64,000 nucleotides of DNA. It comes from an uncultured Rhodobacteraceae bacterium (GTDB lineage: Bacteria > Pseudomonadota > Alphaproteobacteria > Rhodobacterales > Rhodobacteraceae). Where the stretch lies: NCBI GenBank assembly GCA_947495795.1, contig CANMAI010000013.1, positions 48,157 through 112,156 of the forward strand, read 5' to 3'. The position numbers and the translations under genes were made by a program. The notes below the pieces were generated by a model. The model saw only the letters and a list, made by a program, of their open reading frames with translations, ran no database searches and had not been told where the DNA came from. The first letter of the stretch is position 1. Each line of letters starts with the position of its first letter. Positions 1 through 64,000 of this stretch are shown one piece after another.

Positions 1-1438
1 TTGCGCTTCATCACCTTGCCGTTCTGGTTGAGCGGAAACTCGGCTACGATCAGAACGCGCTTTGGGCGTTTGTCTGCCGTCAGGTTCTTGCGACAGAAGG
101 CCAGCAGATCCTCTGCGGTAAGACTGGGCTCCACAACAGCGAAAATCGCGATCTCCTCGCCTGCGCGGGCATCGGGATACCCAATGGCTGCCACATCTTT
201 CACGCCCTTACATGTGGCAATGACGTGTTCCAGTTCCTGCGGGTAGATATTGACACCGCCTCTGATGATCACCTCCGAGGAGCGGCCCATCAGCTTGAGG
301 TAACCCTCGCTATCGATGAGGCCGACATCATGGGGGTAATACCAATCGCCCTCAAAACGATCGCCGGCACTCCTAGCATCGCGGCCGATGATGCCATCCG
401 CTCTGGAGGGCGTGCGCACGCGGATCTGGCCAATGGAATTTGGGGGGAGGGGAGTGTTGTTGTCATCCACGATCTCCACTTCGACGCCGGAGAGCGGGCG
501 GCCCACAGTATCGCCTTTCCGGTCCAGCTCATCACAGAAAATGGCGGTGACGGCCCCTACGGGTGAACTCGCATAGACCTGCACCACATTTGGAGACAGA
601 TATTTGCGCAAGGCCTCAAGCTCCTTGCTTGAGATTGCAGCACCTGATGCCGTGAGGAAGGGTACGTTGGTCGGGGTTGTGATGGTTTCGCCCGTTTCGC
701 GTGCATAGGCCAGGAGATCACGTAGCGCAGTGGGGACAAGCGGCACACCGGTAATCTGATGTTTGCGGATGGCCGCCGCAAGATCCTGCGGGCGATAAAC
801 AGGCGGGAAGAATACAATGGTGCCGCCGTGGAGAAGGGCGCTTTTCACCCAGCCGAGATTGGCCCCGAAAGACAGAGGTGCGGCACTTAGCACGCGTGTG
901 TAGGCCTGGGGCAGAGGTGTGCCGCGCCAGACTCCGTAACGTGCAAAAACCGCTCTGTGCGAAATTCTGAAACCGGCAGGTTTGCCGGTGCTGCCGGAGG
1001 TGAGAAGGATTGAGGCGGCGGCTGGCGTTTCGCATGGCGTGATTTCTGCCACTGGGGCTGAGGCGATGAGGCTATCCCACTCCGCATGCGAGACGCTGCG
1101 ATATGCGCCTTCTGCCGCGGTGTCCTCTATGAACACATCGTGGAGAAAGGTCTTTGCCAGCTCTTCCCGGGCGGCGGCGGGAGTGCGGAAATCTATCGTG
1201 TTGCAAGTGGCACCGAGCATCCAGGCGCCGATCATGACGATGAGGCCTTCATGCGCATCGCGCAGTGCCATCCCCACGACGCTTCCCTGCGTGATGCCCA
1301 TTGCTTGAAGTGCGGAGGCTGCTTTCTTCACGGCCTCCTCCAGCTCGGCATAAGTATGGACGCGTGTTTCGGACTGTACCGCAGGTTGTTCGGGGCGTGT
1401 TCTTCTGTGCTCTAAGATTGCAAATGCTAAATTTTCCA
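1..1438 (-). CDS. AMP-dependent acyl-CoA synthetase/ligase (3' end cut by window edge)
   Basis: Reverse-strand translation of 1-130 reads ...EPSLTAEDLLAFCRKNLTADKRPKRVLIVAEFPLNQNGKVMKR, the conserved C-terminal motif of adenylate-forming enzymes. The frame stays open to about 1438, and the N-terminal region reads ...TRVHTYAELEEAVKK, typical of AMP-binding N-termini. Absent from the ORF track because there is no stop codon inside the window. Probable GTG start near 1436-1438. Confidence 0.7.
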
Positions 1439-1539
1439 CAAGAAACTCCCCAACATTTGTTTCACAACCGGCCCGTCGATATGCTAGCCCTGATCTTCAT
1501 GCAGATGTAAACACTTCACTATTGTAAGGGAAATACTGA

Positions 1540-2475
1540 ATGTTCAGATCTTTATCATCGATTGTCTTTTCTCTGGTTCTTTCTGGAAGTGCAGTCTTTT
1601 CAGATACGGCAACTATCGCCACCACGGCAGAGGGAACCTCGCTGCATTACATCGCTCTGGCGCTGACGAAGACGAGCGATGAGGTGGCGGGTCTGGATCT
1701 GCGCCCGAGGCCTTACAAGTCGGCGGGGCAGGGTGCTGTTTTCGTGAACAAGGGTGAGGTGGATTTCGGGCTTCACAACGTGATTATTCTGCGTGAGGCG
1801 TATCTTGGGCAGGAATTTTATGAAGGCAAGCGGCTGGAAAACCTGCGCGCTGTGGCGCGGCTGATCCCCTTTCAGGTGACGTTTGGCGTGCAGGGGGATT
1901 CTGATATCCGCACCATTGCCGATATGCGCGGTAAGCGTTTTCCGGCAGGTTTCGATTCCACAGCTTTCGGGGAACGGCTTTACGATGCTCTTCTCGGCAC
2001 GGCGGGCCTGAGTTATGCTGATGTTGATCAGGTAAAGGTTTCCGATTGGGCGGCGCTGGGTAAGGAGTTTGTGCGTGGCAATCTGGATGTGGGCGGGCTG
2101 GTTGTGGGCTCAGGCTCTGCGGCGCGCTATGAGCAGCTGGTGAAGGGGTATCGCGGCATTTCGCTGCCGGATGGGCCCGGGGTTGAGGCCGGTTTGCAGG
2201 AGAAATTCCCGTCGAGCCGTCTTGCTGTGGTGGAGCCCGGTGAGGGGCTTTCCGGTATTCTTGAGCCGATAACAGTACTTGAATACGACTATTGGCTTTT
2301 CGCGCACAAGGACACACCGGATGCGGCGGTGACCGGGTTGCTGCAAAGCCTGACGGAGGGCAAGGATGAGCTGATCCGCATTCGCAAGGATTTCCGGGAC
2401 TTTGATCCTGAGGCGATGTATCAGGATATTGGCGTGCCGTTTCATCCGGCGGCTGAGGCCTTCTATGCGAAATGA
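1540..2475 (+). CDS. TAXI-family TRAP transporter solute-binding protein
   Basis: 311-aa ORF with an N-terminal signal peptide (MFRSLSSIVFSLVLSGSAVFS). Size and architecture match TAXI (Imp-like) periplasmic receptors. Its stop overlaps the start of a fused TRAP permease. Confidence 0.7.
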   Translation: MFRSLSSIVFSLVLSGSAVFSDTATIATTAEGTSLHYIALALTKTSDEVAGLDLRPRPYKSAGQGAVFVNKGEVDFGLHNVIILREAYLGQEFYEGKRLENLRAVARLIPFQVTFGVQGDSDIRTIADMRGKRFPAGFDSTAFGERLYDALLGTAGLSYADVDQVKVSDWAALGKEFVRGNLDVGGLVVGSGSAARYEQLVKGYRGISLPDGPGVEAGLQEKFPSSRLAVVEPGEGLSGILEPITVLEYDYWLFAHKDTPDAAVTGLLQSLTEGKDELIRIRKDFRDFDPEAMYQDIGVPFHPAAEAFYAK

Positions 2476-4316
2476 CGGCCTCTAAGGCCTGGCTGAACGC
2501 GCTCTTTCTGCTCGCAGGGTCGGTGGCCCTTGTTGGCCCGGTATTGCGCGAGATCTGGCCGGGCAACCCTCTGACAGGTGTGCTTTCACTGGAGCAGTTT
2601 TTGGCGCTGGAGCTGCATGCTGCACTGCTGGCGTTCTGGGCGCGCCGCGCATCCTTTGGGAAGCGATGGTTGCATATCCTCGGGCCGCTTCTGCTGGCCG
2701 GAGCGGCCTTTGCCTCAGGCTTCTGGATGATCCGCTTCTTTGGAACGGTGGAGGCTGTATTTCTCACCCCAACGGCGCCCGTGATTGGCTTCGGGGTGAC
2801 CACGATTCTACTGGTACTCGGCGCGGGCATCGGTGCGGCTGGTTGGCCGCTGATCGCAATTGTGGCGAGTGTTCTGGCCTTCGGCTTTCTGGGCCAGTTT
2901 GCCTTTCTCGGGGCCACTGTTCCGCCGACTAGCCTGCCCAGTTTCATCACGTATCTCTCCTACGGCTCGGACGGGCTCTTCGGGCGTGCGCTTGATATCA
3001 TCACGAACCTGGTGCTGATCTTCGTGATTTTCGGTGTCTGTTTCGAGGTGGCAGGCGGCGGGCGGGTGATTGCCAATATCGCGCTGCGCTGTGCATCGCG
3101 AAGCCGGGCCAACGCGATAAAGGCCTGCGTGATTGCATCGGGCCTCTTTGGTACTGTCAGCGGTGCCGCCACATCCAATGTGGTGACATCCGGCACATTC
3201 TCCATCCCCAGCATGCGCCGCATCGGAGTGCGCAATGAGACGGCGGCGGGGATCGAGGCGGCTGCCTCCACTTGCGGGCAGATCATGCCGCCCGTTCTCG
3301 GTGCAGCGGCCTTCTTTCTGGCGGAACTGGCGGAAGTGGCATATTCCACCGTCGTCATTGCCTCGATCGGGCCTGCGCTGGCCTGCTATTACGCCTTCTT
3401 CAGGCAGGCAGATCTGGTGCCACTGGACGCTGGCGGAGAGGACGGCGCGGAGGCTCCCGAGCCACTGCGTGCTGTGTGGCTTCTCTATATGCTGCCGCCT
3501 GCCGCGATCATTTCCCTCCTTCTTCAATCGAGCGCATTTGTATCTCTGGCAGCCATCGCGGGCACGGCTACTTGCCTTCTGATCGCGGTGCCGCTGCAGG
3601 GCCTTATTCCGACATTGCGACTGTTGCGCAACAAGATGGCGGGCCTGATCCTGAGCGTCGTGAACCTTGTGATCGTTGCGGCCTCCGTTGGGCTGCTTTT
3701 GGGCGTGCTTTATTCCACGGGGCTTACCGTCGCTGGTGCCGTGATGATCGGCAAGATCGGGCAGGAGCATTTGCTGCTGGCGCTGCTTCTTACCGGGTTC
3801 TCCGCGTTTGTACTGGGGATGGGAGTGGCAACCGTTGGCGTCTATATCGTGGCCGCCACGCTGCTGACGCCGGGGTTGATCGAGGCTGGTATTCCCGTTC
3901 TGGCAGCACATTTCTTTGTGCTTTATTGCGGCATCCTTTCGTTGATCACACCACCCATCGCGTTTGCCTCACTGGCGGCCAGCGCGCTTGCAAAATCCGA
4001 TTTCACCGCGACATCGTTTGCCGCGATGCGCTTTGGCTGGATACTTTTTGTGATCCCCTTCGTTATTGCACTTTCGCCTGGGCTGCTGATGCTGGGAAGC
4101 TGGATGGAGATCGCCACGGCCTATCTCACGACCTTTGTTTTTGTTGCAGCGACTACTGCGCGTTTGGGCATTGCGCTGAAACTGGCGCTGATGGGCCTGT
4201 CGGCTTCGGCGATACTCTGGCCCGGAGCAGACTGGCAGGCGGTACTGATCGCTGTATGTGTTGTCGGATTTCTTGGCACGCGGTCCCACATGGCGCTCAG
4301 GCGCGCCTCCACTTGA
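2472..4316 (+). CDS. TRAP transporter fused permease (TAXI-type 4TM/12TM fusion)
   Basis: 614-aa highly hydrophobic polytopic protein. ATGA overlap with the upstream TAXI binding protein. The length fits fused DctQ/DctM-type TAXI permeases. Confidence 0.75.
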   Translation: MTASKAWLNALFLLAGSVALVGPVLREIWPGNPLTGVLSLEQFLALELHAALLAFWARRASFGKRWLHILGPLLLAGAAFASGFWMIRFFGTVEAVFLTPTAPVIGFGVTTILLVLGAGIGAAGWPLIAIVASVLAFGFLGQFAFLGATVPPTSLPSFITYLSYGSDGLFGRALDIITNLVLIFVIFGVCFEVAGGGRVIANIALRCASRSRANAIKACVIASGLFGTVSGAATSNVVTSGTFSIPSMRRIGVRNETAAGIEAAASTCGQIMPPVLGAAAFFLAELAEVAYSTVVIASIGPALACYYAFFRQADLVPLDAGGEDGAEAPEPLRAVWLLYMLPPAAIISLLLQSSAFVSLAAIAGTATCLLIAVPLQGLIPTLRLLRNKMAGLILSVVNLVIVAASVGLLLGVLYSTGLTVAGAVMIGKIGQEHLLLALLLTGFSAFVLGMGVATVGVYIVAATLLTPGLIEAGIPVLAAHFFVLYCGILSLITPPIAFASLAASALAKSDFTATSFAAMRFGWILFVIPFVIALSPGLLMLGSWMEIATAYLTTFVFVAATTARLGIALKLALMGLSASAILWPGADWQAVLIAVCVVGFLGTRSHMALRRAST

Positions 4317-4448
4317 CTTCCTGCGTGTAAGTCCGGGCCGAGTGCGCCGGCTGCTGTGTTCACCCGCTTGTGTTTTCGGCGGATGTCGGACAAAAGATGC
4401 GAGGCTTGTGAACCGAGAGAGACGAAAGTGGCGGAATGACCTTTGTGA

Positions 4449-6056
4449 TTGAACGACATGTTCTTTATTGAATTCTGCTTTTTTCTGACGCCCAAGGCTA
4501 TATGCGCTTTCGGAACTGCTGATCCGGACATGCTGGCTGTGCTAGAGCTTTCGTCTCCCAAGGGCTCTGGTTTTAAGGCGACGCCAGTGTGGTTTGAACG
4601 TCAGGGCCTGAAGAATCCGAAGGCCAAAGCGTTTATGGCTGTTTTTCTTAATGAGCCGGGGTTCGATCTTGATCGAAATATGGAGCTGAAGGCGGCCCAC
4701 AAGACGATAAAACTGTCTTCCAACCGTTTGAGTGCGGATGGAGCGAAGTTTGGAGAGAAAGCCAAGGAAAACGCGCTCAACCATCTGCTCTACGGGGTTG
4801 CTGCTGGCGATCTGCCCCAGCCGTCTCCGGATCTGGCTGTCGCCCTGCACGGGCGGATGGCTGGAAGGAACCAGATGCGTGGGGATTTTGAGTATTCTGC
4901 AATCAACATCGGCTCGGCAATGGTGGTGAATGGGCAGGACGCGGGGCTGGTTGGCGGATGGCACCTTGCCTGCCGGGAGAGCACATCAGAGCCCGCGCTA
5001 CTGTGCGTTGGGCCCGCCTCCGCCGCTCCTGTGGAGCTTTTTCTGAAATCCGTTCCCCGATCAGACCTTGAGCGCTTCAAACCCAAATATCCCGTGACTT
5101 CCAAGGATGGGTTTTGCGGAATTCTACCTCTCGGCGGCAGTTCGCCGGGACCGATTTTCGTGGTCGGGCTTCTGAAGCGACCGGGGCGCTGTCACAGGGT
5201 GGCGATCAAGGCCGAAGTGGTGGAACCGGTTGTGATGACGACGCGGATCCAAAAACTTCAGAAGCTGATGGGATCTGTGCACGCCTCCGAGCGGTTGGAC
5301 ACATTGGTCAGTACCGATGGTATGACGATTGGTTTGCAGTCGGAGGCAATCCGGCCAGTGGGGGACTCCGCGACAACTCTGCTCATCCTTGTTCATGATG
5401 CACCTGACACCGATCTGCGTGAGATCCTGAGAATTTGCAGCGCACGGTTGCCCGGGCCTAAGATATTGCATGTTCTGCGGAACTCACCCTCCTCCAAACT
5501 CCGCGCTGCCCTCACCGGTGCTCTGCGCGATGCGCCTGAGCACTGGATCGAGATGTTGGAGCCTGCTGATAATCAAGACGAGGTGGCGCTGACGCGCGGA
5601 GCAGAGATTGTGTGCTTTGCCCAAAGTTCTACTTTGCTACAGTTCGACGGGGTGGAAACAGCCTTGAGTGACTTGAGGGCGAAGCGTGTGGCTGCGTCTC
5701 TGATCCTGCATGACGAGATGGTCAATCTTTCCGAAGCGGCCCCTGCGAAACTGGATGCCGTGACCAATCTTGTGAATCCGAACTTCCCACTTTTCGCGGT
5801 ATTTAACGGAGATGTGTTTCGTGAGGTCAATGAGAAGATCCCTAACGGTTTTGCCTCGCTGGACGGCCGACTACGTGCTGTTTTGTGTATGTTGCTAAAA
5901 GCTGAACTGGCTCGATTTGCGTTTGATCGGAGCTTGAGCTTCTTTCAGGGAGAGGCAGAAGTGCCGCCAGAGCAGGCGGCAGAGCTTCGCCGTGCGGCCG
6001 CGAGTGACGCACCCTTGCTGAGAAAAGTCGGCCGAACTGGGGCCATGCTATCATGA
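4449..6056 (+). CDS. hypothetical protein (535 aa), first gene of a low-GC two-gene module
   Basis: Long uninterrupted ORF with non-repetitive composition. GC is visibly lower than the flanks (about 50-55% by eye). Its stop overlaps the start of the downstream GT4-sulfotransferase (ATGA at 6053-6056). I recognise no motif. Confidence 0.5.
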   Translation: MNDMFFIEFCFFLTPKAICAFGTADPDMLAVLELSSPKGSGFKATPVWFERQGLKNPKAKAFMAVFLNEPGFDLDRNMELKAAHKTIKLSSNRLSADGAKFGEKAKENALNHLLYGVAAGDLPQPSPDLAVALHGRMAGRNQMRGDFEYSAINIGSAMVVNGQDAGLVGGWHLACRESTSEPALLCVGPASAAPVELFLKSVPRSDLERFKPKYPVTSKDGFCGILPLGGSSPGPIFVVGLLKRPGRCHRVAIKAEVVEPVVMTTRIQKLQKLMGSVHASERLDTLVSTDGMTIGLQSEAIRPVGDSATTLLILVHDAPDTDLREILRICSARLPGPKILHVLRNSPSSKLRAALTGALRDAPEHWIEMLEPADNQDEVALTRGAEIVCFAQSSTLLQFDGVETALSDLRAKRVAASLILHDEMVNLSEAAPAKLDAVTNLVNPNFPLFAVFNGDVFREVNEKIPNGFASLDGRLRAVLCMLLKAELARFAFDRSLSFFQGEAEVPPEQAAELRRAAASDAPLLRKVGRTGAMLS

Positions 6057-8125
6057 GGACGGTGTTTGTTGCGCATTCTCACCCGGCGGTTCGGGTTGGC
6101 GGTGGTGAGCTGGCCGCTTACCAGCTTTTTCAACACATGCGCCGGAGTGGCAATGACGTGCGGTTCGTCGGGCTGACGAGCGAAGAGAAGGACGGCCCGC
6201 GCGTTTTCGGACCAAACCAGAATGCCGTTACATTCGATGAAGGCGATCATTGCGTGCGTGGCTTTGGCATGAATTCCCTGACAATGGAGCATGGCAACAT
6301 TGCCCGCGAAGACTGGCTCGTGCACTTTCTCCTGAAGCTCAATCCTGATGTCTATCACTTCCATCACTTCTGGAAAGTTGGGGCGAGTGCGATCCGTCGG
6401 TTGCGGAAGGCCCGGCCCGACGCGAAGATGATCTGTACGCTGCACGAGTTACTGGCGATTTGTGCCAATCATGGCCAGATGGTGAAAGCTGGCACGCGGG
6501 AGCTTTGCTACCGCGCAGAGCCAATTGCCTGTGCGGGGTGTTTTCCCGGGCAGTCGCCGATGGAGTTCAAGCTTCGCAGGATGCGGATGATGAGCATGCT
6601 CGATGCGTTCGATGCGCTGATCTCGCCAAGCGACTTTCTCAAGCAGCGTTTTGTGGATTGGGGCCTTCCGGAGGACCGGATCGAGGTGCTGGAAAACGGC
6701 TTGCCGACGACGCCCGACTTTCCAATGGAGGATGATGCCGAGCTTGCGCATAAAGCCCGGCGGTTCGCGTTCTTCGGGCAGGCAACACCCACCAAGGGCC
6801 TGAATATACTGGTCGAAGCGGCCCGAAGTATTGCCGCAACAAACCCTGCGATGGATATCGTGGTCGATGTCTACGGTGTGACAGCCGAGAAGTTTGCGAA
6901 GCTCTACCCGAGTGTTGAGGTGGGGCCGTTCATCTCCTTCAAGGGGCGTTATGCGCCACAGGATTGCGTCGGCTTGATGCGCCATTATGGGTGGATCGTG
7001 GTGCCTTCCGTCTGGTGGGAGAACTCGCCCCTCATCATTCAGGAAGCACGGGCGGCCGGTACCCCGGTACTCACCTCCGACATCGGGGGAATGGCGGAAA
7101 AGGGCCGCGATATGGGAGCGCAGTTTCGGGTGGGGGATGTTTCCTCGCTGCGTGAGCAGCTTCTGTCTCTTTACGGCGATGTGGATATCCTGAAAGCGAA
7201 AAAGGAGAGCATGGCGCGACCTCTCTTTCTGGATGCCTACGCCTCTCGATGGACAGAAATCGTAGAGGCAATTGAGCGCCCCGAGGCACCGGTGCGTTTG
7301 CCGCAGGAGCCTGTCAGCATGAAGGCGTGGAGGGAGACAAGTTACTCCGCTTTCGTGGAACGCGCGCAGGCAACTGCGGATCTCACGATATTTCAGCACA
7401 TTCCGAAGACCGCTGGCAGTTCACTTGTAACAGAGATTGGGCGCAATATCGGTGGATATCGCGGTATAAACATCAACTGGGACGACGTTTCGGAGAATAA
7501 AAGCACAAGGGATCTTCTGGCTTCTGCAGTGGAGCGTTTCATTGCGGAGTATGATCCGAAGGACCGCCGGACGGCTTCGGGCCATCTTCTCGGACCGGAA
7601 GTGAACAGGCTGATGGAAGCCATTCCGGGGGCGCGGGTCATCACCTTTCTGCGCGATCCGGTTAAGCGTGTGATCTCGGATTATCGTTATCAATGCACAC
7701 CGCAACACCCGCCATACAAGGAATTCATAGAGCGCTGCCCGACGATACAGGATTACCTGAACGGGCAGGGCGAGATGAACAAGATGTGGCTCTTTATGGT
7801 GGGCGAAGAGGATGATATCGAGGCTGGCCTCGCTTTGGCGGAAGAAAAGTATGCTTTTGTTGGCATCACCGAGCTCTACGACCTTTCATGCAATACATTG
7901 ATGCTCATGCACGGGCATAACGTCATGCCGAAATACACTGTGCGGGTGACTCAGGACCGCCCGGAAAACAAGGTGGTCGAGGATGATGAACTGCGCACGT
8001 TGATCGCTTCGAAAAACAAGAAAGACGTGGCGCTCTACAATCATTTCAGGGGGCTTCTGGAGCAGCACCAGAAGGGCTGGCAAAACTACCGGAGCTTCCT
8101 TGGGGGAGATGCCGCGAACCGCTAA
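6053..8125 (+). CDS. fusion protein: N-terminal GT4 glycosyltransferase plus C-terminal sulfotransferase (Sulfotransfer_2-like)
   Basis: N-terminal about 400 aa carries the GT4 EX7E motif (WWENSPLIIQEARAAGTPV). C-terminal about 280 aa carries the PAPS 5'-PSB motif (IFQHIPKTAGSSL) and the 3'-PB motif (FLRDPVKRVISDYRY). Confidence 0.7.
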   Translation: MRTVFVAHSHPAVRVGGGELAAYQLFQHMRRSGNDVRFVGLTSEEKDGPRVFGPNQNAVTFDEGDHCVRGFGMNSLTMEHGNIAREDWLVHFLLKLNPDVYHFHHFWKVGASAIRRLRKARPDAKMICTLHELLAICANHGQMVKAGTRELCYRAEPIACAGCFPGQSPMEFKLRRMRMMSMLDAFDALISPSDFLKQRFVDWGLPEDRIEVLENGLPTTPDFPMEDDAELAHKARRFAFFGQATPTKGLNILVEAARSIAATNPAMDIVVDVYGVTAEKFAKLYPSVEVGPFISFKGRYAPQDCVGLMRHYGWIVVPSVWWENSPLIIQEARAAGTPVLTSDIGGMAEKGRDMGAQFRVGDVSSLREQLLSLYGDVDILKAKKESMARPLFLDAYASRWTEIVEAIERPEAPVRLPQEPVSMKAWRETSYSAFVERAQATADLTIFQHIPKTAGSSLVTEIGRNIGGYRGININWDDVSENKSTRDLLASAVERFIAEYDPKDRRTASGHLLGPEVNRLMEAIPGARVITFLRDPVKRVISDYRYQCTPQHPPYKEFIERCPTIQDYLNGQGEMNKMWLFMVGEEDDIEAGLALAEEKYAFVGITELYDLSCNTLMLMHGHNVMPKYTVRVTQDRPENKVVEDDELRTLIASKNKKDVALYNHFRGLLEQHQKGWQNYRSFLGGDAANR

Positions 8126-8168
8126 GATCTCTTTTCAGAACAAGTGAGTGCTTTTGTCTGCTGCTCTG

Positions 8169-8188
8169 GCCAAAAGCGCTTGGCTTTT
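8169..8188 (+). terminator. putative rho-independent terminator after the GT4-sulfotransferase gene
   Basis: Hairpin gccaa-aagcgc-ttggc followed by TTTT, about 45 nt downstream of the stop at 8125. Confidence 0.45.
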
Positions 8189-8334
8189 GATCTGAAACAT
8201 TACTTATCACCTCACGCGTTGAGATCTTTGATTTCAGGCAGCGATAGGTGATTCAGGTTTAAGGTGAAACGCTGTGGTGAGTGTTTTCTCCCCTTCCCGA
8301 GGCCTAGGACCTCATCAGTTGGATGGCAGGATCT

Positions 8335-9621
8335 CTATCTCATGCGCGCCGTGCGTATTGCACTCGCCAGTTCGCGCCGGTCGTCGCGATTGGTAATTGA
8401 TGTGTTGTTATCCGTTGCGATGAGGAGAAGATGACGGTGCAGGATGGGGCCGTGCCGTTTGTTGGCAACCGAGGCGATCATGCCGATGGCCTGAACCAGA
8501 CGAAGGGTTACCAGAACATTGCCACGTGCCGCACGCCGCAGCGGGTGCATCACGACACCCACGATCTCCTTCATCCCCATTATTTCCATCCAGACCCTTG
8601 GCGTACCTTCGTTATTGCAGTGAAGAGATCTTGGAACACCGCGCTGGAGAATGGTGGCGAGAGAACCTGAAAGATGATCGATTGCGCTGATGGCGGTGTA
8701 GCTGTCGTTGATGCCGGGAGAGAGGGCGCGAAGGGCTATCTCTACTGCGAGGTGCATGTGAAAGCGGATATCGCCCTCCGGCGCGCGGGTATCGCCAATC
8801 AGGATAGTGGCGAGGATAGCTGACGTGTCCGCCTCTGTCGCGCCATCAAAAACCCGGGCAAGCGGGCTGCCGGCCACTACATAGTCGCCAGGCCGCACGC
8901 ACATCTGCACAAAGCCGCCTGTTTCTTCTGCGATTGCCTTGAGCGCTGGAATATCGACGCCGCGAATGTATCCGGCGCTGGGAGCTTTGATCGGTATGCC
9001 TTCGCTCTCGGGGGTATACTCGGACTCCTCGGAGTGATCATCGGGTTCATCGCGCATCTGTTCGTGGATGGCTGCGCGGAGCGCGTGCTGGGTGCGCGCG
9101 ATTTCGTTATCCACTTTTACGCTGCGGGCCACGTTGTTCACAAAGTAGATAAGCCAGAAGAGGCTGACTGTCGCCAGCAGGATGGCGATGGCCACCGATA
9201 GCTTTGGCACCTCTTCATCGCCGACGATGTAAAGCACGATCAGCGCATAGAGAAAGGTGGCACCGAGCAGGCCAATGGTTGTCTGGTTCACGCGATTGTC
9301 TGTGAAGCTTTCCAGAAGGCGCGGGCCAATATTGGAAGCGGCGAGTGTAAACACCACGAGCGTGAGGGAGTAGACGAGGCTGATCACCGTCATCATGGCA
9401 CCCGCGATGGTGCTGAGAACGGAGCGAGCGCCAGTTGCGTTGATGTTCAGGAACTGTGCAAATTCGAAGACAGGTTCCAGTTTTGCGCCGCGATCAATCC
9501 AGACGGCCGCGATGGCCAGAACCACGCCGCCGATTGCAATGATGCTGGGTACGAACAGGAAGCCTCCGACGAGACGCCGGAGAAAGACCTTGATGGGACC
9601 CGGAACAATTTGTAGCTGCAT
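8335..9621 (-). CDS. DUF2254 family membrane protein
   Basis: 428-aa ORF with N-terminal transmembrane helices and a large soluble C-terminal domain. Architecture and length are typical of DUF2254. Confidence 0.6.
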   Translation of the reverse strand: MQLQIVPGPIKVFLRRLVGGFLFVPSIIAIGGVVLAIAAVWIDRGAKLEPVFEFAQFLNINATGARSVLSTIAGAMMTVISLVYSLTLVVFTLAASNIGPRLLESFTDNRVNQTTIGLLGATFLYALIVLYIVGDEEVPKLSVAIAILLATVSLFWLIYFVNNVARSVKVDNEIARTQHALRAAIHEQMRDEPDDHSEESEYTPESEGIPIKAPSAGYIRGVDIPALKAIAEETGGFVQMCVRPGDYVVAGSPLARVFDGATEADTSAILATILIGDTRAPEGDIRFHMHLAVEIALRALSPGINDSYTAISAIDHLSGSLATILQRGVPRSLHCNNEGTPRVWMEIMGMKEIVGVVMHPLRRAARGNVLVTLRLVQAIGMIASVANKRHGPILHRHLLLIATDNNTSITNRDDRRELASAIRTARMR

Positions 9622-9837
9622 CGCACCCCTTCAAGTCTGCGTATTTCCCGCCTGTACAGTGAAGCACCTTGGAAGAGAACGCCACATGCTAGACCGAGCG
9701 GACGTCGATTTGTGCAACTGGCCCGCAACCCGGACATTTGCGTGTAAGTGCCTGCAAGTAAGAGAGGGTTTAAGGAATGGCTGACCGGCGATTTGTATTG
9801 ACCTGTGGACCCGGCGTTTGATCGCAGTATCAACCAA

Positions 9838-10524
9838 TTACGTTGTCAGGAAGTAGTTTCTCTGCACCGCGATGGCCACAGCTTGTGTGCGGGTTTTGGC
9901 GTGCAGCTTGCCGCATGCCTTGATGGCCCGCTGCTTCACCGTGGATTCCGATATGCCAAGTTGTGTGGCGATTTCGCGTTGGCCGAGCCCGTCCTTCAGG
10001 CCACGCAGCACATCCAACTCTCCGGCTGTGAGGGGTGGCTTGTTCATAACCAACTGGCCCCACGTACAGAATTTTGCATCGACAAAGTCAATCTCCGCAT
10101 CCGTCAGTTCCCTATCCGAACGGGTGACGGTCAAAGTGGATGTTGTCGCATTATGTCTCTGCGAGAAAGCGGCACCATATTTCATGTTGAAGCGCCGCGC
10201 TTCTTTCATCACGTTCCGAACATCCGGCAGCCGGATCTCCGACCATCGCTTCGATCCGGTGTTCGAGAGAATCCATGCAAAGACCGGATCTGCAAAATAG
10301 TAGTTGCGTCGTTGATAGATCTCTGTCCATTCGGGGTGATAATTCTGGTACACATGCTCCGGCCCCCAGAACGAGAACCCGAACATCAGAAATAGGCCGG
10401 AGGGGGCAAGCTCGTGAATTTGTTCAATTTCTGATTCGAAGTTCGGGATAAGGGTTGTCAGCACTGCACTGGTCTTTCTTTCGTCAGCGGAAGCTATTCT
10501 CAGACTAGAGGTTTTTGCTTTCAA
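9838..10524 (-). CDS. LuxR-family transcriptional regulator (autoinducer-binding domain plus HTH), apparent solo
   Basis: C-terminal LuxR-type HTH (LTAGELDVLRGLKDGLGQREIATQLGISESTVKQ) and an N-terminal domain with conserved W/Y/D positions of AHL-binding domains. No luxI-type synthase is adjacent. Confidence 0.7.
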   Translation of the reverse strand: MKAKTSSLRIASADERKTSAVLTTLIPNFESEIEQIHELAPSGLFLMFGFSFWGPEHVYQNYHPEWTEIYQRRNYYFADPVFAWILSNTGSKRWSEIRLPDVRNVMKEARRFNMKYGAAFSQRHNATTSTLTVTRSDRELTDAEIDFVDAKFCTWGQLVMNKPPLTAGELDVLRGLKDGLGQREIATQLGISESTVKQRAIKACGKLHAKTRTQAVAIAVQRNYFLTT

Positions 10525-10844
10525 TCTGAAACTTTATGACGTTTCGCTCAGAAATTGGAGCGTCAGAATCTTGCCCCGCTCTTGGACATCTGGAGGTAAG
10601 ACGTCTCAGAGTGGAGAACCGATAAATGGCGGCTCTCCATGACTGTTTCAGTATGGGTGAGGTTGCGGCGAAGCCAGGCAGTCTGAAACACTTCCAAATC
10701 GCGTGACGTGATCGCCATTGTGGAAATGGGCCGGCTGTTTTCAGAGCTGCAGAAAACGACGGGCAAAGTGGCCGCGCACTCAGCAATTGCTCAAACAGGT
10801 TTGCATCCTGACAAAGCGTTGAGCGCAAACCAGACAATCCAATC

Positions 10845-10873
10845 AAAAAAGCCGGGCAAACCCGCCCGGCTTT
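10845..10873 (-). terminator. rho-independent terminator of the MORN gene
   Basis: Perfect 7-bp stem gccgggc/gcccggc with a 6-nt loop. Read on the minus strand it is followed by a T6 run (the A-run at 10845-10850 on plus). It sits 20 nt downstream of the MORN stop. Confidence 0.7.
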
Positions 10874-10894
10874 CATGTACTTGATGGAAAAAAT

Positions 10895-12331
10895 CTAGTT
10901 GTTTGCGCCGGTCCTGTCTTCTGCCTCGGCGGCTTCAGCTTCATCCTTGCTGGCCTGTTCGCCGCGGGCCCAGTAGCCATCATATTCTTCGCCCGAAGCG
11001 TAGATCATTTTGCCGAGGCCCTGGCGTTGGCCTTTGGTGAAGAAGCCCTGGTATTTATCGCCGTTTGGATAGGTGGCTGTGCCTTCACCATCAATCTCGC
11101 CGCCTTTCCAGCCGCCCTGATACTTGAAGCCATCTGCCATTGTGATGGTACCTGCACCCTCGCGCTGGCCTTGAGCAAATGTGCCCTCATAGACTGTGCC
11201 ATCTGCATAGGTTGCTGTACCGTCGCCGTCCCGAAGACCGTCTTTCCACTGGCCGGAATAGGTGAATCCGTCCTGATACGTCATCGTGCCGAAGCCGTGG
11301 TTGCGTGCGTTCTTGAACTCGCCTTCATAAACAAGGCCGTTCTCGTATTTCGCGATGCCTTTGCCTTCGATCACGCCATCTACCCATCCGCCCTCATACG
11401 AGGAGCCATCGGCATAGGTGATCTTGCCTTCGCCGTGGGCAACATCATTGCGGAAATCGCCTTCGTAGGTTGAACCGTCTGGGTAAGCTACCTTGCCTGT
11501 GCCCTCGATGCGGCCTTCAATCCATTCACCTTCGTAGCGGTAACCATCTGTGCCTGTGAATACACCTGTGCCGGAGCGTTGATCGGCCACGAATGTGCCT
11601 TCGTAAACATCGCCGGAAGCGTATGTTGCGATGCCTTCGCCCTCACGCTGGCCATTGACCAGGGTGCCTTCATACTTGTCGCCATTGGCTTGGATCAGAA
11701 CGCCTGTTCCGTTGATCTGCCCACCAGCCCATGCGCCCGTATAGGTGAGGCCATCGGGCATTGTGAGTGTGCCTGTGCCCGCGCGTACGCCCTGGGAGAT
11801 CTGGCCTTCATAGATGGCACCATCGGGATACACGATCTTGCCTTCGCCATCCTTGATGCCGTTCACCCATGTGCCGGTATAAACATAACCGTTTGGCGAG
11901 GTCATTGTACCGGTTCCGTGGTGGACTGCCTCCTGGAATTCGCCTTCGTAGCGCACGCCATTGGCGTAAACGGCCAGACCGCGACCGCCGATTTTGCCTG
12001 CGACCCATTCACCCTGATAGGTGCCGCCATCGGAGAATACGATCTTGCCTGAACCTTCCGGACGTCCGTTTACGAATGTGCCAGTGTAAACAGAGCCGTT
12101 CGGGAACTTTGCAACGCCTTGGCCTTCAATGCGGCCATCGATCCACTCGCCTTCATACTCATAGCCGTTGGGCAATGTGTATTTGCCGGTTCCGTGCTGT
12201 TTACCGTCCTTGAATTCACCCGTGTAGACCCCGCCCGTATCGTACTGCTTGGTCTGAACTCCGCCTTCCTGTGCGGAAGCCGCTACGGCTGTGACAAGTG
12301 TAGTACCAATCACAAAGGATATATTTTTCAT
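10895..12331 (-). CDS. secreted MORN-repeat protein
   Basis: More than 15 tandem MORN repeats (YxGxxxxGxxxGxG pattern: YTGEFKDGKQHGTGKYTLPNGYEYEGEW...). Sec signal peptide MKNISFVIGTTLVTAVAASAQ if started at the internal ATG 12331. The track ORF extends to 12427. Confidence 0.7.
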   Translation of the reverse strand: MKNISFVIGTTLVTAVAASAQEGGVQTKQYDTGGVYTGEFKDGKQHGTGKYTLPNGYEYEGEWIDGRIEGQGVAKFPNGSVYTGTFVNGRPEGSGKIVFSDGGTYQGEWVAGKIGGRGLAVYANGVRYEGEFQEAVHHGTGTMTSPNGYVYTGTWVNGIKDGEGKIVYPDGAIYEGQISQGVRAGTGTLTMPDGLTYTGAWAGGQINGTGVLIQANGDKYEGTLVNGQREGEGIATYASGDVYEGTFVADQRSGTGVFTGTDGYRYEGEWIEGRIEGTGKVAYPDGSTYEGDFRNDVAHGEGKITYADGSSYEGGWVDGVIEGKGIAKYENGLVYEGEFKNARNHGFGTMTYQDGFTYSGQWKDGLRDGDGTATYADGTVYEGTFAQGQREGAGTITMADGFKYQGGWKGGEIDGEGTATYPNGDKYQGFFTKGQRQGLGKMIYASGEEYDGYWARGEQASKDEAEAAEAEDRTGANN

Positions 12332-12594
12332 TTTCAACACTGCGTTCCCTCGTTCCACCTTTGGCATCCTACCGGCACTCGGCGTTTGACCATTCTCTCT
12401 GCTATACGCGCGCACTACCAAACACAAAACCCTCGGCTGCAGAGATTATGGGCAACCAAAATTCATGACAACGCTTTTTATCATCAATTATGGCCAGCCG
12501 ATGGCAAGACCGTAACGCTTCTGCGGCGATCTCACGCTATTGCCCCCAACAGCGCTTCAGTATACCGCGAGCAGGCCGGAAATGGGAGTGCGGA

Positions 12595-14253
12595 ATGTCC
12601 GATCAGTTAAAAATCACGCTTGCACAGCTCAACCCGGTGGTGGGAGATCTGGCCGGGAATGCGGACAAGGCCTTTGGGGCATTTGAAGAGGCGAAGAAGG
12701 CGGGCTCGGACATCGTGGCTTTGCCGGAGATGTTTATCACCGGCTATCAGATACAGGATCTCGTGCAGAAGCCTGCCTTTGCACGGGATGCGCTGGCAGC
12801 CGTCGAGGCCTTGGCGCTGCGCTGCAAGGATGGCCCGGTGATGTTGATCGGTGGGCCGCTTTGGGAGGCGGACAAGCACTACAATGCCTATTTTCTGCTG
12901 CGGGATGGGCGGATTGACGGCGTTGCACGCAAGCATCACCTGCCCAACAATGCGGTTTTTGATGAGCTTCGGCTTTACACCAGTGGTGATATCTCCGGCC
13001 CCTTCAACGTGGGCAATGTGCGCATCGGCTGCCCGGTTTGCGAAGACAGTTGGCATGGTGATGTGGCCGAGACGATGACGGAAAGCGGGGCGGAATTTCT
13101 GATCGTGCCGAATGGTTCTCCTTATCATCGTGACAAGCTGGATCTGCGGATGGGCCATATCGTGGCGCGCGTGGTGGAGAACGGGGTGCCTGTTATTTAC
13201 CTCAATATGGTGGGCGGGCAGGACGATCAGATTTTCGATGGTGCCTCCTTCGTGGTGAACCCAGGGGGGGAACTGGCGGTGATACTGCCGCCGTTTGAGG
13301 AGGCTTATGAACATATTGTGATGCGGCGGGAAGCGGATGGTTGGCGCTGCGAGCCTGGAACCCGTGCGCCACAGCCCGATGCCTGGGAGCAGGATTACCG
13401 CGCGATGGTGGAGAGCCTGCGCGATTATCTCGGTAAGTCGGGATTTTCCAAGGTTCTCCTCGGCTTGTCGGGCGGAGTTGATTCGGCTTTGGTGGCCGCG
13501 ATCGCTGCCGATGCAATCGGGCCTGCGAATGTGCGGTGTGTGATGCTGCCCTCGGAATACACAAGTCAGGCATCTCTTGATGATGCCGCAGGTGTGGCCA
13601 AGGCGCTTGGCTGCCCGCTGGATACGGTGCCGATCAAGGCAGGGCGCGCGGCCATTCTGGAGACGCTGGCGCCCTTGTTCGAGGGTACGGAGCCAGGGGT
13701 AACGGAGGAGAACATCCAGAGCCGCTTGCGCGGGCTGTTGTTGATGGCGATCTCCAACAAATTTGGGGAAATGCTGCTAACGACGGGCAACAAATCGGAG
13801 GTGGCCGTGGGCTATGCGACGATTTATGGAGATATGGCGGGGGGGTATAACCCGATCAAGGATCTCTATAAAACGCGGGTGTTCGAGACCTGCCACTGGC
13901 GTAATACCAACCATCGCGATTGGATGATGGGGCCTTCGGGTGAGGTGATCCCCGTCTCTGTGATCGAAAAGCCGCCTTCTGCCGAATTGCGCGAAGATCA
14001 GAAGGATGAGGACAGTCTGCCACCCTACGACGTGCTGGATGTGATCCTTGAAATGCTGATCGAGGAGGATGCGAGCGTTCCGGAGATTGTGGCTGCCGGG
14101 TTTGACCGAGAGACGGTGAAGAAGGTGGAGCATCTGCTCTATATCTCGGAGTACAAGCGGTTTCAGGCAGCGCCCGGTACGCGGCTGACCAAGAAAGCAT
14201 TCTGGCTGGACCGACGCTATCCGATTGTGAACCGGTGGCGCGACCCCGGGTGA
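12595..14253 (+). CDS. nadE: glutamine-dependent NAD+ synthetase
   Basis: N-terminal nitrilase-like domain (MSDQLKITLAQLNP...) fused to an NAD synthetase domain with the PP-loop SGGVDS. RBS GGGAG upstream of ATG 12595. The track ORF begins earlier, at 12490. Confidence 0.85.
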   Translation: MSDQLKITLAQLNPVVGDLAGNADKAFGAFEEAKKAGSDIVALPEMFITGYQIQDLVQKPAFARDALAAVEALALRCKDGPVMLIGGPLWEADKHYNAYFLLRDGRIDGVARKHHLPNNAVFDELRLYTSGDISGPFNVGNVRIGCPVCEDSWHGDVAETMTESGAEFLIVPNGSPYHRDKLDLRMGHIVARVVENGVPVIYLNMVGGQDDQIFDGASFVVNPGGELAVILPPFEEAYEHIVMRREADGWRCEPGTRAPQPDAWEQDYRAMVESLRDYLGKSGFSKVLLGLSGGVDSALVAAIAADAIGPANVRCVMLPSEYTSQASLDDAAGVAKALGCPLDTVPIKAGRAAILETLAPLFEGTEPGVTEENIQSRLRGLLLMAISNKFGEMLLTTGNKSEVAVGYATIYGDMAGGYNPIKDLYKTRVFETCHWRNTNHRDWMMGPSGEVIPVSVIEKPPSAELREDQKDEDSLPPYDVLDVILEMLIEEDASVPEIVAAGFDRETVKKVEHLLYISEYKRFQAAPGTRLTKKAFWLDRRYPIVNRWRDPG

Positions 14254-14388
14254 GTGGAGTGCGCGACTGTGATTTGGCGTGCGGGCCTGCTGTGCTAGAT
14301 TTAACCCTCGGTGTGTTGGAGTTGGCTACCGCGCAGGAGGAAACAGCAATTGGCTTCTCGGGTGTTCACGTCTGCTGAAGTGCGGGAG

Positions 14389-14919
14389 ATGTCTTTCGGG
14401 ATGCAGATGTTCCTGTTTCTCGCCCTCGGCCAGCTTTACAAATATGCGCTTTTTCTGCCGACGCCCGACGGCTCCGCAATTGGCCCCCACGCGGTTTTCT
14501 TCGGGGCTCTGCTGTTCTCACCCTTCATCATAGCTCAGGTGCCGCCCTTGCTGGCATGTGTGCCGCGCCTGCTGCTGCGCCGGGAAAGCCGGGTGGAATT
14601 GCATTCCGGTGGGCTGATCTTTCACTATGACAGCGTGAAGCGCCCGCTTTTCGTGGAATGGGCCGATCTGGCCGAGTTGGAGCGCACCGCGTGGGGGCTA
14701 CGGTTCGAGGTGCGAAAGGGGGCTGATGTGACGCGTGCAATGCCATCCTATCAGGGCCAGTTCTGGCGCGCGCGAACTGCGCGGCCGGTCGCTATCAAGT
14801 ATCTGGGCCGTTGGCAGAACACGGCCGCATTGCGCGAATGCCTCTCGGCGGCGATTGCAGCGGGAGTGCGCGTTTCCGGATTTGAGGTGGCGGCTTCTGG
14901 AGATCTTCAGAGCGCGTGA
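14389..14919 (+). CDS. hypothetical membrane-associated protein
   Basis: ORF with two N-terminal hydrophobic segments (MSFGMQMFLFLALGQLY..., FFGALLFSPFIIAQVPPLLA). No recognisable motif. Start chosen at an internal Met of the track ORF 14311-14919. Confidence 0.35.
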   Translation: MSFGMQMFLFLALGQLYKYALFLPTPDGSAIGPHAVFFGALLFSPFIIAQVPPLLACVPRLLLRRESRVELHSGGLIFHYDSVKRPLFVEWADLAELERTAWGLRFEVRKGADVTRAMPSYQGQFWRARTARPVAIKYLGRWQNTAALRECLSAAIAAGVRVSGFEVAASGDLQSA

Positions 14920-15299
14920 TGATCCTGTGGATCATCGACCAGATTTTACCGGTTTCTTGCTGACTGGCGGGCAGCCCAAAACAGATCACCGGCTGCGTTG
15001 GTCTTCGATGCCCAAACCCTCTTCGTTTTTTTGGCCGGTAGGCGGAAATTCGCCGTTCGTTCGCTGCCGTACCGAGATTAAAGCGATTGAGATCCGTAGA
15101 ATAGCAATATAATTTTATTGCTTCTGCTGACAGTTTGGAACGGTTGACCGGACTGAGCGTGTGATATTTTCGCGCCAGTGTTTTGATCGAGCCTCATATT
15201 TGCCTGATTCCGCAGTTAGCGGAACGATTGACTGATATTTGGACAGTTTCTTCTCTAAAAGCTCGCCGTTAGGGTGCGCAAAACCAAACGGGAGTTACT

Positions 15300-16433
15300 A
15301 TGAGACTAACGACCCTTCTAACGACTGCTGCCTTGGCGGCTTTTTCTTCATTGGCATCGGCAGAAATCAAGATCGGAATGATCACCACACTTTCGGGTGG
15401 TGGTTCCTCGCTTGGGATTGATGTCAGGGATGGGTTCATGCTGGCGGTTGAGCTTTCCGGACGCACCGATATGACTGTGCTGATTGAGGATGACGGACGC
15501 AGTGTGGACACCGCCGTTGCGCTGGCCGACAGGATGATGGGGCAAGACAACGTTGACGTTCTGACCGGCATCATCTGGTCCAATCTTGCACTGGCGGTCG
15601 TTCCGAAGGTCGTTGAACAGGATGTGTTCTACCTTTCGCCAAACGCTGGCCCATCGGCCTTTGCGGGCGAGGGGTGTCATGCCAACTACTTCAACGTTGC
15701 ATGGCAAAACGACAATCTGCATGAGGCCGCAGCACCCTATGCGAACAAGCTTGAATACCGCCGCACCTTCATAATGGCGCCCGATTATGCCGCTGGCAAA
15801 GACGCACTGAGAGGGTTCAAACGCTTCTATGAGGGAGAACCTGCCGGCGAGATTTATACGGAATTGGGCCAGACAGATTATGCGGCTGAGCTTCAGCAGA
15901 TCAGCGCTTCGGGTGCTGACAGTGTTTACTTCTTTCTTCCCGGCGGGATGGGGATCAACTTCCTAAAGCAGTATGAAGCAAGTGGGATGGATTTGCCGGT
16001 AATCGGCCCTGCCTTTTCGTTTGATCAGGGGATCCTTCAGGCGGTGGGCGCGTCTGCACTTGGCATCGTCAACTTCTCCCAGTGGAGCAATGATCTCGGA
16101 AATCTGGCCAATGTGACGTTTGTGGAAGCCTTTGAGGCGAAATACGGACGGTTGCCCTCGCTCTACGCCAGTCAGGGCTATGATACGGCAAACCTGATCA
16201 TCTCTGCGATGGAGCGCGCTGATGTATCGGATATGGATGCTTTCAGATCCGCACTGAAAAGAGCGGATTTCAAGAGCACGCGAGGCGACTTCAAGTTCGG
16301 GAGAAATCACCATCCAATCCAGAATATCTACGCCCGTGAGGTTGTGCAGATCGGGGATGTGATAACCAACAAGACGGTGGGAACCGGAGCTATCGGACAC
16401 CGGGATGCCTACGGGATCGACTGCCCGCTGTAA
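15300..16433 (+). CDS. ABC transporter substrate-binding protein (LivK/branched-chain amino acid type)
   Basis: 377 aa with signal peptide MRLTTLLTTAALAAFSSLASA, and the leading motif EIKIGMITTLSGGGSSLG typical of Peripla_BP_6. No permease or ATPase genes are adjacent. Confidence 0.7.
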   Translation: MRLTTLLTTAALAAFSSLASAEIKIGMITTLSGGGSSLGIDVRDGFMLAVELSGRTDMTVLIEDDGRSVDTAVALADRMMGQDNVDVLTGIIWSNLALAVVPKVVEQDVFYLSPNAGPSAFAGEGCHANYFNVAWQNDNLHEAAAPYANKLEYRRTFIMAPDYAAGKDALRGFKRFYEGEPAGEIYTELGQTDYAAELQQISASGADSVYFFLPGGMGINFLKQYEASGMDLPVIGPAFSFDQGILQAVGASALGIVNFSQWSNDLGNLANVTFVEAFEAKYGRLPSLYASQGYDTANLIISAMERADVSDMDAFRSALKRADFKSTRGDFKFGRNHHPIQNIYAREVVQIGDVITNKTVGTGAIGHRDAYGIDCPL

Positions 16434-16521
16434 TCACGCCGCGGTTTACCTGACATGTACAAAGGCCCCCTTCCGGATATACCCGGAAGGGGGCCTTCGC
16501 TTTTCTGAACCTTCAGATCAA

Positions 16522-17439
16522 TCAGAGCATCATCTGATAGCTGGCGGGTACGTAGTGGAAGCCATCTCCGCGAGTATCAACAAAGCCCATTCCAGGGAAC
16601 GGCATATGGTAGCCGATAAAGGGCATCTTTTCCGCAGCCAGCATACCGAGCACCTTGCGGCGAGAGGCTGCGGCTGCGGCTTTATCCATATCAAACTTCA
16701 CTTCCCAGTCGGGATAGGCGAGGGACCAGACATAGTGGTTCGCGAGATCGGCTGTAATCAGAAGCTGCGCACCATCGCTGTCGAGCATATAGGTGGTGTG
16801 GCCAGGCGTGTGGCCTGTGGCCATCATCGCCGTGATGCCTGAGGTGACAGAGCCGCCGTCGTCCAGGAACGTCATCTTCTCGGCCATCGGTTCGACATTG
16901 CTCTTGAAGCCATCGTTATCGGCCCCTTTCCAGTGATCGAACTCTGCAGCGGCTGTGACATAATTGGCGTTAGCGAAGGTCGGGTTGCCATCGCTCATCA
17001 TGCCGCCGATATGATCGCCGTGCATGTGCGTGATGACGACAGTATCGACCTGATCCGCCGAATAGCCCGCAGCTTCCAGCGGTGTGGTTATGCTGGTGCC
17101 GGAGAGCCCTGTATCGAAGAGGATCAACTCTGATCCGGTGTTCACGATAGTGGGTGTGAAGAAAAACTGGACCTTGTCGGTGGGAATGAAATTGGCGGCG
17201 GAGGCTTCTGCGAACTCTTCGGCAGACGTGTTCATGCCGAATATGTTCTGCGGCTCTTCGACGGTGCGGTTGCCCGCCATCAGTGTGGTGACTTCCATCG
17301 AGCCGAGCATGAAGCGGTTGAAGTTGGCAGAGTTTGCGCCCTTCATTTCTGCTTTGGCACTTGCCGAAGTGGCGGCCAACCCTGCTGCGAGAGGGGCGGC
17401 GGCACCCGTGAGAAGAGCGTTGCGGCGGGAAAGCTTCAT
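16522..17439 (-). CDS. Tat-exported MBL-fold metallo-hydrolase (candidate lactonase)
   Basis: HMHGDH (HxHxDH) zinc motif. Twin-arginine signal MKLSRRNALLTGAAAPLAAGLAATSASA. Strong RBS GGAGGA 8 nt upstream of ATG 17439. Confidence 0.7.
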   Translation of the reverse strand: MKLSRRNALLTGAAAPLAAGLAATSASAKAEMKGANSANFNRFMLGSMEVTTLMAGNRTVEEPQNIFGMNTSAEEFAEASAANFIPTDKVQFFFTPTIVNTGSELILFDTGLSGTSITTPLEAAGYSADQVDTVVITHMHGDHIGGMMSDGNPTFANANYVTAAAEFDHWKGADNDGFKSNVEPMAEKMTFLDDGGSVTSGITAMMATGHTPGHTTYMLDSDGAQLLITADLANHYVWSLAYPDWEVKFDMDKAAAAASRRKVLGMLAAEKMPFIGYHMPFPGMGFVDTRGDGFHYVPASYQMML

Positions 17440-17797
17440 CGGTTGTATCCTCCGGTTGATGATAGGTGAAGATATAAGCGGACGAGCACCTTCGTCCACT
17501 GACGGAGGCGTGATGAACAGACCGGTTCTTATCCGGGATCAATCCAAAATCGGCGTTCAGGCCTTGTTCATGTGGCGTACAAACCACATTCAGGTGATCA
17601 TTTTCACATAATGTTGTCTTGATTACAGTTATTTAATGGGAGTTAGGTTCTAATCTAAAGGTATACATCGCACCAGGCCGGGCGTGCGGTGGCCCGATAA
17701 ACCCTCGGTTTATAGCCGGGGTGGGCATGTAAGGCCAGTTTCTGGCTCAGACACCCGGCGCTGAGCCAAGGGTGTGTGAAAGCCGGAGGGTTTGGCG

Positions 17798-17986
17798 ATG
17801 AGTGGTGCTGAGAAAAGCGACCAGAATACAAGAGGCCAGGGCGAGCAGCCTGAACGTCCGCAAAAGAGATTTTCTGCCGAGGAGCGTGCGGATTACCGTA
17901 CGGTTCTGGCGCGCTTGGCGACGGCGAAACTGCCGCAGCGAACCGCAAGCATAGGATCTCTGGAAGACAAGGGATTGCTCTTCTAA
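17798..17986 (+). CDS. small hypothetical protein (62 aa)
   Basis: ATG 17798 preceded by GGAGGG 7 nt upstream. Hydrophilic, charged product. Sits in an AT-rich divergent promoter region. Confidence 0.3.
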   Translation: MSGAEKSDQNTRGQGEQPERPQKRFSAEERADYRTVLARLATAKLPQRTASIGSLEDKGLLF

Positions 17987-18106
17987 CGTGAGATATCGGG
18001 AACGTATTCTCGGATTTTGATCCGCAAGGTGTAGGCCGACGGCTGATCCTGAGTGGACAAAGCATGGGCGCTGTGGAAGGGAAAAGGTGCACTCTAGGAG
18101 CACCTG

Positions 18107-19432
18107 ATGACCACGACCCGTTTCGCCCCGTCGCCCACGGGCTACCTTCACATCGGCAACATGCGCGCCGCGCTTTTCAACTGGTTGATCGCGCGCAAGG
18201 CTGGTGGCACCTTCATTCTCCGCATTGATGATACGGATGCCGAGCGTTCGGAAGAGCGCTACGTGGATGCGATCCGCGCTGATCTTGAGTGGCTCGGGCT
18301 GGATTGGGATCGGGAGGAGCGGCAATCCACCCGACTTGGTGTCTATGAGGCGGCGGCGGAGCGTCTGCGGGCCGATGGGCGGCTGTATGAGGCATTCGAG
18401 ACACCGGTGGAACTGGACCTCAAGCGCAAGAAACAACTGAATATGGGCAAGCCGCCGGTCTATGACAGAGCTGCCCTGTCGCTTTCTGACGCAGAGAAAG
18501 ATGCATTGCGGGAAGAGCGCGGTGGCCATTGGCGGTTCCTGTTAGAGCGCGAGCGGATCGAATGGGTGGACGGTATTCTCGGGCCGCAATCCATTGATGC
18601 AGCTTCTGTTTCTGATCCGGTTCTGATCCGGGGAGATGGGCAGATGCTCTACACTCTGGCCTCCGTTGTGGATGATACGGAGATGGGGGTTACGGATGTT
18701 GTGCGCGGCTCCGACCATGTGACGAATACGGCCACCCAGATCCAGATTATCGAAGCTTTGGGAGGCGGTTGCCCCACCTTTGCGCATCACTCATTACTCA
18801 CCGGGCCGCAAGGCGAGGCGCTTTCCAAGCGGCTGGGGACACTGGCCTTGCGGGATTTGCGGGATGGGGGCGTTGCGCCCATGGCGATTGTCTCGCTTAT
18901 GGCGCGGCTCGGCTCGGGCGATCCGGTGGAGCTTCGCGGTGCAATGGATGAGGTTATCGAGGGCTTTGATCTCTCGCGCTTTGGCGCCGCCCCGACCAAA
19001 TTTGATGCGGCCGACCTTGACCCACTGACGGCGAGGATCTTGCACGAGACCGCCTATGAGGACGTGGCGGGGCATTTGGCGGAGATCGGCGTGCCCGGAG
19101 ATATCGCCGCTGCTTTCTGGGGTGTGGTTCGGGAGAATATCGGCCGCATGAGCGAGGTGGCCGATTGGTGGGCGCTTTGCCGGGACGGAGCGGCGCCAGT
19201 GATCGAGGCGGAGGATGCTGAATTTGTGGCAGAGGCCTTGGCGGCACTGCCGGAGAAGCCCTGGGATGAAAGCACCTGGGGCGCATGGACGGGAGCCTTG
19301 AAGGCCTCCAGCGGGCGCAAGGGACGTGCTCTCTTCATGCCGCTTCGTAAGGCGCTTACCGGGCAGGCGCATGGGCCGGATATGGGTGCTTTGATGCCAC
19401 TTTTGCAGACTGTTAGGGCCCTTGAACGGTGA
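18107..19432 (+). CDS. gltX: glutamate--tRNA ligase (short, second-copy type)
   Basis: N-terminus TTRFAPSPTGYLHIGNMRAALFNW contains the class-I HIGH motif. 441 aa. Confidence 0.9.
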   Translation: MTTTRFAPSPTGYLHIGNMRAALFNWLIARKAGGTFILRIDDTDAERSEERYVDAIRADLEWLGLDWDREERQSTRLGVYEAAAERLRADGRLYEAFETPVELDLKRKKQLNMGKPPVYDRAALSLSDAEKDALREERGGHWRFLLERERIEWVDGILGPQSIDAASVSDPVLIRGDGQMLYTLASVVDDTEMGVTDVVRGSDHVTNTATQIQIIEALGGGCPTFAHHSLLTGPQGEALSKRLGTLALRDLRDGGVAPMAIVSLMARLGSGDPVELRGAMDEVIEGFDLSRFGAAPTKFDAADLDPLTARILHETAYEDVAGHLAEIGVPGDIAAAFWGVVRENIGRMSEVADWWALCRDGAAPVIEAEDAEFVAEALAALPEKPWDESTWGAWTGALKASSGRKGRALFMPLRKALTGQAHGPDMGALMPLLQTVRALER

Positions 19433-20823
19433 GCGAGCAGGCCAAGTTCCTTGAAGGGAGCCTGATGCGGCATGTGGTGGTGATGTCCACCACGTCTTCT
19501 CTGGGGCTGATGGCTGTTTTCATTGTCGATTTCGTGGACATGATTTTCATCTCCATGCTCGGCAAGGCCGAACTGGCGGCTGCGATTGGCTATGCCGGGG
19601 CGATCCTGTTTTTCACGACCTCAATCAGCATTGGCCTCGCAATCGCGGCCGGGGCTCTGGTGGCGCGCGCTTTGGGGGCTGGAACAGCTGCACGGGCACG
19701 GGAGCTGGCGAGCCATGTGATGGTGGCGGGGTTTGGGCTTGCGGCGGTGTTTGCGGCCCTTGTCTGGTGGAATTTGGCACCATTGGCCGCGCTTGTCGGG
19801 GCGGAGGGAGAGACGCTGGACCTCGCGGTCTCCTACCTCTCGATAATCATCCCTTCCATGCCATTTCTGATGCTCGGCATGGTCGGCGGTGCGATCCTGC
19901 GGGCGCATGGTGATGCAAAGCGGGCGATGTGGGCAACGCTGGCGGGCGGCGCGGTGAACGCTGTGCTCGATCCCATTCTGATTTTCGGGCTGGGGCTGGA
20001 ATTGCAGGGTGCGGCACTCGCCTCTGTTGCGGCTCGGCTGACGATCATGGTGGTGAGTTTGCTGCCAATTCTATGGTATTATGGAGGCTTCGCACCTGTG
20101 CGGATTGGACCGTTTCTGAAAGATGTGCGCCAGATCGGTGGTATCGCCTTTCCGGCCATGCTGACCAATGTGGCAACACCTGTCGGAGCCGCCTATGTGA
20201 CGCGGGAAATGGCGCAGTTTGGCGAAGAAGCTGTGGCCGGGATGGCCATTGTGGGCAGGCTGACGCCTGTAACCTTTGCCTTGATCTTTGCTCTTTCAGG
20301 GGCGATCGGGCCGATCATCGGCCAGAATTACGGAGCGCAGAAACCTGATCGCGTGCGCGAAGCCTTTCGCAACGGGCTGTTGTTTACAGGTGCTTACGTG
20401 GTTTTAGCGGCGCTTGTGCTGTTTCTTCTTCGAGAACCCATTGCAGCACTTTTTGATGCTGACGGCGTGACGCGGAGCCTGATCTTTCTCTTCTGCGGGC
20501 CTTTGGCGCTGGCTTGGTTTTTCAATGGGGTGATCTTCGTGGGCAATGCGGCATTCAACAATTTGGGCCATCCGTTTTACTCGACCACGATAAACTGGGG
20601 GCGAAACACGCTTGGCACGATCCCCTTTGTTGCGTTGGGGGGGTGGGCTTTTGATGCACCGGGAGTGTTGATCGGGCAGGCTGCCGGAGGTGTGATTTTC
20701 GCGATGATCAGTTGGGTGTTGGCACTGCGCATGATGGCGCGGCAGGATCCTGGTGAGTTGCGGGAGCGGGATGTGTTTTCGCGCCGTGCGCGGGTGATGC
20801 AGCTTTTCCACTTGCGGCGGTAA
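19429..20823 (+). CDS. MATE family efflux transporter
   Basis: 464-aa 12-TM protein with the duplicated-halves composition characteristic of MATE/NorM. GTG start overlaps the gltX stop. Confidence 0.7.
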   Translation: MSEQAKFLEGSLMRHVVVMSTTSSLGLMAVFIVDFVDMIFISMLGKAELAAAIGYAGAILFFTTSISIGLAIAAGALVARALGAGTAARARELASHVMVAGFGLAAVFAALVWWNLAPLAALVGAEGETLDLAVSYLSIIIPSMPFLMLGMVGGAILRAHGDAKRAMWATLAGGAVNAVLDPILIFGLGLELQGAALASVAARLTIMVVSLLPILWYYGGFAPVRIGPFLKDVRQIGGIAFPAMLTNVATPVGAAYVTREMAQFGEEAVAGMAIVGRLTPVTFALIFALSGAIGPIIGQNYGAQKPDRVREAFRNGLLFTGAYVVLAALVLFLLREPIAALFDADGVTRSLIFLFCGPLALAWFFNGVIFVGNAAFNNLGHPFYSTTINWGRNTLGTIPFVALGGWAFDAPGVLIGQAAGGVIFAMISWVLALRMMARQDPGELRERDVFSRRARVMQLFHLRR

Positions 20824-20872
20824 CCCGGCCGGCGCTTCCCTCAGCCGGGGCGCCCACCCGCCCGCCCCGCCC

Positions 20873-20898
20873 CCCGCCCGGGCGAAGCGCCGGGCGGG
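20873..20898. terminator. GC-rich hairpin between convergent MATE and CAP-domain genes
   Basis: 9-bp stem cccgcccgg/ccgggcggg with an 8-nt loop, then TT. Lies between convergent 3' ends. Confidence 0.45.
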
Positions 20899-20899
20899 T

Positions 20900-21358
20900 T
20901 CAGCGCGGTGTTCCGAAGACCTGAACGGCGTATGTTGTGCGGCCACTGGTGGCGGTGCCCACGCCGATTTCTGTGAGGGTTGTGTGCAGGATGTTGCGGC
21001 GATGGCCTTCTGAAGTGAGCCAGCTTTTCAGGAGGGTGGCTGCGAGATTGGAAGAGCTTTCCCCGCTCTGAAAGGCTATGTTTTCTGCGGCTTGCCTGTA
21101 GCGATAGCCGACGCTTGCAAGGCGACCCGTGAGAGATGTGCCATCGGCGGAATGTGAAAGCCTTCCTGCGCGAAGCAACACTTTGGCGTAGCTTTTCGCC
21201 AGCCTTTCCAGCGTGCCGGATCTTGCAAACGGCCGGAGGTTCTGTTGGTTTCTCGCGGTGTTTGTGAGTGTGAAGATCTCATCCGCGAGTGTTGCCGCTG
21301 CCGCTGGTTGAGGGAGGAGTGCCGCACCTCCCGCTATGAGAAAGATGCGGCGCTGCAA
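20900..21358 (-). CDS. secreted CAP/SCP (PR-1-like) domain protein
   Basis: CAP-domain signature motifs (HSADGTSLTGRL..., GHRRNILHTTLTEIGVG). Predicted TTG start at 21358, 3 nt after the prx stop, giving signal peptide MQRRIFLIAGGAALLPQPAAAA. The track ORF extends to 21499, which would overlap prx by about 130 nt. Confidence 0.55.
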   Translation of the reverse strand: MQRRIFLIAGGAALLPQPAAAATLADEIFTLTNTARNQQNLRPFARSGTLERLAKSYAKVLLRAGRLSHSADGTSLTGRLASVGYRYRQAAENIAFQSGESSSNLAATLLKSWLTSEGHRRNILHTTLTEIGVGTATSGRTTYAVQVFGTPR

Positions 21359-21362
21359 GGGG

Positions 21363-22019
21363 TTAGCCTGGTTGCTTTGTCTTGCGGAGATAGGGGAGGA
21401 CCTTATCGAAGTCGCCAAACTTCTCCTTGGCTTCTTCGTCGGAAACCGCTGCTGTGATAATGACATCATCGCCATCCTGCCAATTGGCGGGGGTGGCAAC
21501 CTTGTGTTCAGCTGTCATCTGTATGCTGTCTATAGCCCGGAGGATCTCATCGAAATTCCGGCCTGTTGTCATGGGATAGGTGAGCGAGAGTTTCACCTTC
21601 TTGTCGGGGCCGATAACGAAGACGGAACGCACCGTCTGGTTGTCTGCCGGCGTGCGGTTGGCGGGATCGCCGGAGGCTTCTGCAGGAAGCATGTCGTAGA
21701 GCTTTGCAACCTTCATATCCGGATCGCCAATCATCGGGTAATCTACTGAATTACCGGAATATTTCTGGATATCGGACTTCCACTTCATATGATCTTCAAC
21801 AGGGTCTACCGAGATGCCGAGGATCTTGGTATTGCGCTTGGTAAACTCGCCTTCCATGCCTGCCATAACACCCAGTTCCGTTGTGCAGACGGGTGTGAAA
21901 TCCTTGGGGTGGGAAAAGAGGACGGCGTAGCCATCGCCGACCCACTCGTGGAAGGAAATTTCGCCTGCTGTGGTGTCGGCTGTGAAGTCTGGTGCGGTGT
22001 CGTTGATGCGCAAGGCCAT
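21363..22019 (-). CDS. peroxiredoxin (1-Cys/Prx6-type)
   Basis: DFTPVCTTE peroxidatic-Cys motif. 218 aa. Confidence 0.85.
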   Translation of the reverse strand: MALRINDTAPDFTADTTAGEISFHEWVGDGYAVLFSHPKDFTPVCTTELGVMAGMEGEFTKRNTKILGISVDPVEDHMKWKSDIQKYSGNSVDYPMIGDPDMKVAKLYDMLPAEASGDPANRTPADNQTVRSVFVIGPDKKVKLSLTYPMTTGRNFDEILRAIDSIQMTAEHKVATPANWQDGDDVIITAAVSDEEAKEKFGDFDKVLPYLRKTKQPG

Positions 22020-22116
22020 GATGGGTCCCCCAAAATATTGTGTTCTCTGTGAGAGTGGTGTGGAGAGACGTAAAACGCAAGGTTTCGGATGATGTGGCCT
22101 GTGCTAAACTTGGCAG

Positions 22117-22707
22117 ATGCCGGGGCGTGTTTTCATAGATGCTGGGTTGGATCTTGGTGGGATTGCGGCTGATCCGAGTGTTCCAGAAGCGCGGGTTGAT
22201 GCAGCACCTGGAGAAGAATTTCTTGTTTTATCAGAGGCTTCGCCTGGTATTTTAACGTTGATGCGCTGGGGTATGGTGATGTCTGGCCGCCGGAATGCGC
22301 GGGGCCGGCCTGTGATGGAGACGATTGTGAATGCGCGATCCGAGACCGTTTTTGAGAAATCCGCTTTTGAAGGCGTGAAGCGGGCGGTTCTGCCCGTTTC
22401 CGGCTGGTATGAATGGACGGGCAAACGTGGGCGCAAGCAACGGTGGCGGATCACAGTGCCCGGTGCGCAAGCCCTTCTTTTTGCAGCGATTTACGATGTC
22501 TGGAAGGGGCCGGGCGGCGTGGAGGTGGCGCAGTTCGCGACGCTGACGGTGGAGCCGAATGACGATGTGCGGGAGATCCACCACCGGATGCTGGCACTGC
22601 TTGGGGCGGATGATGTGCCGCGCTGGCTGAGTGGTGGGGCGGGCGCCGATTTGTTGGTGCCTGCCGAGAATGGATTGGTACAGATCGACGCAGTGAGAGA
22701 GCCCTGA
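22117..22707 (+). CDS. SOS-response-associated peptidase (SRAP/YedK/HMCES family) paralog 1, with Pro in place of catalytic Cys2
   Basis: SRAP motifs RWGMV, NARSETV, RAVLPVSGWYEW and IHHRM are present. N-terminus reads MPGRVFIDAG, so position 2 is Pro (codon ccg) rather than the canonical MCGR Cys. Confidence 0.65.
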   Translation: MPGRVFIDAGLDLGGIAADPSVPEARVDAAPGEEFLVLSEASPGILTLMRWGMVMSGRRNARGRPVMETIVNARSETVFEKSAFEGVKRAVLPVSGWYEWTGKRGRKQRWRITVPGAQALLFAAIYDVWKGPGGVEVAQFATLTVEPNDDVREIHHRMLALLGADDVPRWLSGGAGADLLVPAENGLVQIDAVREP

Positions 22708-22818
22708 AACGGGCGCTGGATTTGGTATGGTTTTGATACCGGTTCGGTAGTGCAACCTGTTCTTAAGACAGGCAGGTGCACACTTCCCCTTTTTCAGCAA
22801 TTTTTTAGGGGAATTTTA

Positions 22819-23148
22819 ATGGTTGCGAAGCGGACAAAGGTTGAGGAGAAGGCGCATTCCGAGCTGCTGGTGGAACTGGCGGAGATGGATTTGTGGATGC
22901 AGCAGTTCCGGCTGAAGGAGGGGTACATTCCGGAAGCCTGGGCGGAGATGGAAGACCGCGCCCCGGTGAATGAACCGAAGACGAAGGTTACGATCTCTTT
23001 GGATACGAAAGTGCTGCGCTGGTTCAAGGCGATGGGGCGGGGCTATCAGGCGCGGGTGAATGCGGTGCTGCGCACGTATATGCTCTCGATCCTCTGCAAG
23101 GAGGTCAAGGGGCAGAAGGATGTCGACTGGAAGGGAGAGCCTCTCTGA
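22819..23148 (+). CDS. BrnA-like / DUF4415-type ribbon-helix-helix protein (orphan antitoxin-like)
   Basis: C-terminal motif KTKVTISLDTKVLRWFKAMGRGYQARVNAVLRTYM matches the BrnA/DUF4415 signature (K..vt.RlD.dvl.wfk..G.GYQtriNavLR). Start taken at the internal Met MVAKRTKVEE. No BrnT-like gene is adjacent. Confidence 0.45.
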   Translation: MVAKRTKVEEKAHSELLVELAEMDLWMQQFRLKEGYIPEAWAEMEDRAPVNEPKTKVTISLDTKVLRWFKAMGRGYQARVNAVLRTYMLSILCKEVKGQKDVDWKGEPL

Positions 23149-23242
23149 CATCGCGCTGTTTTCGGATGCCCGAAAGAACGGTGCGTGAGGCGATAGTGGC
23201 GCAGCGGAAACCCGCGACGCCGGTTCTTGTTACCTTAACGGC

Positions 23243-23452
23243 TCAGTCGTCCAGTGCGAGATTTCCTGCGGACTGGCGGCCATCACGACCGGCTTCGAGG
23301 TCGAATGTGACCTTCTGGTTGTCGTCCAGGCCGGAAAGACCTGCGCGCTCTACAGCAGAGATGTGTACGAACACGTCTTTGCCGCCATCATCGGGCTGGA
23401 TGAAGCCGAAGCCCTTAGTTGCGTTGAACCATTTCACTGTGCCCTTGGCCAT
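23243..23452 (-). CDS. cspA: cold-shock protein
   Basis: [34 protein letters not shown] contains the RNP1 and RNP2 motifs of CspA-family proteins. 69 aa. Confidence 0.9.
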
Positions 23453-23918
23453 AGTGAAGTCTCCTCAGTTTTGTGCTGCCCGCATGAGTGCGGCAGCTCG
23501 GCGTAGTCAGCGCAAGATCGAGAACTGAGGCCGAAGACCGGAGACAGTGGGTCGATAGAGGTAACGTAGCAAGCCCCATGTGGGGGTTTTTTGGCTGAAA
23601 AGCAAGATAAATCGGGCAGGAATGTGGTGAGTTGCACGGTTGTTGCGCATACAGGGCAAGGTTTTCCCGCGCGATGAAGCGGCAATTTTTGCTGGTTTTG
23701 GGCAGGTAATTGCGCGGCCGAATTGAGATACGCAGCTTCGTTTCGCGCAGAGGGTCTTTGGTGGGCCCTTTACGTTGAAAGGGTGCTTGTTTGAGCAGCT
23801 TTCTTCACATCGGCATGTGCCGCATTCTTTGCTGTGCGGGGATATCAGGCTGGAGGGAAGGGTTTGGGAAGGAGTATTTTTCCGGCCGTGAGTTGGTATT
23901 GCACGGCCGGATCTGCAG

Positions 23919-24623
23919 TTATTGCTCGTTTGTGGAGAGTTCGCCACTCTCGCCCGCCAGCACAACCTCACCCGTGGGAGAGAGCGCTGTGGTGGGCCAG
24001 CGGGCACCCAGAAGGCGATTGCGGGCGATGCGGGTGACGTTGACCTGATCGGACTGATTGCCGCCAAGAACGTGATAGGCCCCCTGATCTTCGCCGTGGT
24101 AAAAGCCCACATGGCCCTGCCATCCCGATCTGCGATGCCGCCAGAAAACGAGAACGGAGCCACGTTGCGGTGTGCATTCCGTGCCGAATTTGAGCCAGTT
24201 GCGCGCGCCGAGAAGACCGTTGGGCAGCGCCTCACCCGGCAGCATGGAGCCCACGCAATGGCCGACGAAGAGGCCGCACCACGGCACATCATCGCCCGCG
24301 TAATCGATATCGAGATCCTTCGCCATATCCATCAACAGCGGGTTATCACCCGGGCCCGGCGTTTCCTTCGTGCCGATCAGGCGCACGGCTTCCTCGAACC
24401 ACGGCATCGCATCGAAGGACATGGCCTCGCCGGGTGCAGGCTCTCCGAACAGCGCCTTGAAGGTTTGCGGGCCGACGATACCATCGACCAATAATCCGCG
24501 CGCCTCCTGAAACCGTTTGACCGCGTTGATAGTATTGCGTCCGCGGATGCCATCTATCGGGCCGGGGTTGAACCCGTTTTTCTGCAGGCGGATTTGAATG
24601 GATTTCCAGTTTAGAGAACTCAT
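23919..24623 (-). CDS. peptidoglycan-binding domain protein with C-terminal TIGR02594/NlpC-P60-like hydrolase domain (phage-type cell-wall hydrolase)
   Basis: N-terminal PG_binding_1 motif (IDGIRGRNTINAVKRFQEARGLLVDGIVGPQT). C-terminal domain resembles the TIGR02594 family seen in prophage and GTA lysis modules. Confidence 0.6.
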   Translation of the reverse strand: MSSLNWKSIQIRLQKNGFNPGPIDGIRGRNTINAVKRFQEARGLLVDGIVGPQTFKALFGEPAPGEAMSFDAMPWFEEAVRLIGTKETPGPGDNPLLMDMAKDLDIDYAGDDVPWCGLFVGHCVGSMLPGEALPNGLLGARNWLKFGTECTPQRGSVLVFWRHRRSGWQGHVGFYHGEDQGAYHVLGGNQSDQVNVTRIARNRLLGARWPTTALSPTGEVVLAGESGELSTNEQ

Positions 24624-24767
24624 ACTTACCTCCTAATGTAATGGGCGGAGGGTAGCATTGTATTCGTGCTCGCTGAACTTGGGGCTGGGGGCAAGTGTGG
24701 CGAACCTCTCAATTTGAGGCAAAGTGTTGGGGTTGCGGGCAGGTGCCTGATTGCGGAGAGTGCGGCC

Positions 24768-25376
24768 ATGCCCGGACGTTTTGCCCTGACTGCGCCGATT
24801 GGAGAGGTTGCCAAATGGATGGCCTCTGACGGAGCGGCTGTTGAGCGCGAGGGACAGCGATGGAACATAGCACCTTCACAGGAGGTGGTGGTTGCCATGC
24901 CGGGGCGGCGGCTGGAGCGGCTGCGCTGGGGGATGGAGCCGCCCGGGCGGCCGGGGCAGAAAAAGCTGGCCCCCGTGATCAATGCGCGGAGCGAAACGGT
25001 GGCGGAGAAGCCCATGTTTCGCGAGGCCGCACGGATGCGGCGATGCCTTGTGCCCGCGACGGCCTGGTATGAGTGGACACCGGATCGGGATGGCAAACGG
25101 GCGTGGCGTGTGCAGTCTGTTCAGGGGCTGATGGCCTTTGCCGGGATTTATGAGAACGGCTTTTTCGTGACGCTGACTTGTGAGCCCAATGAGCTGATGC
25201 GCAAGTATCACCACCGGATGCCGGTGATCATCTCGCCGGAGAAGTTTGGGCTGTGGCTTGGCGAGGAAGGCAAGGGTGCTGCGCGGCTGATGGTGCCTGC
25301 GCCGGAGGATTTGCTGGTGGTAGGACCCGTTTCGGACCGGATCAACTCCGCCCGGTTCGAAGGCCCCTTGGAGTGA
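24768..25376 (+). CDS. SRAP/YedK-family protein paralog 2, with Pro in place of catalytic Cys2
   Basis: Starts MPGRFALTAPIGEVAKWM (canonical YedK: MCGRFA...). Other motifs conserved: RWGMEPP, NARSETVAEKPMFREA, RRCLVPATAWYEW, YHHRMPVII. Start taken at ATG 24768 inside the track ORF 24666-25376. Confidence 0.75.
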   Translation: MPGRFALTAPIGEVAKWMASDGAAVEREGQRWNIAPSQEVVVAMPGRRLERLRWGMEPPGRPGQKKLAPVINARSETVAEKPMFREAARMRRCLVPATAWYEWTPDRDGKRAWRVQSVQGLMAFAGIYENGFFVTLTCEPNELMRKYHHRMPVIISPEKFGLWLGEEGKGAARLMVPAPEDLLVVGPVSDRINSARFEGPLE

Positions 25377-25440
25377 GATCGGCGGAGGTTCGCGGCTTTG
25401 GATCTCCTCTCTTTTCTCAGCGTTTTGAGCGGGCTATCAT

Positions 25441-26166
25441 GTGCGGATGATAGTGCGATCCTTATGTCTTCTTGTGCTGCTCGCCGGGTGCGAAGTGGTT
25501 CCCGTAACGTCCACAGGCCCGGCGCCTGCGCCGACTGCTGCGGAGGTGACGCGCTCTTCCAAGGCGGCGACCAATTCCTTCCGCCGGAGTGTGCGCCGGA
25601 TTGAGCCGATTGCCGAGCGCAGATGTCGTGCGAAGAACCCTGATTTTCGGGCGCGATCCTGCGATTTCCGGTTTGCGATCAGCAATGACCCGAAGCTGGG
25701 GCGGAACGCGTTCCAATCCATCGGACGGGACGGGCGGCCGCAGGTGACGTTCACGCTGGCGTTGTTGCGGGTGATGCGCAACGACGATGAGGTGGCGTTT
25801 GTGCTGGCGCATGAGGCGGGGCACCAGATCTCGCGGCATCTGCAGAAGGCTTCGGCACAGCAGCAACTGGGTGCGGCACTTCTGGGCGGGTTGCTGGCGG
25901 CCTCGGGTAATGCGAGTGAGCAATCGGTGCGGCAGGCGGCGGGGCTTGGCGCATTTCTCGGTCGGAGGGCCTATTCGAAGAAATTCGAGTTCGAGGCGGA
26001 CCGGCAGGCCGTGTTTATCTCGATGGAGGCGGGCTACGATCCGCTTAAAGGGGCGCAGCCGTTCACGCGGGTGGAAACAGGCACGCGGCAGTTTCTCGGC
26101 ACGCATCCGCCATCGTCGGACAGGCTCCGGCGGATCCAGCGGGCGATCGCTGAAGCGCGCCGTTGA
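25441..26166 (+). CDS. M48-family zinc metalloprotease lipoprotein
   Basis: HEAGH zinc-binding motif. Lipobox LLAGC after the signal peptide MRMIVRSLCLLVLLAGC. Confidence 0.75.
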   Translation: MRMIVRSLCLLVLLAGCEVVPVTSTGPAPAPTAAEVTRSSKAATNSFRRSVRRIEPIAERRCRAKNPDFRARSCDFRFAISNDPKLGRNAFQSIGRDGRPQVTFTLALLRVMRNDDEVAFVLAHEAGHQISRHLQKASAQQQLGAALLGGLLAASGNASEQSVRQAAGLGAFLGRRAYSKKFEFEADRQAVFISMEAGYDPLKGAQPFTRVETGTRQFLGTHPPSSDRLRRIQRAIAEARR

Positions 26167-26201
26167 CGTGCTTTAGGTTTGTCCTGTAGTAGCCTGATAT
26201 A

Positions 26202-26375
26202 TCAGGTATTTTTGACCTTTGAGCGGATCGCGGTGGAGGCGGAGGCCAACGTGCGATCCGTTGTCTCATCCGGTACGGGCACAGTCAGCTTGCGCACACC
26301 GTAAAGGCTGCCAAAGGCAATCGCTGCGGCGAGAACGCCGAGCACGATATCAGACGTGGTGATGAGCTGTTCCAT
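26202..26375 (-). CDS. small single-TM protein (57 aa), not in ORF track
   Basis: My translation: MEQLITTSDIVLGVLAAAIAFGSLYGVRKLTVPVPDETTDRTLASASTAIRSKVKNT*. ATG at 26375 lies 13 nt downstream of the stop of the 26391-26996 gene. Confidence 0.3.
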   Translation of the reverse strand: MEQLITTSDIVLGVLAAAIAFGSLYGVRKLTVPVPDETTDRTLASASTAIRSKVKNT

Positions 26376-26390
26376 GACCCTAATATGCCT

Positions 26391-26903
26391 CTAACGGCCC
26401 TTGTTTTCAAGTTGTGCGAGCAAATCCTCAAAACTTTGCTTACGCTTTGCGATTTTCCGCCCTTCCCGCGCGAGGCGAGAACGACCGTGGATGCTGGTGA
26501 TCGTGCCGACAATGCCCGCGATGGCCAGCAGAATTGCGCCCGGCGCGGCCGCTGCACCGGAAGCAACGGCTCCGTAGAGCAATGCGCCGCCACCGCCGAT
26601 TGTGGCGGCTGTGGAGATGCGGCCAATATAGTAATCGATGGTTGTCATCCGCGTGCTGGCCTGATCCAGACGCTCCTGATCATCGCGGATGAGGGCGCGG
26701 AAGATGTTGGTGACAAGCCGCTGCGCCTCCGGGTTCTGGGAGAAGCTGTGATAGCGATCGACGAATTCGGCCAGGAGCGAGATATCGGAGGCAATCTCGC
26801 CCAGTTCCTCCAGCTTGAGGGAGATACTGGCCTTATCGCCCAGACTGACGGCACGCACATCGTTGAAAAAGCGGGAGGGAAGTGTGGGGGAGACAATCGT
26901 CAT
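26391..26903 (-). CDS. hypothetical protein with C-terminal Gly/Ala-rich hydrophobic hairpin
   Basis: Helical N-terminal region, then TAATIGGGGALLYGAVASGAAAAPGAILLAIAGIVGTITSI (probable 2 TM) and a basic tail. Start uncertain: internal ATG 26903, or the TTG at 26996 used by the track. Confidence 0.4.
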   Translation of the reverse strand: MTIVSPTLPSRFFNDVRAVSLGDKASISLKLEELGEIASDISLLAEFVDRYHSFSQNPEAQRLVTNIFRALIRDDQERLDQASTRMTTIDYYIGRISTAATIGGGGALLYGAVASGAAAAPGAILLAIAGIVGTITSIHGRSRLAREGRKIAKRKQSFEDLLAQLENKGR

Positions 26904-27091
26904 GAAAAGGGGTGTGCTGGGCTTGCTTGTTATTGTTTGCACGACTTTAGGGGAATTGCGGGGAATTGCCAGTGACATGTGTGGCGGCCCGCGCAAAGAC
27001 GTTGGTCGTTATGACAAGGTGGGTTTCCGGCTTGAGGAAGAGGGCAAAGGGCGCGCGTCGGATCAATTGCCGGTGGTGAAGCGGGATGGGG

Positions 27092-27146
27092 TGGTGGGTT
27101 AGCACCCACCCTACAGGCAGCGCGTAGGGTGGGTGTTAACCCACCG
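27092..27146. repeat. REP-like nested hairpins immediately upstream of the RAYT gene
   Basis: cacccaccctac (27104-27115) pairs with gtagggtgggtg (27125-27136) as a perfect 12-bp inverted repeat. Additional ggtgggt/acccacc arms flank it. Confidence 0.6.
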
Positions 27147-27173
27147 TTTACCAAGGCCCGTCACGTTGCGCCC

Positions 27174-27662
27174 ATGTCGAATTACCGTCGCGCCAGGGCT
27201 GCCGGAGCCACCTATTTCTTCACCGTTGCATTGCAGGAGCGTGGCTCCGCGCTTTTGGTGGATCGGATTGACGATCTTCGCGCGGCTTTTTTGAAGGCTA
27301 CCGCGGATGCGCCCGTTCAGGTCGATGCAATGGTGGTTTTGCCTGATCATCTGCATGCTGTGTGGACTTTGCCGCCTGGGGATCGGGATTTCTCGGGCCG
27401 TTGGCAACGTTTGAAGGAGAGTTTCACAAAGTCCACAGGGTTGGAGCGGCCAAGGAGTTATTCAAAACGGGCCAAAGGTGAAAAGGGTGTTTGGCAGCGG
27501 CGGTTTTGGGAGCATCTGGTGCGGGATGAGGCGGATTTCGCGGCGCATGTGGAGTATTGTTGGATCAATCCGGTGAAACATGGGCTGGTGCGCAGTGTGG
27601 CCGATTGGCTGTATTCATCCTTTCAACGGGATGTTCGGAGAGGGATGGTTGCGGCAGATTAG
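27174..27662 (+). CDS. REP-associated tyrosine transposase (RAYT, IS200/IS605 TnpA-like)
   Basis: HuH motif LPDHLHAVW and the conserved Tyr region (WQRRFWEHLVRDEADF) are present. Adjacent REP hairpins. Confidence 0.75.
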   Translation: MSNYRRARAAGATYFFTVALQERGSALLVDRIDDLRAAFLKATADAPVQVDAMVVLPDHLHAVWTLPPGDRDFSGRWQRLKESFTKSTGLERPRSYSKRAKGEKGVWQRRFWEHLVRDEADFAAHVEYCWINPVKHGLVRSVADWLYSSFQRDVRRGMVAAD

Positions 27663-27829
27663 GCCGGACACGCTGAAGACTTTGAGACGATTGGGGAGTG
27701 AGGCAGACGTTTGGAGCAGTGGGTTTCACCCAGCTTACCGATTTACTGCACAGCTTAAGTCCATCCGTCTGGACATTTTTCTCAAAAAGTGTATGCGCAA
27801 TAATGAGTTCGATTTAAGGGAGAGTTACG

Positions 27830-28507
27830 ATGTCATATTACGAAAGAATTGCTAGAGAAGTTAAGAATGCTAAAGACTATTTTCTCAATTGGCCAGCAAA
27901 TGAACCAGTAAAGCTTGGGGACTACGGCTTTTACAATGGTAGAAGGGTGTCATTTGATTGGCAGGGGAATCTCTCGAGCTTCGGTGTGAATCTCGCTCCA
28001 CTTTCTGAAAACCTTCCTATGTCTCAGTCAACACGGAGTGGCGGTTCTGTGGATGTTAAATTTGATTTGCGTAGTTCGACGCCAGCCTCGGCTAGGCTTG
28101 CATTTCGCAAGAAGCATTGCGTTTCGTTTGAATCTCATGGCGGAGTGATTGAAAAGGTTGAAATGGATTTGTTGTTTAAAGCAATTCTGGAACGCATCGG
28201 TATTGGGGAACTCACTTGGAACCCACACTGGGTAGTAGTGACTCAAATCTATAAAGTTGATTCATTTTCCTCGTTTGTCTCGGGTTCGAAAAGTGCGGGT
28301 GCAGAGGTTGTTGCTTCGACGTGCGCACGAACGACACCATTTTCATTGGCAGATCCTTCTGGTGGCCTTAGCATAGGTAATCAATGCCAGATGGCGCACT
28401 GTTCAGTAGCAGAGAGAGGCGCACTACCTTTTTTTGTCATCGGCAAGGTGAAAGGCGAAAAGGACGGGTCCTTGCGAATGGAACGGTACGGCCTGGGCGA
28501 GCGATAG
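27830..28507 (+). CDS. hypothetical protein (225 aa) in a strongly low-GC insert
   Basis: ORF MSYYERIAREVKNAKDYFLNWPANEPVKLGDYGFYNGRRV... with AT-rich codon usage (about 45% GC by eye, against a genome that looks above 60%). No recognisable motif, signal peptide or TM segment. Confidence 0.45.
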   Translation: MSYYERIAREVKNAKDYFLNWPANEPVKLGDYGFYNGRRVSFDWQGNLSSFGVNLAPLSENLPMSQSTRSGGSVDVKFDLRSSTPASARLAFRKKHCVSFESHGGVIEKVEMDLLFKAILERIGIGELTWNPHWVVVTQIYKVDSFSSFVSGSKSAGAEVVASTCARTTPFSLADPSGGLSIGNQCQMAHCSVAERGALPFFVIGKVKGEKDGSLRMERYGLGER

Positions 28508-28522
28508 TTGAGTTGTCTTAAA

Positions 28523-30178
28523 CTATCTCGCGAATTTCTTATACTTGATCCGCTTTGGCTCCACCGCATCCGGCCCCAAGCGCCGGATCTTGTCGGCCTC
28601 GTAGTCCTCGAAATTGCCCTCGAACCATTCCACATGGGCTTCGCCTTCGAAGGCCAGGATGTGGGTGCAGAGGCGGTCGAGGAAGAAGCGGTCGTGGCTG
28701 ATGATGACGGCGCAGCCTGCGAAATCGGCGATGGCGTCTTCGAGGGCGCGGAGGGTTTCGACGTCGAGATCGTTGGTAGGTTCATCCAATAGCAATACGT
28801 TGCCGCCTGCGCGGAGCAGTTTGGCCATGTGCACGCGGTTGCGTTCGCCGCCCGAGAGGAGGCCGATTTTCTTTTGCTGGTCGCCGCCCTTGAAGTTGAA
28901 GGCGGAGACGTAGGCGCGAGAGTTGATCTCGGCGTCGCCGAGTTTGATGATATCCAGCCCGTCCGAGATTTCCTCCCAGACGTTCTTGTCTCCATCCAGC
29001 GCATCCCGGCTTTGATCCACGTAGCTCAGCTCTACCGTGTCGCCGAACTCGATTGTGCCGCCGTCGGGCTGCTCCTGCCCGGTGAGCATGCGGAAGAGGG
29101 TGGATTTGCCTGCTCCGTTGGCTCCGATGACGCCGACGATGCCGCCTGGCGGCAAGGCGAAGGTGAGGCCGTCGATGAGGAGTTTGTCTCCGTAGCCCTT
29201 TTGCAGGTTTTCGACCTCGATGACTTTGGCACCGAGGCGCGGACCGTTGGGGATGACGATCTGGGCGCGCCCGACCTTTTCGCGCTCGGATTGCTCGGCG
29301 AGGTCGTTATAGGCGTTGATGCGGGCCTTCTGCTTGGTCTGGCGGGCTTTCGCGCCTGCGCGAATCCATTCCAGTTCGCGTTCAAGGGTTTTCTGGCGGG
29401 TCTTGTCTTCGCGGGCTTCGTGGGAAAGGCGTTTGGCCTTTTGCTCCAGCCAGGCGGAATAGTTGCCCTCGTAGGGGATACCGCGGCCGCGGTCGAGTTC
29501 CAGGATCCAGCCGGTGATATCATCGAGGAAGTAGCGATCGTGCGTGACGATCAGGATGGTGCCCTTGTACTCGATCAGGTGCTTTTGCAGCCAGGCGATG
29601 GTTTCTGCATCGAGGTGGTTCGTGGGCTCGTCGAGGAGGAGCATATCTGGTGCTTCAAGCAGGAGCTTGCAGAGGGCGACGCGGCGCTTTTCGCCGCCCG
29701 AGAGGGTGGAAACCTCGGCTTCATCGGGCGGGCAGCGGAGGGCTTCCAGCGCGATGTCGATCTGGCTGTCGAGATCCCAGAGGTTCTGCGCATCGATCTG
29801 GTCCTGCAGGGCGGCCATCTCGTCGGCTGTCTCATCGGAGTAATTCATGGCGAGTTCGTTGTAACGAGCCATGAGGTCGCGTTTCTCGGCGACACCTTCC
29901 ATGACATTCTCGCGGACGTTCTTGCTCTCATCAAGCTGGGGTTCCTGCGGAAGGTAGCCGACGCGGGCACCTTCGGCGGCCCAGGCTTCGCCCGTGAACT
30001 CCGTATCCATGCCCGCCATGATGCGCATGAGGGTGGATTTGCCCGCGCCATTGACGCCGACAACGCCGATTTTCACGCCGGGGAGGAAGTTGAGGCGGAT
30101 GTTCTCAAAGCATTTCTTGCCGCCGGGATAGGTTTTGGAGACACCATCCATGAAGTAGACGAATTTGTTGTCGGCCAT
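28523..30178 (-). CDS. ettA: energy-dependent translational throttle protein EttA (ABC-F)
   Basis: Two ABC cassettes with Walker A motifs GVVGVNGAGKST and GVIGANGAGKST, signature LSGGEKRRV/LSGGERNRV, and an ABC-F arm between them. 551 aa. Confidence 0.9.
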   Translation of the reverse strand: MADNKFVYFMDGVSKTYPGGKKCFENIRLNFLPGVKIGVVGVNGAGKSTLMRIMAGMDTEFTGEAWAAEGARVGYLPQEPQLDESKNVRENVMEGVAEKRDLMARYNELAMNYSDETADEMAALQDQIDAQNLWDLDSQIDIALEALRCPPDEAEVSTLSGGEKRRVALCKLLLEAPDMLLLDEPTNHLDAETIAWLQKHLIEYKGTILIVTHDRYFLDDITGWILELDRGRGIPYEGNYSAWLEQKAKRLSHEAREDKTRQKTLERELEWIRAGAKARQTKQKARINAYNDLAEQSEREKVGRAQIVIPNGPRLGAKVIEVENLQKGYGDKLLIDGLTFALPPGGIVGVIGANGAGKSTLFRMLTGQEQPDGGTIEFGDTVELSYVDQSRDALDGDKNVWEEISDGLDIIKLGDAEINSRAYVSAFNFKGGDQQKKIGLLSGGERNRVHMAKLLRAGGNVLLLDEPTNDLDVETLRALEDAIADFAGCAVIISHDRFFLDRLCTHILAFEGEAHVEWFEGNFEDYEADKIRRLGPDAVEPKRIKYKKFAR

Positions 30179-30248
30179 TGCATCCTCCTGCGTGCGTTGG
30201 GGGAGATGTAGCGATAGGTTGCGGAGGGTGCAATCGGGCGTGTGGGAA

Positions 30249-30719
30249 ATGGAACGGTTATCGGAATTGATTGCGCGGGTGGCGCAGCCGGGGCGGGTGG
30301 ACTGGCTTGGAGTACGGCCTGTGCGTAAGGGAGCGGTACGGGTTGTGGAGGCTGCGGAGTTGGGGCTTCGTGGGCTTGAGGGGGATCACGGCACGAGTGA
30401 GAAGCGGGCGCTGACTTTGGTGCAGGCGGAACATCTGGCGGTGATCGGGGCTTATCTTGGGTGCGGGCCGGTGGCAGCGGAGGATTTGCGGCGGAATGTT
30501 GTGGTTTCCGGGATCAATCTGCTGAGCCTGCGGGGGCGCGTTGTGGAGATTGGTGGGGCTGTTGTTGAGGTGACGGGGCCGTGTGCGCCGTGCAGCCGGA
30601 TGGAGGCCGCCTTCGGGCATGGGGGCTATGCGGCTGTGCGCGGGCATGGGGGTGTGACGGCGCGCGTGTTGGAGGTGGGGCGGATTGCCTTGGGGGATGT
30701 GGTGCGGCCCAGAGACTAG
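30249..30719 (+). CDS. MOSC domain-containing protein
   Basis: Conserved Cys in GPCAPCSRM is typical of the MOSC beta-barrel. Start chosen at internal Met MERLSELIARV of the track ORF 30165-30719. Confidence 0.55.
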   Translation: MERLSELIARVAQPGRVDWLGVRPVRKGAVRVVEAAELGLRGLEGDHGTSEKRALTLVQAEHLAVIGAYLGCGPVAAEDLRRNVVVSGINLLSLRGRVVEIGGAVVEVTGPCAPCSRMEAAFGHGGYAAVRGHGGVTARVLEVGRIALGDVVRPRD

Positions 30720-30900
30720 TGTTGCGAGCTTGCTACATGTTGCGCTGTCTTGAAATATAGTTTCGCATCGAATCGAGTGGTTGCCGTAGAGGAAGGCTCC
30801 CGTCCTGACGGACCGGACCCTTGCGGTTGGAGATGCATCTCCGCCGGTGCGGGAGGCTCTGCCGAACCGTATGCCAGGGCCGAGATGAAACGGCGGGATT

Positions 30901-30973
30901 GGGTTTGTAGCTCAGTCTGGTAGAGCGCCGGGGTTTCCCGGAGGACGCAGGTTCGAATCCTGTCTGACCACCC
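30901..30973 (+). tRNA. tRNA-like element 1 (canonical D- and T-arms; anticodon arm and acceptor stem do not fold canonically)
   Basis: GGGTTTGTAGCTCAGTCTGGTAGAGCG (D-arm) ... GCAGGTTCGAATCCTGT (T-arm). The ccggg/cccgg anticodon stem encloses only a 4-nt loop (gttt). The 5' gggtttg does not pair with the 3' ctgacca. Confidence 0.4.
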
Positions 30974-31050
30974 TTGATGTAGCTCATCCTGGTAGAGCAA
31001 CGGACCATTAATCCGTGTGTAGTGGGTTCGATTCCCATCATCACTCGCCA
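30973..31050 (+). tRNA. tRNA-like element 2 (Asn-like scaffold; anticodon loop CCATTAA; 2 terminal acceptor mismatches)
   Basis: cttgatg ta GCTCATCCTGGTAGAGC a acgga CCATTAA tccgt gtgta GTGGGTTCGATTCCCAT catcact c GCCA. Acceptor pairs 5 of 7. Anticodon would be ATT with C33. Confidence 0.4.
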
Positions 31051-31429
31051 AATAGGCACCAGTTTTAGGTACTGGCTACATGTGACTAAAGGGCTTCGGG
31101 GCTGGCGTGCAGGCTGGCCCGGACGGGTGTGCCTTCGGGTGCATTTGAAAGGCTCGGCTTGCCCGGCATGTGCGCCGGTGAGGACTGATGGTTGCGGCCC
31201 CGGCGGGCCTGGCTTTGGGGCTTTTGCTTCGAGGCTCCGCTCGGTGGGCAAGGCTTCGGGGTGCTCCCTTCGGCTTTGCCTGTGGGTCCAACGCCCTCTC
31301 GTCTTTTGCCCGTGTGTGTGGCGGCTTCGCCGGCTCCGAAGTCTGCATTTCAATTCCGGTTGTAAGCCGGATTATCCGGGGGTGATTGTGCCCCAAAAAA
31401 CTAGCCGGATCGCCGGCGGAAAGGAGGAC

Positions 31430-32569
31430 GAGATGGAAAATCTTGTGAAAATGCTTCTCGGGTTTGAGAAGGTGATTGTGATGGAGAACACGCGCGCCGT
31501 TGTTTTGGAAAATGGCCAAGTGTCGCGCATCCTGAAGCCGGGCCTGTACTGGCTGCGCCGGAAAGATACGGATGTGGAGAGCCACAGCCTGAGCCGTGCG
31601 GAGTTTGTCTCGTCCTATGAGCGGGCGCTTGTGATGGAAAGGCCGGATCTGGCGACTGACCATCTGACCTTGATCGAGACCGGAGAGGATGAGGTGGCCG
31701 TGGTGCTGCGGGACGGGCGCATTCATGATGTGATGGGGCCGCAGATGCGAGCCGTGCTCTGGACCGATGCAGGGGCGTGGACTGTGGAGCGTATCGATGT
31801 AAGCGAGACGCTTGACGTTGATGCGCGTATGGCCACGCGATTGGCGCGGGCCGGGCAGACGGCGCGGGTTGCCACTTTTGAGGTGCCGGAGGCCCATGTT
31901 GGGTTGATGAGCCTTGAAGGGGCCTTCGACCGTGTGCTTGAGGCCGGGACGCATCGCTTTTGGGCCGTGGCGCGGAAGATCGACGTGAAGCTCGTCGATC
32001 TCAGGCGTCGGGTGCATGACGTTGTGGGGCAGGAGATCCTGACCAAGGATCGGGTGACGATCCGGGTGAACCTTGCGGCCGATTTCCGCGTGGCGGATCC
32101 GGTGAAAGCCGTAACGATGGTGAAGGATTTCGAGGAAGCCTTGCACCGGGCCTTGCAGTTTGCCTTCCGCAAAACGCTTGGAGCGCTGACGCTGGATGCG
32201 CTTTTGGCGGAGAAAGTGAGCGTGGATGCCGAGGCTGCCGCACTTGTGCGCAGCCAGATGGCGGAGATCGGGCTCGAGGTTGGTGAGATCGCCTTGAAAG
32301 ACGTGATCCTGCCGGGTGAGATGCGCGACATCCTGAACAAGGTTGTGGCTGCCCAGAAAGAGGCCGAGGCCAATGTGATCCGGCGCCGGGAAGAGACGAA
32401 CGCGACGCGCTCGTTGCTCAACACGGCGAAGGTGATGGCCGAGAACCCGGTGATGCTGCGCCTGAAGGAGCTTGAGGCTCTGGAAGGGATCGCCGCGAAA
32501 GTGGATACGCTGACAATCCACAACGGGACGGACGGGTTGATGAAAGACCTTGTGCGTTTGCGCGACTGA
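31430..32569 (+). CDS. SPFH/band-7 domain protein
   Basis: ATG 31430 preceded by a perfect SD (GGAAAGGAGGACGAG). Product carries SPFH-like features (MENLVKMLLGFEKVIVMENTRAVVLENGQV...), with coiled-coil and Ala/Glu-rich regions. The track ORF 31022-32569 reads through the upstream tRNA-like and spacer region and is rejected as the start. Confidence 0.65.
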   Translation, partial: EMENLVKMLLGFEKVIVMENTRAVVLENGQVSRILKPGLYWLRRKDTDVESHSLSRAEFVSSYERALVMERPDLATDHLTLIETGEDEVAVVLRDGRIHDVMGPQMRAVLWTDAGAWTVERIDVSETLDVDARMATRLARAGQTARVATFEVPEAHVGLMSLEGAFDRVLEAGTHRFWAVARKIDVKLVDLRRRVHDVVGQEILTKDRVTIRVNLAADFRVADPVKAVTMVKDFEEALHRALQFAFRKTLGALTLDALLAEKVSVDAEAAALVRSQMAEIGLEVGEIALKDVILPGEMRDILNKVVAAQKEAEANVIRRREETNATRSLLNTAKVMAENPVMLRLKELEALEGIAAKVDTLTIHNGTDGLMKDLVRLRD

Positions 32570-32717
32570 AGAGACCGCCCGGAGCAATTCGGGCGGTTTT
32601 CTCTTTGGCGGGCCTGGAATGCGCAGGGCTTTGCCGCTGGATCGCACTCCTCCCATTCTGTCTTTGCGAATACGGTAGGGGGCGCTACGTCTAACGTATA
32701 CATCCAACCGGATTCGC

Positions 32718-34916
32718 ATGGAGACCCTCATGAACGGTGATGGCGCAGATTTCGCAGCGGGGGCTTTGAGCACCTCTGGCAACCAGATTATCGATGCCGA
32801 AGGCAATGCGGTGGAGATCCGCGCGGTGAACTGGTTCGGGCTGGAAACAGATATCATGACGCCGCATGGGCTGTGGGCGCGGAACTGGCAGGACATGATG
32901 GACGAGATGGTGGAGGTGGGGTTCAACACCATCCGCCTTCCGTTCAGCCATGAAGCGATCGATGCGGCCACCCGCCCGGGCAACGGGATTGATTTCGGGC
33001 AGAACGCTGACCTGCAGGGGCTTTCGGCGCTGGAGATCATGGACAGTGTGATCGACTATGCCGATGAGATCGGGCTGCGGGTGATCCTTGACCATCACCG
33101 GAGTGATGCTGGTGCGGGGCCGAACGGGAACGGGCTCTGGTACACGGACGGGTATTCCGAGGCGGACTGGATCGAGATGTGGGAAGCATTGGCCGCACGC
33201 TACGGCGACAGCCCCGCCGTGATCGGCGCGGATCTGCATAATGAGCCGCATTCCGGCCAGTGGGGCGGTGGTGGCACGAACGATTGGGCGCGGGCGGCGG
33301 AGGCTGCTGGCAATGCCGTTCTGGATGTGGCGCCGGACTGGCTGATCCTCGTGGAGGGGGTGAGCAACTATGAGGGTGCCAACTACTGGTGGGGCGGGCA
33401 ATTGGCCGGGGTGCGAGACCGACCCATCACGCTGGATGTGCCGGGACGGCTGGTTTACTCGCCCCATGATTATCCGGCCTCCGTATTCGATCAGCCGTGG
33501 TTCAATGATGGTTCCAACCTCTTTGATGTATTCCGGGAGGCCTGGGGATTTATCTACGAGGAGGGGATTGCGCCCATTTTGCTCGGTGAGTTCGGATCCC
33601 GTTTGGAGACGGCGGCGGACAGAGCCTGGGCGGAGGCGATTACAGCGTATCTGGAGGGCGATTTCGACGGTGACGGTATCGTGGATATCCCCGATGGCGA
33701 TGGTGGCATGAGCTTTGCATGGTGGTCTTGGAACCCCAATTCCGGTGATACGGGCGGGATCCTGAACGACGACTGGACGACCTTTCGCCAGAATGCGGTG
33801 GAGCTGCTGGAGCCTTTGCTGGAAGGGCCTGATGTGGTGGCGCCGATGATCATGATCACTGGCAACACGGCAACCGGTGTGGCCGTTGGAGCCGATGGCG
33901 AGGTTTGGGCGACGCTTGAGAGCCAGACGGTGAGCAATGATGATGTGGCGTTTGATTTCGGGGAATTTAACGACAGCAGCTATTCGCTTGCGGGTACGGC
34001 AGAGGCAACGGCGGGCATTGGGGTGCGGTTCGGGCCGGAGAGTGCGAATAACCGGTTGGTGATTGCGACCACCGGCGAGGCATTGGGCACCGTTGCCGGT
34101 GTGACCATTGGCGGGCGGAACAATGTGGTGGAGACGGCCGGTGATATTTCAGGCGGTGATGCTGGTGTGGCTTTCACCGGTGCGACGGGGCGGAATATTC
34201 TGATCAACACAGGTACGATCTCTGAAACCGGAGCTGGCAATATTGCAGTGCTTGGCAGTTGGCAGCGCGATCTGGTGGAGAATGGCGGCGCTGTTGCAGG
34301 AGATGTGCGCCTTGGAGCCGGGAACGATACGTATCGTGGGCAGGACGGTACGGTTTCCGGCATTGTCTTCGGTGGCAACGGGAATGACGGGTTGCTGGGC
34401 GGAGCCCTTGGAGAAATGCTGAACGGCGGCAACGGAGATGACCGATTGGCAGGTTTCGGCGGAGATGATGTGCTTCGCGGCGCAGGTGGTGCCGATGTGG
34501 TTCTGGGCGGCGAAGGGAATGATCGTCTTTTCGGTGGGGATGGCAATGACAAGCTTAAGGGCGGTTTCGGTGACGACGTCCTTTTCGGCGGTGCAGGCGA
34601 TGATACCATGCGCGGAAGCAGCGGCGATGATCTGCTGGATGGTGGCGAAGGCTCGGATACGCTTTTCGGGAACGGAGGGGCGGATACTTTCCGGTTTCGC
34701 GCGGACTCGGGCAGCGATGTGATCGAAGGGTTTCAAAACAATCTGGACCGGATTGATCTGCGCCTGCTGGGGGTGGCGGATGCGGCTGCGCTGGAGGCGG
34801 CAATCGGTGTTTCGGGCGCGGATGCGGTGATTGATCTTACAGCGTTCGGTGGGGATGGGATGCTGACGGTTGCGGATAAGGCGGGCGCGTTGGATGCGGG
34901 TGATTTTCTGTTCTGA
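32718..34916 (+). CDS. glycoside hydrolase family 5 (cellulase-like) enzyme with C-terminal RTX calcium-binding repeats (T1SS substrate)
   Basis: GH5 catalytic region (IGADLHNEPH ... ILLGEFGS with the two catalytic Glu). Tandem GGxGxDxL nonapeptides (GGNGNDGLLGG, GGNGDDRLAGFGGDDVLRGAGGADVVLGGEGNDRLFGGDGNDKLKGG...). No N-terminal signal peptide, consistent with type-I secretion. Confidence 0.75.
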   Translation: METLMNGDGADFAAGALSTSGNQIIDAEGNAVEIRAVNWFGLETDIMTPHGLWARNWQDMMDEMVEVGFNTIRLPFSHEAIDAATRPGNGIDFGQNADLQGLSALEIMDSVIDYADEIGLRVILDHHRSDAGAGPNGNGLWYTDGYSEADWIEMWEALAARYGDSPAVIGADLHNEPHSGQWGGGGTNDWARAAEAAGNAVLDVAPDWLILVEGVSNYEGANYWWGGQLAGVRDRPITLDVPGRLVYSPHDYPASVFDQPWFNDGSNLFDVFREAWGFIYEEGIAPILLGEFGSRLETAADRAWAEAITAYLEGDFDGDGIVDIPDGDGGMSFAWWSWNPNSGDTGGILNDDWTTFRQNAVELLEPLLEGPDVVAPMIMITGNTATGVAVGADGEVWATLESQTVSNDDVAFDFGEFNDSSYSLAGTAEATAGIGVRFGPESANNRLVIATTGEALGTVAGVTIGGRNNVVETAGDISGGDAGVAFTGATGRNILINTGTISETGAGNIAVLGSWQRDLVENGGAVAGDVRLGAGNDTYRGQDGTVSGIVFGGNGNDGLLGGALGEMLNGGNGDDRLAGFGGDDVLRGAGGADVVLGGEGNDRLFGGDGNDKLKGGFGDDVLFGGAGDDTMRGSSGDDLLDGGEGSDTLFGNGGADTFRFRADSGSDVIEGFQNNLDRIDLRLLGVADAAALEAAIGVSGADAVIDLTAFGGDGMLTVADKAGALDAGDFLF

Positions 34917-34955
34917 CGTCGGCTGAGAAACGCTGAGCTTGGAGGCGCGGCAGGT

Positions 34956-36830
34956 TCAGCCGCGTTTCTTGTATCGTAGCTCGAAAACGCTGCGGTCAAA
35001 CGCGGGTTCATGCCCGTTTTCAATCCAATCCAGGGCTTCTTGCATGCTCATCGGATTGGCTATGCCGTGCCCCTGGAAGACACTGACCCCCATTTCTCTG
35101 AGTACGCTGGCCTGCTCTGCCGTCTCCACGCCTTCGGCCACGACCTTGCGGCCAAGCAGCAGGCAGAGATCGACAATCGCCTCAGAGATCGTGCGCTCGG
35201 CCTTGTTTTCCAGAAGATCGGCGATGAGAGACTTGTCTATTTTCACGAAATCGAGTTTCAACCGGGCGAGGTGGGCGAGGCCCGCATATCCAGTGCCAAA
35301 ATCATCCAGAGCGATTGCTATGCCCGCGTCACTCAGTGCAGCGATTGTGAGCGCGGCACCTTCATCGCCCTGATCGATGATGGTGGATTCAAGCACCTCC
35401 ACCACGATGGATTCCGGGGCGATGTTGCGCGCATCCAGCTCCCATTTCAGGTGATCCACAAAGTCGGGGCGTGCGAGTGTTGTGGGTGATATGTTGATCC
35501 CGACCGTCAGGCCGGTTTTTCCGAGACTATGAAGAGTGACAACCGCATCAAGTGACTTGCGGATCGCGATCTCATCCAGCGCGCCCATCATGTCATGTTC
35601 TTCGGCCATATCGAAGAACGCTGCTGGCGGCAGAAGCCCGCGGGACGGATGCTGCCACCGGATCAGGGATTCTAAGCCGCACGGCTCAAGCGTGGTTGCA
35701 TCGACGATTGGCTGGAACTCCATCTCGAAGGCCTCTTCGTGAAGCGATGTTTTCAGTGCGATCCCTTCGTGCTTGCGTTCCAGCGTGCGGGCCTTGAACT
35801 GCTCGTCAAAGCAGACGATCTGGCCACGACCGTCTTCCTTAGCGGCGTAAAGAGCCATATCGGCCTGACGCAGCAACTCATCAATGTCGTTTTGCCCGTC
35901 CTCGGATAACACCACGCCAATACTCGTACCGAAACTGATCTCGTGCCCCTCCCACAGCAGTGGCTGGCGTGTTTCATGCAGGATTTGCGTGCCGATCTGC
36001 TTAAGATCGGAAAAGCCGCGCACGCCAGGGCAGATGATGATGAACTCATCCCCGCCGATCCGGCAGACGAGATCATCCACTGAGACGGCGTTGGACATGA
36101 TTGTGGAGGCATGAACCAGCACGGCATCCCCTGCGGCATGGCCGATTTCATCATTGATCTGTTTGAAACGGTCGAGATCCAGAGCGATCAGGCCCACACG
36201 CCCGCCTTCAATTTGCGAGACGCGCAGCGCCTCCTCAAGGAAGCTGCTGAGCTTTACACGGTTGGCCACATTGGTGAGGCTGTCGCGCTCCGTCTCTGCG
36301 GTCAACTGGCGTTCCGCAATGCGCAGCGACTCTTCCCGCTGGACCTGCTTGGAGACATCCCGGCAGACGAGAACCACTTTGGCGGGCAGCCCTTCTGAAA
36401 CTTCTGCAAGAGCTAGATTCATCTGGTTCCAGAATTCCGTGCCATCCTTGCGGCGGTTGCGCATGATCTGAAGATTGTTGAACTCCTCGCTTTCGGGATC
36501 GTAGCGGAAGGCTGCAATCTGATCCGGGCTTGGTGTCTTGTTCGCCGGAAACAGGAAACTCTGAGGTTTCTTGCCCTGAAGTTCATCGAGATGATAGCCG
36601 GTGATCTTGGTGTAGGCCGGGTTCATCCACTCCACATGGCCCTCAAGATCCTGAATGAGGATCCCGTCGCTCGCATATTTTGCGGCAACCTGAAGCGCAT
36701 CACGTGGATTGATTGTGATGGCGCGCCGCGCCCTGATGCGGCGCAGCACCTTGTAAACAAGGCGCGTGCAGAAAACACCGAGCAGAAAGCCAGCACAGAC
36801 GAGTGCCGCAATTGCCGCGAGTGTTTCCAT
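34956..36830 (-). CDS. membrane-anchored PAS-GGDEF-EAL c-di-GMP signalling protein
   Basis: GGDEF motif (RIGGDEFIIICP), EAL-domain motifs (ESLIRWQHP, DDFGTGYAGLAHL, KIDKSLI), and a PAS segment. Start at METLAAIAALVCAGFLLG (ATG 36830). Track ORF extends to 37022. Confidence 0.8.
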   Translation of the reverse strand: METLAAIAALVCAGFLLGVFCTRLVYKVLRRIRARRAITINPRDALQVAAKYASDGILIQDLEGHVEWMNPAYTKITGYHLDELQGKKPQSFLFPANKTPSPDQIAAFRYDPESEEFNNLQIMRNRRKDGTEFWNQMNLALAEVSEGLPAKVVLVCRDVSKQVQREESLRIAERQLTAETERDSLTNVANRVKLSSFLEEALRVSQIEGGRVGLIALDLDRFKQINDEIGHAAGDAVLVHASTIMSNAVSVDDLVCRIGGDEFIIICPGVRGFSDLKQIGTQILHETRQPLLWEGHEISFGTSIGVVLSEDGQNDIDELLRQADMALYAAKEDGRGQIVCFDEQFKARTLERKHEGIALKTSLHEEAFEMEFQPIVDATTLEPCGLESLIRWQHPSRGLLPPAAFFDMAEEHDMMGALDEIAIRKSLDAVVTLHSLGKTGLTVGINISPTTLARPDFVDHLKWELDARNIAPESIVVEVLESTIIDQGDEGAALTIAALSDAGIAIALDDFGTGYAGLAHLARLKLDFVKIDKSLIADLLENKAERTISEAIVDLCLLLGRKVVAEGVETAEQASVLREMGVSVFQGHGIANPMSMQEALDWIENGHEPAFDRSVFELRYKKRG

Positions 36831-37000
36831 TTTTGTGCCCCTTTTTCTGCTGGGTGAGAGGTAGCCCACAACCTGAAAGGATGTATTAAGTTCCCTCCAT
36901 CTTGTCCCAGTTGGTTCACGGGAGGTGAAAGATTGACAAATGCCGCCCCGCCGGAGACAAGCTGGATGCGGGGCTATGCGCCTCGAAACGGGCCAGGTGA

Positions 37001-37606
37001 TTGATCTTGCAGGGTTTCCCATATGCGCCGCCGGGGCTGAAAATCGGACTTCTGGGAGGATCGTTTGATCCGCCGCATCGCGGACATCTGCTGATCACGC
37101 GGCGTGCACTGCGTCGCTTTGGGCTTGATCAGGTTTGGTGGCTTGTTTCTCTCGGCAATCCGCTGAAGCCGGAGCCGCCCGCTGCACTGGAGCGGCGAAT
37201 GGTGGCAGCACGGAATCTGGTGCGCCATCCACGGGTAAAGGTGACCGCGCTGGAGGTACGGCTTCGCACACGGTTTACGGCAGAGACGCTGGCGCGTCTG
37301 CGGCTGGTTTACCCGGGCGTGCATTTTGTGTGGTTGATGGGGGCCGATAATCTGGCCGGGTTCCACCGCTGGGATCGTTGGCAGACGATACTGGAAACGG
37401 TGCCTGTTGGCGTGCTTTCGCGGCCGGGCGAGCAATTGCATGCCGCCCTTTCGCCTGCTGCTCGGCTGTATGCAAATGCGCGGCTGCCCGCCGGGGCGGG
37501 GCGGCTTTTGCCTTTGCGCGCAGCGCCCGCATGGTGCCTGATGACGGGGCCGATGCTGGAGCAATCTTCCTCCGCCATTCGGGCCGCTGGCAGCTGGCAG
37601 CGGTAG
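37001..37606 (+). CDS. nadD: nicotinate-nucleotide adenylyltransferase
   Basis: [16 protein letters not shown] contains the (H/T)xGH nucleotidyltransferase motif. 201 aa. Confidence 0.8.
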
Positions 37607-37722
37607 TGTTGCTGTGATTCATCTGCACCCGCTGATCACATTTTCCGTTTCTTAACTCCGCTTTGCCTAAAAAAGAGCGTATACTTGATCCAAAATCAAA
37701 GTGACCGCGCGAGCAGGCGGGC

Positions 37723-39228
37723 GTGTTTGAGTATGGGGCGATTGTGATGGCGGAGTTTGACGGGCGACTTTGGCACAGGCGCGCTTTTCTGGCCGGGCTT
37801 GGCGCTTCGGTGCCGGTTGGCGCGGCGGCGCTTGAGCGGGCGGAACGGCCGCGACTTCGGCGGGATGGGCTGCGGGCGCCAACATCGAATGATGTGCTCT
37901 CTTCCGGCAGGCTTTCCACCATCACCGGATTTGCGTTGCGCGATCTTTCCTCGGGCCGGGTGCTGGAAGCGCATCAGCCTTTCCTCAGCCTGCCGCCAGC
38001 TTCCGTGGCCAAGGTGATCACGGCGCTTTATGCGGTTGACGCACTGGGGCTCGACTACCGTTTTGAAACGCGGATTATTGGCACCGGGCCGGTGGAGGCT
38101 GGGCGGCTTATGGGGGATCTTTATCTGGTGGGAGGGGGCGATCCGACGCTGGATACAGATGGTTTAGCAGAGCTTGCCAGCCATTTGAAAACGCTTGGTA
38201 TTCGGGAAATTTCGGGCCGCGCTTTCGTGGTGGATAGCGGGCTGCCGTATCAAAAGAGCATTGATCCGGGGCAGCCTGTGCATGTGGGGTACAACCCTGC
38301 AATCTCGGGGCTGAACCTCAACTTCAACCGTGTGCATTTTCAGTGGAGCCGCTCCTCCGAGGGCTATGCTGTGAACATGACTGCGCGGGGGCGGCGGTAT
38401 GATCCGGCGGTGGCGGGCATACAGATGGCTGTGGCGCGGCGGAAGGCACCGGTCTTTGCCTACCGCAATGATCAGGGGCGGGACGCCTGGAGCGTGGCTT
38501 CCAGCGCGCTGGGCAAGGAGGGAAGCCGTTGGTTGCCCGTGCGCAGCCCCGGCGAGTATGCGGGCGAGGTGTTTCGCGAACTTGCCCGCAGCTTCGGCGT
38601 AAGACTTCCCTTTTGCGAGCTGGCGGACGCAGCGCCCGCGGGTACGGTTCTGGCGCGGGTGGCGAGTGTGGACAGTGCGCGGATGTTGCGGGACATGCTG
38701 AAATATTCGACCAATCTGACAGCGGAGGTGACCGGGCTGCGGGCGAGCCAGCGGCGCGGCGAGAACCCGGTTGATCTGGCGGCTTCCAGTGCTGCGATGA
38801 CGCGCTGGCTGAGGGCACGGTATGGGCTTCATCGGGCTACTTTTGTCAATCATTCCGGGCTGACGGACCAGACGCGGATGACGGCGGAAGAGATGGTGCA
38901 GGTGCTCGACATCGCCGCTGCCGGGCCCTTGCCTGATCTGCTGAAGGATATCGCCGTGAACACTGCACCGGGAAGCAAGACCCGGATGGAGGGGCTTCGG
39001 GTGCGGGCCAAGACGGGCACGCTCAATTTCACGCGTGGGCTTGCGGGGTATATGGACGGTGCGGGCGGAAGGCGGCTTGCGTTTTCGATCTTCACCTCCG
39101 ATCTGGAAGCGCGGGCCGCCATCAGAGCCGGAGCCGGAGAAGTGCCGCGCGGCGCGGTTTCTTGGCGCAATGCGGCGCGGCGTCAGGAAATGGCTTTGCT
39201 GCGGACGTGGAGCAGGGCCTATCTCTAG
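37723..39228 (+). CDS. dacB: D-alanyl-D-alanine carboxypeptidase/endopeptidase (PBP4, S13 family)
   Basis: Tat-like signal (RRAFLAGLGASVPVGAAA). Active-site motifs SxxK (PPASVAKV), SxN (YSTNL) and KTG (AKTGTL). Confidence 0.8.
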   Translation: MFEYGAIVMAEFDGRLWHRRAFLAGLGASVPVGAAALERAERPRLRRDGLRAPTSNDVLSSGRLSTITGFALRDLSSGRVLEAHQPFLSLPPASVAKVITALYAVDALGLDYRFETRIIGTGPVEAGRLMGDLYLVGGGDPTLDTDGLAELASHLKTLGIREISGRAFVVDSGLPYQKSIDPGQPVHVGYNPAISGLNLNFNRVHFQWSRSSEGYAVNMTARGRRYDPAVAGIQMAVARRKAPVFAYRNDQGRDAWSVASSALGKEGSRWLPVRSPGEYAGEVFRELARSFGVRLPFCELADAAPAGTVLARVASVDSARMLRDMLKYSTNLTAEVTGLRASQRRGENPVDLAASSAAMTRWLRARYGLHRATFVNHSGLTDQTRMTAEEMVQVLDIAAAGPLPDLLKDIAVNTAPGSKTRMEGLRVRAKTGTLNFTRGLAGYMDGAGGRRLAFSIFTSDLEARAAIRAGAGEVPRGAVSWRNAARRQEMALLRTWSRAYL

Positions 39229-39299
39229 AGGTGCAGTAGGGGCTTCTGATGAAGTTCCACGTTGATTATGGGATTGCCCGGGCACGCGGGGCCTAAAGC

Positions 39300-39395
39300 G
39301 TTTCGACTTTAACTTGAGTCGCTTTTTGCTGTCTCTCGCCTTTGGCTCGAATGCGAAAAGCGATGAGGGGTGTCTCAAGTTAAAGTCGAAACACT
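39300..39395. repeat. complex inverted-repeat element: perfect 19-bp outer arms flanking a nested 9-bp hairpin
   Basis: gtttcgactttaacttgag (39300-39318) is the exact reverse complement of ctcaagttaaagtcgaaac (39377-39395). Inside, tcgcttttt/gcgaaaagcga form a second stem. Lies between convergent genes. Confidence 0.6.
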
Positions 39396-39406
39396 ATAGG
39401 CGCTTC

Positions 39407-39823
39407 CTATACAGCGGAAAAAATCTGATGGGCCTGTCGCGCGCCAAACTCTTCCTTGGAATAGACGGCGCGGACATTGGCCTTGGTTGCCTTGTGATCC
39501 ATGAAGGGGCTTGGCCAACCGCTCAGCATAAAGACTGGAAGGCGGGCGGTGGCTTTGTAGTTCGCGAGTTCCAGAGCGAAGTCGGCCCCTTTTCCATCGG
39601 GCAGAGAGTTGTCGAGTATCACGCCCTGAAAGGACACTTTGCGGATTGCGATGCGGGCTTCGTTGAGGTTATGGGCAAACTCGAGTGTGAGCCGCCGATT
39701 GATCCGCTTGAATTCACGCATGATGATTAGCCGATCACCCAGCTCATCTTCCACCACCAGGATCCTTGGCACAAGCGGTGTTACAACCGCTTGCATCGGT
39801 TGCGTTAGGGCTGTCTGAGACAT
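39407..39823 (-). CDS. single-domain response regulator (CheY-like receiver)
   Basis: ILVVEDELGDRLIIMREF ... VILDNSLPDGKG contains the phospho-acceptor Asp. 138 aa. Confidence 0.75.
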   Translation of the reverse strand: MSQTALTQPMQAVVTPLVPRILVVEDELGDRLIIMREFKRINRRLTLEFAHNLNEARIAIRKVSFQGVILDNSLPDGKGADFALELANYKATARLPVFMLSGWPSPFMDHKATKANVRAVYSKEEFGARQAHQIFSAV

Positions 39824-39963
39824 TGCGCTTCACTCCTTTTGGAAGGGGTGGAAGAAGTCTCCCGGAAAACCGCTAATTATGGGTTACGCGCGCTGGGCTG
39901 TAACCTCGTAGCCACATCCAATCTGGTTTCATCGTCCCATATTTCTTTGGAGGGCTGAAGGGC

Positions 39964-41535
39964 TCACATTGGGCGTGCAAGAGCCTTGTCTATCAACTCA
40001 GCGGTTTCCTCTGTGCCGAACAGCGCTGCGAAGCCACCGAATCTGGGGCCCTGGCTGGCGCCGAGGAGAACTTCGTAGATCCCGGTGAACCATGCCCGGA
40101 GCGGCTCAAAATCGTGATCCTTTCCGACGGCGAAGATCATTGTTTGCAGCTCCTCAGCCTCCAGCGGGCCATCCCACGCGCGCAGGCGCGCAGCGAGATC
40201 GGCGAGGGCTGCCCGTTCCTGATCCGTTGGGGCGCGGTAGGTCTTGGTGGGTTTGACACGCTCCTGATAGTAGCGCACGGCGTATTCGGCTGCCGCATCA
40301 AGGCCCGGATGTGTTGCTGGCGTGGCGTTGGCGTATTTCTGTATGAACCCCCAGAGCACATCCTTGCTTTCCGCGCCCGCAGCCGAGGCAAGGTTGAGCA
40401 GCATCGCGAAGGGGATTTCCATATCGGAAGCCGGCACATTGTGGCCGTGGATGTGGAAAACGGGATTGTTGAGGCGCTGAGCCGTATCCTGCGTGGCATA
40501 GCCGCGGAGATGCTGGTGGTATTCGTCCACCATCTTCGGGATCACATCGAAATGCAGGCGCTTGGCGGTTTTGGGCTTCTGGAACATGAAAAGCTGGAGG
40601 CTTTCGGCGGGCGCGTAGGCCAGCCACTCCTCCATCGAGATGCCGTTGCCCTTGGATTTGGAGATTTTGCCCCCCTGTTCGTCAAGGAACAACTCGTAAG
40701 AGAAGATCTCTGGCGGGGGGCCGCCCAGAGCCTTGCAGATGCGGGAATAAATGGCGGTGTTGGTTGCGTGTTCCTTGCCATACATCTCAAAATCCACACC
40801 GAGTGCCGCCCAGCGGGCGCCGAAATCGGGCTTCCACTGGAGTTTGACGTTGCCGCCGGTGACGGGGAGGGTGGTTTCTGTACCATCCTCATCATCAAAG
40901 GTAATTGTGCCTTCCTTGGCATCGACGTTTTTCATAGGCACGTACAGCACGCGGCCCGTGGTGGGCGATATGGGCAGGAAGCAGGAGTAGGTTTGCTGGC
41001 GCTCTTCGCGGAGGGAGGCGAGCATGATTTTCATGATGTCATCGTAGCGCTCAACGGCGCGGAGAAGGATTTCGTCCATTTGGCCGGAGGCGTAGTATTC
41101 CGTCGAGCTGATGAAATCATACTGGAAGCCAAAGCCATCAAGGAAGCGGCGGAGCATGGCGTTGTTGTGTTCGCCAAAGCTTGGATCTGTGCCGAATGGA
41201 TCGGGAACGGAGGTGAGCGGGCGTTGCAGATGTTCGGCCATCGCCTCCTGATTGGGGACGTTATCGGGGACCTTGCGGAGGCCATCCATATCATCCGAAA
41301 AACAGATGAGTTTTGTGGGGATATCCGAAAGAACCTCGAACGCCCGGCGTACCATTGTGGTGCGTGCAACCTCGCCGAAGGTGCCGATATGCGGAAGACC
41401 AGAAGGGCCATAGCCCGTCTCGAACAGAACATAGCCCTTTTCGGGCGGGGCCTTGGCATAACGCTTGACCAGTTTGCGCGCTTCCTCGAAGGGCCAAGCT
41501 TTGGAAGACATCGCGGCTTCGCGGAGGTTGGACAT
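39964..41535 (-). CDS. lysK: lysine--tRNA ligase, class I (archaeal-type LysK)
   Basis: Class-I Rossmann catalytic motifs HIGT ([12 protein letters not shown]) and KISKS ([11 protein letters not shown]). About 520 aa. Start could be the internal Met at 41511. Confidence 0.8.
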
Positions 41536-41639
41536 GTTGCAACTCGCTTCTGGTCAGGGAACGTGGCTCCTCCTATTGTGGGGGGAGGGCCGCGTCAATA
41601 TATGCAGCGAGAGGCCCCGTATAATTGAGGATTTTCCTG

Positions 41640-42080
41640 ATGACTGACCGTGACGACATCCCCCCATCGCTGAGCCCGCAGGACGCGCTGGTGGCCGTGA
41701 TGGTTGCGGCTTCTGCCTCGGACGAGACGGTGACGACGCGGGAATTGCTTTCGATTGTGCGGATTGTGGCGAGCCTGCCGATTTTCGAAGGCTACGACAA
41801 GGAGCGGATTTCGGCGGTTTCGCGCACGGTTTTCGACCTATTTGAAGTTGAGGATGGGCTGGATGCATTGTTCGGGCTGGTGCGGGAGACTTTGCCGGAT
41901 GATCTTTATGAGACATCCTATGCGCTGGCCTGTGATGTGGTGGCGGCGGACGGAAATGCTCAGGATGCTGAGCTGCGACTGCTGGAAGAAATTCGCTTTG
42001 AACTAAATATTGACAGGCTTCATGCCGCAGCGATTGAACGGGGCGCGCGCGCCCGTTTTGCAAGGCTGCCAGCGGCGTAG
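41640..42080 (+). CDS. TerB-like (tellurite-resistance-associated) family protein
   Basis: MTDRDDIPPSLSPQDALVAVMVAASASDETVTTRELLSIVRIVASLP... matches the DnaJ-like/TerB fold signature (paired helical segments with a conserved D/E..R..L motif). Confidence 0.5.
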   Translation: MTDRDDIPPSLSPQDALVAVMVAASASDETVTTRELLSIVRIVASLPIFEGYDKERISAVSRTVFDLFEVEDGLDALFGLVRETLPDDLYETSYALACDVVAADGNAQDAELRLLEEIRFELNIDRLHAAAIERGARARFARLPAA

Positions 42081-42200
42081 CGCCGACACACCCGATTTGT
42101 TACATTTGTGAACAGAAGCAATTTGCTTTTGCGCTATCTGGATTCTGAGAAGCCGGGTTGGCTGGTTTCCGAAACATGAAGTGCGTCTGAGGGCACAGAG

Positions 42201-42794
42201 ATGGGGAAGACTATGATGAAAACGGTTTTGGCTTGTGTTGCGGCGGTAATGATTGCGGCGCCGGTGATGGCGGAGCCGGTTTGGGTGCTGGATGGAGATG
42301 CCTCCAAGGTGGCCTACGGATCCATCAAGAAAGACCGGATTGGCGAGGTGAACCATTTTACATCGGTTTCGGGCAGTGTGGATGGTGAAGGCCTTGTGAC
42401 GGTGGAGATTGATCTCGCCTCCGTTGAAACATGGATTGATATTCGCAATGAACGGATGCGGGAGCATGTTTTCGCAGCATCCCCCAAGGCCACGCTGACG
42501 GCCGGGATAGATATGGCCGCACTGGAAGCCATGGCGCCCGGTGATACCGACGTGGTGGACATTGAGGGCAAGCTTGGCTTTGCCGGGCAGGAACTTGAGA
42601 TCTTCACGGAGCTTTTTGTGGCCCGATTGGGTGAGGGCAAGGCGCTGGTGACAACCGATGAGATGATCATGATCGGCACGGAAGAGCTGGAGATCGACGC
42701 TGGCATTGACACGTTGAAGGGGCTGGCGGAATTGCCGGGTATCACTCGCGTGGCACCCGTGACGCTGCGGCTTGTGTTCGACAAGGCTGGCTAA
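42201..42794 (+). CDS. YceI family periplasmic protein
   Basis: Signal peptide plus YceI-like beta-barrel motifs (EPVWVLDGDASKVAYGSIKKDRIGEVNHFTSVSGSV). Confidence 0.7.
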   Translation: MGKTMMKTVLACVAAVMIAAPVMAEPVWVLDGDASKVAYGSIKKDRIGEVNHFTSVSGSVDGEGLVTVEIDLASVETWIDIRNERMREHVFAASPKATLTAGIDMAALEAMAPGDTDVVDIEGKLGFAGQELEIFTELFVARLGEGKALVTTDEMIMIGTEELEIDAGIDTLKGLAELPGITRVAPVTLRLVFDKAG

Positions 42795-42797
42795 ACT

Positions 42798-43106
42798 GTG
42801 GCAGATAACCGGGCGCGCTATGTGGCTTTGGCCGCAGCGCTGCCCGGGTTTACCGCTCGGGGCAAGAAGAGCCGGTACACTGTGATCAACGGGAATATGT
42901 TTGCCTTCGTCGATCCGGAGGGCCGTGTCCGCGTGCGTTTGGGCGTGGAGGAAGGGGCGGCCGTTGAAGCGGAAAACGGCACCGGACCTGTGGGTCAATA
43001 TGGTTCGGTGATGCACGGGTATGCGCCGCTGCCCCATGCGGTGTTGGAAGCTGATGTGGAGGCCACCGGTTTTCTAGCGGATGCGGAGGCGCTGAAGCCC
43101 AAGTGA
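42798..43106 (+). CDS. hypothetical protein (102 aa)
   Basis: GTG-start ORF 4 nt after the yceI-like stop. No motif recognised with confidence (possibly YjbR/MmcQ-like). Confidence 0.35.
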   Translation: MADNRARYVALAAALPGFTARGKKSRYTVINGNMFAFVDPEGRVRVRLGVEEGAAVEAENGTGPVGQYGSVMHGYAPLPHAVLEADVEATGFLADAEALKPK

Positions 43107-43167
43107 GGGGCTTTCCCTTGACAACTGTTGCGCTAGTTTTTGACCAACGGTTCGGGAGGATATTCTG

Positions 43168-43572
43168 ATGAAGGCTGTTTTTGTTGCTTTTTTGTTGATG
43201 TGCGGTGCCTTTCCTGCGGCGGCACAGAGTTCTGGAGAGCGGATCGAGGCGGTGATCGCCAGCCAGTTTGAAGCGTTTCAGAGCAATGATGTGGAGGAGG
43301 CATTCTCCTTCGCGTCGCCCATGATCAAATCCATGTTCGGTTCACCGGAACGTTTTGGCCAGATGGTGGAGCGCGGTTATCCGATGGTGTGGCGGCCTGA
43401 GGCTGTTTCCTACACCTGCCTGACAGAGCGGGAGGGCAAGTTCTATCAATCCGTGCTGATCACGGATGAGGGCGGCAAGAAGCACAGCCTGGACTACGAG
43501 ATGATCGAGACAGACACGGGCTGGCTGATCAATGGCGTGTATTTCCGGCCGCCAACCTGCCTCGGCGCTTGA
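43168..43572 (+). CDS. secreted small protein (DUF4864-like)
   Basis: Signal peptide MKAVFVAFLLMCGAFPAAAQS. About 134 aa. Confidence 0.45.
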   Translation: MKAVFVAFLLMCGAFPAAAQSSGERIEAVIASQFEAFQSNDVEEAFSFASPMIKSMFGSPERFGQMVERGYPMVWRPEAVSYTCLTEREGKFYQSVLITDEGGKKHSLDYEMIETDTGWLINGVYFRPPTCLGA

Positions 43573-43779
43573 GGCTCCCCTCTTCCGTGCGAACTTATGG
43601 TTAAGAGCCTCTTAACCGCATTTCCCTGATACTCACTCCCATGTTGCGTCGGGTTTCAACCGGCCAGCGGTTTCTCATGAGATGTAGCCAGATGTGTTCC
43701 GCCATTTTGCGGGATCGGGCTTTCGTGCGGTGCACGGGGGCGGCTGGCAGGGATTTGTGCCAAAAGGGGTTTTGAACCG

Positions 43780-46074
43780 ATGAACAAGGCGATTACCGAA
43801 GGGTTGGATTTCATGCCGCCCGCCTTCATTGACGGGTTGAGTGTATGGTCCAGCGGCGACGGAACGCCGGGATCGGTGCGGTATAGCAATGATCCGAACG
43901 GCACGCTTGTTGCCTCCGATCAGGATTTCGGGCCGTGCATCGAAATCGTGAAGGCAGCAAGCCCGCAGCGGCTGCGCTATGCGGGCGAGACGCCCATTTT
44001 GCCCGGCTGTTATCTGGAAGTGACTGCTCGGGTGAAGCTGATCAGCGGGCCGTTCCCGACGGTGCGCATCTCTGCGTTTGCGGGCGATGTGAATGGCGAC
44101 GCGCTGAACGGGGTGAACCGCAGCGGCCCCCAGATATCTCTTGATCAATACGGCCGCGTTTACACTGTGCGTGCGATTGTGGGCTCTGGCGACCGGACGG
44201 GCGTGGACATGGTGTGGGGGACGACCCCTGTTTATGGCCATTTCGGGCTGGATATCGAGGGCAGCGACGGTGCCGTGGTGCGCGTGGAAAGCATCGAGAT
44301 CCGGGACATGACCTCTGTGTTCCATCGCAAGCTGATGGATTGGGTGGATGTGCGGGATTATGGCGCCATCGGCGACGGGATTACCAACGATGCTGCGGCG
44401 TTTGAGACAGCGGATGCGGCGGCTGATGGGCGTGATGTGATTGTGCCTGCGGGCAGCTATTTCCTTGGCAAGAATATCACCATGCTTTCGCGCGTGAGGT
44501 TTGAAGGCACGATTGTTCAGGCGGCAAACCACGCTTTCATTCTACGCTCCAACTTCGACTATCCGACTTATGTGGATGCATTTGGCGACGAGCGCATAGC
44601 GCTGATGAAGGCCCTGCAATCGCTGTTTGGCTTCTCCGACCACGAATCCCTCAATCTGGGCGGTCGGCGCATTCAGTTGAGCGAACCGATCGATGTGGCG
44701 GCGGCCGTGCCCGCGATTTCCAACTTCGGCAATCGCCGGGCGATCCGGAACGGGCAGCTTGAGGCGACTGACAGTGCCGGATGGGATCCGGAGATTGTGA
44801 ACTCCAACGCGAACTACAGCGACGCCAACCCGCTGCAACTGACCAACGTGGCAAATGTTGCTTCTGTGCCCGTGGGATCCTTGATCGAGGGTTTCGGTGT
44901 GGGGCGCGATGTGTATGTGCGCGCCCGCGATATCGGGGCGCAAACCCTGACGCTGAGCAATCCGCTGGGCCGGGCGCAGGCGCTGCAGACCTACACGTTC
45001 ACGCGGTACAAGTATCTGCTCGATTTCAACGGTATCCAGCGGATCAATGCGTTCAATATCGATGATGTCGAGTTTCTGTGCAACCGGCGGGCCAATGGCA
45101 TCCTGTTGCCGGATGATGGCATAACCTGGGGCATCCGTGATTGCTGGTTCACGCGGCCGCGCACACGGGCAATCTCTTCGCCGGGCAAGGCGTGTCAGGG
45201 GATCTCGATTGATCGGAACCAGTTCATCGCGCCGGATGATGATGTACTGGTGCCAGACAGGAACTCGACCGCATTCAATGTGAACGCGAACGATGCGAAA
45301 ATCCGCAACAATCGCTGCGTTCAGTTCAAGCATTTCTGCATTCTGAACGGTGGCGGGAACCTGATTGTTGGAAACCATTTCTGGCAGCTGGACAATGATG
45401 CTGATGGTGAAAACACAGCCGGGATTGTGTTTACGCGGCCGAGTTGCAAATCGACGATCACCGGTAACTATATCGACAACATGTCCATCGAGATGACGAA
45501 CGAGCATGCGCCGAACGGCAATATCAACAGTGCCGGTTTCGGGAAGCTGACGATTACCGGGAATATCTTTACGGCGCAGCTTGTTCCGGACCGGTTCACA
45601 TTCATTAAAGTGAGAGTCCGCGGGAATGGCTGGACGCTGAACGGAATTACGGTAACGGACAATACGTTCAAGATGTTCAACGGCTCCACGATTGACCGGA
45701 TCGACGAGCTTGATACCTCTTTTGGCAGTGTCAATCATGCAGCGACGCGCGATGTCACCTTCACAGGCAACAGCTTTGAGCGGGTGCGCGACAAGACAGA
45801 AAACCCTGTGACGATAAGCCATACGCAGACAACGGCCAATGCTGCCTGGGTGGTGCTGTTTGGCAATTATCTGCCGTTCGGTGGCTTTACTCTGGGAGTG
45901 GACGGGATTGTTGCACACTCACAGATTGAGACATCCGGAGGCACGGATGTGTACGATAATCCTTGGGTGAATGTGCGGCACGGATCAGCGGACAACCAGG
46001 TGCAGGTGCGTTGGTCCACGCCCGTTGTCGGCACTGTTCAGGTGCGGGCGCGGTGCGATCTGGCGGAGGACTGA
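43780..46074 (+). CDS. right-handed parallel beta-helix protein (pectate-lyase-superfamily / tailspike-like depolymerase)
   Basis: DYGAIGDGITNDAAAFE motif (Pectate_lyase_3 / tailspike-like). Many NxxGxxxxG-type beta-helix turns. 764 aa, no signal peptide. Confidence 0.6.
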   Translation: MNKAITEGLDFMPPAFIDGLSVWSSGDGTPGSVRYSNDPNGTLVASDQDFGPCIEIVKAASPQRLRYAGETPILPGCYLEVTARVKLISGPFPTVRISAFAGDVNGDALNGVNRSGPQISLDQYGRVYTVRAIVGSGDRTGVDMVWGTTPVYGHFGLDIEGSDGAVVRVESIEIRDMTSVFHRKLMDWVDVRDYGAIGDGITNDAAAFETADAAADGRDVIVPAGSYFLGKNITMLSRVRFEGTIVQAANHAFILRSNFDYPTYVDAFGDERIALMKALQSLFGFSDHESLNLGGRRIQLSEPIDVAAAVPAISNFGNRRAIRNGQLEATDSAGWDPEIVNSNANYSDANPLQLTNVANVASVPVGSLIEGFGVGRDVYVRARDIGAQTLTLSNPLGRAQALQTYTFTRYKYLLDFNGIQRINAFNIDDVEFLCNRRANGILLPDDGITWGIRDCWFTRPRTRAISSPGKACQGISIDRNQFIAPDDDVLVPDRNSTAFNVNANDAKIRNNRCVQFKHFCILNGGGNLIVGNHFWQLDNDADGENTAGIVFTRPSCKSTITGNYIDNMSIEMTNEHAPNGNINSAGFGKLTITGNIFTAQLVPDRFTFIKVRVRGNGWTLNGITVTDNTFKMFNGSTIDRIDELDTSFGSVNHAATRDVTFTGNSFERVRDKTENPVTISHTQTTANAAWVVLFGNYLPFGGFTLGVDGIVAHSQIETSGGTDVYDNPWVNVRHGSADNQVQVRWSTPVVGTVQVRARCDLAED

Positions 46075-46117
46075 ACACATGCTTGACGCGGAGCCGGGCC
46101 GGGCCATCTGAAGAAAG

Positions 46118-46591
46118 ATGGATAGCCAGCCCCGCGAAAACGTACAGGATTATCCCCGCCCGCCCCGATTGGAGCGGGTGGGGTTTTCCTTGACGGTCCG
46201 TTTTGGTGCTGATCCGGTGGCCGAAACGAAGAGAGGATGGCGGGTGCTTGAGACCCATCATGCGCCCACCTACTACCTGCCACCTGAGGATATTGAACCG
46301 GGTCTTCTCCGCCCTGCATCCGGCAGCAGTTTTTGCGAATGGAAGGGGCGTGCCGCGTATTTCGATGTGGTAACCGGCGCGGACACCGCCTTGAGGGCGG
46401 CATGGTGCTATCCCGAGCCGACGGCTGCCTTTGATGAGATTGCCGGGCATCTGGCCTTTTATGTCGGTACGCTTTCTGCCTGGGTGGGTGAATTGCCCGT
46501 GCGGCCCCAGCCCGGAGACTTCTACGGTGGATGGGTGACGGATAATCTGGACGGGATCGTGAAAGGTGGCGCCGGCACGGCGCATTGGTGA
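46118..46591 (+). CDS. DUF427 domain protein
   Basis: 157 aa with DUF427-like conserved W/Y-rich motifs (HAPTYYLPPEDI, AAWCYPEP). Confidence 0.55.
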   Translation: MDSQPRENVQDYPRPPRLERVGFSLTVRFGADPVAETKRGWRVLETHHAPTYYLPPEDIEPGLLRPASGSSFCEWKGRAAYFDVVTGADTALRAAWCYPEPTAAFDEIAGHLAFYVGTLSAWVGELPVRPQPGDFYGGWVTDNLDGIVKGGAGTAHW

Positions 46592-46672
46592 AAATCGGCT
46601 TTGTGTGATCTGGATCAACGGTTTGACCCGCTCCTTCAGCCATTCTAGAATCCGAAAGAGGAGGGCAGACAA

Positions 46673-47080
46673 ATGTATTCCAACATTCTCGTTCCAATAT
46701 CGCTGGAGGAAAGCCGCGACAGCGCGCGGGCGCTTGATGTGGCCAAAGCTTTGGCCGGAGAGGGCGGCAAAGTAACGGCACTGCACGTGGTTGAAGAGGT
46801 GCCTGCTTATGTGGCCGATCATCTGCCAGCCGGGCATGCCGCTGCCGCAATGATAGAGCGGGAGAGGGATCTTGGTGGGGTGATTGGCGATCGGAAGGGC
46901 ATCGTCGTGGATGTTGTGTCGGGGCATTCTGGCCGCACGATCCTTGACTATGCGGAGCGTACGGGCGTGGATTGCATCATTCTCGCGTCTCACAGGCCGG
47001 GAATGCAGGATTATTTCCTCGGATCCACGGCGGCGCGGGTGGTGCGGCACGCCGAATGCTCGGTGCATGTGGTGAGGTGA
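46673..47080 (+). CDS. uspA: universal stress protein
   Basis: MYSNILVPISLEESRD... and C-terminal GSTAARVVRHAECSVHVV are typical of the UspA fold and its ATP-binding motif (G-x2-G-x9-G(S/T)). Confidence 0.8.
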   Translation: MYSNILVPISLEESRDSARALDVAKALAGEGGKVTALHVVEEVPAYVADHLPAGHAAAAMIERERDLGGVIGDRKGIVVDVVSGHSGRTILDYAERTGVDCIILASHRPGMQDYFLGSTAARVVRHAECSVHVVR

Positions 47081-47087
47081 TTGGGAT

Positions 47088-47107
47088 GGTGGGCAAGATT
47101 GCCCACC
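47088..47107. terminator. hairpin between convergent uspA and uvrB
   Basis: ggtgggcaa / ttgcccacc arms (8-9 bp) 8 nt after the uspA stop. Confidence 0.4.
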
Positions 47108-47141
47108 CTACCGGCTGCGTTTCATTTCGGTGGTGATGCCG

Positions 47142-49337
47142 TCACTTGCGCTTGCTTTTCCCCCGCACGACCCGTGTGCCTGCCTGGCCAGCCTTTGAGC
47201 GGCCCGCGGATTTCTGTGCATCCTCGACCGCCTGCTCAATGGCCGATTGCCGCGCCATCGGATCGTCGGCGACCGTGAGTTCCACCTCCTCGAGGCGTTT
47301 CACTTCATCGCGCAGGCGTGCGGCCTCTTCGAATTCGAGGTTCTCTGCAGCCTTGCGCATTTCGGTGCGCAGGGCATCGAGATGGGCCTGCAAGTTTGCA
47401 CCGATCATCGGTTTCTCGATGGTCGCGGTCACGCGGCTCATATCTGTGTCGGCCTTGAATGTACCTTCCAGAACATCCGAGACGTTCTTCTTGACGGTTT
47501 CCGGCGTGATATCGTGTTCGATATTGTAGGCTTCCTGTTTGGCGCGCCTGCGGTTCGTTTCTCCGATAGCCCGCTCCATCGAACCGGTGATCTTATCCGC
47601 ATACATGATCACCTTGCCATCCGCATTTCGCGCTGCGCGCCCTATCGTCTGCACAAGGGATGTTTCCGAGCGGAGGAAACCCTCTTTATCGGCATCGAGG
47701 ATCGCCACGAGCCCGCATTCCGGGATATCGAGGCCCTCGCGCAAGAGGTTGATACCGACGAGTACGTCGAACGCGCCGAGGCGGAGATCGCGCAGGATCT
47801 CGATACGCTCGATCGTATCAATATCTGAGTGCATATAGCGCACGCGGATACCCTGTTCGTGGAGGTAATCGGTAAGGTCTTCGGCCATCCGTTTGGTGAG
47901 CACGGTTGCCAGGACGCGGAGGCCAAGTTTGGCAACGCGGCGGATCTCGTCGAGGAGATCATCCACCTGGGATTCCACGGGGCGCACCTCTACCGGCGGA
48001 TCGAGAAGGCCGGTGGGGCGGATGACCTGTTCGGCAAAGACGCCGCTGGTTTGTTCAAGCTCCCAGGCTGACGGCGTGGCGGACACAAAGACGGATTGCG
48101 GGCGCATCGCGTCCCACTCCTCGAATTTGAGTGGGCGATTGTCCATGCAGGAGGGCAGCCGGAAACCGTGCTCTGCGAGCGTCATCTTCCGCCGGAAATC
48201 GCCCTTGTACATCCCGCCGATCTGGGGGACGGAGACGTGGCTCTCATCTGCGAAGACGATTGCGTTGTCGGGGATGTATTCGAAGAGGGTAGGGGGCGGC
48301 TCGCCGGGAGCGCGGCCCGTGAGGTAGCGGGAATAGTTCTCGATACCGTTGCAGGCACCGGTGGCCTCGATCATCTCGATGTCGAAGGTGGTGCGTTGCT
48401 CAAGGCGCTGCGCTTCAAGATGTTTACCTTCCTGCACAAGCTGGTCGAGGCGGAGCTTCAACTCTTTCTTGATATTGATAACTGCCTGCTGGAGCGTGGG
48501 GCGTGGAGTGACATAGTGGGAATTGGCGTAGATGCGCACTTTTTCGAGTTCAGCAGTCTTCTGGCCGGTGAGGGTGTCGAATTCCGTGATCCCCTCAAGC
48601 TCATCACCAAAGAACGAGAACCTCCAGCCGCGATCCTCAAGGTGGGCAGGCCAAACCTCGAGGCTATCGCCGCGCACGCGAAAACTGCCACGTTGGAAGG
48701 CGTTATCGTTCCGCTTGTATTGCTGGGTGACGAGATCGGCCATGATGGCGCGCTGATCGTAGGATTTGCCGGTTTCGATGCTCTGTGTCATCGCCGTATA
48801 GGTTTCCACCGAGCCGATACCGTAGATGCAGGAGACAGAGGCTACGATGATCACGTCATCCCGCTCCAGAAGCGAGCGGGTGGCGGAATGGCGCATCCTG
48901 TCAATCTGCTCGTTGATCTGGGCTTCTTTCTCGATATAGGTGTCGGAGCGGGGCACATAGGCTTCCGGTTGGTAATAATCGTAATAGCTGACGAAATATT
49001 CGACCGCGTTATCCGGGAAAAAACCTTTGAACTCGCCATAAAGCTGAGCCGCAAGCGTCTTGTTGGGCGCAAGAATGATGGCGGGGCGCTGCGTCTGCTC
49101 TATGATCTGGGCCATGGTGAATGTCTTGCCCGTTCCGGTGGCCCCGAGCAGAACCTGATTCTGCTCACCTTCGACGATGCCTTCCACAAGATCTGCAATC
49201 GCTGTTGGCTGATCTCCGGCTGGCTTGAATTCTGTTTTCATTGTCAGGCGCTTACCGCCATCCAACTTTTCAACCTTGCTGCGATCTTCCGCTACGAGTG
49301 GGGCTGTTTCGGACATCTCATTCTCCCTGTCCTTCAA
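47142..49337 (-). CDS. uvrB: excinuclease ABC subunit B
   Basis: Walker A GATGTGKT, helicase motifs ([12 protein letters not shown]), and a C-terminal UVR domain ([15 protein letters not shown]). Start could be the internal Met at 49316. Confidence 0.9.
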
Positions 49338-49653
49338 CTAGGTGATCAGGTGCGGTGGAATTTCAAGGTTAATAAATAGTTAAAACCATAGGTTGCGAAC
49401 TTGAAATAAAACTCCTCTTTTTAGAGAATAAACTGTTGTGATTGGAATATGTCCGCGCTACCAAAGACAGGCAAGCAGCAAGACCGTCGTCATCCGGGTG
49501 CAACACCACCCACCCCACCCCTCACTCCCTTGCACCCGGCTGACGACATCTTTCCTCAAAATCGGCGTTCTTACGCAACAGCTCTTGGCGCACGGGGCTT
49601 GCGCAGATGCTCCACTTCTCCGATAACTTGGCCAAACATCCTCGGAGCAGCAG

Positions 49654-49965
49654 ATGATCGCACGTATTTTTCAACCCGCAAAAACGGCTATGCAATCCGG
49701 GCAGGCCAAAACGGACACATGGGTGCTTGAGTTTGTGCCAAGCGAGAGCCGCAGTGTGGATCCGTTGATGGGGTGGACAAGCTCTGGCGATACGCAAACG
49801 CAGGTGCGGCTGAGCTTTGACACAAAGGACGCGGCGATTGCCTATGCCGAGCGAAACGGAATTGAGCACCGCGTGGCCGAGCCCAAAAAACGCAAGCACA
49901 TCATCCGCCCCGGAGGATATGGCGACAATTTCGCCCACAACCGGCGCGCGGCCTGGACGCATTGA
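49654..49965 (+). CDS. ETC complex I subunit conserved region protein (NDUFS4-like)
   Basis: ARIFQPAKTAMQSGQAKTDTWVLEF ... GWTSSGDTQTQVRLSFDTKDAAIAYAERNG matches the NDUFS4/AQDQ-like domain. Confidence 0.7.
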   Translation: MIARIFQPAKTAMQSGQAKTDTWVLEFVPSESRSVDPLMGWTSSGDTQTQVRLSFDTKDAAIAYAERNGIEHRVAEPKKRKHIIRPGGYGDNFAHNRRAAWTH

Positions 49966-50011
49966 GTGCGGGCGCACCGCGTATACGTGCCTGATTTCGT
50001 GCTGAGGTGAC

Positions 50012-51286
50012 ATGAAACTTGTTCTTCATATCGGAACGGAGAAAACGGGCACGACCTCTTTTCAGGTATGGGTGCAGGACAATCGTGACATTCTGCGCTC
50101 TGAAGGTGTGTGGCCCGCGCAAACCCTGAATGTGCCGAACAATGTGGCGCTTCCGGTGTTTGCACGGGATGCGGATAAACGGGAAGACAGTTTTCTCCAT
50201 TTCGGAATTGAAAGCGAAGAAGATCACGCCGCTTTTCGTGCGAAGGTGCGGGTAGATCTGCTAGCCGATATCGCGGAAGCGCGGGAAGCGGGTATGCGGA
50301 TTTTTCTCATAAGCAGTGAACAGCTGCAAAGCAGGCTTTTCACACTGCAGATGGTGGAGCGGGTCGCCAAACTGTTGAAGCCGCAATTTGAAGAGATTTC
50401 GGTGATCTGCTTCCTGCGTCCGCAGGTGGATACGGCGATTTCCCTTTCCTCAACCGGTTCCCGGGTTGGATTGAAAATCCAGCACCAGCAATTCGAGATG
50501 CTCGATGCGAAGGGCCACTACTATAATTTTAAAGGGCTTCTGGATCGTTGGGCATCAGCTTTTGGCAAAGACAATGTGTTGCCGGTGCCGTTCAAGCGGA
50601 ACAAAAACAGCGTTGCGTTCTTTCGGGAATTCATGGGCCTGACGCGGGAGGACTATGCGCCCGAGCAGCGCATGAACACAGCTCTGGATTACCGGGCGAT
50701 TGCGTTGACCAATCAGATTCGTATGACGCGGTTTCTGGAAAATGGCCGGATAAACCCGAACAGGCAGTTTTACGTGGAAGACCTTCCGTTCGACAAGCCC
50801 CTGACCCTCAGCAGGGATTTTGCCATCGGCGTGCATGAGCGGTTTGTTGAGATGAACCGCGAACTATCAGAGATTTGGCCTCAGATTACCGAGCGTGACC
50901 TGACACCCGATTGGGACAGATACCCCGAGGTTGGAACGCTGGATCTTATCGATGATTGTGATCTAGGACCAACTCTTCAATTTGTCGTGCAGCGTTTTAA
51001 TGCCGACCTGCATCTGGCGCGGGCGCAAATTGATTATTTCAAGGCCCGAGCCCTTCAGAAAGATGGCGCATTGAAACGCGCGGAGCGGCTGCTGAAACAG
51101 GGCCGCGACAAGCTTGACAATGCCGCCTGTTTCGAGCCGGCAGCTGAACGGGCTGCTGAACTTGGCAGGGAGTTTGATCGGGCGACGGACAAAAACCGGG
51201 AACTTGAACTGGCGCAGAGAGCAGCGAAGAAGCCCAAACAAAAACCTCTTCGCCAGCGTCTGCAAAGTTTGCTGACGGGCAGATAG
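50012..51286 (+). CDS. sulfotransferase-like protein (P-loop-like PAPS motif), low-GC gene
   Basis: N-terminal LVLHIGTEKTGTTSFQ resembles the 5'-PSB motif (PKTGTT) and FLRPQVDTAISLSS resembles the 3'-PB motif. C-terminal coiled-coil. GC is lower than its neighbours by eye. Confidence 0.4.
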   Translation: MKLVLHIGTEKTGTTSFQVWVQDNRDILRSEGVWPAQTLNVPNNVALPVFARDADKREDSFLHFGIESEEDHAAFRAKVRVDLLADIAEAREAGMRIFLISSEQLQSRLFTLQMVERVAKLLKPQFEEISVICFLRPQVDTAISLSSTGSRVGLKIQHQQFEMLDAKGHYYNFKGLLDRWASAFGKDNVLPVPFKRNKNSVAFFREFMGLTREDYAPEQRMNTALDYRAIALTNQIRMTRFLENGRINPNRQFYVEDLPFDKPLTLSRDFAIGVHERFVEMNRELSEIWPQITERDLTPDWDRYPEVGTLDLIDDCDLGPTLQFVVQRFNADLHLARAQIDYFKARALQKDGALKRAERLLKQGRDKLDNAACFEPAAERAAELGREFDRATDKNRELELAQRAAKKPKQKPLRQRLQSLLTGR

Positions 51287-51321
51287 CTGCACGGGCCTAT
51301 CCGCCGTTTGTGATGCCTTGC

Positions 51322-52065
51322 TTACCGGCCGCTTGGTGCGAGTGTGAGTGTATAGGCTTCAATCTCACCCAGCGCTGCTTCCGCGGCTGGAACATCCTGC
51401 ACCTCTATTGCATGCGCCAGCGCTTCATGGCTCGCGCAGATTTCCGCCCTGTCTCGTGCGCGGTAGGTGATCATGTTCATCAGGGGTTGCATGGCTGAAA
51501 CCGCGGAGCTGGCGTTGAGAGTGAGAAGGGGATTGCCACTGGCGGATATCAGGGTGCGGTGGAAGATCACATCTGAGGCGCAGAACTGTTCATCAGTAAG
51601 CGTATCGCTTTTCTGGCGTGCGATCTCTGCTTTCAATCTGGCGATATCCTCTTCCGTCCGGTTTTGGACTGCAAGAGCAAGGGTCGCGCGTTCCAGCGCG
51701 AAACGGCCCTTGCTGGCTGTGGCGAAATCGACGGCATGCAGCGTGATCATCAGAGTGGTGTTGGTTACCATCTGTGCCTCGGCCTCCTCCCAGGACATCC
51801 GGTTCACGAAGGCGCCGCCGGTTACACCGCGTGTGGTGCGGATAAGGTTTTGTGCGGCCAGTCTTTTGAGGGCCTCGCGGATGGTTGGGCGCGAGACGTT
51901 GAACTTTATGGCGAGATCCGCCTCGGACGGCAGCCGGGTATCCACCCGCAGAGTGCCCTCGACGATCGCGCTTTGAATGGCATCTGCAATCTGGGGTGCA
52001 AGGCTTTTGGAAGGATCGGGCTTGATAGAGACTTTCATGGCCGCACCTTGCCAATTGTCTGACAT
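51322..52065 (-). CDS. GntR-family (FadR/FCD subfamily) transcriptional regulator
   Basis: N-terminal wHTH (LPSEADLAIKFNVSRPTIREALKRL) plus a C-terminal all-helical FCD domain. Start may be the internal Met at 52038. Confidence 0.75.
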   Translation of the reverse strand: MSDNWQGAAMKVSIKPDPSKSLAPQIADAIQSAIVEGTLRVDTRLPSEADLAIKFNVSRPTIREALKRLAAQNLIRTTRGVTGGAFVNRMSWEEAEAQMVTNTTLMITLHAVDFATASKGRFALERATLALAVQNRTEEDIARLKAEIARQKSDTLTDEQFCASDVIFHRTLISASGNPLLTLNASSAVSAMQPLMNMITYRARDRAEICASHEALAHAIEVQDVPAAEAALGEIEAYTLTLAPSGR

Positions 52066-52123
52066 TTTTCCAATTGACTTTTCGCAGGGATTTGAGACGG
52101 TTCGCTCATTCTCTGGAGATCAC

Positions 52124-52993
52124 ATGCACGCAACGGTTTTTCCTTTTCGCTCTTTCGCCTGGCTTGCCTTTTTTGGCCTGATCCTGGGCGCATGGTGGAT
52201 TATGTATGCCATGGCGATGGATATGGGAATGACCCTGACGGGCGGCATGTCGATGCCTGTTGCCGGAGAAATGCAATCGCCGATGGGCGAGGATAAGGCG
52301 ATGCCTGCGCCGGATGGGATGGATATGCCTGCCGCCGCTGCTCCGATGATGGATGCCATGTCCATGGATGGAATGCCGATGATGCAAGGCATGACATCCT
52401 TGGGAGTGCTGATCCCGATGTGGATGATCATGATGGCGGCCATGATGGGGCCGACCTTTGTGCCCACGGCGCGAACCTATGAGGATCTGATCGGAACGGG
52501 CGTTGGCACGCGCGCGGGCTTTCTGGGGCTGATCAGTGGGTATCTCGGTGTTTGGTTCGGCTTCGGCGCGGCTATCGCGCTGGCTCATGCGGCATTTTTG
52601 CGGCTCGATCTGCTCAACGCCATGGGGGCCAGCCAATCAATACTCTTTTCGGCCCTTCTGTTGGCGGCTGCAGGAATTTTCCAGTTTACCGCCACCAAGG
52701 ATAGGTGCCTTGAGTATTGCCGCAGCCCGATGATCCATTTCATGGCCCGATGGCGAAACGGATTTGGTGGCGGTGCCTGGATGGGCGGGCGGATAGGCCT
52801 TTACTGCATTGCCTGTTGCTGGGCGATCATGTCGCTGGGGTTTGTAGGCGGGGCGATGAACCTTCTCTGGATGGGGATTGCCACGCTTATCATGACACTG
52901 GAGAAACTGCCCGATATCGGACGCTGGATGACGCGGCCTTTGGGGGCTGCCTTCCTCGGTGCGGCGCTCTGGCATATAACGAAACTGCTTTAG
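52124..52993 (+). CDS. DUF2182 integral membrane protein with a Met-rich insert
   Basis: Polytopic membrane protein. Residues about 25-85 read MDMGMTLTGGMSMPVAGEMQSPMGEDKAMPAPDGMDMPAAAAPMMDAMSMDGMPMMQGMT, roughly 18 Met in 60 aa with MxM/MxxM spacing. RBS GGAG before ATG 52124. Confidence 0.65.
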   Translation: MHATVFPFRSFAWLAFFGLILGAWWIMYAMAMDMGMTLTGGMSMPVAGEMQSPMGEDKAMPAPDGMDMPAAAAPMMDAMSMDGMPMMQGMTSLGVLIPMWMIMMAAMMGPTFVPTARTYEDLIGTGVGTRAGFLGLISGYLGVWFGFGAAIALAHAAFLRLDLLNAMGASQSILFSALLLAAAGIFQFTATKDRCLEYCRSPMIHFMARWRNGFGGGAWMGGRIGLYCIACCWAIMSLGFVGGAMNLLWMGIATLIMTLEKLPDIGRWMTRPLGAAFLGAALWHITKLL

Positions 52994-53002
52994 GGAGAAC
53001 GG

Positions 53003-53689
53003 GTGATGGCTGAGAAACTGAATGCGCCTGAGAAGATCGACAGCCGCTTGCCGGGTACGCGCCCTGAACCGCAACCGGATGTGGAATGGACGATGAAGGG
53101 GGAGCTGTTTCTGAACTGCTCCTGCACGGTTTTCTGCCCCTGCGTGGTGAGCCTTGGGGCGCATCCTCCGACAGAAGGGCATTGCCATGCCTGGATGGCG
53201 ATTATCATCGATGAGGGCAATTACGGGTCGGAGGATCTTTCGGGGCTGAGCATCGGCTTGCTTGTGGATATTCCGGGCCGGATGGGCGAGGGCAACTGGA
53301 AGGTTGGCCTCTATGTGGATGAGAACGCGAGCCATGTGGCGTTTGACGGGATCGCGCAAATCCTCTCTGGCAAGGCGGGTGGCACCACGGGGCTTCTCTC
53401 CATGTTGGTGAGCGAAGTGATCGGGGCTGAGCGGGCACCGGTGATCATCGAGCGCGACGGGCACAAACGGCGGATCATGATCGGCAAGAAGATACAGGGC
53501 GAGATCGAGCATGTGCTGGGCCATGAAGATCAGCCGGTGGTGGTGAAAAACACACGCTACTGGATGGGGCCGGATATCTTTGTGGCGCGCGGCACAAAGA
53601 GCCGTGTGCGAGACAAGGGCCGGGTGTGGGATTTCAGCGGCAAGTCTGCGGAGATCTGCCCGATTGATTGGCACGGGCCGGGCAAATAG
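53003..53689 (+). CDS. DUF1326 domain protein (Cys/His-rich, partner of DUF2182)
   Basis: NCSCTVFCPCV and EGHCHAWM Cys/His clusters. Sits 10 nt downstream of the DUF2182 gene. Confidence 0.65.
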   Translation: MMAEKLNAPEKIDSRLPGTRPEPQPDVEWTMKGELFLNCSCTVFCPCVVSLGAHPPTEGHCHAWMAIIIDEGNYGSEDLSGLSIGLLVDIPGRMGEGNWKVGLYVDENASHVAFDGIAQILSGKAGGTTGLLSMLVSEVIGAERAPVIIERDGHKRRIMIGKKIQGEIEHVLGHEDQPVVVKNTRYWMGPDIFVARGTKSRVRDKGRVWDFSGKSAEICPIDWHGPGK

Positions 53690-53699
53690 GAGAGAGAAA

Positions 53700-54692
53700 A
53701 TGAGCTTCAATGCACTGATCGTCGAGAAGGACGATGAGGGGAAAACCTCTGCATCTGTGCAGCAGATCACCGAAGATCGCCTGCCTGAGGGCGAGGTGAC
53801 CGTTGCGGTTGAGTATTCGACCGTGAACTACAAGGACGGGCTCTGCATCGGCCCTGGTGGCGGGCTGGTGCGGAATTATCCACATGTGCCAGGCATTGAT
53901 TTTGCCGGTATCGTAGAGGCATCCGATGATGCACGCTACAAGCCCGGCGACAAGGTGGTTTTGACGGGTTGGCGCGTGGGCGAGGCGCATTGGGGCGGCT
54001 ATGCCGAGAAGGCGCGGGTAAAGGCCGATTGGCTGGTACCGCTGCCCGAGGGACTGACAACGCGGCAGGCCATGGCGGTTGGCACCGCCGGATTTACCTC
54101 GATGCTTGCTGTGATGGCCCTGGAAGATCACGGGATGAAGCCGGGGCAGGGGCCTGTTCTTGTAACGGGTGCTGCTGGCGGCGTCGGCTCCGTTGCCACG
54201 GCCATTCTGGCGGCCAAGGGTTTTGAGGTGGCCGGTGTTACGGGGCGGCCTGAGAGCGCAGATTACCTCAAAAATCTCGGGGCGAGCCAGATCGTGGCGC
54301 GCGAGGAGATCAACGAAACGGTCAAGCGCCCGCTTGAGAGCGAGAACTGGGCAGGTTGTGTGGATGCAGTGGGCGGGGCGATGCTTGCACGGGTTCTCGG
54401 CCAGATGAAATACGGAGCATCGGTCGCGGCTGTTGGGCTTGCGGGCGGTGCCGGGCTTCCGGCCACCGTTATTCCGTTCCTTCTGCGCGGCGTGAACCTT
54501 CTCGGTATCGATAGCGTAATGCAGCCTTACGAGAACCGGGTGCGAGCATGGGGCGAAATAGCCAAGCACCTGCCAATGGACAAGCTTGAAGCGATGATAC
54601 AGCCCGCAACGCTTGGCGATTTACCGGCACTCGGAAAAGACATTCTGAAAGGGCAGGTGCAGGGCCGTGTGGTCGTGAATGTGAAGGACTGA
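53700..54692 (+). CDS. acuI: MDR-family acrylyl-CoA reductase (YhdH/AcuI)
   Basis: N-terminus MSFNALIVEKDDEGKTSASVQQITEDRLPEGEVTVAVEYSTVNYKDGL closely parallels E. coli YhdH. NAD(P) motif GAAGGVGS. Start taken at ATG 53700 inside the track ORF 53580-54692. Confidence 0.8.
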   Translation: MSFNALIVEKDDEGKTSASVQQITEDRLPEGEVTVAVEYSTVNYKDGLCIGPGGGLVRNYPHVPGIDFAGIVEASDDARYKPGDKVVLTGWRVGEAHWGGYAEKARVKADWLVPLPEGLTTRQAMAVGTAGFTSMLAVMALEDHGMKPGQGPVLVTGAAGGVGSVATAILAAKGFEVAGVTGRPESADYLKNLGASQIVAREEINETVKRPLESENWAGCVDAVGGAMLARVLGQMKYGASVAAVGLAGGAGLPATVIPFLLRGVNLLGIDSVMQPYENRVRAWGEIAKHLPMDKLEAMIQPATLGDLPALGKDILKGQVQGRVVVNVKD

Positions 54693-54715
54693 TTTCCCAC
54701 CCGGCAGGGCAGGCA

Positions 54716-54735
54716 GGGGGCGGACTCCGCCCCTT
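54716..54735 (+). terminator. rho-independent terminator after acuI
   Basis: ggggcgg-act-ccgcccc (7-bp stem, 3-nt loop) followed by ttct. Confidence 0.45.
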
Positions 54736-54878
54736 CTGCACGCCTTAAATGTAAGACAATTTGGCCATACCCGGCGAATCTTGACTGAATTGTGTCGCTT
54801 TACATTAGGTGATACGGCCATCCTCCCCTACACTTGCTGCCATAATTAATAAAAAGCAGTTCTGCTAGGGAGACTATA

Positions 54879-56573
54879 ATGGCCATACAACCGCCAATGA
54901 CGGACCTGCCGATAAAAACCGCTGATAGCGGTTTTTATCGTGGGTTCAGCAAGGACGTGACTATTTCAGCTAAGTTTCTGATCGGAGGGCTCGTTATTTG
55001 GGCCGTTGCTTTTCCGGATCAGGCAGGGACTATTTTGAATGCTTTTAATTCATTTATCCTCTCAAATTTTGCCAGTTGGTACATCTGGGTTATCGCCCTT
55101 TTCGTGATGGTATGTGTCGGTCTGTCGCTTTGGCCTGCGGCCGGGCGGCTGAACCTTGGGCAGCCGGGTGACAAGCCCGAGTTTTCCAATTTTTCCTGGT
55201 TTTCGATGATGTTTGGGGCGGGGATCGGTGTCGGCATGCTTACATGGGCCGTAGCCGAGCCTGTCTATCATTTCGGGAATAACCCGGAGGTTATTCAGGG
55301 GCTGGCAACGGGCGGTGCGGAAGACAATATCCGAAACGCCTACAAGTGGTCGTTCCTGCATTGGGGCTTCGGGGCTTGGGCCAGTTATGCAATTGCGGGC
55401 CTCGCGCTCGCCTTCTTCAGCTATCGCCGTGGCCTGCCGCTGACGATCCGCTCTTCACTGACACCTCTGTTCGGCAAGGCGCTTTCTGGGCCCTTCGGCC
55501 ATGTGATTGATGTGGTGGCCGTGGTCGCTACGATCCTTGGCGTGGCGCAAACATTGGGCTTTGGTGTGGAACAGTTTGTCTCCGGTCTCGCGCGTATTGG
55601 TATCGGAGGATTGACCCATGCCGAGGGCACTGTGAATGGCGATGGGGATAGCATCGCCGGAACCGCCAACTCGCTTGGGATCATCGTTGCGATCGTGATC
55701 ATCATGGGCGCTTCCACGCTTTCGGCTCTTTCCGGTGTCGGCAAGGGCATCAAGTGGCTGTCCAACATCAACATGGTACTGAGCATCTTCCTGCTCACAT
55801 TCTTCCTTCTCTTCGGCTCCACGTGGTTCGGACTGACAGCACTGGTGGTTGGGATTTGGGACTATGTGATCGCCTTCCCGGGCATGATGTTCCGTGTATG
55901 GCGGCCTGATGGTGTTGAAGGCAGTGTGGCTACTCAACTCGCAGGTTGGCAGGGCGGCTGGTCCGTCTTCTACTGGGCATGGTGGGTTGCGTTCGCACCG
56001 TTTGTCGGCCTTTTCCTTGCGCGTATATCCAGAGGCCGCACCGTGCGGGAATTCGTGCTGGGTGCCATGATCGTGCCGTCGCTGATGTGCTTTGTCTGGT
56101 TCACTTGGGCTGGCGGAACTGCGATCGATCTGGAGTTGAATGGTGGGGCCAATGGTATCATCAATGCAGCCCCCGACGGCGATAAGATCTTCGCGATGAC
56201 GGAGTTCATGCTGTCGCCCCTTCTGGGCTGGCTGATGGCCGTGCTGATCGTGGTGTTGCTTATGACCTATCTTGTAACCTCTGCCGATAGTGCGGTGCTG
56301 ATCGTGAACACGATCAACGCGGCGGGTGATGAGGGACCAAAGGCGCGCCCGCATATCATCTTCTGGGGTGTTGCTCTGGGAGCGGTGGTTGCAGCCTTGC
56401 TCCTTGTGGGCGGCCTCAAGGCCATTCAGACAGCGATGGTCATCGGGGCTTTGCCATTCTCACTTGTGATGGTGCTGATGTGCGTCGCGCTGGTGAAGGC
56501 GATCTATAATGATGGCAGGCGGGAGGCGCTCGGTGTCTCAACAGGCGCATCACAGGTTGAACCCGCTGAATAG
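54879..56573 (+). CDS. BCCT-family (betaine/carnitine/choline) transporter
   Basis: 564-aa 12-TM protein carrying the BCCT Trp-rich signature region (WSVFYWAWWVAFAPFVGLFLARISRGRT). Confidence 0.8.
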   Translation: MAIQPPMTDLPIKTADSGFYRGFSKDVTISAKFLIGGLVIWAVAFPDQAGTILNAFNSFILSNFASWYIWVIALFVMVCVGLSLWPAAGRLNLGQPGDKPEFSNFSWFSMMFGAGIGVGMLTWAVAEPVYHFGNNPEVIQGLATGGAEDNIRNAYKWSFLHWGFGAWASYAIAGLALAFFSYRRGLPLTIRSSLTPLFGKALSGPFGHVIDVVAVVATILGVAQTLGFGVEQFVSGLARIGIGGLTHAEGTVNGDGDSIAGTANSLGIIVAIVIIMGASTLSALSGVGKGIKWLSNINMVLSIFLLTFFLLFGSTWFGLTALVVGIWDYVIAFPGMMFRVWRPDGVEGSVATQLAGWQGGWSVFYWAWWVAFAPFVGLFLARISRGRTVREFVLGAMIVPSLMCFVWFTWAGGTAIDLELNGGANGIINAAPDGDKIFAMTEFMLSPLLGWLMAVLIVVLLMTYLVTSADSAVLIVNTINAAGDEGPKARPHIIFWGVALGAVVAALLLVGGLKAIQTAMVIGALPFSLVMVLMCVALVKAIYNDGRREALGVSTGASQVEPAE

Positions 56574-56646
56574 GCTGGCCTGATCGCGGCCTTAATGCAA
56601 AACTGAAACCCCGGCGCTTTGCCGGGGTTTCTTTTTGGATAACCGC

Positions 56647-57885
56647 ATGCCTGATCTCGATACCAAGTTCATCCGCTCCCAGTTCCCTGCCTTTTCTGAT
56701 CCCGCTCTCAAGGATTGGGCGTTCTTCGAAAATGCGGGAGGCTCTTACTCCTGCAAACAAGTGATTGATCGACTAACGCGTTTCTATATGAGCCGAAAGA
56801 TGCAGCCCTATGGTCCGGCAGAGCCCACAAGGCTGGGTGGCGAGGAGATGGATGAGGCGCGGACGCGGCTTTCGGCCATCCTGAATGTCGCACCCGACGA
56901 ACTCTCATTCGGCCCCTCCACCACGCAGAATACGTATGTACTGGCCGAGGCTTTTCGCCAGGTCCTCAGGCCCGGTGATGCGATCATTGTGACGGATCAG
57001 GATCATGAGGCCAATTCTGGCCCGTGGCGGCGGCTGGAGGCTGCGGGTATTGAGGTGCGTGTATGGCCGGTGGAGCGGGAGACAGGTGCGCTGCATCTGT
57101 CAGAGTTGAAGCGTTTGTTGGACGGAAAGGTGCGGCTGGTGGCATTTCCGCATTGCTCCAACATCGTAGGGGTTGCCAATCCGGTGGCTGAATGGGTGGC
57201 CGAGATCCACGCAGCAGGTGCCGCGGCCTGTGTAGACGGGGTCAGCTATGCTCCGCATGGCCTGCCGGATGTGGGTGCGCTGGAAGCGGATATCTATCTC
57301 TTTTCCAGCTACAAGACATTCGGGCCGCATCAGGGGGTGATGGTTGTGCGACGCGATCTGGCAGACAGATTGCCCAATCAGGGCCACTACTTCAACGCGA
57401 GCGCACGCTACAAGCGGTTCACACCAGCTGGGCCGGATCATGCTCAGATAGCGGCCTGTGCGGGTATGGCTGATTACGTGGATGCTGTTTATGCGCATCA
57501 CTTTGGTAGTTCTGCCCCGCCTTCGGAACGGGGCCGAAAGGTGCATGATCTGCAGGCTGAGGCAGAGCGGAAGCTGCTCGAACCCCTGATGGAGTATCTT
57601 CGCTCACGCAACGATATCCGGCTTTTGGGCCCGTCTCAGCCCGCAAAAAAGGTGCCAACGGTAGCGCTTTCTCACAAGGTACGGGGGGAAGCGCTGGCCG
57701 AGGCTCTGGCCGCACGAGGCATCATCGCCGGAGGCGGGGATTTTTATGCGAACCGCCTTCTTGAAGCGCTGGGCGAAGATCCTGCGCATGGTGTGCTGCG
57801 ATTGAGCTTTGTGCACTATACGGAAGAAGCAGAGGTGGCTCGGCTGATCGATGCACTCGATGTCGTTCTGGGTGCGGCTGCATAG
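56647..57885 (+). CDS. class V aminotransferase-fold PLP-dependent enzyme
   Basis: AT-V motifs (IVTDQDHEANSGPW, FSSYKTFGPHQG with the PLP Lys). Confidence 0.7.
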   Translation: MPDLDTKFIRSQFPAFSDPALKDWAFFENAGGSYSCKQVIDRLTRFYMSRKMQPYGPAEPTRLGGEEMDEARTRLSAILNVAPDELSFGPSTTQNTYVLAEAFRQVLRPGDAIIVTDQDHEANSGPWRRLEAAGIEVRVWPVERETGALHLSELKRLLDGKVRLVAFPHCSNIVGVANPVAEWVAEIHAAGAAACVDGVSYAPHGLPDVGALEADIYLFSSYKTFGPHQGVMVVRRDLADRLPNQGHYFNASARYKRFTPAGPDHAQIAACAGMADYVDAVYAHHFGSSAPPSERGRKVHDLQAEAERKLLEPLMEYLRSRNDIRLLGPSQPAKKVPTVALSHKVRGEALAEALAARGIIAGGGDFYANRLLEALGEDPAHGVLRLSFVHYTEEAEVARLIDALDVVLGAAA

Positions 57886-57940
57886 TTTTGAAAAGATGGC
57901 ATTTTATTGATCCAGTCCGAGAACCTGTGCGTATACTCTT

Positions 57941-59392
57941 TTGAAGACCTTGACCGAGAGTTTGCGCCGATCCATGCCTGCCCCACTTATCTTCTGGTTT
58001 CGCCGCGATCTGCGCTTATCTGATCATCCAGGTCTGGTTTCGGCTCTCTCGGCTGGCCAGCCTGTAATCCCACTTTTTATTCTTGATCCGGAAACGGAAG
58101 CCCTGGGCGCAGCACCGAAATGGCGGCTTGGCGAGGGATTGGGTGTGTTTGTGGAAACGCTGGCCGCAGCAGGAAGCAAACTGATCCTGCGGCGGGGGCC
58201 TGCGCTGGATGTGTTGCAGGCTGTATTAGCCGAAACGGGCGCGGAGGCCGTTCACTGGTCCCGCCTCTATGATCCTGCCTCCAAGGCGCGGGATACGGCA
58301 GTAAAGGCTTCACTCAGGGATCATGGGATCAAGGCCGAAAGCCATGCCGGGCATGTTCTGTTTGAGCCGTGGACGGTTGAGACCGGTTCGGGGGGATTTT
58401 ACAAAGTATACACGCCTTTCTGGAAAGCCGTTCGAGGAAGGGATATTGCAGAGCCGCTGGCGGTGCCGCATCTTGCTGCCCCGGAGGCTTGGCCGAAGAC
58501 CGACACGCTCGATGATTGGGCGCTCGGAGCTGCGATGCGCCGCGGTGCGGCGGTTGTGGAAAAGTACGCTCAGGTTGGAACCGAAGCCGCCGAGATGCGC
58601 CTGGATGCCTTTATCGAGAATTCTGTTGCGGCCTATGATGATCACCGGGACAGGCTGGATATGGACGGCACGTCCCGGCTTTCCCAGAACCTTGCGCTTG
58701 GGGAAATATCACCGCGCGTTTGCTGGTTTGCAGGCGTGCGGGCAATGCATGAGGGCAAGGCGGGTGCGGAAACCTTTCTGAAAGAGATCGTCTGGCGCGA
58801 TTTTGCGTATCACCTTCTGCATCACACGCCACATATCGTGGAGCGAAACTGGCGCGCGGAGTGGGATGATTTTCGGTGGCGCGGCGATGGCGAGGCTGCC
58901 GAGCGCTGGCGGCGGGGGCGGACGGGCGAGCCCGTGATCGATGCGGCCATGCGTGAGATGTATGTGACAGGCACGATGCACAACCGGGCGCGGATGCTGG
59001 TGGCTTCCTATCTCACCAAGCATCTGCTGACAGATTGGAAGGTGGGTCTCAGGTGGTTTGAGGAGTGCCTGATCGATTGGGATCCGGCATCCAACGCGAT
59101 GGGCTGGCAATGGGCGGCTGGAAGTGGGCCCGACGCCTCCCCCTATTTCCGTATTTTCAACCCGGCGACACAAGCCGAGAAGTTCGACCCCAAAGGCACT
59201 TATCGCAAGGCATGGGCCGCGGAGCTTTCAGAGGCGCCGCCCGAGACAGCGCTCGAGTATTATGAGGCCGTTCCAGAAAGCTGGGGGCTGGCCGCTACGG
59301 ATGCGTATCCCGAGCCAATGGTTGAGCTGAAGGCCGGGCGCGAGGCAGCACTGGCCGCGTATCAAAATTACAAGGCGGAAACGGCGGCATGA
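57941..59392 (+). CDS. phrB: deoxyribodipyrimidine photolyase (class I CPD)
   Basis: N-terminal LIFWFRRDLRLSDHPGL and C-terminal FAD-binding motifs (TGEPVIDAAMREMYVTGTMHNRARMLVASYL, WQWAAGSGPDASPYFRIFNP). Confidence 0.85.
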   Translation: MKTLTESLRRSMPAPLIFWFRRDLRLSDHPGLVSALSAGQPVIPLFILDPETEALGAAPKWRLGEGLGVFVETLAAAGSKLILRRGPALDVLQAVLAETGAEAVHWSRLYDPASKARDTAVKASLRDHGIKAESHAGHVLFEPWTVETGSGGFYKVYTPFWKAVRGRDIAEPLAVPHLAAPEAWPKTDTLDDWALGAAMRRGAAVVEKYAQVGTEAAEMRLDAFIENSVAAYDDHRDRLDMDGTSRLSQNLALGEISPRVCWFAGVRAMHEGKAGAETFLKEIVWRDFAYHLLHHTPHIVERNWRAEWDDFRWRGDGEAAERWRRGRTGEPVIDAAMREMYVTGTMHNRARMLVASYLTKHLLTDWKVGLRWFEECLIDWDPASNAMGWQWAAGSGPDASPYFRIFNPATQAEKFDPKGTYRKAWAAELSEAPPETALEYYEAVPESWGLAATDAYPEPMVELKAGREAALAAYQNYKAETAA

Positions 59393-59420
59393 GATCGCCC
59401 ACCAAAGCAGGGACAAGTGA

Positions 59421-60734
59421 ATGAAGATTGCGGTCGTTGGCTCCGGTATAGCGGGGATGGGCGCGGCTTATGCGCTGAAAGATATACATGATGTCACGCT
59501 CTTTGAGGCATCCGACAGGTTCGGCGGCCATGCTAATACTGTGGATGCAGAGTTCGGCGATACCGCTGTTCCGGTGGACACGGGCTTTATCGTTTACAAC
59601 TACCGCAACTATCCCAATCTAACGGGGCTTTTCGAGCATCTGGGGGTGCCCACCAAATGGTCTGATATGTCTTTTGGCCTTTCGGTAAAAGGCGGGCGAG
59701 TGGAATATGCCTGCGACAATCTCGATCAGCTTTTTGCGCAGCGGCGCAACCTTTTCAATCCATCGCATATCATGGGGCTAATGCAGATCCTGCGGTTCAA
59801 TCGCGAGGCTCCGGCACAGATGGACTCCGGTGCCATGGAGGGGCTTTCCCTCGGAGCGTGGCTGGAACGCGAAGGGTATTCGCGCTGGTTTCGGGATTGT
59901 TTCGTGCTGCCGTTTGGCGGTGCCATATGGTCGACGCCCACGCGCGATATGCTGGAATTTCCGGCCGAGAACTTTGTCTCTTTCTTCCGCAACCATGATC
60001 TGATGAACGGTATGGAGCCGATGCAACGCTGGCGCACAGTGGATGGCGGCTCTCGCGAATATGTAAGCCGACTGATCGCCGGTTTGGGGGATCGGGCCAA
60101 GCGAAACGCACGTGTTGTTGAAATCACCCGCGGAGCAGCGCCGACACTCCGTTTTTCAGATGGCTCCACGGCGGTTTTTGATGAAGTTATACTGGCATGC
60201 CACGGGCCGCAGGCAGCGGCGCTGATTGCCGGGAAAGACCCTCAGGAATGCGACATTCTGGGGCAATTCCAGACGAGCCAGAACAGGGCTGTCCTGCACT
60301 CCGATGCAGCCTCGATGCCCAGGCGGCGCAAGGTATGGTCCAGCTGGAATTTCCTTTCGGGTGGCGGAGAAGCTGATCTGGACAGGCCGGCACCGGTGAC
60401 CTACTGGATGAACCGTCTGCAGGGGATTGATGAGCGTTATCCGCTGTTTGTGAGCCTCAATCCCAGTAATGAGATTGATCCCGCGAAGATACACGCGGAG
60501 TTCGATTATGCGCATCCGATGTTCAATGTGGGTGCATTCGCAGCGCAGAAGGATATCGCGGCCATTCAGGGCCGGGGCGGGCTGTGGTATGCTGGCGCAT
60601 GGCTTGGATACGGGTTCCACGAGGATGGATTGCAGGCGGGCCTGAAAGTCGCGGTGGCACTCGGTGCTGCACCAGAATGGGCGAAGGCATTGCCCGAGCC
60701 TGCGCGCACGCCGCTGGCGGAGGCTGCGGAGTGA
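59421..60734 (+). CDS. NAD(P)/FAD-dependent oxidoreductase (amine-oxidase-like) of the photolyase-cfa cluster
   Basis: MKIAVVGSGIAGMGAAYAL contains a GxGxxG dinucleotide motif. Commonly found between phr and cfa-like genes. Confidence 0.75.
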   Translation: MKIAVVGSGIAGMGAAYALKDIHDVTLFEASDRFGGHANTVDAEFGDTAVPVDTGFIVYNYRNYPNLTGLFEHLGVPTKWSDMSFGLSVKGGRVEYACDNLDQLFAQRRNLFNPSHIMGLMQILRFNREAPAQMDSGAMEGLSLGAWLEREGYSRWFRDCFVLPFGGAIWSTPTRDMLEFPAENFVSFFRNHDLMNGMEPMQRWRTVDGGSREYVSRLIAGLGDRAKRNARVVEITRGAAPTLRFSDGSTAVFDEVILACHGPQAAALIAGKDPQECDILGQFQTSQNRAVLHSDAASMPRRRKVWSSWNFLSGGGEADLDRPAPVTYWMNRLQGIDERYPLFVSLNPSNEIDPAKIHAEFDYAHPMFNVGAFAAQKDIAAIQGRGGLWYAGAWLGYGFHEDGLQAGLKVAVALGAAPEWAKALPEPARTPLAEAAE

Positions 60735-61513
60735 CCGAAAATCCGGCAGCACGGATTTACCGTGGCCATGTGATGCACATGCGCCTGATCCCGAAGCGAC
60801 ATCAGTTTCGCTATCGCGTGTTTTCCGTTCTGCTGGATCTTGATCGCATGCAAGAGGTGTTTGCCAATGCTTCCCTTTTGAAACACAACGGCTTTGGCTT
60901 GCTTTCCATAATGGATAAGGATCACGGCCCCAGAGATGGTACTGCGCTGCGGCCTTGGGTGGATCGCGAACTTGAACGCGCGGGGGAGCCCGAGGCCACA
61001 CGGGTCGAGATGCTCTCTTTTCCGCGGATGTTCGGATACGGATTTAATCCGTTGACGGTTTACTATTGCTACGATGCCCATGGCACGCTTCAATCGCTGA
61101 TCTATGAGGTGAAAAACACCTTTGGTGATCAGGTGGCTTACGTTGTGCCAGCCGGGCCGATGGCGGGTGGGGCGTATCGTCAGCGGCAGGGGAAGGAGAT
61201 GTATGTCTCCCCTTTCATCGATCTCGATCAGATTTACCGCTTTGCGCTGAATGCACCAGATGAACGGCTCGCGCTGCGCATACGGCAAGCCGGGCCGGAG
61301 GGTGAGACGTTGATAGCATCGCTGACAGGGCAGGGTGAGCCCCTGAGCAACCGGGGGCTGGCGCGGGCGCTTCTGGCCTACCCCCTGATGAGCTTTCGCG
61401 TGATGTGGCTGATCCACTGGCATGCGCTGCGGCTTTTCGCAAAGGGCGTGCCATTTCTGAAGCTAAAAAACATGGCGCTTCCGAAGCGTTTGTCTGAGAC
61501 GACACAAAATTAG
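60731..61513 (+). CDS. DUF1365 domain protein
   Basis: GTG start overlaps the upstream stop. N-terminus ...RIYRGHVMHMRLIPKRHQFRYRVFSVLLDLD matches the DUF1365 signature. Confidence 0.7.
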   Translation: MTENPAARIYRGHVMHMRLIPKRHQFRYRVFSVLLDLDRMQEVFANASLLKHNGFGLLSIMDKDHGPRDGTALRPWVDRELERAGEPEATRVEMLSFPRMFGYGFNPLTVYYCYDAHGTLQSLIYEVKNTFGDQVAYVVPAGPMAGGAYRQRQGKEMYVSPFIDLDQIYRFALNAPDERLALRIRQAGPEGETLIASLTGQGEPLSNRGLARALLAYPLMSFRVMWLIHWHALRLFAKGVPFLKLKNMALPKRLSETTQN

Positions 61514-61518
61514 AAGCT

Positions 61519-62769
61519 GTGCCGGGTGGCGCAGAGCAGGGTGATGGAGTGAGTGAAATGACCGTTTTGACCTCGACACGGGGGCAGACTGATTTGCCGC
61601 GCTGGTTTCAGCCAGCATTTGCGGCGATGAGCCAACTGAAGGCCGGGCGTGTGGATAGCGTTTTGCCTGACGGCCGCGTTTTTCGCGCAGAAGGAGGCGA
61701 GCCTGGACCACAGGCGCAAATTCTGATCCGCGACACGGGCCTTTTTGGCCGGATCCTGCGTGACGGGGATGTGGGGTTCGCGGAGGCCTATATGGATGGC
61801 TGGTGGGATACGCCGGATCTCCAGGCTTTGTTGGATGTCCTGATGATTTCCAACGCAGAGGTTGCACGGGCGATGCCGGGATTGGCAATGGTGCGGGCTT
61901 ACGAGCGCTTGAGGCACTGGCTTCGCTCCAATTCGAAAGATCAGGCCAAGAAGAACATTTCCCACCACTACGATCTTGGGAACGACTTCTACTCCGCATG
62001 GCTCGACGACACGATGACGTACTCGTCAGCCATTTTTGAAACGGCAAGTGAAGATCTGGTGACGGCTCAGCAGCGCAAGTATGCGGCAATGTGCGACAAG
62101 ATCGGTGTGATCGAGGGCAATCACGTGCTGGAGATCGGTTGCGGCTGGGGTGGTTTTGCCGAATATGCGGCAGGCACGCGCGGTGCGAAGGTAACAGGGC
62201 TTACAATCAGCCGCGAGCAGCTCGACTATGCGCAACAGCGGATTTTCAAGGCCGGGTTGAATGAACGCGTGGAAATCGTCATGCGTGATTACCGCGATGA
62301 GCGCGGGAGCTTTGATGGTATCGCATCGATCGAGATGTTTGAGGCCGTCGGGGAGAAATACTGGCCCGTTTATTTCGATACGGTGAGGGAACGGCTGAAA
62401 CCGGGTGGGCGAGGCTCCTTCCAGATCATAACAATTGAAGACCGATTGTTTGATGGCTACCGAAAAGGTGTTGATTTCATACAGAAATACATCTTTCCTG
62501 GAGGCATGTTGCCGAGCCCGTCCGTGCTTCAATCCGAGGTGGAGCGCGCGGGGCTGGCCTATGGTGGCAGCCATGAGTTTGGCCAAAGCTATTCGGATAC
62601 GCTCCGACGCTGGCACGCGGACTTCAACGCAAGATGGCCGCAAATCGCCAATCTCGGCTTTGATGAGCGCTTCCGGCGAATGTGGAATTACTATCTCACC
62701 TCTTGTGCGGCTTGCTTTATGTCTGGCACAACGGATGTGACGCAGATCAGCGTGACACGGCCGGCCTGA
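61519..62769 (+). CDS. cfa: cyclopropane-fatty-acyl-phospholipid synthase family SAM-dependent methyltransferase
   Basis: HYDLGNDFYSAWLD and SAM motif VLEIGCGWGG. Confidence 0.85.
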   Translation: MPGGAEQGDGVSEMTVLTSTRGQTDLPRWFQPAFAAMSQLKAGRVDSVLPDGRVFRAEGGEPGPQAQILIRDTGLFGRILRDGDVGFAEAYMDGWWDTPDLQALLDVLMISNAEVARAMPGLAMVRAYERLRHWLRSNSKDQAKKNISHHYDLGNDFYSAWLDDTMTYSSAIFETASEDLVTAQQRKYAAMCDKIGVIEGNHVLEIGCGWGGFAEYAAGTRGAKVTGLTISREQLDYAQQRIFKAGLNERVEIVMRDYRDERGSFDGIASIEMFEAVGEKYWPVYFDTVRERLKPGGRGSFQIITIEDRLFDGYRKGVDFIQKYIFPGGMLPSPSVLQSEVERAGLAYGGSHEFGQSYSDTLRRWHADFNARWPQIANLGFDERFRRMWNYYLTSCAACFMSGTTDVTQISVTRPA

Positions 62770-62814
62770 ACGTGCTAATGATCCGCGTTGAGAAACTGAA
62801 GAGCGAGGCGTGGA

Positions 62815-63297
62815 ATGGGCGTAGAGCGCGGGATTGGGATGCCAACGGCGGCAAGGCTTGTGGCGGCGATAACTGTGAGTTTCGCCCTACTTGCAATGGT
62901 TTACGTTGTGATCGCCTATCTGCCGGAGGAACGACTGGAGCGGTACGAAACCCGCTTTCTCTGGGTGTTCGGAATATATGGTGCGATCCACGGCTGGTGG
63001 GGCCTGGGCGTAAGGGCGAACAAGGAGAAGGGGAGCGGCATTTTCCTCGGCATCCGGTCTGCCATTACCGTCACAATCGCCATTCTCTTCATGTGCGCCA
63101 TTGCGAAAGTGGTGGACGATATCCTCGACGCCAAGCTGGCGGGTGCACGGCCGATGCAGGCCATCATCGATATGTTTCAGGCCTTTGGCGAATTCGCATT
63201 CGTCCTGATGACGCAACCGATGCTGTTCGTCATCTTTGGCGCAACGGGCATTTTGTGCGGTGTACTGACACGAAACGCGGCGAAGCGCTGGGATTGA
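62815..63297 (+). CDS. small integral membrane protein (4 TM) at the end of the photolyase-cfa cluster
   Basis: 160-aa hydrophobic ORF. No motif recognised. Confidence 0.45.
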   Translation: MGVERGIGMPTAARLVAAITVSFALLAMVYVVIAYLPEERLERYETRFLWVFGIYGAIHGWWGLGVRANKEKGSGIFLGIRSAITVTIAILFMCAIAKVVDDILDAKLAGARPMQAIIDMFQAFGEFAFVLMTQPMLFVIFGATGILCGVLTRNAAKRWD

Positions 63298-63313
63298 TAG
63301 GGCCGCTTTTCGG

Positions 63314-64000
63314 GTGCCGCCTATAGTGCGGCTTCCCGTTGGAACACTTGCGGCTTTCGCCGGGCCTTCGCTGCCGCTCGCAGCCCTTTATTTTCCAGTC
63401 TACGTATTTCTGGCTGAGTTCTATGCCGCGGAGCGGGATCTCTCATTGGGGTTCATCGGGGCGGCGCTGATCCTTGTGCGGCTCTTCGATGCGGTGAGCG
63501 ATCCAGCCATGGGCGTCATCTCGGACAAGGTGAAAACGCGCTGGGGGCGGAGGCGGATCTGGCTGGTCTTTGGCGCGCCGCTCGTGATGCTTGGCGCCTG
63601 GTGTCTCTTCGCCCCACCCGCGTCTGCTGGCGCTCTCTGGTTTGTCGGCTTCCTGTTTCTGCTGACCTTGGGCTGGACGATTATGCTGACCCCGTATTTC
63701 GCATGGGCTGCCGAATTGAGCGGGAACTACACCGAACGTGCGCGTGTTGCCATCTGGCGTGATACAACGGGCCTTGTGGGCACCATTCTGGCTGCAGTGC
63801 TTTACAATGCGGGTGCCGACAAAGCGGGCGGAATGATGCTGATTGCGGCGATGATCGTGATACTGCTTCCGGTAAGTGTCGCTGTCTGCGTGTGGCGTGT
63901 CCCGGAGCCGAAGGATTACTCACGGAAGACAACGGCCAAGCCTGAGGCTTTTCTTCGTGTCCTCCGCCGCGAGCCGCTTTTTCTGCGCCTGCTGTTTGCC
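63314..64000 (+). CDS. MFS transporter, GPH (glycoside-pentoside-hexuronide:cation symporter) family, 3' end truncated by window
   Basis: Open frame to the window end. LGFIGAALILVRLFDAVSDPAMGVISDKVKTRWGRRRIWLVFGAPL matches the GPH signature (D-x-x-x-D-P ... R-x-G-R-R-R). Probable GTG start at 63314 or 63326. Not in the ORF track because there is no stop. Confidence 0.6.
   Translation, partial: MPPIVRLPVGTLAAFAGPSLPLAALYFPVYVFLAEFYAAERDLSLGFIGAALILVRLFDAVSDPAMGVISDKVKTRWGRRRIWLVFGAPLVMLGAWCLFAPPASAGALWFVGFLFLLTLGWTIMLTPYFAWAAELSGNYTERARVAIWRDTTGLVGTILAAVLYNAGADKAGGMMLIAAMIVILLPVSVAVCVWRVPEPKDYSRKTTAKPEAFLRVLRREPLFLRLLFA

Follow-up and report, generated by a model that had tools for sequence, protein, structure and literature searches.

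The window, the whole stretch of 64,000 nucleotides that was analysed, contains two plus-strand open reading frames (4449..6056 and 6053..8125) that overlap by ATGA at 6053..6056, as described in an earlier note made from the DNA letters. The longest frame of gene 1 opens at a TTG codon (4449), and the 535-aa product named in that note corresponds to this existing frame; however, the protein most likely starts at the ATG at 4458 (gene 1, 4458..6056, + strand) and comprises 532 aa, because NCBI's own product P0001 has this length and family members open at the equivalent position. Gene 1 encodes a soluble partner protein, while gene 2 (6053..8125, + strand; P0002, 690 aa) encodes, by its ORF and Pfam matches, a fusion of a GT4 glycosyltransferase and a sulfotransferase (GT4::ST). 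The ATGA stop/start overlap (+ strand) indicates translational coupling of partner and GT4::ST. The overlap is not a chance one, as the same ATGA (TGATG in Algicella) recurs in about 30 independent loci, each time between the GT4 orthologue and a long ORF ahead of it; this conserved coupling marks the pair as a functional unit. A terminator-like hairpin with a T-run (8168..8185, + strand), detected by consensus scan only, lies 43 nt past the gene 2 stop and is the probable end of the transcription unit. The pair is flanked by TRAP transporter genes and DUF2254, the former being a TAXI solute-binding protein (1540-2475, + strand) and a fused TRAP permease (2472-4316, + strand), both upstream of the pair and assigned by Pfam/NCBIfam. 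The permease gene is separated from gene 1 by a 141-nt gap in which no terminator was detected. A hydrophobic-segment check found no transmembrane segment in any component of the module.

The N-terminal part of gene 2 (6053..7237, + strand; aa 1 to about 395) is a predicted retaining GT-B glycosyltransferase that would use a nucleotide sugar, in line with the earlier assignment to GT4 through its EX7E motif. Strong GT4 Pfam matches cover aa 15-376 (PF13439, 64.1 bits, cut-off 28.5; PF13692, 51.9 bits, cut-off 27; PF00534, 45.7 bits, cut-off 26.4; PF13579, 56 bits), with both GT4 Pfam domains exceeding their gathering thresholds, and the EX7E motif (ENSPLIIQE, aa 323-331, nt 7019-7045) lies in a region that aligns with MshA. 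The closest solved relatives are MshA and PimA (CAZy GT4, retaining), with which the domain has in common the GT-B fold, both Pfam GT4 domains (N- and C-terminal), EX7E and an N-terminal loop rich in glycine. However, sequence similarity to the two is very low (E 2e-5 and 8e-4), and the gene 2 domain, by contrast with these enzymes, falls in a group of uncharacterised orthologues that invariably follow a partner gene.

A Pro/Glu-rich flexible linker of low pLDDT (7250..7312, + strand; aa about 400-420) connects the GT4 domain to a putative PAPS-dependent carbohydrate O-sulfotransferase domain (7313..8107, + strand; aa about 421-685), recognized by motifs, AF2 model and Foldseek. In the model of the latter domain, pLDDT is below 50 over the first 18 residues, and the starting Met of stand-alone sulfotransferase relatives aligns just past the linker, which by this alignment corresponds to the intergenic region at which the two once separate genes were joined. 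The 5'-PSB (a P-loop of the PKxGxT/S type, HIPKTAGSS, aa 449-457, nt 7397-7423) aligns with the HS6ST loop, and is followed by a conserved SGH (aa 509-511, nt 7577-7585), whose G-H is invariant in the alignment of relatives and whose His is a candidate for the catalytic base at the acceptor site. The 3'-PB (RDPxxRxxS) is RDPVKRVISDYRY (aa 534-546, nt 7652-7690; RDPVKRV, aa 534-540), whose R, P, R and S residues do not vary among relatives and which aligns with HS6ST and HS3ST; both the 5'-PSB and the 3'-PB are invariant across 6 relatives. Pfam scores are borderline: the full-length protein gives 24.6 bits for Sulfotransfer_3 (cut-off 27) and 19.3 for Sulfotransfer_2 (cut-off 22), the isolated domain gives 22.7 for Sulfotransfer_2 (cut-off 22), and neither the PF13469 nor the PF00685 model is passed by the domain. 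The AF2 model of the domain (pLDDT 80.6, from a shallow alignment of 3 sequences) returned sulfotransferases for 50/50 top Foldseek matches against the PDB, with HS6ST and HS2ST as the best, and a domain profile searched against PDB sequences matched HS6ST (E 2.4e-6), HS2ST and HS3ST. Invariant motifs, fold and profile matches thus uphold the reading of the earlier note, in which HIPKTAGSS and RDPVKRV marked a sulfotransferase within the same polypeptide, and gene 2 can be regarded as encoding a genuine single-polypeptide GT4::PAPS-dependent sulfotransferase.

The best fold matches, HS6ST and HS2ST (5t03 and 3f5f, Sulfotransfer_2 type; TMq about 0.51), cover the 5'-PSB, the 3'-PB and the C-terminal NxxDxxLY helix, and catalyze PAPS-dependent sugar O-sulfation, the reaction predicted here. 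They differ in being eukaryotic Golgi membrane proteins without a glycosyltransferase fusion, and are only 16-18% identical to the gene 2 domain. The fusion itself is rare, with four examples found (the window, Algicella, L002-4 and P0004) and none among 75 metagenomic sulfotransferase relatives (0/75). Apart from these, GT4 orthologues are stand-alone proteins, and GT4 and sulfotransferase occur as separate adjoining genes in L009, L013, L078, L088/89, L102, L103 and L035, so that the split and fused forms stand in a Rosetta-stone relationship.

For the partner protein, the earlier note had reported no recognisable motif. At the level of sequence families this holds: gene 1 has no Pfam, NCBIfam (E ≤ 0.01) or PADLOC match, family members from Algicella, L012 (Paracoccus) and L070 likewise lack any Pfam/NCBIfam GT2 match, and the 535-aa frame falls in no known family. 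As the fusion is rare too, the outcome that the earlier note named as refuting its reading did not occur. The partner family is small (24 representatives among 1.84 billion proteins, HMMER) and annotated only as "hypothetical protein"; the window protein belongs to it both by sequence membership and by its position upstream of, and overlapping, a GT4 orthologue, and is 29% identical to the Algicella partner (E 7e-49). At the level of fold the claim does not hold, as the structure prediction and Foldseek comparison proposed in that note revealed tandem Ig-like domains and a degenerate GT-A-like domain (AF2, pLDDT 86). The first Ig-like β-sandwich (4458..4715, + strand; aa 1-86, with AF2 strands over 2-86 and Foldseek support) is degenerate in the window protein, having lost the GW and RxDL motifs of the family. 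The second (4878..5210, + strand; aa 141-251, from AF2, Foldseek and family consensus) retains the conserved motifs G167-W168, R201-x-D203-L204 and D217-G218-F. Foldseek matches the two sandwiches to tandem Ig domains.

The remainder is a divergent GT-A-fold domain (5370..6035, + strand; aa about 305-526) that carries 'LDHD' (H313, D314) after β1, 'LLR' (R341) after β2 where GT2 enzymes carry the uracil-binding Asp, and FAQSS after β4 where GT2 enzymes carry DXD, the family form being FARSS with its conserved Arg replaced by Gln in the window protein. Both the DXD (or D/H-x-D) motif and the uracil-binding Asp are thus absent from this domain. By hhalign, the partner is remotely homologous over its full length to partners that bear a GT2 Pfam domain (probability 91%, E 1.2e-7), with LLR and FAQSS aligning to their 'IDD' and 'HSD'. 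Together, alignment and model describe a GT2-derived domain that appears to have lost its acidic nucleotide and metal ligands. The same architecture of β-sandwich(es) followed by GT-A is found in poplar GalS1 (GT92), the top Foldseek match, and in the WbbL-like GT2 partners of L002/L035, for which the remote homology is colinear; unlike these, the partner family lacks the DXD, the uracil-binding Asp and any Pfam GT match, and invariably occurs together with a GT4. The partner also evolves much faster than its GT4 (identity 43% vs 78% within Paracoccus, and 29% vs 51% between the window and Algicella), which fits a binding or specificity subunit. Given its Ig-like β-sandwiches and degenerate GT-A domain, the suggestion of the earlier note that the partner is an acceptor-specific or scaffold component is plausible.

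Pairs of an active glycosyltransferase with a non-catalytic GT-like partner are represented by streptococcal GtfA-GtfB and by Alg13-Alg14. The window pair may be analogous, as a catalytic GT co-expressed with a degenerate GT-fold protein for acceptor binding or stability, although the partners in the known systems have a GT-B fold. A tentative alternative, with clearly less than an even chance, is that the partner is not a binding or scaffold subunit but a fully active metal-independent GT-A enzyme, making the pair a three-activity line for a sulfated disaccharide unit. The remote partners in L002, L035 and L103 retain canonical GT2 Pfam domains, and conservation extends to several polar residues near the cleft (H313, D314, R341, S390, D419 and an acidic residue in 'TxEG'). 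Some GT-A enzymes, e.g. in GT14, work without a metal by means of basic residues and offer a precedent by analogy. Set against this are the replacement of the GT2 'DD' and 'HSD/DXD' positions by 'LR' and '(R/Q)SS', the rapid evolution of the partner relative to the GT4, the lack of any Pfam GT match whatever, and P0083, in which GT4 is fused to the partner's first β-sandwich and only that part of the partner is kept.

The search for the same gene pair in other genomes, likewise proposed in the earlier note, placed the partner immediately ahead of the GT4 orthologue in >35 loci from Paracoccus, other Rhodobacterales, Acuticoccus, Falsiroseomonas and metagenomes (17/17 genome loci and 9/9 further look-ups, plus metagenome loci), nearly always with the ATGA overlap. 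The third gene is variable, with a sulfotransferase or a pyruvyl transferase usually following the GT4, and PAPS-synthesis genes are sometimes present. The preferred reading, with a probability of about 0.6, is that the window pair is the local and partly fused version of a cytoplasmic module with three parts that is conserved in Alphaproteobacteria, forms a complex, and builds and sulfates a glycan. From sequence and models, this module would consist of a ~520-aa soluble partner, a GT4 and a PAPS-dependent O-sulfotransferase of the heparan-sulfate 2-O/6-O type, and its probable product is a sulfated glycan chain assembled within the cell. It appears to be a real module, conserved across Alphaproteobacteria and previously unstudied, of which the window holds a rare fused version. 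In the proposed mechanism, partner and GT4::ST would be produced at a constant ratio and work together in a complex, as gene order, coupling and a single domain fusion (P0083) suggest. The β-sandwich/GT-A-like body of the partner would bind or present the glycan acceptor, and may in addition attach the preceding sugar in a non-canonical reaction that needs no metal; a hexose would be transferred from a nucleotide sugar by the GT4 domain, and the tethered sulfotransferase would then use PAPS to sulfate that sugar or its neighbour before release, the fusion giving one sulfate per transfer.

As to the product, a sulfated glycoconjugate, as the earlier note proposed, is the most sensible candidate because relatives carry PAPS supply genes beside the sulfotransferase (CysN/CysC in L037, L044, L029 and L054; CysNC and CysQ in Falsiroseomonas). 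In the window itself, no PAPS-synthesis genes, export or priming genes or other genes of the Paracoccus clusters were found. One candidate acceptor is an α-glucan or oligosaccharide of the cytoplasm, similar to glycogen or to mycobacterial methylglucose lipopolysaccharide, that would receive an anionic decoration (sulfate in the window, a pyruvate ketal in most Paracoccus). This is unlikely, but fits the position of the pair in Halovulum dunhuangense and Oceanibium sediminis, directly after glgB-glgC-glgA-glgX-pgm on the same strand, and the sugar-phosphate nucleotidyltransferase and GlgX that follow the cluster on P. yeei pYEE4. It also fits the absence of membrane, export and priming proteins from every cluster, the CBM-like appearance of the β-sandwich pair, as in GalS1, and the presence of GpgS and mannosylglycerate synthase among the best fold matches of the partner. 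However, glg genes occur in only 3/~35 contexts, the window and Algicella having a TRAP transporter instead, a Pfam search gave no CBM20/48 signal, and export genes may sit elsewhere in the genome. Pyruvylated or sulfated glycogen is not known from bacteria.

It is quite improbable that the pair is an island of low GC gained by horizontal transfer and serving to sulfate a glycoconjugate of the cell surface (LPS, EPS or glycolipid). The earlier note had described both genes as visibly lower in GC than their flanks and as horizontally acquired, but their GC (56.0% for gene 1 and 56.6% for gene 2) is within 1 SD of the window mean (58.0%, with an SD of 2.1-2.3 among windows of matching size; z roughly -0.8 and -0.6), they are the 7th and 13th lowest among 52 genes, and the 10 kb downstream are equally low. 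In codon usage among 28 long genes, gene 2 is the most typical (1/28) and gene 1 ranks 16/28. The inference of acquisition thus fails because GC and synonymous codon usage are both typical. The borders of the pair carry no integrase, IS or tRNA, the nearest tRNAs being 23 kb away, and the four-gene block formed by the transporter genes and the pair is common to another genus (Algicella marina), with TRAP genes 67-81% identical; the pair is not a recently acquired island. The surface target is similarly disfavoured in that no Wzx/Wzy, ABC exporter or priming transferase was found among the scanned window genes or related clusters, although such genes may be located elsewhere. What speaks for this reading is the patchy, plasmid-borne occurrence of the module in Paracoccus yeei and P. 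liaowanqingii, the differing neighbourhoods between genera, and the surface-glycan targets of known bacterial carbohydrate sulfotransferases (PMC11625862, PMC11641403).

The rhizobial and mycobacterial carbohydrate sulfotransferases NodH, M. loti KpsS, S. meliloti LpsS and Stf0 resemble the window system in being bacterial (mostly alphaproteobacterial), PAPS-dependent and glycan-acting. Like relatives of the window module, these enzymes rely on a NodPQ/CysNC-type PAPS supply (PMC11625862). By their descriptions they are set apart as stand-alone enzymes without a GT4 or β-sandwich/GT-A partner, NodH belonging to PF13469 and Stf0 to PF00685 (PMC11625862). Clustering of glycosyltransferases with sulfotransferases, a hallmark of sulfated polysaccharide synthesis (PMC11641403), is shared with the synechan xss genes of Synechocystis (PMC8205485) and the CPS cluster of Vibrio sp. 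KMM 8419, which also carries PAPS genes (PMC11641403). By contrast with the window module, which has a fused GT::ST and lacks a membrane component, these clusters encode Wzx/Wzy or ABC export and stand-alone sulfotransferases.

Finally, the neighbouring transporter raises the very improbable option of a small sulfated glycoside (osmolyte- or signal-like) made from a substrate imported by TAXI-TRAP. All other lineages have multi-glycosyltransferase clusters with pyruvyl transferases, as is typical of polymers, the TRAP linkage was seen in just two genomes, and the tandem β-sandwiches suggest a polymeric acceptor. Nonetheless, MGS, GpgS and MpgS, to which the GT-A domain is similar, are compatible-solute synthases, GT4 includes disaccharide-forming enzymes, and the intergenic gap after the permease gene is short and terminator-free by the scan. 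The synteny with Algicella marina comprises exactly TAXI, TRAP permease, partner and GT4::ST (from 1540 on) with both flanks differing, and conservation is much higher in the adjoining transporter genes than in the pair.

The pair occupies two forward-strand open frames, gene 1 for the partner protein (4449..6056, longest open frame) and gene 2 for the GT4::sulfotransferase fusion (6053..8125), which share the ATGA stop/start overlap at 6053-6056 described in the earlier note. The ATG at 4458 (532 aa) is the better start for gene 1, because the NCBI product P0001 and the family members begin there. A terminator-like hairpin lies 3' of gene 2 (8168-8185), a scan for sigma-70 promoters found none, and the only Rfam matches are two tRNAs 23 kb away. 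The low GC content attributed to both genes did not hold up, with values of 56.0% and 56.6% against a window mean of 58.0% and a standard deviation of 2.1-2.3 for windows of gene length. Genes 1 and 2 rank 7th and 13th lowest in GC among the 52 genes of the window, the downstream stretch at 8-18 kb has GC equal to or below that of the pair, and of 28 long genes, gene 2 has the most typical synonymous codon usage while gene 1 ranks 16th. A low-GC horizontal island is rejected on GC and codon usage. A megablast of the locus against plasmids gave no match. The window is ordinary chromosomal DNA encoding GltX, class-I LysRS, UvrB, NadE, a photolyase and a BCCT transporter. Clustered at 90% identity with ~15 billion other proteins, its housekeeping proteins (GltX, TRAP subunits, MatE, BCCT) remain singletons, indicating a poorly sampled source lineage with no close sequenced relative; the LysRS 90% cluster is shared with one 'Pseudomonadota bacterium' MAG only, and the TRAP genes find their nearest match in Algicella marina.

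The claim that gene 2 joins a GT4 glycosyltransferase and a PAPS-dependent sulfotransferase in a single polypeptide proved genuine, as judged by GT4 matches, PAPS motifs, fold and full-length relatives. The GT4 part (aa 15-376) matches PF13439 (64 bits), PF13579 (56), PF13692 (52) and PF00534 (46) and contains the EX7E motif (aa 323-331), and the last 250 residues give weak sulfotransferase Pfam matches and carry HIPKTAGSS (aa 449-457) and RDPVKRV (aa 534-540). In isolation, the sulfotransferase domain marginally passes Sulfotransfer_2 (22.7 bits, cut-off 22). Its AF2 model has a pLDDT of 80.6, from an alignment of 3 sequences only; Foldseek against the PDB places PAPS sulfotransferases, and nothing else, in the first 50 ranks, with the heparan-sulfate 6-O- and 2-O-enzymes at the top. 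When PDB sequences were searched with a profile, HS6ST (E 2.4e-6), HS3ST and HS2ST were matched, exactly at both PAPS motifs. In the alignment with stand-alone relatives, PKTAGSS (5'-PSB), R-x-P-x-x-R-x-x-S-D-x-R-Y (3'-PB) and a G-H pair are invariant, and the initial Met of the stand-alone proteins aligns just past the Pro/Glu-rich linker of the fusion.

The fusion is rare. The best 120 of 1383 gene 2 homologues are stand-alone GT4s (~410-450 aa, 41-55% identity), for the most part in Paracoccus and other Rhodobacterales. Scanning metagenomes with the sulfotransferase profile gave 75 loci with stand-alone relatives of 250-360 aa, none of them fused to a GT4, the sole size exception being a 685-aa open frame without GT4 similarity. 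Full-length fusion relatives are the Algicella marina orthologue P0003 (682 aa, 51% identity) and P0098 (720 aa, 32% identity; present in three independent assemblies); in addition, P0004, an incomplete protein from a MAG, passes from GT4 into '…FHHIPKTAGSSL'. A frameshift or an error of assembly is rejected as the origin of the fusion, which recurs in one complete genome, three independent assemblies and one incomplete MAG protein. Membership of the anti-phage 'GT4-conflict' group is likewise rejected, since the gene 2 product has no PF20706 match and the PADLOC scan returned none.

Gene 1, described earlier as lacking recognizable motifs, indeed has no match in Pfam or NCBIfam, and its assignment to capsule export or another known family is rejected on the basis of these databases and a fold search. 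Out of 5.8 billion proteins, a word-indexed search recovered the gene 1 product alone, and a homologue search with the partner family alignment found nothing beyond its query; with HMMER, 24 partner-family members of ~520 aa were obtained from 1.84 billion representatives, and those with a name (Halovulum, Abyssibius, Oceanibium) are all annotated 'hypothetical protein'. The AF2 model from the family alignment (pLDDT 86, pTM 0.81) has two β-sandwiches (aa 1-86 and 141-251) with helical linkers between them, and a C-terminal α/β domain (aa ~305-526). Family motifs are GW…RxDL…DGF, one set per sandwich, and, in the α/β domain, LxLDHDxxDxDLRDVLR after β1, LLR after β2 and F-A-R-S-S after β4. In GT2 enzymes, acidic residues bind uracil and the metal/diphosphate; with LLR and F-A-R-S-S at those sites, the GT2 acidic ligands are absent from the partner family. 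The window protein is more degenerate than its family, with Gln replacing the family Arg and a first sandwich without GW and RxDL. Searching PDB sequences with the partner profile yielded Med25 alone, at insignificant scores, and these matches are taken as chance.

The partner-GT4 pair is a deeply conserved unit. In Algicella marina, a block syntenic with the window comprises TAXI (81% identity), the TRAP permease (67%), a 563-aa partner (29%, E 7e-49) and GT4::ST (51%), beyond which both flanks differ. A genome scan with the partner family (alignment subset A2) identified 17 loci in Paracoccus and Plastorhodobacter, all 17 with a GT4 orthologue directly 3'. Conversely, look-ups from GT4 orthologues found an ORF of 497-586 aa directly upstream in 9/9 cases, with no Pfam match or a weak GT2 match alone, and most of the GT4-upstream ORFs score 183-584 bits with the partner-family HMM. 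Stop and start codons overlap as ATGA in the window and at ~30 further loci, and as TGATG in Algicella. The partner is an obligate companion of one GT4 clade across several alphaproteobacterial orders.

The third component is variable. In most Paracoccus, Ketogulonicigenium, Halodurantibacterium and P. suum loci (L005-L022, L101, L104, L106), the gene order is DUF6212, a GT2::GT4 fusion (~880 aa), a ~184-aa protein, partner and GT4, followed in most Paracoccus loci and in TARA contig L100 by a polysaccharide pyruvyl transferase. Clusters of this type lie on plasmids in P. yeei and P. liaowanqingii, no literature on DUF6212 was found, and the window contains no DUF6212, GT2::GT4 or ~184-aa genes. 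Elsewhere the GT4 is followed by one or more stand-alone sulfotransferases (L009, L013, L078, L088/89) or by two (L035), or a sulfotransferase lies upstream of the partner gene (L070, L102). As GT4 and sulfotransferase are adjacent in some loci and fused in others, the two are linked by the Rosetta stone principle. Acuticoccus sediminis (L103, 3286-11597) contains two tandem modules in one cluster, the first with a 586-aa GT2-like partner, GT4 and sulfotransferase, and the second with a 535-aa partner, GT4 and pyruvyl transferase, suggesting that partner, GT4 and modifier form a repeatable building block. The Falsiroseomonas tokyonensis cluster (L105, 698-11360) holds a complete sulfation supply chain, with a sulfotransferase, CysN/CysC, a CysQ-type phosphatase, a Branch-family (GT14-like) protein and two pyruvyl transferases preceding partner-GT4. 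CysN/CysC also adjoins the sulfotransferase at L037, L044, L029 and L054, and such PAPS-supply genes support real sulfation; the window itself has no PAPS-synthesis genes.

Remote partners of equal length and layout carry a canonical Pfam GT2 domain, with matches of up to 30-36 bits (L002-4, from an organism with F420 genes; the freshwater contigs L033-35 and L052; and the first Acuticoccus module). Single-sequence hhalign and BLAST comparisons of gene 1 with the GT2-bearing L002 partner were not significant. The enlarged partner-family profile aligned colinearly with the GT2-bearing partners over 501 columns (probability 91%, E 1.2e-7), pairing the partner 'LLR' and '(R/Q)SS' with 'IDD' and 'HSD', and an intermediate partner group reached a probability of 78% in profile-profile comparison; with these larger profiles, homology to the GT2-bearing partner is supportable. 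From these alignments we read the partner family as a GT2-derived protein with decayed catalytic ligands. That the partner itself adds a sugar by a non-canonical route is a possibility with the odds somewhat against it: the GT2 match persists in its remote relatives, and its own family has lost the acidic ligands. The partner diverges much faster than the GT4 (within Paracoccus, for example, 43% versus 78% identity), and the metagenomic protein P0083 (549 aa, 3 contigs) carries the first β-sandwich and linker N-terminal to a GT4 orthologue (31 bits, profile positions 4-121), with the GT-A-like domain missing. Both observations fit a binding or specificity role of the partner.

In the proposed mechanism, the partner and GT4::ST would act as a cytoplasmic complex, in which the β-sandwiches and GT-A-like body of the partner hold a glycan acceptor, GT4 adds a hexose, and the tethered sulfotransferase then sulfates that sugar with PAPS. 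One option for the acceptor is a surface polysaccharide with export genes elsewhere in the genome; an exporter or priming transferase is absent from all clusters examined, and no hydrophobic segment was detected in the tested Paracoccus (L012) cluster proteins or in either window protein. An acceptor in the form of a small glycoside tied to the TRAP transporter, whose genes directly precede the pair in the window and in Algicella, appears improbable, as the other clusters described have different neighbours. In Halovulum dunhuangense (L098, 7427-10269) and Oceanibium sediminis (L099, 7424-10314), the partner-GT4 pair, here without a modifier gene, directly follows glgB-glgC-glgA-glgX-pgm on the same strand, and on P. 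yeei pYEE4 the cluster is followed by a nucleotidyltransferase and GlgX. A membrane-free conserved cluster twice appended to a glycogen operon makes a decorated intracellular glycan possible, although an α-glucan-type acceptor as such is rather unlikely. The reading in full, to which we assign a probability of roughly 15%, is that the pair belongs to an undescribed membrane-free alphaproteobacterial system, in which repeated partner/GT4/anionic-modifier modules make and decorate an intracellular sulfated or pyruvylated glycogen-related α-glucan, with the partner as a glucan-binding pseudo-glycosyltransferase. Such a system would correspond, in bacteria, to mycobacterial MGLP or to glycogen phosphorylation, and would make the first sulfated polysaccharide of the bacterial cytoplasm.

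Earlier work already covers GT4 enzymes, PAPS sulfotransferases and the clustering of GT and ST genes (PMC8205485, PMC11641403, PMC11625862). Few bacterial carbohydrate sulfotransferases have been characterized (NodH, KpsS, Stf0; PMC11625862), and polysaccharide-sulfating enzymes are wanted for biotechnology (PMC11641403). No description of a GT4::ST fusion, the obligate partner family or membrane-free modular clusters was found in the literature, and where module members carry a source name, their annotation goes no further than 'hypothetical protein' or 'glycosyltransferase'. The partner represents a new family outside Pfam, with two Ig-like domains and a degenerate GT-A. By tying the sulfotransferase to a single glycosyl transfer, the fusion makes it tractable to identify the acceptor and to reconstitute the reaction in vitro. 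Should the product be merely a variant surface-polysaccharide decoration, useful annotation would still be gained for ~100 'hypothetical protein' entries.

Several other genes of the window deserve mention. A 424-aa ORF (50012-51286, +; 53.4% GC, second-lowest of the long genes) carries the P-loop-like 'HIGTEKTGTTSFQ' and 'FLRPQVDTAISLSS', and its N-terminal 258 aa share 25% identity (E 1e-19) with a Paracoccus sp. T5 ORF (L007, 10814-11836), which lies directly downstream of a partner-GT4 pair and has a weak Sulfotransfer_4 match; it may encode a second sulfotransferase-like protein for the pair's system, 42 kb from the pair. A 510-aa protein with 14 MORN repeats (10895-12427, -) ranks 27th of 28 long genes in codon usage (second most atypical), and is adjoined by a LuxR-type autoinducer-binding regulator (9838-10524, -) whose GC is the lowest of the first 16 kb; no LuxI gene was seen nearby. 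A GH5 cellulase fused to RTX calcium-binding repeats (32718-34916, +), a 764-aa pectate-lyase-like β-helix protein (43780-46074, +) and a PAS-GGDEF-EAL protein (34956-37022, -) are polysaccharide- or biofilm-related and positionally unrelated to the pair. The two tRNA genes are adjacent (30901-31043, +; Rfam 45-46 bits), and as the called frame of the ORF at 31022-32569 overlaps the second of them, its start is probably further downstream.

Follow-up and report, generated by a model that had tools for sequence, protein, structure and literature searches.

The locus described here raises the question of what an SRAP protein becomes when the residue that defines its family has been replaced. The hallmark of SRAPs is an N-terminal cysteine that locks onto abasic sites, and the founding account of the family (PMC3765255) terms this Cys2 'absolutely conserved... 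always the second amino acid'; a large, constrained clade in dominant ocean bacteria nevertheless has proline at this position. Our search of full-text literature found no description of a naturally occurring SRAP that has Pro2 or lacks the cysteine. The gene in question lies in a 64,000-nucleotide stretch (the window) of contig CANMAI010000013.1 from an uncultured Rhodobacteraceae bacterium. Under automated annotation all these Pro2 proteins carry the name 'SOS response-associated peptidase / abasic site processing protein'; the product of this gene is in addition truncated, beginning only at Met49.

The open reading frame begins at the first start codon following an in-frame stop, with ATG CCG GGG CGT (MPGR), and encodes 196 amino acids. 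SRAP (PF02586) is the sole Pfam match of this protein (E 6.5e-32, 111 bits against a cut-off of 27.1 bits), the AF2 model (pLDDT 91.4, pTM 0.89) has the SRAP fold, and the top 21 Foldseek matches in the PDB, 21 of 21 significant ones, are SRAP structures at TM ~0.7. The four motifs listed in the first-pass annotation were all recovered in the translation: RWGMV (residues 50-54), NARSETV (72-78), LPVSGWYEW (92-100) and IHHRM (154-158). In the closest relative, L081 (MAG GCA_039817715.1), the ortholog also starts with MPGR, its proline codon differing synonymously (CCA, CCG here). Ka/Ks between the two genes is 0.17 over the whole length and 0.22 over codons 1-48, with no indels. The gene is thus intact and selectively maintained. 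The public NCBI protein (P0001, 148 aa) is 100% identical across 76% of the 196-aa query and starts at Met49, without the MPGR N-terminus; a product begun there would miss the first four predicted strands (E4-7, E26-29, E34-39 and most of E46-51). Upstream of the ATG at 22117 there is neither a Shine-Dalgarno sequence nor a promoter consensus; the hexamer TAAACT (22105-22110), 6 nt upstream of the ATG, is conserved in L081. The features of the locus are collected in Table 1.

Table 1. Features of the Pro2 SRAP locus (window coordinates; A1, alignment of 32 sequences)
Feature	Coordinates	Strand	Basis
gltX and MATE-family gene, upstream synteny anchors	18107..20823	+	tblastn
CAP-domain ORF, maximal; true start probably downstream of prx overlap	20900..21499	-	Pfam CAP E 1.2e-15
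1-Cys peroxiredoxin gene (prx), divergent neighbour	21363..22019	-	Pfam AhpC-TSA and 1-cysPrx_C
Divergent intergenic region prx/SRAP, 97 bp	22020..22116	.	LexA and sigma-70 scans
Type-1 Pro2 SRAP gene, 196 aa (MPGR...VREP)	22117..22707	+	ORF, Pfam, homologs, synteny, AF2
Codon 2, CCG = Pro, aligned with catalytic Cys2 of YedK/HMCES	22120..22122	+	profile alignment mPGr/MCGR
Met49 codon, public NCBI protein start (148 aa, without MPGR N-terminus)	22261..22263	+	P0001
Loop G57-T69 (GRRNARGRPVMET), Arg-rich, type-1-specific, in place of YedK Trp67/Trp68 DNA-wedge loop	22285..22323	+	A1
N72-A73-R74, YedK Asn75 and Arg77 equivalents	22330..22338	+	A1, YedK alignment
E99, YedK Glu105 equivalent	22411..22413	+	A1, YedK alignment; role PMC9436759
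T144, YedK Thr149 equivalent, phosphate contact	22546..22548	+	A1, YedK alignment, PMC6821365
H155-H156-R157-M158-L159, YedK His160...Arg162 equivalents	22579..22593	+	A1, YedK alignment
BrnA-antitoxin-like gene, 109 aa from Met24 of 132-aa ORF, 3' of SRAP gene	22819..23148	+	Pfam BrnA_antitoxin
Cold-shock protein gene (csp), downstream synteny anchor	23243..23452	-	Pfam CSD
Type-2 Pro2 SRAP gene, 202 aa, MPGRFALT...	24768..25376	+	Pfam E 3.7e-45; P0121
ABC-F ATPase gene, downstream synteny anchor	28526..30250	-	78.6% identity to L012 ABC-F

That the change from cysteine to proline is a maintained trait of the lineage, and neither a one-off lesion nor a sequencing error, had been proposed from this locus alone, and is now strongly supported by comparison across genomes. 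Of the 120 database proteins nearest to this one, 110 start with MPGR. The start codon (ATG, GTG or TTG) is followed by PGR in each of 79 complete orthologous loci, those verified among the best 80 and all from the Roseobacter group or unclassified marine MAGs; in these 79, codon 2 is always proline, with CCG, CCC, CCA and CCT all in use. The clade's two peptide motifs matched at least 584 species-level genomes, Pro2 having been checked in the best 80 loci (79 verified). Invariant in the alignment of 32 sequences (A1) are M1, P2, G3, R4, N72, R74, E99, T144, H155 and R157. Conservation at the codon level across loci, together with Ka/Ks, led us to reject the pseudogene, out-of-frame N-terminus or codon-2 error that had been envisaged for this gene. 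In Maritimibacter, Tropicibacter and Pseudaestuariivita, the Cys2 form occurs in one species and the Pro2 form in another. Two Cys2 proteins, P0258 and P0329, are placed beside the Pro2 clade. NCBIfam holds no dedicated family for Pro2 SRAPs, its YedK model matching weakly and far under the cut-off, and among PLSDB plasmids neither SRAP of the window has a relative above 40% identity.

The original argument for a maintained trait was the presence of a second MPGR SRAP about 2 kb away. Such a gene does exist, 2 kb downstream, but two neighbouring paralogs are weaker evidence for the maintenance of Pro2 than conservation throughout the clade. The two proteins are 37% identical over their full length, and the second (type 2) belongs to a rare separate type and is not a simple recent duplicate of the type-1 gene. 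Its only close relatives are P0122 and the second gene of locus L005; its C-terminal half resembles Rhodobacterales Cys2 SRAPs, the closest of which share 47% identity with it. In neighbour-joining trees (200 bootstraps) the three type-2 sequences cluster in 82% of replicates, and join the type-1 clade (with up to 3 Cys2 intruders) in only 39%. Residues 101-150 are nearer type 1, while 51-100 and 151-202 are nearer Cys2 proteins; with segment identities so mixed and no evident breakpoint, the idea that the gene is a straightforward type 1-Cys2 chimera was rejected. Recent gene conversion of the 5' ends was also rejected, as the first codons differ synonymously and divergence sets in directly after codon 5.

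The genomic setting is not the small accessory islet that had been suspected. The type-1 gene occupies a conserved core-chromosome position, being the syntenic ortholog in the roseobacter order gltX-MATE-...-SRAP-csp-ABC-F; tblastn placed gltX upstream on the same side in 37 of 80 loci and MATE in 25 of 80, and csp lies downstream on the opposite strand in 55 of 80. Only the second copy is covered by a lineage-specific insertion, situated in the csp-ABC-F interval. The divergent prx, 97 bp upstream, and the CAP-domain gene behind it are where the first-pass annotation had put them. This arrangement is local: prx is paired with the SRAP gene in L081 and in 0 of 80 clade loci, and the CAP-domain gene is absent from all 80. 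A 109-aa BrnA-antitoxin-like homolog stands at the equivalent position in L081. In 56 of 80 loci a GDSL/TesA-like esterase gene of the same strand ends 0-77 nt before the SRAP gene, which is usually the second gene. No link to repair genes was found in these neighbourhoods, and SOS or translesion genes are absent near the SRAP gene, both here (prx/CAP) and elsewhere (GDSL esterase, ABC transporter, csp).

The alphaproteobacterial LexA box has the form GTTC-N7-GTTC. With at most one mismatch it does not occur in the intergenic region between prx and SRAP, where a LexA or other stress promoter had been looked for on the advice of the first-pass annotation, and the sigma-70 scan of the same region gave no consensus site. 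Control of the gene by LexA and the SOS response was rejected on these grounds. In the whole window, this pattern has 59 matches against 43 expected at the same tolerance.

The N-terminal third of the protein deserves separate comment, since residues 5-50 had been held to be unrelated to YedK and to the second paralog. This proved wrong: BLASTP pairs both paralogs from residue 1, the clade profile aligns with YedK end to end, likewise starting at residue 1, and ARVDAAPGEEFLVLS matches the PRxNIAPGEE block of the family. Only residues about 8-24 are lineage-specific, with a 5-residue deletion and no predicted helix; this stretch is common to L081 and lies within the codons under purifying selection. 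The N-terminal third is homologous and fast-evolving yet constrained, not noise. The protein is an atypical member of its clade, having both this degenerate helix-1 region and leucine at position 159, where Cys2 SRAPs have proline and most Pro2 SRAPs glycine.

A second Pro2 clade, comprising 28 MPGR proteins, occurs in Chloroflexota and retains N, R, E and H. The change from cysteine to proline at residue 2, which takes two nucleotide changes from TGY, arose independently at least twice, in Rhodobacterales and in Chloroflexota. In the two Pro2 clades, glycine takes the place of the H-x-R-M-P proline in 68% and 96% of the proteins, against proline in 100% and 87% for the respective Cys2 sister groups; controls with swapped labels gave zero columns with such a co-change.

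How, then, might a proline take the part of the catalytic cysteine? The rest of the pocket is largely in place, the YedK residues with kept equivalents being Arg4, Asn75, Arg77, Glu105, Trp106, Thr149, His160 and Arg162. The active-site Asn75, Glu105 and His160 are present as N72, E99 and H155, and the phosphate-binding set Arg77, Thr149, Arg162 and Arg4 as R74, T144, R157 and R4. In YedK, R77, T149 and R162, and also R4, bind phosphate and are essential for ssDNA binding (PMC6821365). In YedK the first nucleophilic attack comes from the alpha-amine of residue 2; the C2A mutant gives a Schiff base that borohydride can trap, but no crosslink, and acts as a Glu105-dependent AP-lyase (PMC9436759). 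According to work cited in the same paper (PMC9436759), the N-terminal proline of Fpg is a Schiff-base nucleophile. Mycobacterial Nei2 acts on single-stranded DNA as an AP beta-lyase (PMC11323726).

By analogy with these enzymes, we infer a lyase or transient-adduct step for Pro2 SRAPs. The protein reads Met-Pro-Gly at its N-terminus, a context accepted by methionine aminopeptidase, which would remove Met1 and bare Pro2. The secondary amine of Pro2, aided by Glu99 and His155, would then attack C1' of the ring-opened abasic site in ssDNA and yield an iminium (Schiff-base) adduct. Because the thiol is absent, the thiazolidine ring cannot close and no stable crosslink of the YedK/HMCES type can form; the adduct would resolve either via beta-elimination, the strand being cut by AP-lyase action as it is by YedK C2A and by Fpg/Nei, or by hydrolysis, amounting to a transient, reversible cap. 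A purely lyase role would need a particular context. That the type-1 protein has exchanged the N-terminal nucleophile Cys2 for proline, keeping the abasic pocket and most DNA contacts, and acts through an iminium as a lyase or reversible cap seems to us to have a somewhat better than even chance of being correct. The broader proposal, that Pro2 SRAPs form a separate catalytic class of the superfamily, with N-terminal-proline iminium chemistry (AP-lyase or reversible cap) reached convergently at least twice along with the Pro to Gly change, is put forward more tentatively, at a little under even chances.

It could be argued instead that the protein is a pseudoenzyme, a non-catalytic binder of abasic sites or ssDNA in which Pro2 has done away with covalent chemistry; it would recognise or shield lesions, or compete with a Cys2 SRAP, and form no iminium. 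The thiol on which the family's hallmark crosslink depends is indeed lost, the DNA-contact residues are retained, and the YedK variants E105A and H160A are still good DNA binders (PMC6821365), so that binding is separable from chemistry. Plain loss of function, however, would not fix one particular residue, and Pro2, invariant in over 100 proteins, has at least two origins, with two nucleotide changes from TGY required each time. Moreover, Glu99 and His155, which chemistry needs and binding does not, are invariant, and the convergent second-shell change from proline to glycine suggests an active site re-tuned, not given up. We regard this explanation as unlikely, though deserving of consideration.

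Less likely again is a changed substrate, the N-terminal proline acting on a small-molecule or lipid-derived aldehyde or on an RNA lesion. Such a reading draws on the GDSL esterase operon, on the absence of repair genes nearby and on the DNA-binding surface of type 1. YedK W67 and W68 are required for ssDNA binding (PMC6821365), and this aromatic wedge loop is absent from type 1, type 2 likewise lacking the aromatic pair; the type-1 loop (G57, N60, A61, R62, R64 and P65 invariant in A1) stands in its place, and the C-terminal V-x-x-V-N-S segment is missing from the clade. Because of the loss of both elements, the DNA-binding mode of type 1, and even its substrate, may differ from those of YedK. 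On the other hand, Arg4, Arg74, Thr144 and Arg157 are invariant, and mutation of their YedK equivalents weakens or abolishes ssDNA binding; the new Arg-rich loop suits a polyanion. The Chloroflexota proteins keep a Trp-containing loop (…PSW…) at the place of Trp67/Trp68 and have unrelated neighbours, so that the GDSL link is lineage-specific synteny and no rule of the family. Artefact or decay, that is a codon-2 sequencing error, a true start at Met49 or a pseudogene with N-terminal noise, is hardly credible: the 148-aa NCBI product, the missing Shine-Dalgarno and promoter consensus and the degenerate helix-1 region speak for it, but the MPGR start with a synonymous codon in L081, the low Ka/Ks without indels over codons 1-48, the start codon and PGR of all 79 loci and the loss of four strands from a Met49 product speak against it.

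If iminium chemistry is indeed what Pro2 serves, the Roseobacter group treats abasic sites of single-stranded DNA in the opposite way to YedK and HMCES, which crosslink and protect them. As Pro2 is found in both the Roseobacter clade and an independent Chloroflexota clade, evolution would have moved the SRAP scaffold repeatedly to chemistry lacking the hallmark crosslink. Since YedK C2A is an AP lyase, natural Pro2 SRAPs offer a direct test of whether a 'protective crosslinker' can be made into a 'cutter' or a reversible cap, and of the second-shell changes that such a conversion needs.

Compared with known systems, the protein shares with YedK and HMCES the fold (TM ~0.7), the SRAP domain and, as predicted, the placing of residue 2 at the mature N-terminus; it differs in having Pro2 for Cys2, which makes the thiazolidine crosslink chemically impossible. 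Where YedK has the Trp67/Trp68 loop the type-1 clade has GRxNARGRPVMET; YedK has proline (Pro164) after H-x-R-M, where the Pro2 clade mostly has glycine and our protein leucine, and the V-x-x-V-N-S segment of YedK has no counterpart in type 1. The association of YedK/HMCES-type genes with the SOS response, through an SOS box or SOS-gene neighbours, is absent for this gene. Rhodobacterales Cys2 SRAPs (such as those of Donghicola, Maritimibacter sp. HL-12 and Tropicibacter sp. S64), from the same order as our organism, are the closest Cys2 relatives of the second paralog and share its C-terminal half, but retain the MCGR start, the aromatic S-W-Y-K loop and H-x-R-M-P. The N-terminal proline alone brought to mind the tautomerase superfamily (4-OT/MIF, catalytic Pro1), which has a beta-alpha-beta fold; membership was rejected, there being no Pfam or structural match. 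With Fpg/Nei, including Nei2, in which the N-terminal proline exposed by removal of Met attacks the abasic C1', the likeness is one of proposed mode and not of membership, as those enzymes have an H2TH and a zinc or zincless finger, whereas our protein has the beta-barrel-like SRAP fold, no homology to them and no H2TH match. The best experimental model of how a natural Pro2 SRAP may act is given by the YedK mutants C2A and C2S, which like Pro2 SRAPs lack a thiol at position 2; their N-terminal amine still joins the abasic site in a Schiff base, followed by Glu105-dependent AP-lyase cleavage and no crosslink (PMC9436759). These mutants, however, have a primary amine in an unadapted pocket, while Pro2 SRAPs combine a secondary amine with co-evolved changes in the second shell.

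The open reading frame at 22117-22707 (plus strand), here called paralog 1, encodes a protein that clearly belongs to the SRAP superfamily by its fold and most of its active-site residues, but that lacks the nucleophile defining the SRAP family, having proline (Pro2) where YedK and HMCES carry the catalytic cysteine (Cys2). The frame begins at the first start codon past an in-frame stop and specifies 196 amino acids opening with MPGR (ATG CCG GGG CGT); its product matches Pfam SRAP (PF02586) over residues 23-173 with an E value of 6.5e-32. All motifs named in the first-pass annotation were found (RWGMV at 50-54, NARSETV at 72-78, LPVSGWYEW at 92-100, IHHRM at 154-158), as was the second MPGR-starting SRAP gene that it had reported, paralog 2 (Pfam E 3.7e-45). 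The two products align over their full length with 37% identity.

It had also been proposed that the N-terminal residues of paralog 1 are unrelated to canonical YedK and to paralog 2, which our alignments contradict. Residues 24-40 (ARVDAAPGEEFLVLS) line up with the family block PRxNIAPGEE in a 32-sequence clade alignment, and the clade profile matches E. coli YedK from the very first residue, with mPGr over MCGR. The most variable stretch of the clade comprises residues ~8-24, where the window lineage has a 5-residue deletion and the AlphaFold2 model predicts no helix. That model, built from the alignment, has a mean pLDDT of 91.4 and pTM of 0.89, and all 21 of its significant PDB matches are SRAP structures (YedK, HMCES, BT_1218, BB2244 and others), with TM of ~0.7. 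Nor did we find the out-of-frame noise expected of a pseudogene. The closest relative (P0002, from locus L081 of MAG GCA_039817715.1) is also 196 residues long and 78% identical without indels; Ka/Ks between the two genes (Nei-Gojobori) is 0.17 across the whole gene, with codons 1-48 at 0.22 and codons 49-196 at 0.13, and the proline codon itself differs synonymously (CCG in the window, CCA in L081). Paralog 1 is an intact gene, and its N-terminal third is not noise.

The public NCBI protein, P0001, has only 148 residues and begins at Met49 (window position 22261), so that the N-terminal MPGR and roughly a quarter of the fold are missing from it. Codon conservation in L081, the clade and YedK alignments and the AlphaFold2 model show that the start was called too far downstream, truncating the protein. 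Homologs mis-started likewise in the database include P0003, P0017, P0022, P0050 and P0128.

The suggestion that the Cys-to-Pro change is a maintained lineage trait proved correct and even understated. MPGR opens 110 of the 120 best database matches, and most of the others are mis-called starts with PGR inside. With one genome per species, relatives matching the clade motifs GWYEWTG and T[IL][VI]NARSET occur in at least 584 genomes; the best 80 loci all come from the Roseobacter group/Paracoccaceae (Ruegeria, Sulfitobacter, Yoonia, Loktanella, Shimia, Marivita, Silicimonas, Sedimentitalea and Roseobacter among others) or from unclassified marine MAGs. Codon 2 encodes proline in each of the 79 of these loci with a complete 5' end, all four proline codons being used, behind ATG (65), GTG (11) or TTG (3) starts. 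The Pro2 observation is genuine and lies well outside what chance would give. Invariant in the 32-sequence alignment are M1, P2, G3, R4, P31, N72, R74, E76, T77, E99, W100, T144, H155, H156 and R157; their YedK counterparts, Cys2 (now Pro), Arg4, Pro40, Asn75, Arg77, Glu105, Trp106, Thr149, His160 and Arg162, were shown experimentally to bind ssDNA or to act in catalysis (PMC6821365; PMC9436759). The founding description of the family calls the cysteine 'absolutely conserved' and 'always the second amino acid' (PMC3765255). Our full-text literature search turned up no description of a natural SRAP that carries Pro2 or lacks the cysteine, and NCBIfam holds no dedicated model for Pro2 SRAPs, which bear generic names such as SOS response-associated peptidase or abasic site processing protein. 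A neighbor-joining (NJ) tree places two Cys2 (MCGR) proteins, P0258 and P0329, beside the roseobacter Pro2 clade or within it; they could represent the ancestral state or a reversion.

Placement of the gene in an accessory islet could not be upheld for paralog 1. The gene order at the 80 loci runs gltX, MATE, FtsX-type permease (-), ABC ATPase (-), GDSL/TesA-like esterase (+), Pro2 SRAP (+), csp (-) and ABC-F (-). In 56 loci (L012 and L030 among them) the GDSL gene shares the strand of the SRAP gene and ends 0-77 nt ahead of the SRAP start, and in 55 csp follows on the opposite strand. Since the window retains gltX, MATE, csp and ABC-F (78.6% identity), paralog 1 is a syntenic ortholog at a core position. 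In place of the permease/ATPase/GDSL block the window carries the CAP-domain and peroxiredoxin genes, both confirmed by Pfam as the neighbours previously noted; neither occurs in any of the 80 loci, while L081 has the peroxiredoxin and the same prx/SRAP/BrnA/csp arrangement as the window. The stretch between csp and ABC-F (23500-28520) has no counterpart in other loci and looks like a lineage-specific insertion. The BrnA-antitoxin-like gene has no adjacent BrnT toxin frame; it occupies the same place in L081, with weaker matches near the SRAP gene in 8 of the 80 loci. The roseobacter esterase is divergent from the ABC ATPase and FtsX-permease pair, a layout resembling that of E. coli tesA-ybbA-ybbP.

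Coordinates of the SRAP genes and surrounding features
Feature	Position	Strand	Remark
gltX	18107-19432		window
MATE	19429-20823		window
CAP-domain ORF			window; behind peroxiredoxin; Pfam
1-Cys peroxiredoxin	21363-22019	-	window; 97 bp upstream of paralog 1, divergent; Pfam
Paralog 1	22117-22707	+	window; type-1 Pro2 SRAP
BrnA-antitoxin-like	22819-23148	+	window; downstream of paralog 1; Pfam
Cold-shock gene (csp)	23243-23452	-	window; Pfam
PG-binding/CHAP protein	23919-24623	-	window; csp-to-ABC-F stretch
Paralog 2	24768-25376	+	window; type-2 Pro2 SRAP
M48 peptidase	25441-26166		window; csp-to-ABC-F stretch
ORF without family match	26391-26996	-	window; csp-to-ABC-F stretch
REP-associated tyrosine transposase	27129-27662		window; csp-to-ABC-F stretch; NCBIfam E 5.7e-53
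ORF without family match	27830-28507	+	window; csp-to-ABC-F stretch
ABC-F	28526-30250		window
Type-1 SRAP	10001-10626		L005 (marine MAG)
Type-2 SRAP	10627-11217		L005
Chloroflexota Pro2 gene	5001-5672		L084
Chloroflexota Pro2 gene	5001-5687		L085

A LexA-controlled or other stress promoter had been suspected upstream of paralog 1. The alphaproteobacterial LexA box is GTTC-N7-GTTC; allowing one mismatch, we found none within 22020-22116, nor any sigma-70-like site there. The hexamer TAAACT (22105-22110), 6 nt ahead of the ATG, is kept in L081 despite a diverged intergenic region, and no Shine-Dalgarno sequence is visible before the ATG. TAAACT could be the -10 element of a leaderless mRNA.

Paralog 2 represents a rare second type, of which we found three examples, all with Pro2: the window gene, P0122 (70% identity, from a metagenome contig) and a gene of locus L005. 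Apart from the window's genome, only the MAG of L005 was seen to carry both Pro2 types; there they stand directly in tandem, the TAG stop of the first gene overlapping the GTG start of the second. The C-terminal half of type 2 (FGLWLGEEGKGAARLM...V..INSARFEGP) is like that of Cys2 SRAPs and absent from type 1, and the next-best relatives are Rhodobacterales Cys2 SRAPs (47% identity). In NJ trees computed with the first five residues left out, the three sequences form one clade (82% bootstrap), yet just 39% of replicates unite this clade with type 1 while admitting few Cys2 intruders; segment-wise identities of paralog 2 to type 1 versus Cys2 proteins are mixed. Type 2 may have split off early within the Pro2 lineage, or it may have exchanged Cys for Pro independently. 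The 5' ends of the paralogs bear no sign of recent gene conversion.

Among 50%-identity representatives, several MPG(R/L) proteins lie outside the roseobacter clade. One of them, P0308, led to a second Pro2 clade of 28 MPGR proteins (P0308, P0403-P0430), some members being annotated as Anaerolineales and one as Phototrophicales (Chloroflexota). All 28 keep the Asn, Arg, Glu and His, and MCGR proteins of the same phylum surround them in similarity space. This clade is independent of the roseobacter one. Its gene neighbours vary: the SRAP gene may come straight after an MFS transporter, or scpA may precede it by 5 nt. Scattered Pro2 SRAPs outside both clades, all metagenomic, include P0293, P0321, P0348 (MPGL, a cluster of 11 sequences) and P0252 (MPGT). 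When roseobacter Pro2 (111 sequences), Rhodobacterales Cys2 (85), Chloroflexota Pro2 (28) and Chloroflexota Cys2 (87) groups were compared, only three columns had a residue that the two Pro2 groups share and that is rare in either Cys2 group: position 2, Asp127 and the residue after H-x-R-M. At the last of these, 68% of roseobacter and 96% of Chloroflexota Pro2 proteins have Gly, against Pro in 100% and 87% of the respective Cys2 groups. Nine columns, including position 2, are conserved in both Cys2 groups and altered in both Pro2 groups; two swapped-label controls gave none. These shared changes indicate an active site that was re-tuned rather than decayed. The window protein has Leu159 after H-x-R-M (22591-22593) and its closest relative Pro, hence this sub-lineage is atypical.

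Methionine aminopeptidase removes Met in a Met-Pro-Gly context, so a mature Pro2 SRAP would be expected to expose an N-terminal proline. In the YedK reaction a Schiff base arises first, by attack of the residue-2 alpha-amine on the ring-opened abasic site, and closure of the thiazolidine by the Cys thiol follows; the thiol-less C2A and C2S variants form no crosslink, give a borohydride-trappable Schiff base and cleave DNA by a Glu105-dependent lyase activity (PMC9436759). The nucleophile of Fpg/Nei is an N-terminal proline (reference in PMC9436759), and Nei2 is an AP beta-lyase on ssDNA (PMC11323726). By analogy with these enzymes, the N-terminal proline of Pro2 SRAPs would react with abasic sites in DNA to an iminium, resolved by beta-elimination or hydrolysis, and the proteins would most likely act as AP lyases or reversible caps rather than long-lived crosslinkers. 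Against this proposal, type 1 lacks both the C-terminal motif and the Trp67/Trp68 wedge loop (an Arg-rich loop stands instead; role of the wedge loop in YedK, PMC6821365), and neither Pro2 clade has repair-related neighbours. Pro2 SRAPs might instead be non-catalytic binders, a reading which we regard as unlikely given the apparent re-tuning of the active site. Less probable still seems a different substrate with a link to the GDSL esterase. That Pro2 is an artefact is hardly credible given its recurrence with synonymous codons.

Follow-up and report, generated by a model that had tools for sequence, protein, structure and literature searches.

The second residue of SRAP proteins is held to be fixed: the founding paper of the family calls this cysteine 'absolutely conserved, always the second amino acid' (PMC3765255). 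On it rests the only known activity of the family, a thiazolidine cross-link that shields abasic (AP) sites in single-stranded DNA (ssDNA). A gene of an uncultured Rhodobacteraceae bacterium encodes proline at this position, and the question is what an SRAP protein without its nucleophile can do, if the proline is real. The gene (A) and a neighbouring paralog (B) are located in the window, i.e., the whole stretch of 64,000 nucleotides analysed here (assembly GCA_947495795.1, contig CANMAI010000013.1, positions 48,157 to 112,156). Gene A and its start region display the following features:

24768–25376, + strand: SRAP-A, 202 amino acids, N-terminus MPGR (open reading frame, Pfam SRAP match and AlphaFold2 model)
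24771–24773, + strand: codon 2 of A, CCC (Pro), at the site of the Cys2 nucleophile of the family (sequence)
24755–24760, + strand: Shine-Dalgarno-like GGAGAG, 7 nt 5′ of the ATG of A (sequence)

The open reading frame of A starts with ATG (24768–24770) followed by CCC GGA CGT and ends with the stop codon at 25374–25376. In the Pfam search, SRAP (PF02586) was matched with E = 3.6e-45, residues 1–194 aligning to profile positions 1–213 of 214, and no family other than SRAP was matched. Since the alignment begins at profile position 1, MPGR sits exactly where MCGR belongs; the preliminary description, which had read codon 2 as ccc and MPGR as replacing MCGR, is thereby borne out. The AlphaFold2 model (calculated from an alignment of 56 sequences) reached a pLDDT of 94 (91 for residues 1–10) and a pTM of 0.90. 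Its best PDB matches in Foldseek were the YedK structures 6kbz, 6nua and 8d2m (TM 0.82–0.84), followed by HMCES (TM about 0.8), and every significant match was an SRAP protein. As modelled, the product of A is an SRAP-fold protein in which the fold has been kept.

A proline at codon 2 could also stem from a sequencing error, from a start located elsewhere or from the decay of a duplicate. The frame of A is indeed open for 42 codons 5′ of the ATG, including a GTG at 24666, and the subfamily to which A belongs is very rare. The 34-residue extension starting from this GTG is, however, unconserved in the homologue at locus L002 and yields no Cys at the mature N-terminus, and the Shine-Dalgarno-like motif precedes the ATG, so that the originally called start withstands comparison with the upstream alternative.

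Only two close relatives of A were retrieved from 5.8 billion clustered proteins, bringing the subfamily to three members. P0002 (locus L002) shares 70 % identity with A and starts with ATG CCA, just upstream of which GGGAGGGAGAG is located with a 3-nt spacer (ttt). P0007 shares 57 % identity; it was annotated too short, its true start being GTG CCG at L001:1179 (V-PGR). A comparison of codon 2 between homologous genes, as proposed at the outset, thus revealed CCA and CCG, respectively, in the two close relatives rather than TGC or TGT. No further A-type members were recovered when metagenomes were scanned with an alignment of only the A sequences (identities of at most 42 %, all 78 parsed loci with Cys2), nor in a genome scan or a viral scan (Cys2 in 48 of 48). 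All three A genes specify Pro2 by different codons (CCC, CCA and CCG, respectively) and have kept the catalytic residues. Pairwise dN/dS among them is 0.21–0.34 with dS near saturation. With the catalytic residues invariant and Pro2 retained through synonymous codon changes, these ratios indicate that A is under purifying selection and selectively maintained, in agreement with the earlier suggestion that it may not be a dead copy.

The neighbouring paralog carries the same replacement, which the preliminary description did not mention:

22117–22707, + strand: SRAP-B, 196 amino acids, starting with ATG CCG (MPGR) (tblastn, 37 % identity to A; Pfam SRAP, E = 6.5e-32)

An in-frame stop is located three codons 5′ of the ATG of B, and the start of B is therefore forced; the genome's own annotation of this gene (P0131) is mis-started at MRWG. 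Among the best 120 homologues of B, 110 start with MPGR, and the other ten represent truncated or mis-started calls. The B clade comprises at least 119 proteins of marine Rhodobacterales, 100 % of which have Pro2, with all four proline codons in use. At 42 B-type genomic loci codon 2 invariably encodes Pro (CCG 20, CCC 10, CCT 10, CCA 2), preceded by ATG, GTG or TTG as start codon; their hosts include Ruegeria, Shimia, Maritimibacter, Silicimonas, Boseongicola, Seohaeicola, Sedimentitalea, Sulfitobacter and others. All 21 canonical Rhodobacterales SRAP loci have TGC or TGT at codon 2. Since Pro2 recurs in each of three independent A genes and in over 100 B genes, all four codons being used, and given dN/dS values of purifying selection, a Pfam alignment from the first profile position and a forced start in B, the explanation of A by artefact or decay is effectively refuted.

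To place the Pro2 proteins within the family, a neighbour-joining (NJ) tree of 355 SRAPs was calculated from an alignment with the residue-2 column left out. The B clade (119 sequences) was recovered with a bootstrap of 100 and the A clade (3 sequences) with 69. A and B are joined with a bootstrap of 60, which falls to 50 if the columns of the pocket and of loop45 are left out as well; their monophyly may be taken as a point estimate that is not settled. The sister group of A and B in this tree is formed, with weak support, by canonical Rhodobacterales Cys2 proteins. A separate Pro2 clade (C) was detected in planctomycetes, all eight members of which (P0260 and P0399–P0405; also locus L057) start with MPGRL[IV]QDP, while their next relative (46 % identity) has MCGR. 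Independently of these clades, P0010 and P0130 (ATG CCT) have Pro2 and are nested within the canonical Cys2 subfamily. Judged from these sequences, Pro2 has at least two independent origins, one in Rhodobacterales and one in Planctomycetota.

The residue-2 position was further inspected in 517 fetched homologues, a sample biased to relatives of the queries (the best 120–150 per search out of about 18,600 representative SRAPs). The Cys2 position of the HMM is occupied by Cys in 346 and by Pro in 140 of them, the remaining 31 being gaps due to truncated calls; no other residue occurs. Cys2 is likewise present in 48/48 viral and 78/78 parsed metagenomic SRAPs. As to the two comparisons proposed in the preliminary description, Pro2 SRAPs do form clades (B with full bootstrap support, C separately in planctomycetes), and the tally of residue 2 among the 517 homologues contains only Cys and Pro. 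A change from TGY to CCN demands two substitutions and passes via Ser or Arg, neither of which was seen in the 517 proteins; within the limits of this biased sample, the fact that no single-step replacement turned up suggests that Pro in particular was selected.

This distribution bears on whether the Pro2 proteins have lost covalent chemistry altogether and serve as non-catalytic binders of ssDNA or AP sites or as regulators, e.g., as decoy, sensor or partner of a Cys2 paralog. Absence of the family-defining nucleophile would be in line with such a pseudoenzyme, as would the finding that at least one metagenome-assembled genome (CAZRUV01) has a B-type Pro2 gene besides its canonical Cys2 SRAP (L019 and L061), which fits a sub- or neofunctionalised duplicate. 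Random inactivation, however, should yield Ser, Arg, Tyr, Gly, Phe or Trp, whereas Pro alone is seen, and this from at least two independent origins. The active-site residues outside the N-terminus speak to the same issue:

24981–24983, + strand: codon of Asn72 (YedK Asn75, within INARSET), invariant in alignments A1–A4 and in all Pro2 clades
25071–25073, + strand: codon of Glu102 (YedK Glu105, within WYEW), conserved in the alignments
25209–25211, + strand: codon of His148 (YedK His160, within YHHRMP), conserved in the alignments

Asn72, Glu102 and His148 of A correspond to the SRAP active-site triplet N75/E105/H160 and are invariant across the alignments. Also invariant is the phosphate anchor R74/T137/R150, equivalent to R77/T149/R162 of YedK, which holds the phosphate of the AP site (PMC6821365). 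In the Pro2 clades all six positions (E, H, N, R, T and R) are unchanged, with Glu, His and Asn retained in about 130 Pro2 sequences. All SRAP motifs quoted in the preliminary description are present, but its assignment of the catalytic Glu to NARSETV does not hold: NARSET contains N72 and R74 (YedK N75 and R77), and the catalytic Glu is E102 of WYEW. In YedK, Glu105 catalyses formation of the Schiff base at the α-amine of Cys2, and His160 assists in ring opening (PMC9436759). The E105A variant of YedK binds ssDNA about 18-fold tighter than the wild type (Kd of 0.12 versus 2.2 µM; PMC6821365). A protein that only binds DNA would therefore not need the Glu, and the unchanged Glu, His and Asn speak against such a role. 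Taken together with a convergent change in the thiazolidine pocket of clades B and C (see below), the pseudoenzyme explanation appears unlikely.

The ring pocket accommodating the thiazolidine in YedK is formed by W103, I147, T149 and P164 (Wang et al., PMC6821365). Three of these positions, compared between Cys2 and Pro2 proteins, and the loop equivalent to loop45 of YedK are occupied as follows:

P164 column: Cys2 (n = 329), P 328; A, P 3; B (n = 119), G 82, P 21, A 16, L 1; C, G 8
I147 column: Cys2 (n = 329), I, V, L or M; A, T, T, V; B, T 111; C, V 8
W103 column: Cys2 (n = 329), F 308, Y 14, W 7; A, W 3; B, W 119; C, W 8
24933–24977, + strand: loop45 equivalent of A, residues 56–70, MEPPGRPGQKKLAPV, in which Pro, Gly and Arg/Lys abound and the Trp wedge (W67/W68 of YedK) is lacking

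Gly in the P164 column of both B and C constitutes a convergent change. The loop45 equivalent of A contains neither Trp nor any other aromatic residue. A loop with one or more Trp is found in 92 % of the Cys2 relatives and in 7/8 members of clade C, as compared to 0/3 in A and 0/119 in B. Gene A itself has thus undergone C2P, loss of the Trp wedge and the change of I147 to Thr, and has kept the P164 equivalent. The earlier statement that only the N-terminal nucleophile is changed is contradicted by the lost wedge and by the Thr at the YedK I147 position. Given that A retains the P164 equivalent and that its Trp in the W103 column is also found in many Cys2 SRAPs, the pocket remodelling specific to A is modest and consists of I147 to Thr.

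Two further candidate signatures were considered. The Trp of WYEW (W103 column) as a hallmark of Pro2 proteins is weakened by its occurrence in YedK and in 40 of the 78 metagenomic Cys2 loci; among near relatives, the association of this Trp with Pro2 is perfect. A Cys beside T137 (TC motif), conceivable as a thiol acting in trans, is enriched in Pro2 proteins, yet it is present in 16 % of the Cys2 proteins and absent from the A-type protein of L001 and from B of the window.

Replacement of either Trp of the wedge in YedK (W67A, W68A) abolishes ssDNA binding (PMC6821365), and wedge loss in A and B could mean weak or absent binding of ssDNA. This invites the consideration that the proline acts on a different substrate, such as 3′-PUA or 5′-dRP ends, RNA abasic sites, formyl bases, AP-derived interstrand cross-links, or duplex or gapped DNA. 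The exchange of the ssDNA wedge for a Pro/Gly/Arg-rich loop in A and B points in this direction, YedK can react with 3′-PUA ends (PMC9436759), and the preserved phosphate anchor leaves a phosphodiester-linked sugar as the likely ligand. Nothing positive, however, points to any particular alternative among these, and clade C retains the Trp wedge (7/8), so that Pro2 does not generally go along with a changed loop. A change of substrate is accordingly regarded as very unlikely.

Taken by themselves, the sequences of Pro2 SRAPs would be compatible with a lyase, with a reversible adduct or with non-covalent binding. Weighed by analogy to characterized enzymes, A is most likely a functional SRAP-fold enzyme that forms an iminium with abasic sites through an N-terminal proline and acts as an AP lyase rather than as a shield; we assign this reading a probability of roughly one half. 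The following steps are proposed. Removal of the initiator Met, which is permitted by Pro at P1′, would expose Pro in place of Cys as the mature N-terminus. The secondary amine of this Pro would attack C1′ of the ring-opened abasic site to yield an iminium, with E102 and H148 catalysing the reaction as in YedK. In the absence of a thiol on residue 2, a stable thiazolidine cross-link could not be closed. The iminium would instead be resolved by β-elimination, as in YedK C2A/C2S and Fpg/Nei. The lost Trp wedge suggests that DNA may be held in a conformation or context unlike that in YedK. The lyase-type activity that the preliminary description had envisaged is plausible and has a direct precedent in the C2A and C2S variants of YedK: their stable cross-link is lost, a Schiff base formed via the N-terminal amine can be trapped with borohydride, and AP-DNA is cleaved (PMC9436759).

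An AP lyase that cuts ssDNA at replication forks should do the cell harm, which counts against the lyase reading. This toxicity would be sidestepped by a reversible shield, in which Pro2, through a carbinolamine, iminium or enamine adduct or simply as a non-covalent cap, would protect the AP site transiently without strand cleavage. The conserved active site and phosphate anchor fit such a shield equally well, and the cross-links of HMCES and YedK can also be undone by way of the Schiff base (PMC9436759; see also PMC10505908 and PMC10842721). Moreover, the pyrrolidine ring of Pro is close in shape to thiazolidine and should fill the same pocket, which would explain the P164G and I147T changes. 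Iminium ions of secondary amines, on the other hand, favour β-elimination, as in Fpg/Nei. Furthermore, YedK C2A, halted at the Schiff base, cleaves DNA (PMC9436759), and the wedge loop for tight ssDNA binding in YedK has been lost in A and B. On balance, a reversible shield is considered rather doubtful.

The gene neighbourhood of A and B in the window is composed as follows:

21363–22019, − strand: peroxiredoxin
22816–23148, + strand: BrnA antitoxin
23243–23452, − strand: cold-shock protein
23919–24623, − strand: PG-binding/CHAP-like protein
25384–25417, + strand: terminator-like hairpin (25384–25407) with T-run directly after the stop codon of A (from a consensus scan only)
25441–26166, + strand: M48 lipoprotein peptidase (LAGC lipobox)
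27129–27662, + strand: RAYT (REP-associated tyrosine transposase)
28523–30178, − strand: EttA

B is located in a conserved housekeeping block (MBL-gltX-MATE ... B ... csp ... EttA), the immediate neighbours of B varying across genomes (e.g., SGNH hydrolase, ABC transporter genes). A is missing from this block in other genomes. In the window, A and B represent two paralogs of the Pro2 lineage within one syntenic block. In one metagenomic relative (L001), the GTG start of the A-type gene and the stop codon of the B-type SRAP gene preceding it overlap (TAGTG), and there the two are translationally coupled. The terminator-like hairpin between A and the M48 gene suggests separate transcription of the two. 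The M48 peptidase was rejected as a DPC-protease partner of A, being a lipoprotein and set off from A by this hairpin.

DNA-repair genes were not found near A or B, including the B block in other genomes, where the neighbours are housekeeping genes. The alphaproteobacterial LexA box (GTTC-N7-GTTC) was detected neither near A or B nor upstream of 42 B-type or 21 canonical Rhodobacterales loci, and SOS regulation of A and B was rejected on account of this absence; an SOS association, although it gave the family its name, is no defining trait of it. PADLOC returned no defence-system match for A, B or their neighbours, and a link to defence systems was rejected on this result. The rarity of subfamily A (three sequences) and a gene context without support count against the lyase reading.

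Beyond A itself, the Pro2 SRAPs may tentatively be viewed as a hitherto unrecognised, convergent class of abasic-site enzymes, evolved at least twice. An Fpg-like Pro and a reshaped pocket would have made of the cross-linking shield an AP lyase or processing enzyme that forms an iminium and operates beside a Cys2 paralog, with A and B as a pair. Full-text searches of the literature retrieved no description of SRAPs with Pro2, C2P or an N-terminal proline, and the Pro2 SRAP is a real, conserved and previously undescribed variant of the family. Databases label Pro2 SRAPs like ordinary YedK homologues ('SOS response-associated peptidase / abasic site processing protein'), a designation that probably mis-states their activity. 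The existence of natural, selectively maintained Pro2 clades suggests that the SRAP scaffold has been re-used for a different chemistry, and these clades point to second-shell positions (P164, I147 and loop45 of YedK) that may tune cross-linking versus cleavage.

Compared to known systems, A is closest in architecture to SRAP/YedK/HMCES (6NUA, 6KBZ), with which it shares the single-domain size, the N-terminus at the active site and Gly3-Arg4. The fold, the N/E/H triplet and the phosphate anchor of SRAP proteins are all present in A, whereas Cys2 and the loop45 wedge are absent. With Pro2, A should be unable to form the thiazolidine cross-link that defines the mechanism of the family. A further differs by Thr at I147 and by a loop45 without Trp, and the otherwise invariant P164 is Gly in much of B and all of C. 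The closest mechanistic model for A is provided by the C2A and C2S mutants of YedK (8D2M), which likewise lack a thiol on residue 2 and keep the N-terminal amine. These mutants are engineered primary amines with slow lyase activity, in contrast to the naturally selected secondary amine of A with its accompanying pocket and loop changes, and the Pro2 clades may be regarded as their natural counterparts. An N-terminal Pro also serves the tautomerase superfamily (4-oxalocrotonate tautomerase, MIF), its amine functioning as catalytic base or as iminium/enamine-forming nucleophile, but there on an unrelated β-α-β fold and on small-molecule substrates rather than DNA. Fpg/Nei enzymes attack C1′ of the lesion with the proline that is left at their N-terminus once Met has been cleaved off, and the resulting iminium leads on to β/δ-elimination. 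The sequence of A shares this N-terminal Pro (MPGR, with Met removal predicted). Fpg/Nei proteins, however, possess an H2TH motif and a zinc finger as opposed to the β-barrel-like SRAP fold, act on duplex DNA and excise bases, and A has neither a Pfam match nor a significant structural match to them. A is thus not a member of Fpg/Nei; the resemblance is convergent rather than homologous, and the Pro2 clades form a convergent parallel to the N-terminal-proline catalysis of these glycosylases.

The product of SRAP-B, the second SRAP gene of the window (22117..22707, + strand), likewise starts with MPGR, encoded from ATG CCG, and carries proline as residue 2 (Pro2) instead of the cross-linking nucleophile of the family (Cys2). 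In the source genome, the product annotated for this gene appears to be merely a truncated call of 148 aa (P0131), which has MRWG as first residues and lacks the Pro2 N-terminus. The start of Algicella marina P0133 (174 aa, 75 % identical) looks similarly miscalled. A tandem of Pro2 SRAP genes, one B-type and one A-type, is present on a metagenomic contig (L001, 553..1790), where the TAG stop of the B gene overlaps the GTG start of the A gene (TAGTG). This arrangement suggests that translation of the two paralogs is coupled and that they act jointly.

The following features were detected around SRAP-B and SRAP-A (24768..25376, + strand):

22816..23148, + strand, BrnA-antitoxin-family ORF (Pfam, E=7e-15) adjoining SRAP-B on the downstream side
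23919..24623, - strand, divergent from SRAP-A, gene whose product combines a peptidoglycan-binding domain with a weak CHAP-like domain
25384..25407, terminator-like hairpin between SRAP-A and the M48 gene
25441..26166, + strand, M48-family metallopeptidase with lipoprotein signal LLAGC, downstream of SRAP-A
27129..27662, + strand, REP-associated tyrosine transposase (NCBIfam, E=5.7e-53)

The interval from csp to SRAP-A on the homologous contig L002 is devoid of the peptidoglycan-binding/CHAP-like gene, which may therefore represent an insertion. The M48 metallopeptidase is probably unrelated to DNA metabolism. Beside the transposase gene, the GC content decreases to 0.46-0.49 (27600..28600) versus a background of ~0.60; for the ORF located within this stretch (27830..28507), the family search yielded no match.

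Pro2 also occurs in an independent SRAP clade of Planctomycetota with the start MPGRL[IV]QDP (L057, 10001..10690; P0260, P0399-P0405), which retains the Trp of loop45 (ssDNA wedge, Trp67/Trp68 in E. coli YedK) and has Gly at the position of the thiazolidine-pocket residue P164 of YedK, followed by Cys (HHRMGC). Inside the canonical Cys2 subfamily of Rhodobacterales, a further Pro2 variant (L213, 3001..3666; P0010/P0130; ATG CCT) was found in two independent datasets; pocket and loop are unchanged, and the variant may represent a recent switch from Cys to Pro.

In SRAP-A, C138 directly follows a conserved Thr (TC motif) and aligns with A150 of YedK. Cys in this alignment column is more common in the Pro2 clades, i.e. 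clade A, which includes SRAP-A (2/3), the Rhodobacterales clade B (99/119, 83 %) and the planctomycete clade C (8/8), than among Cys2 relatives (16 %).
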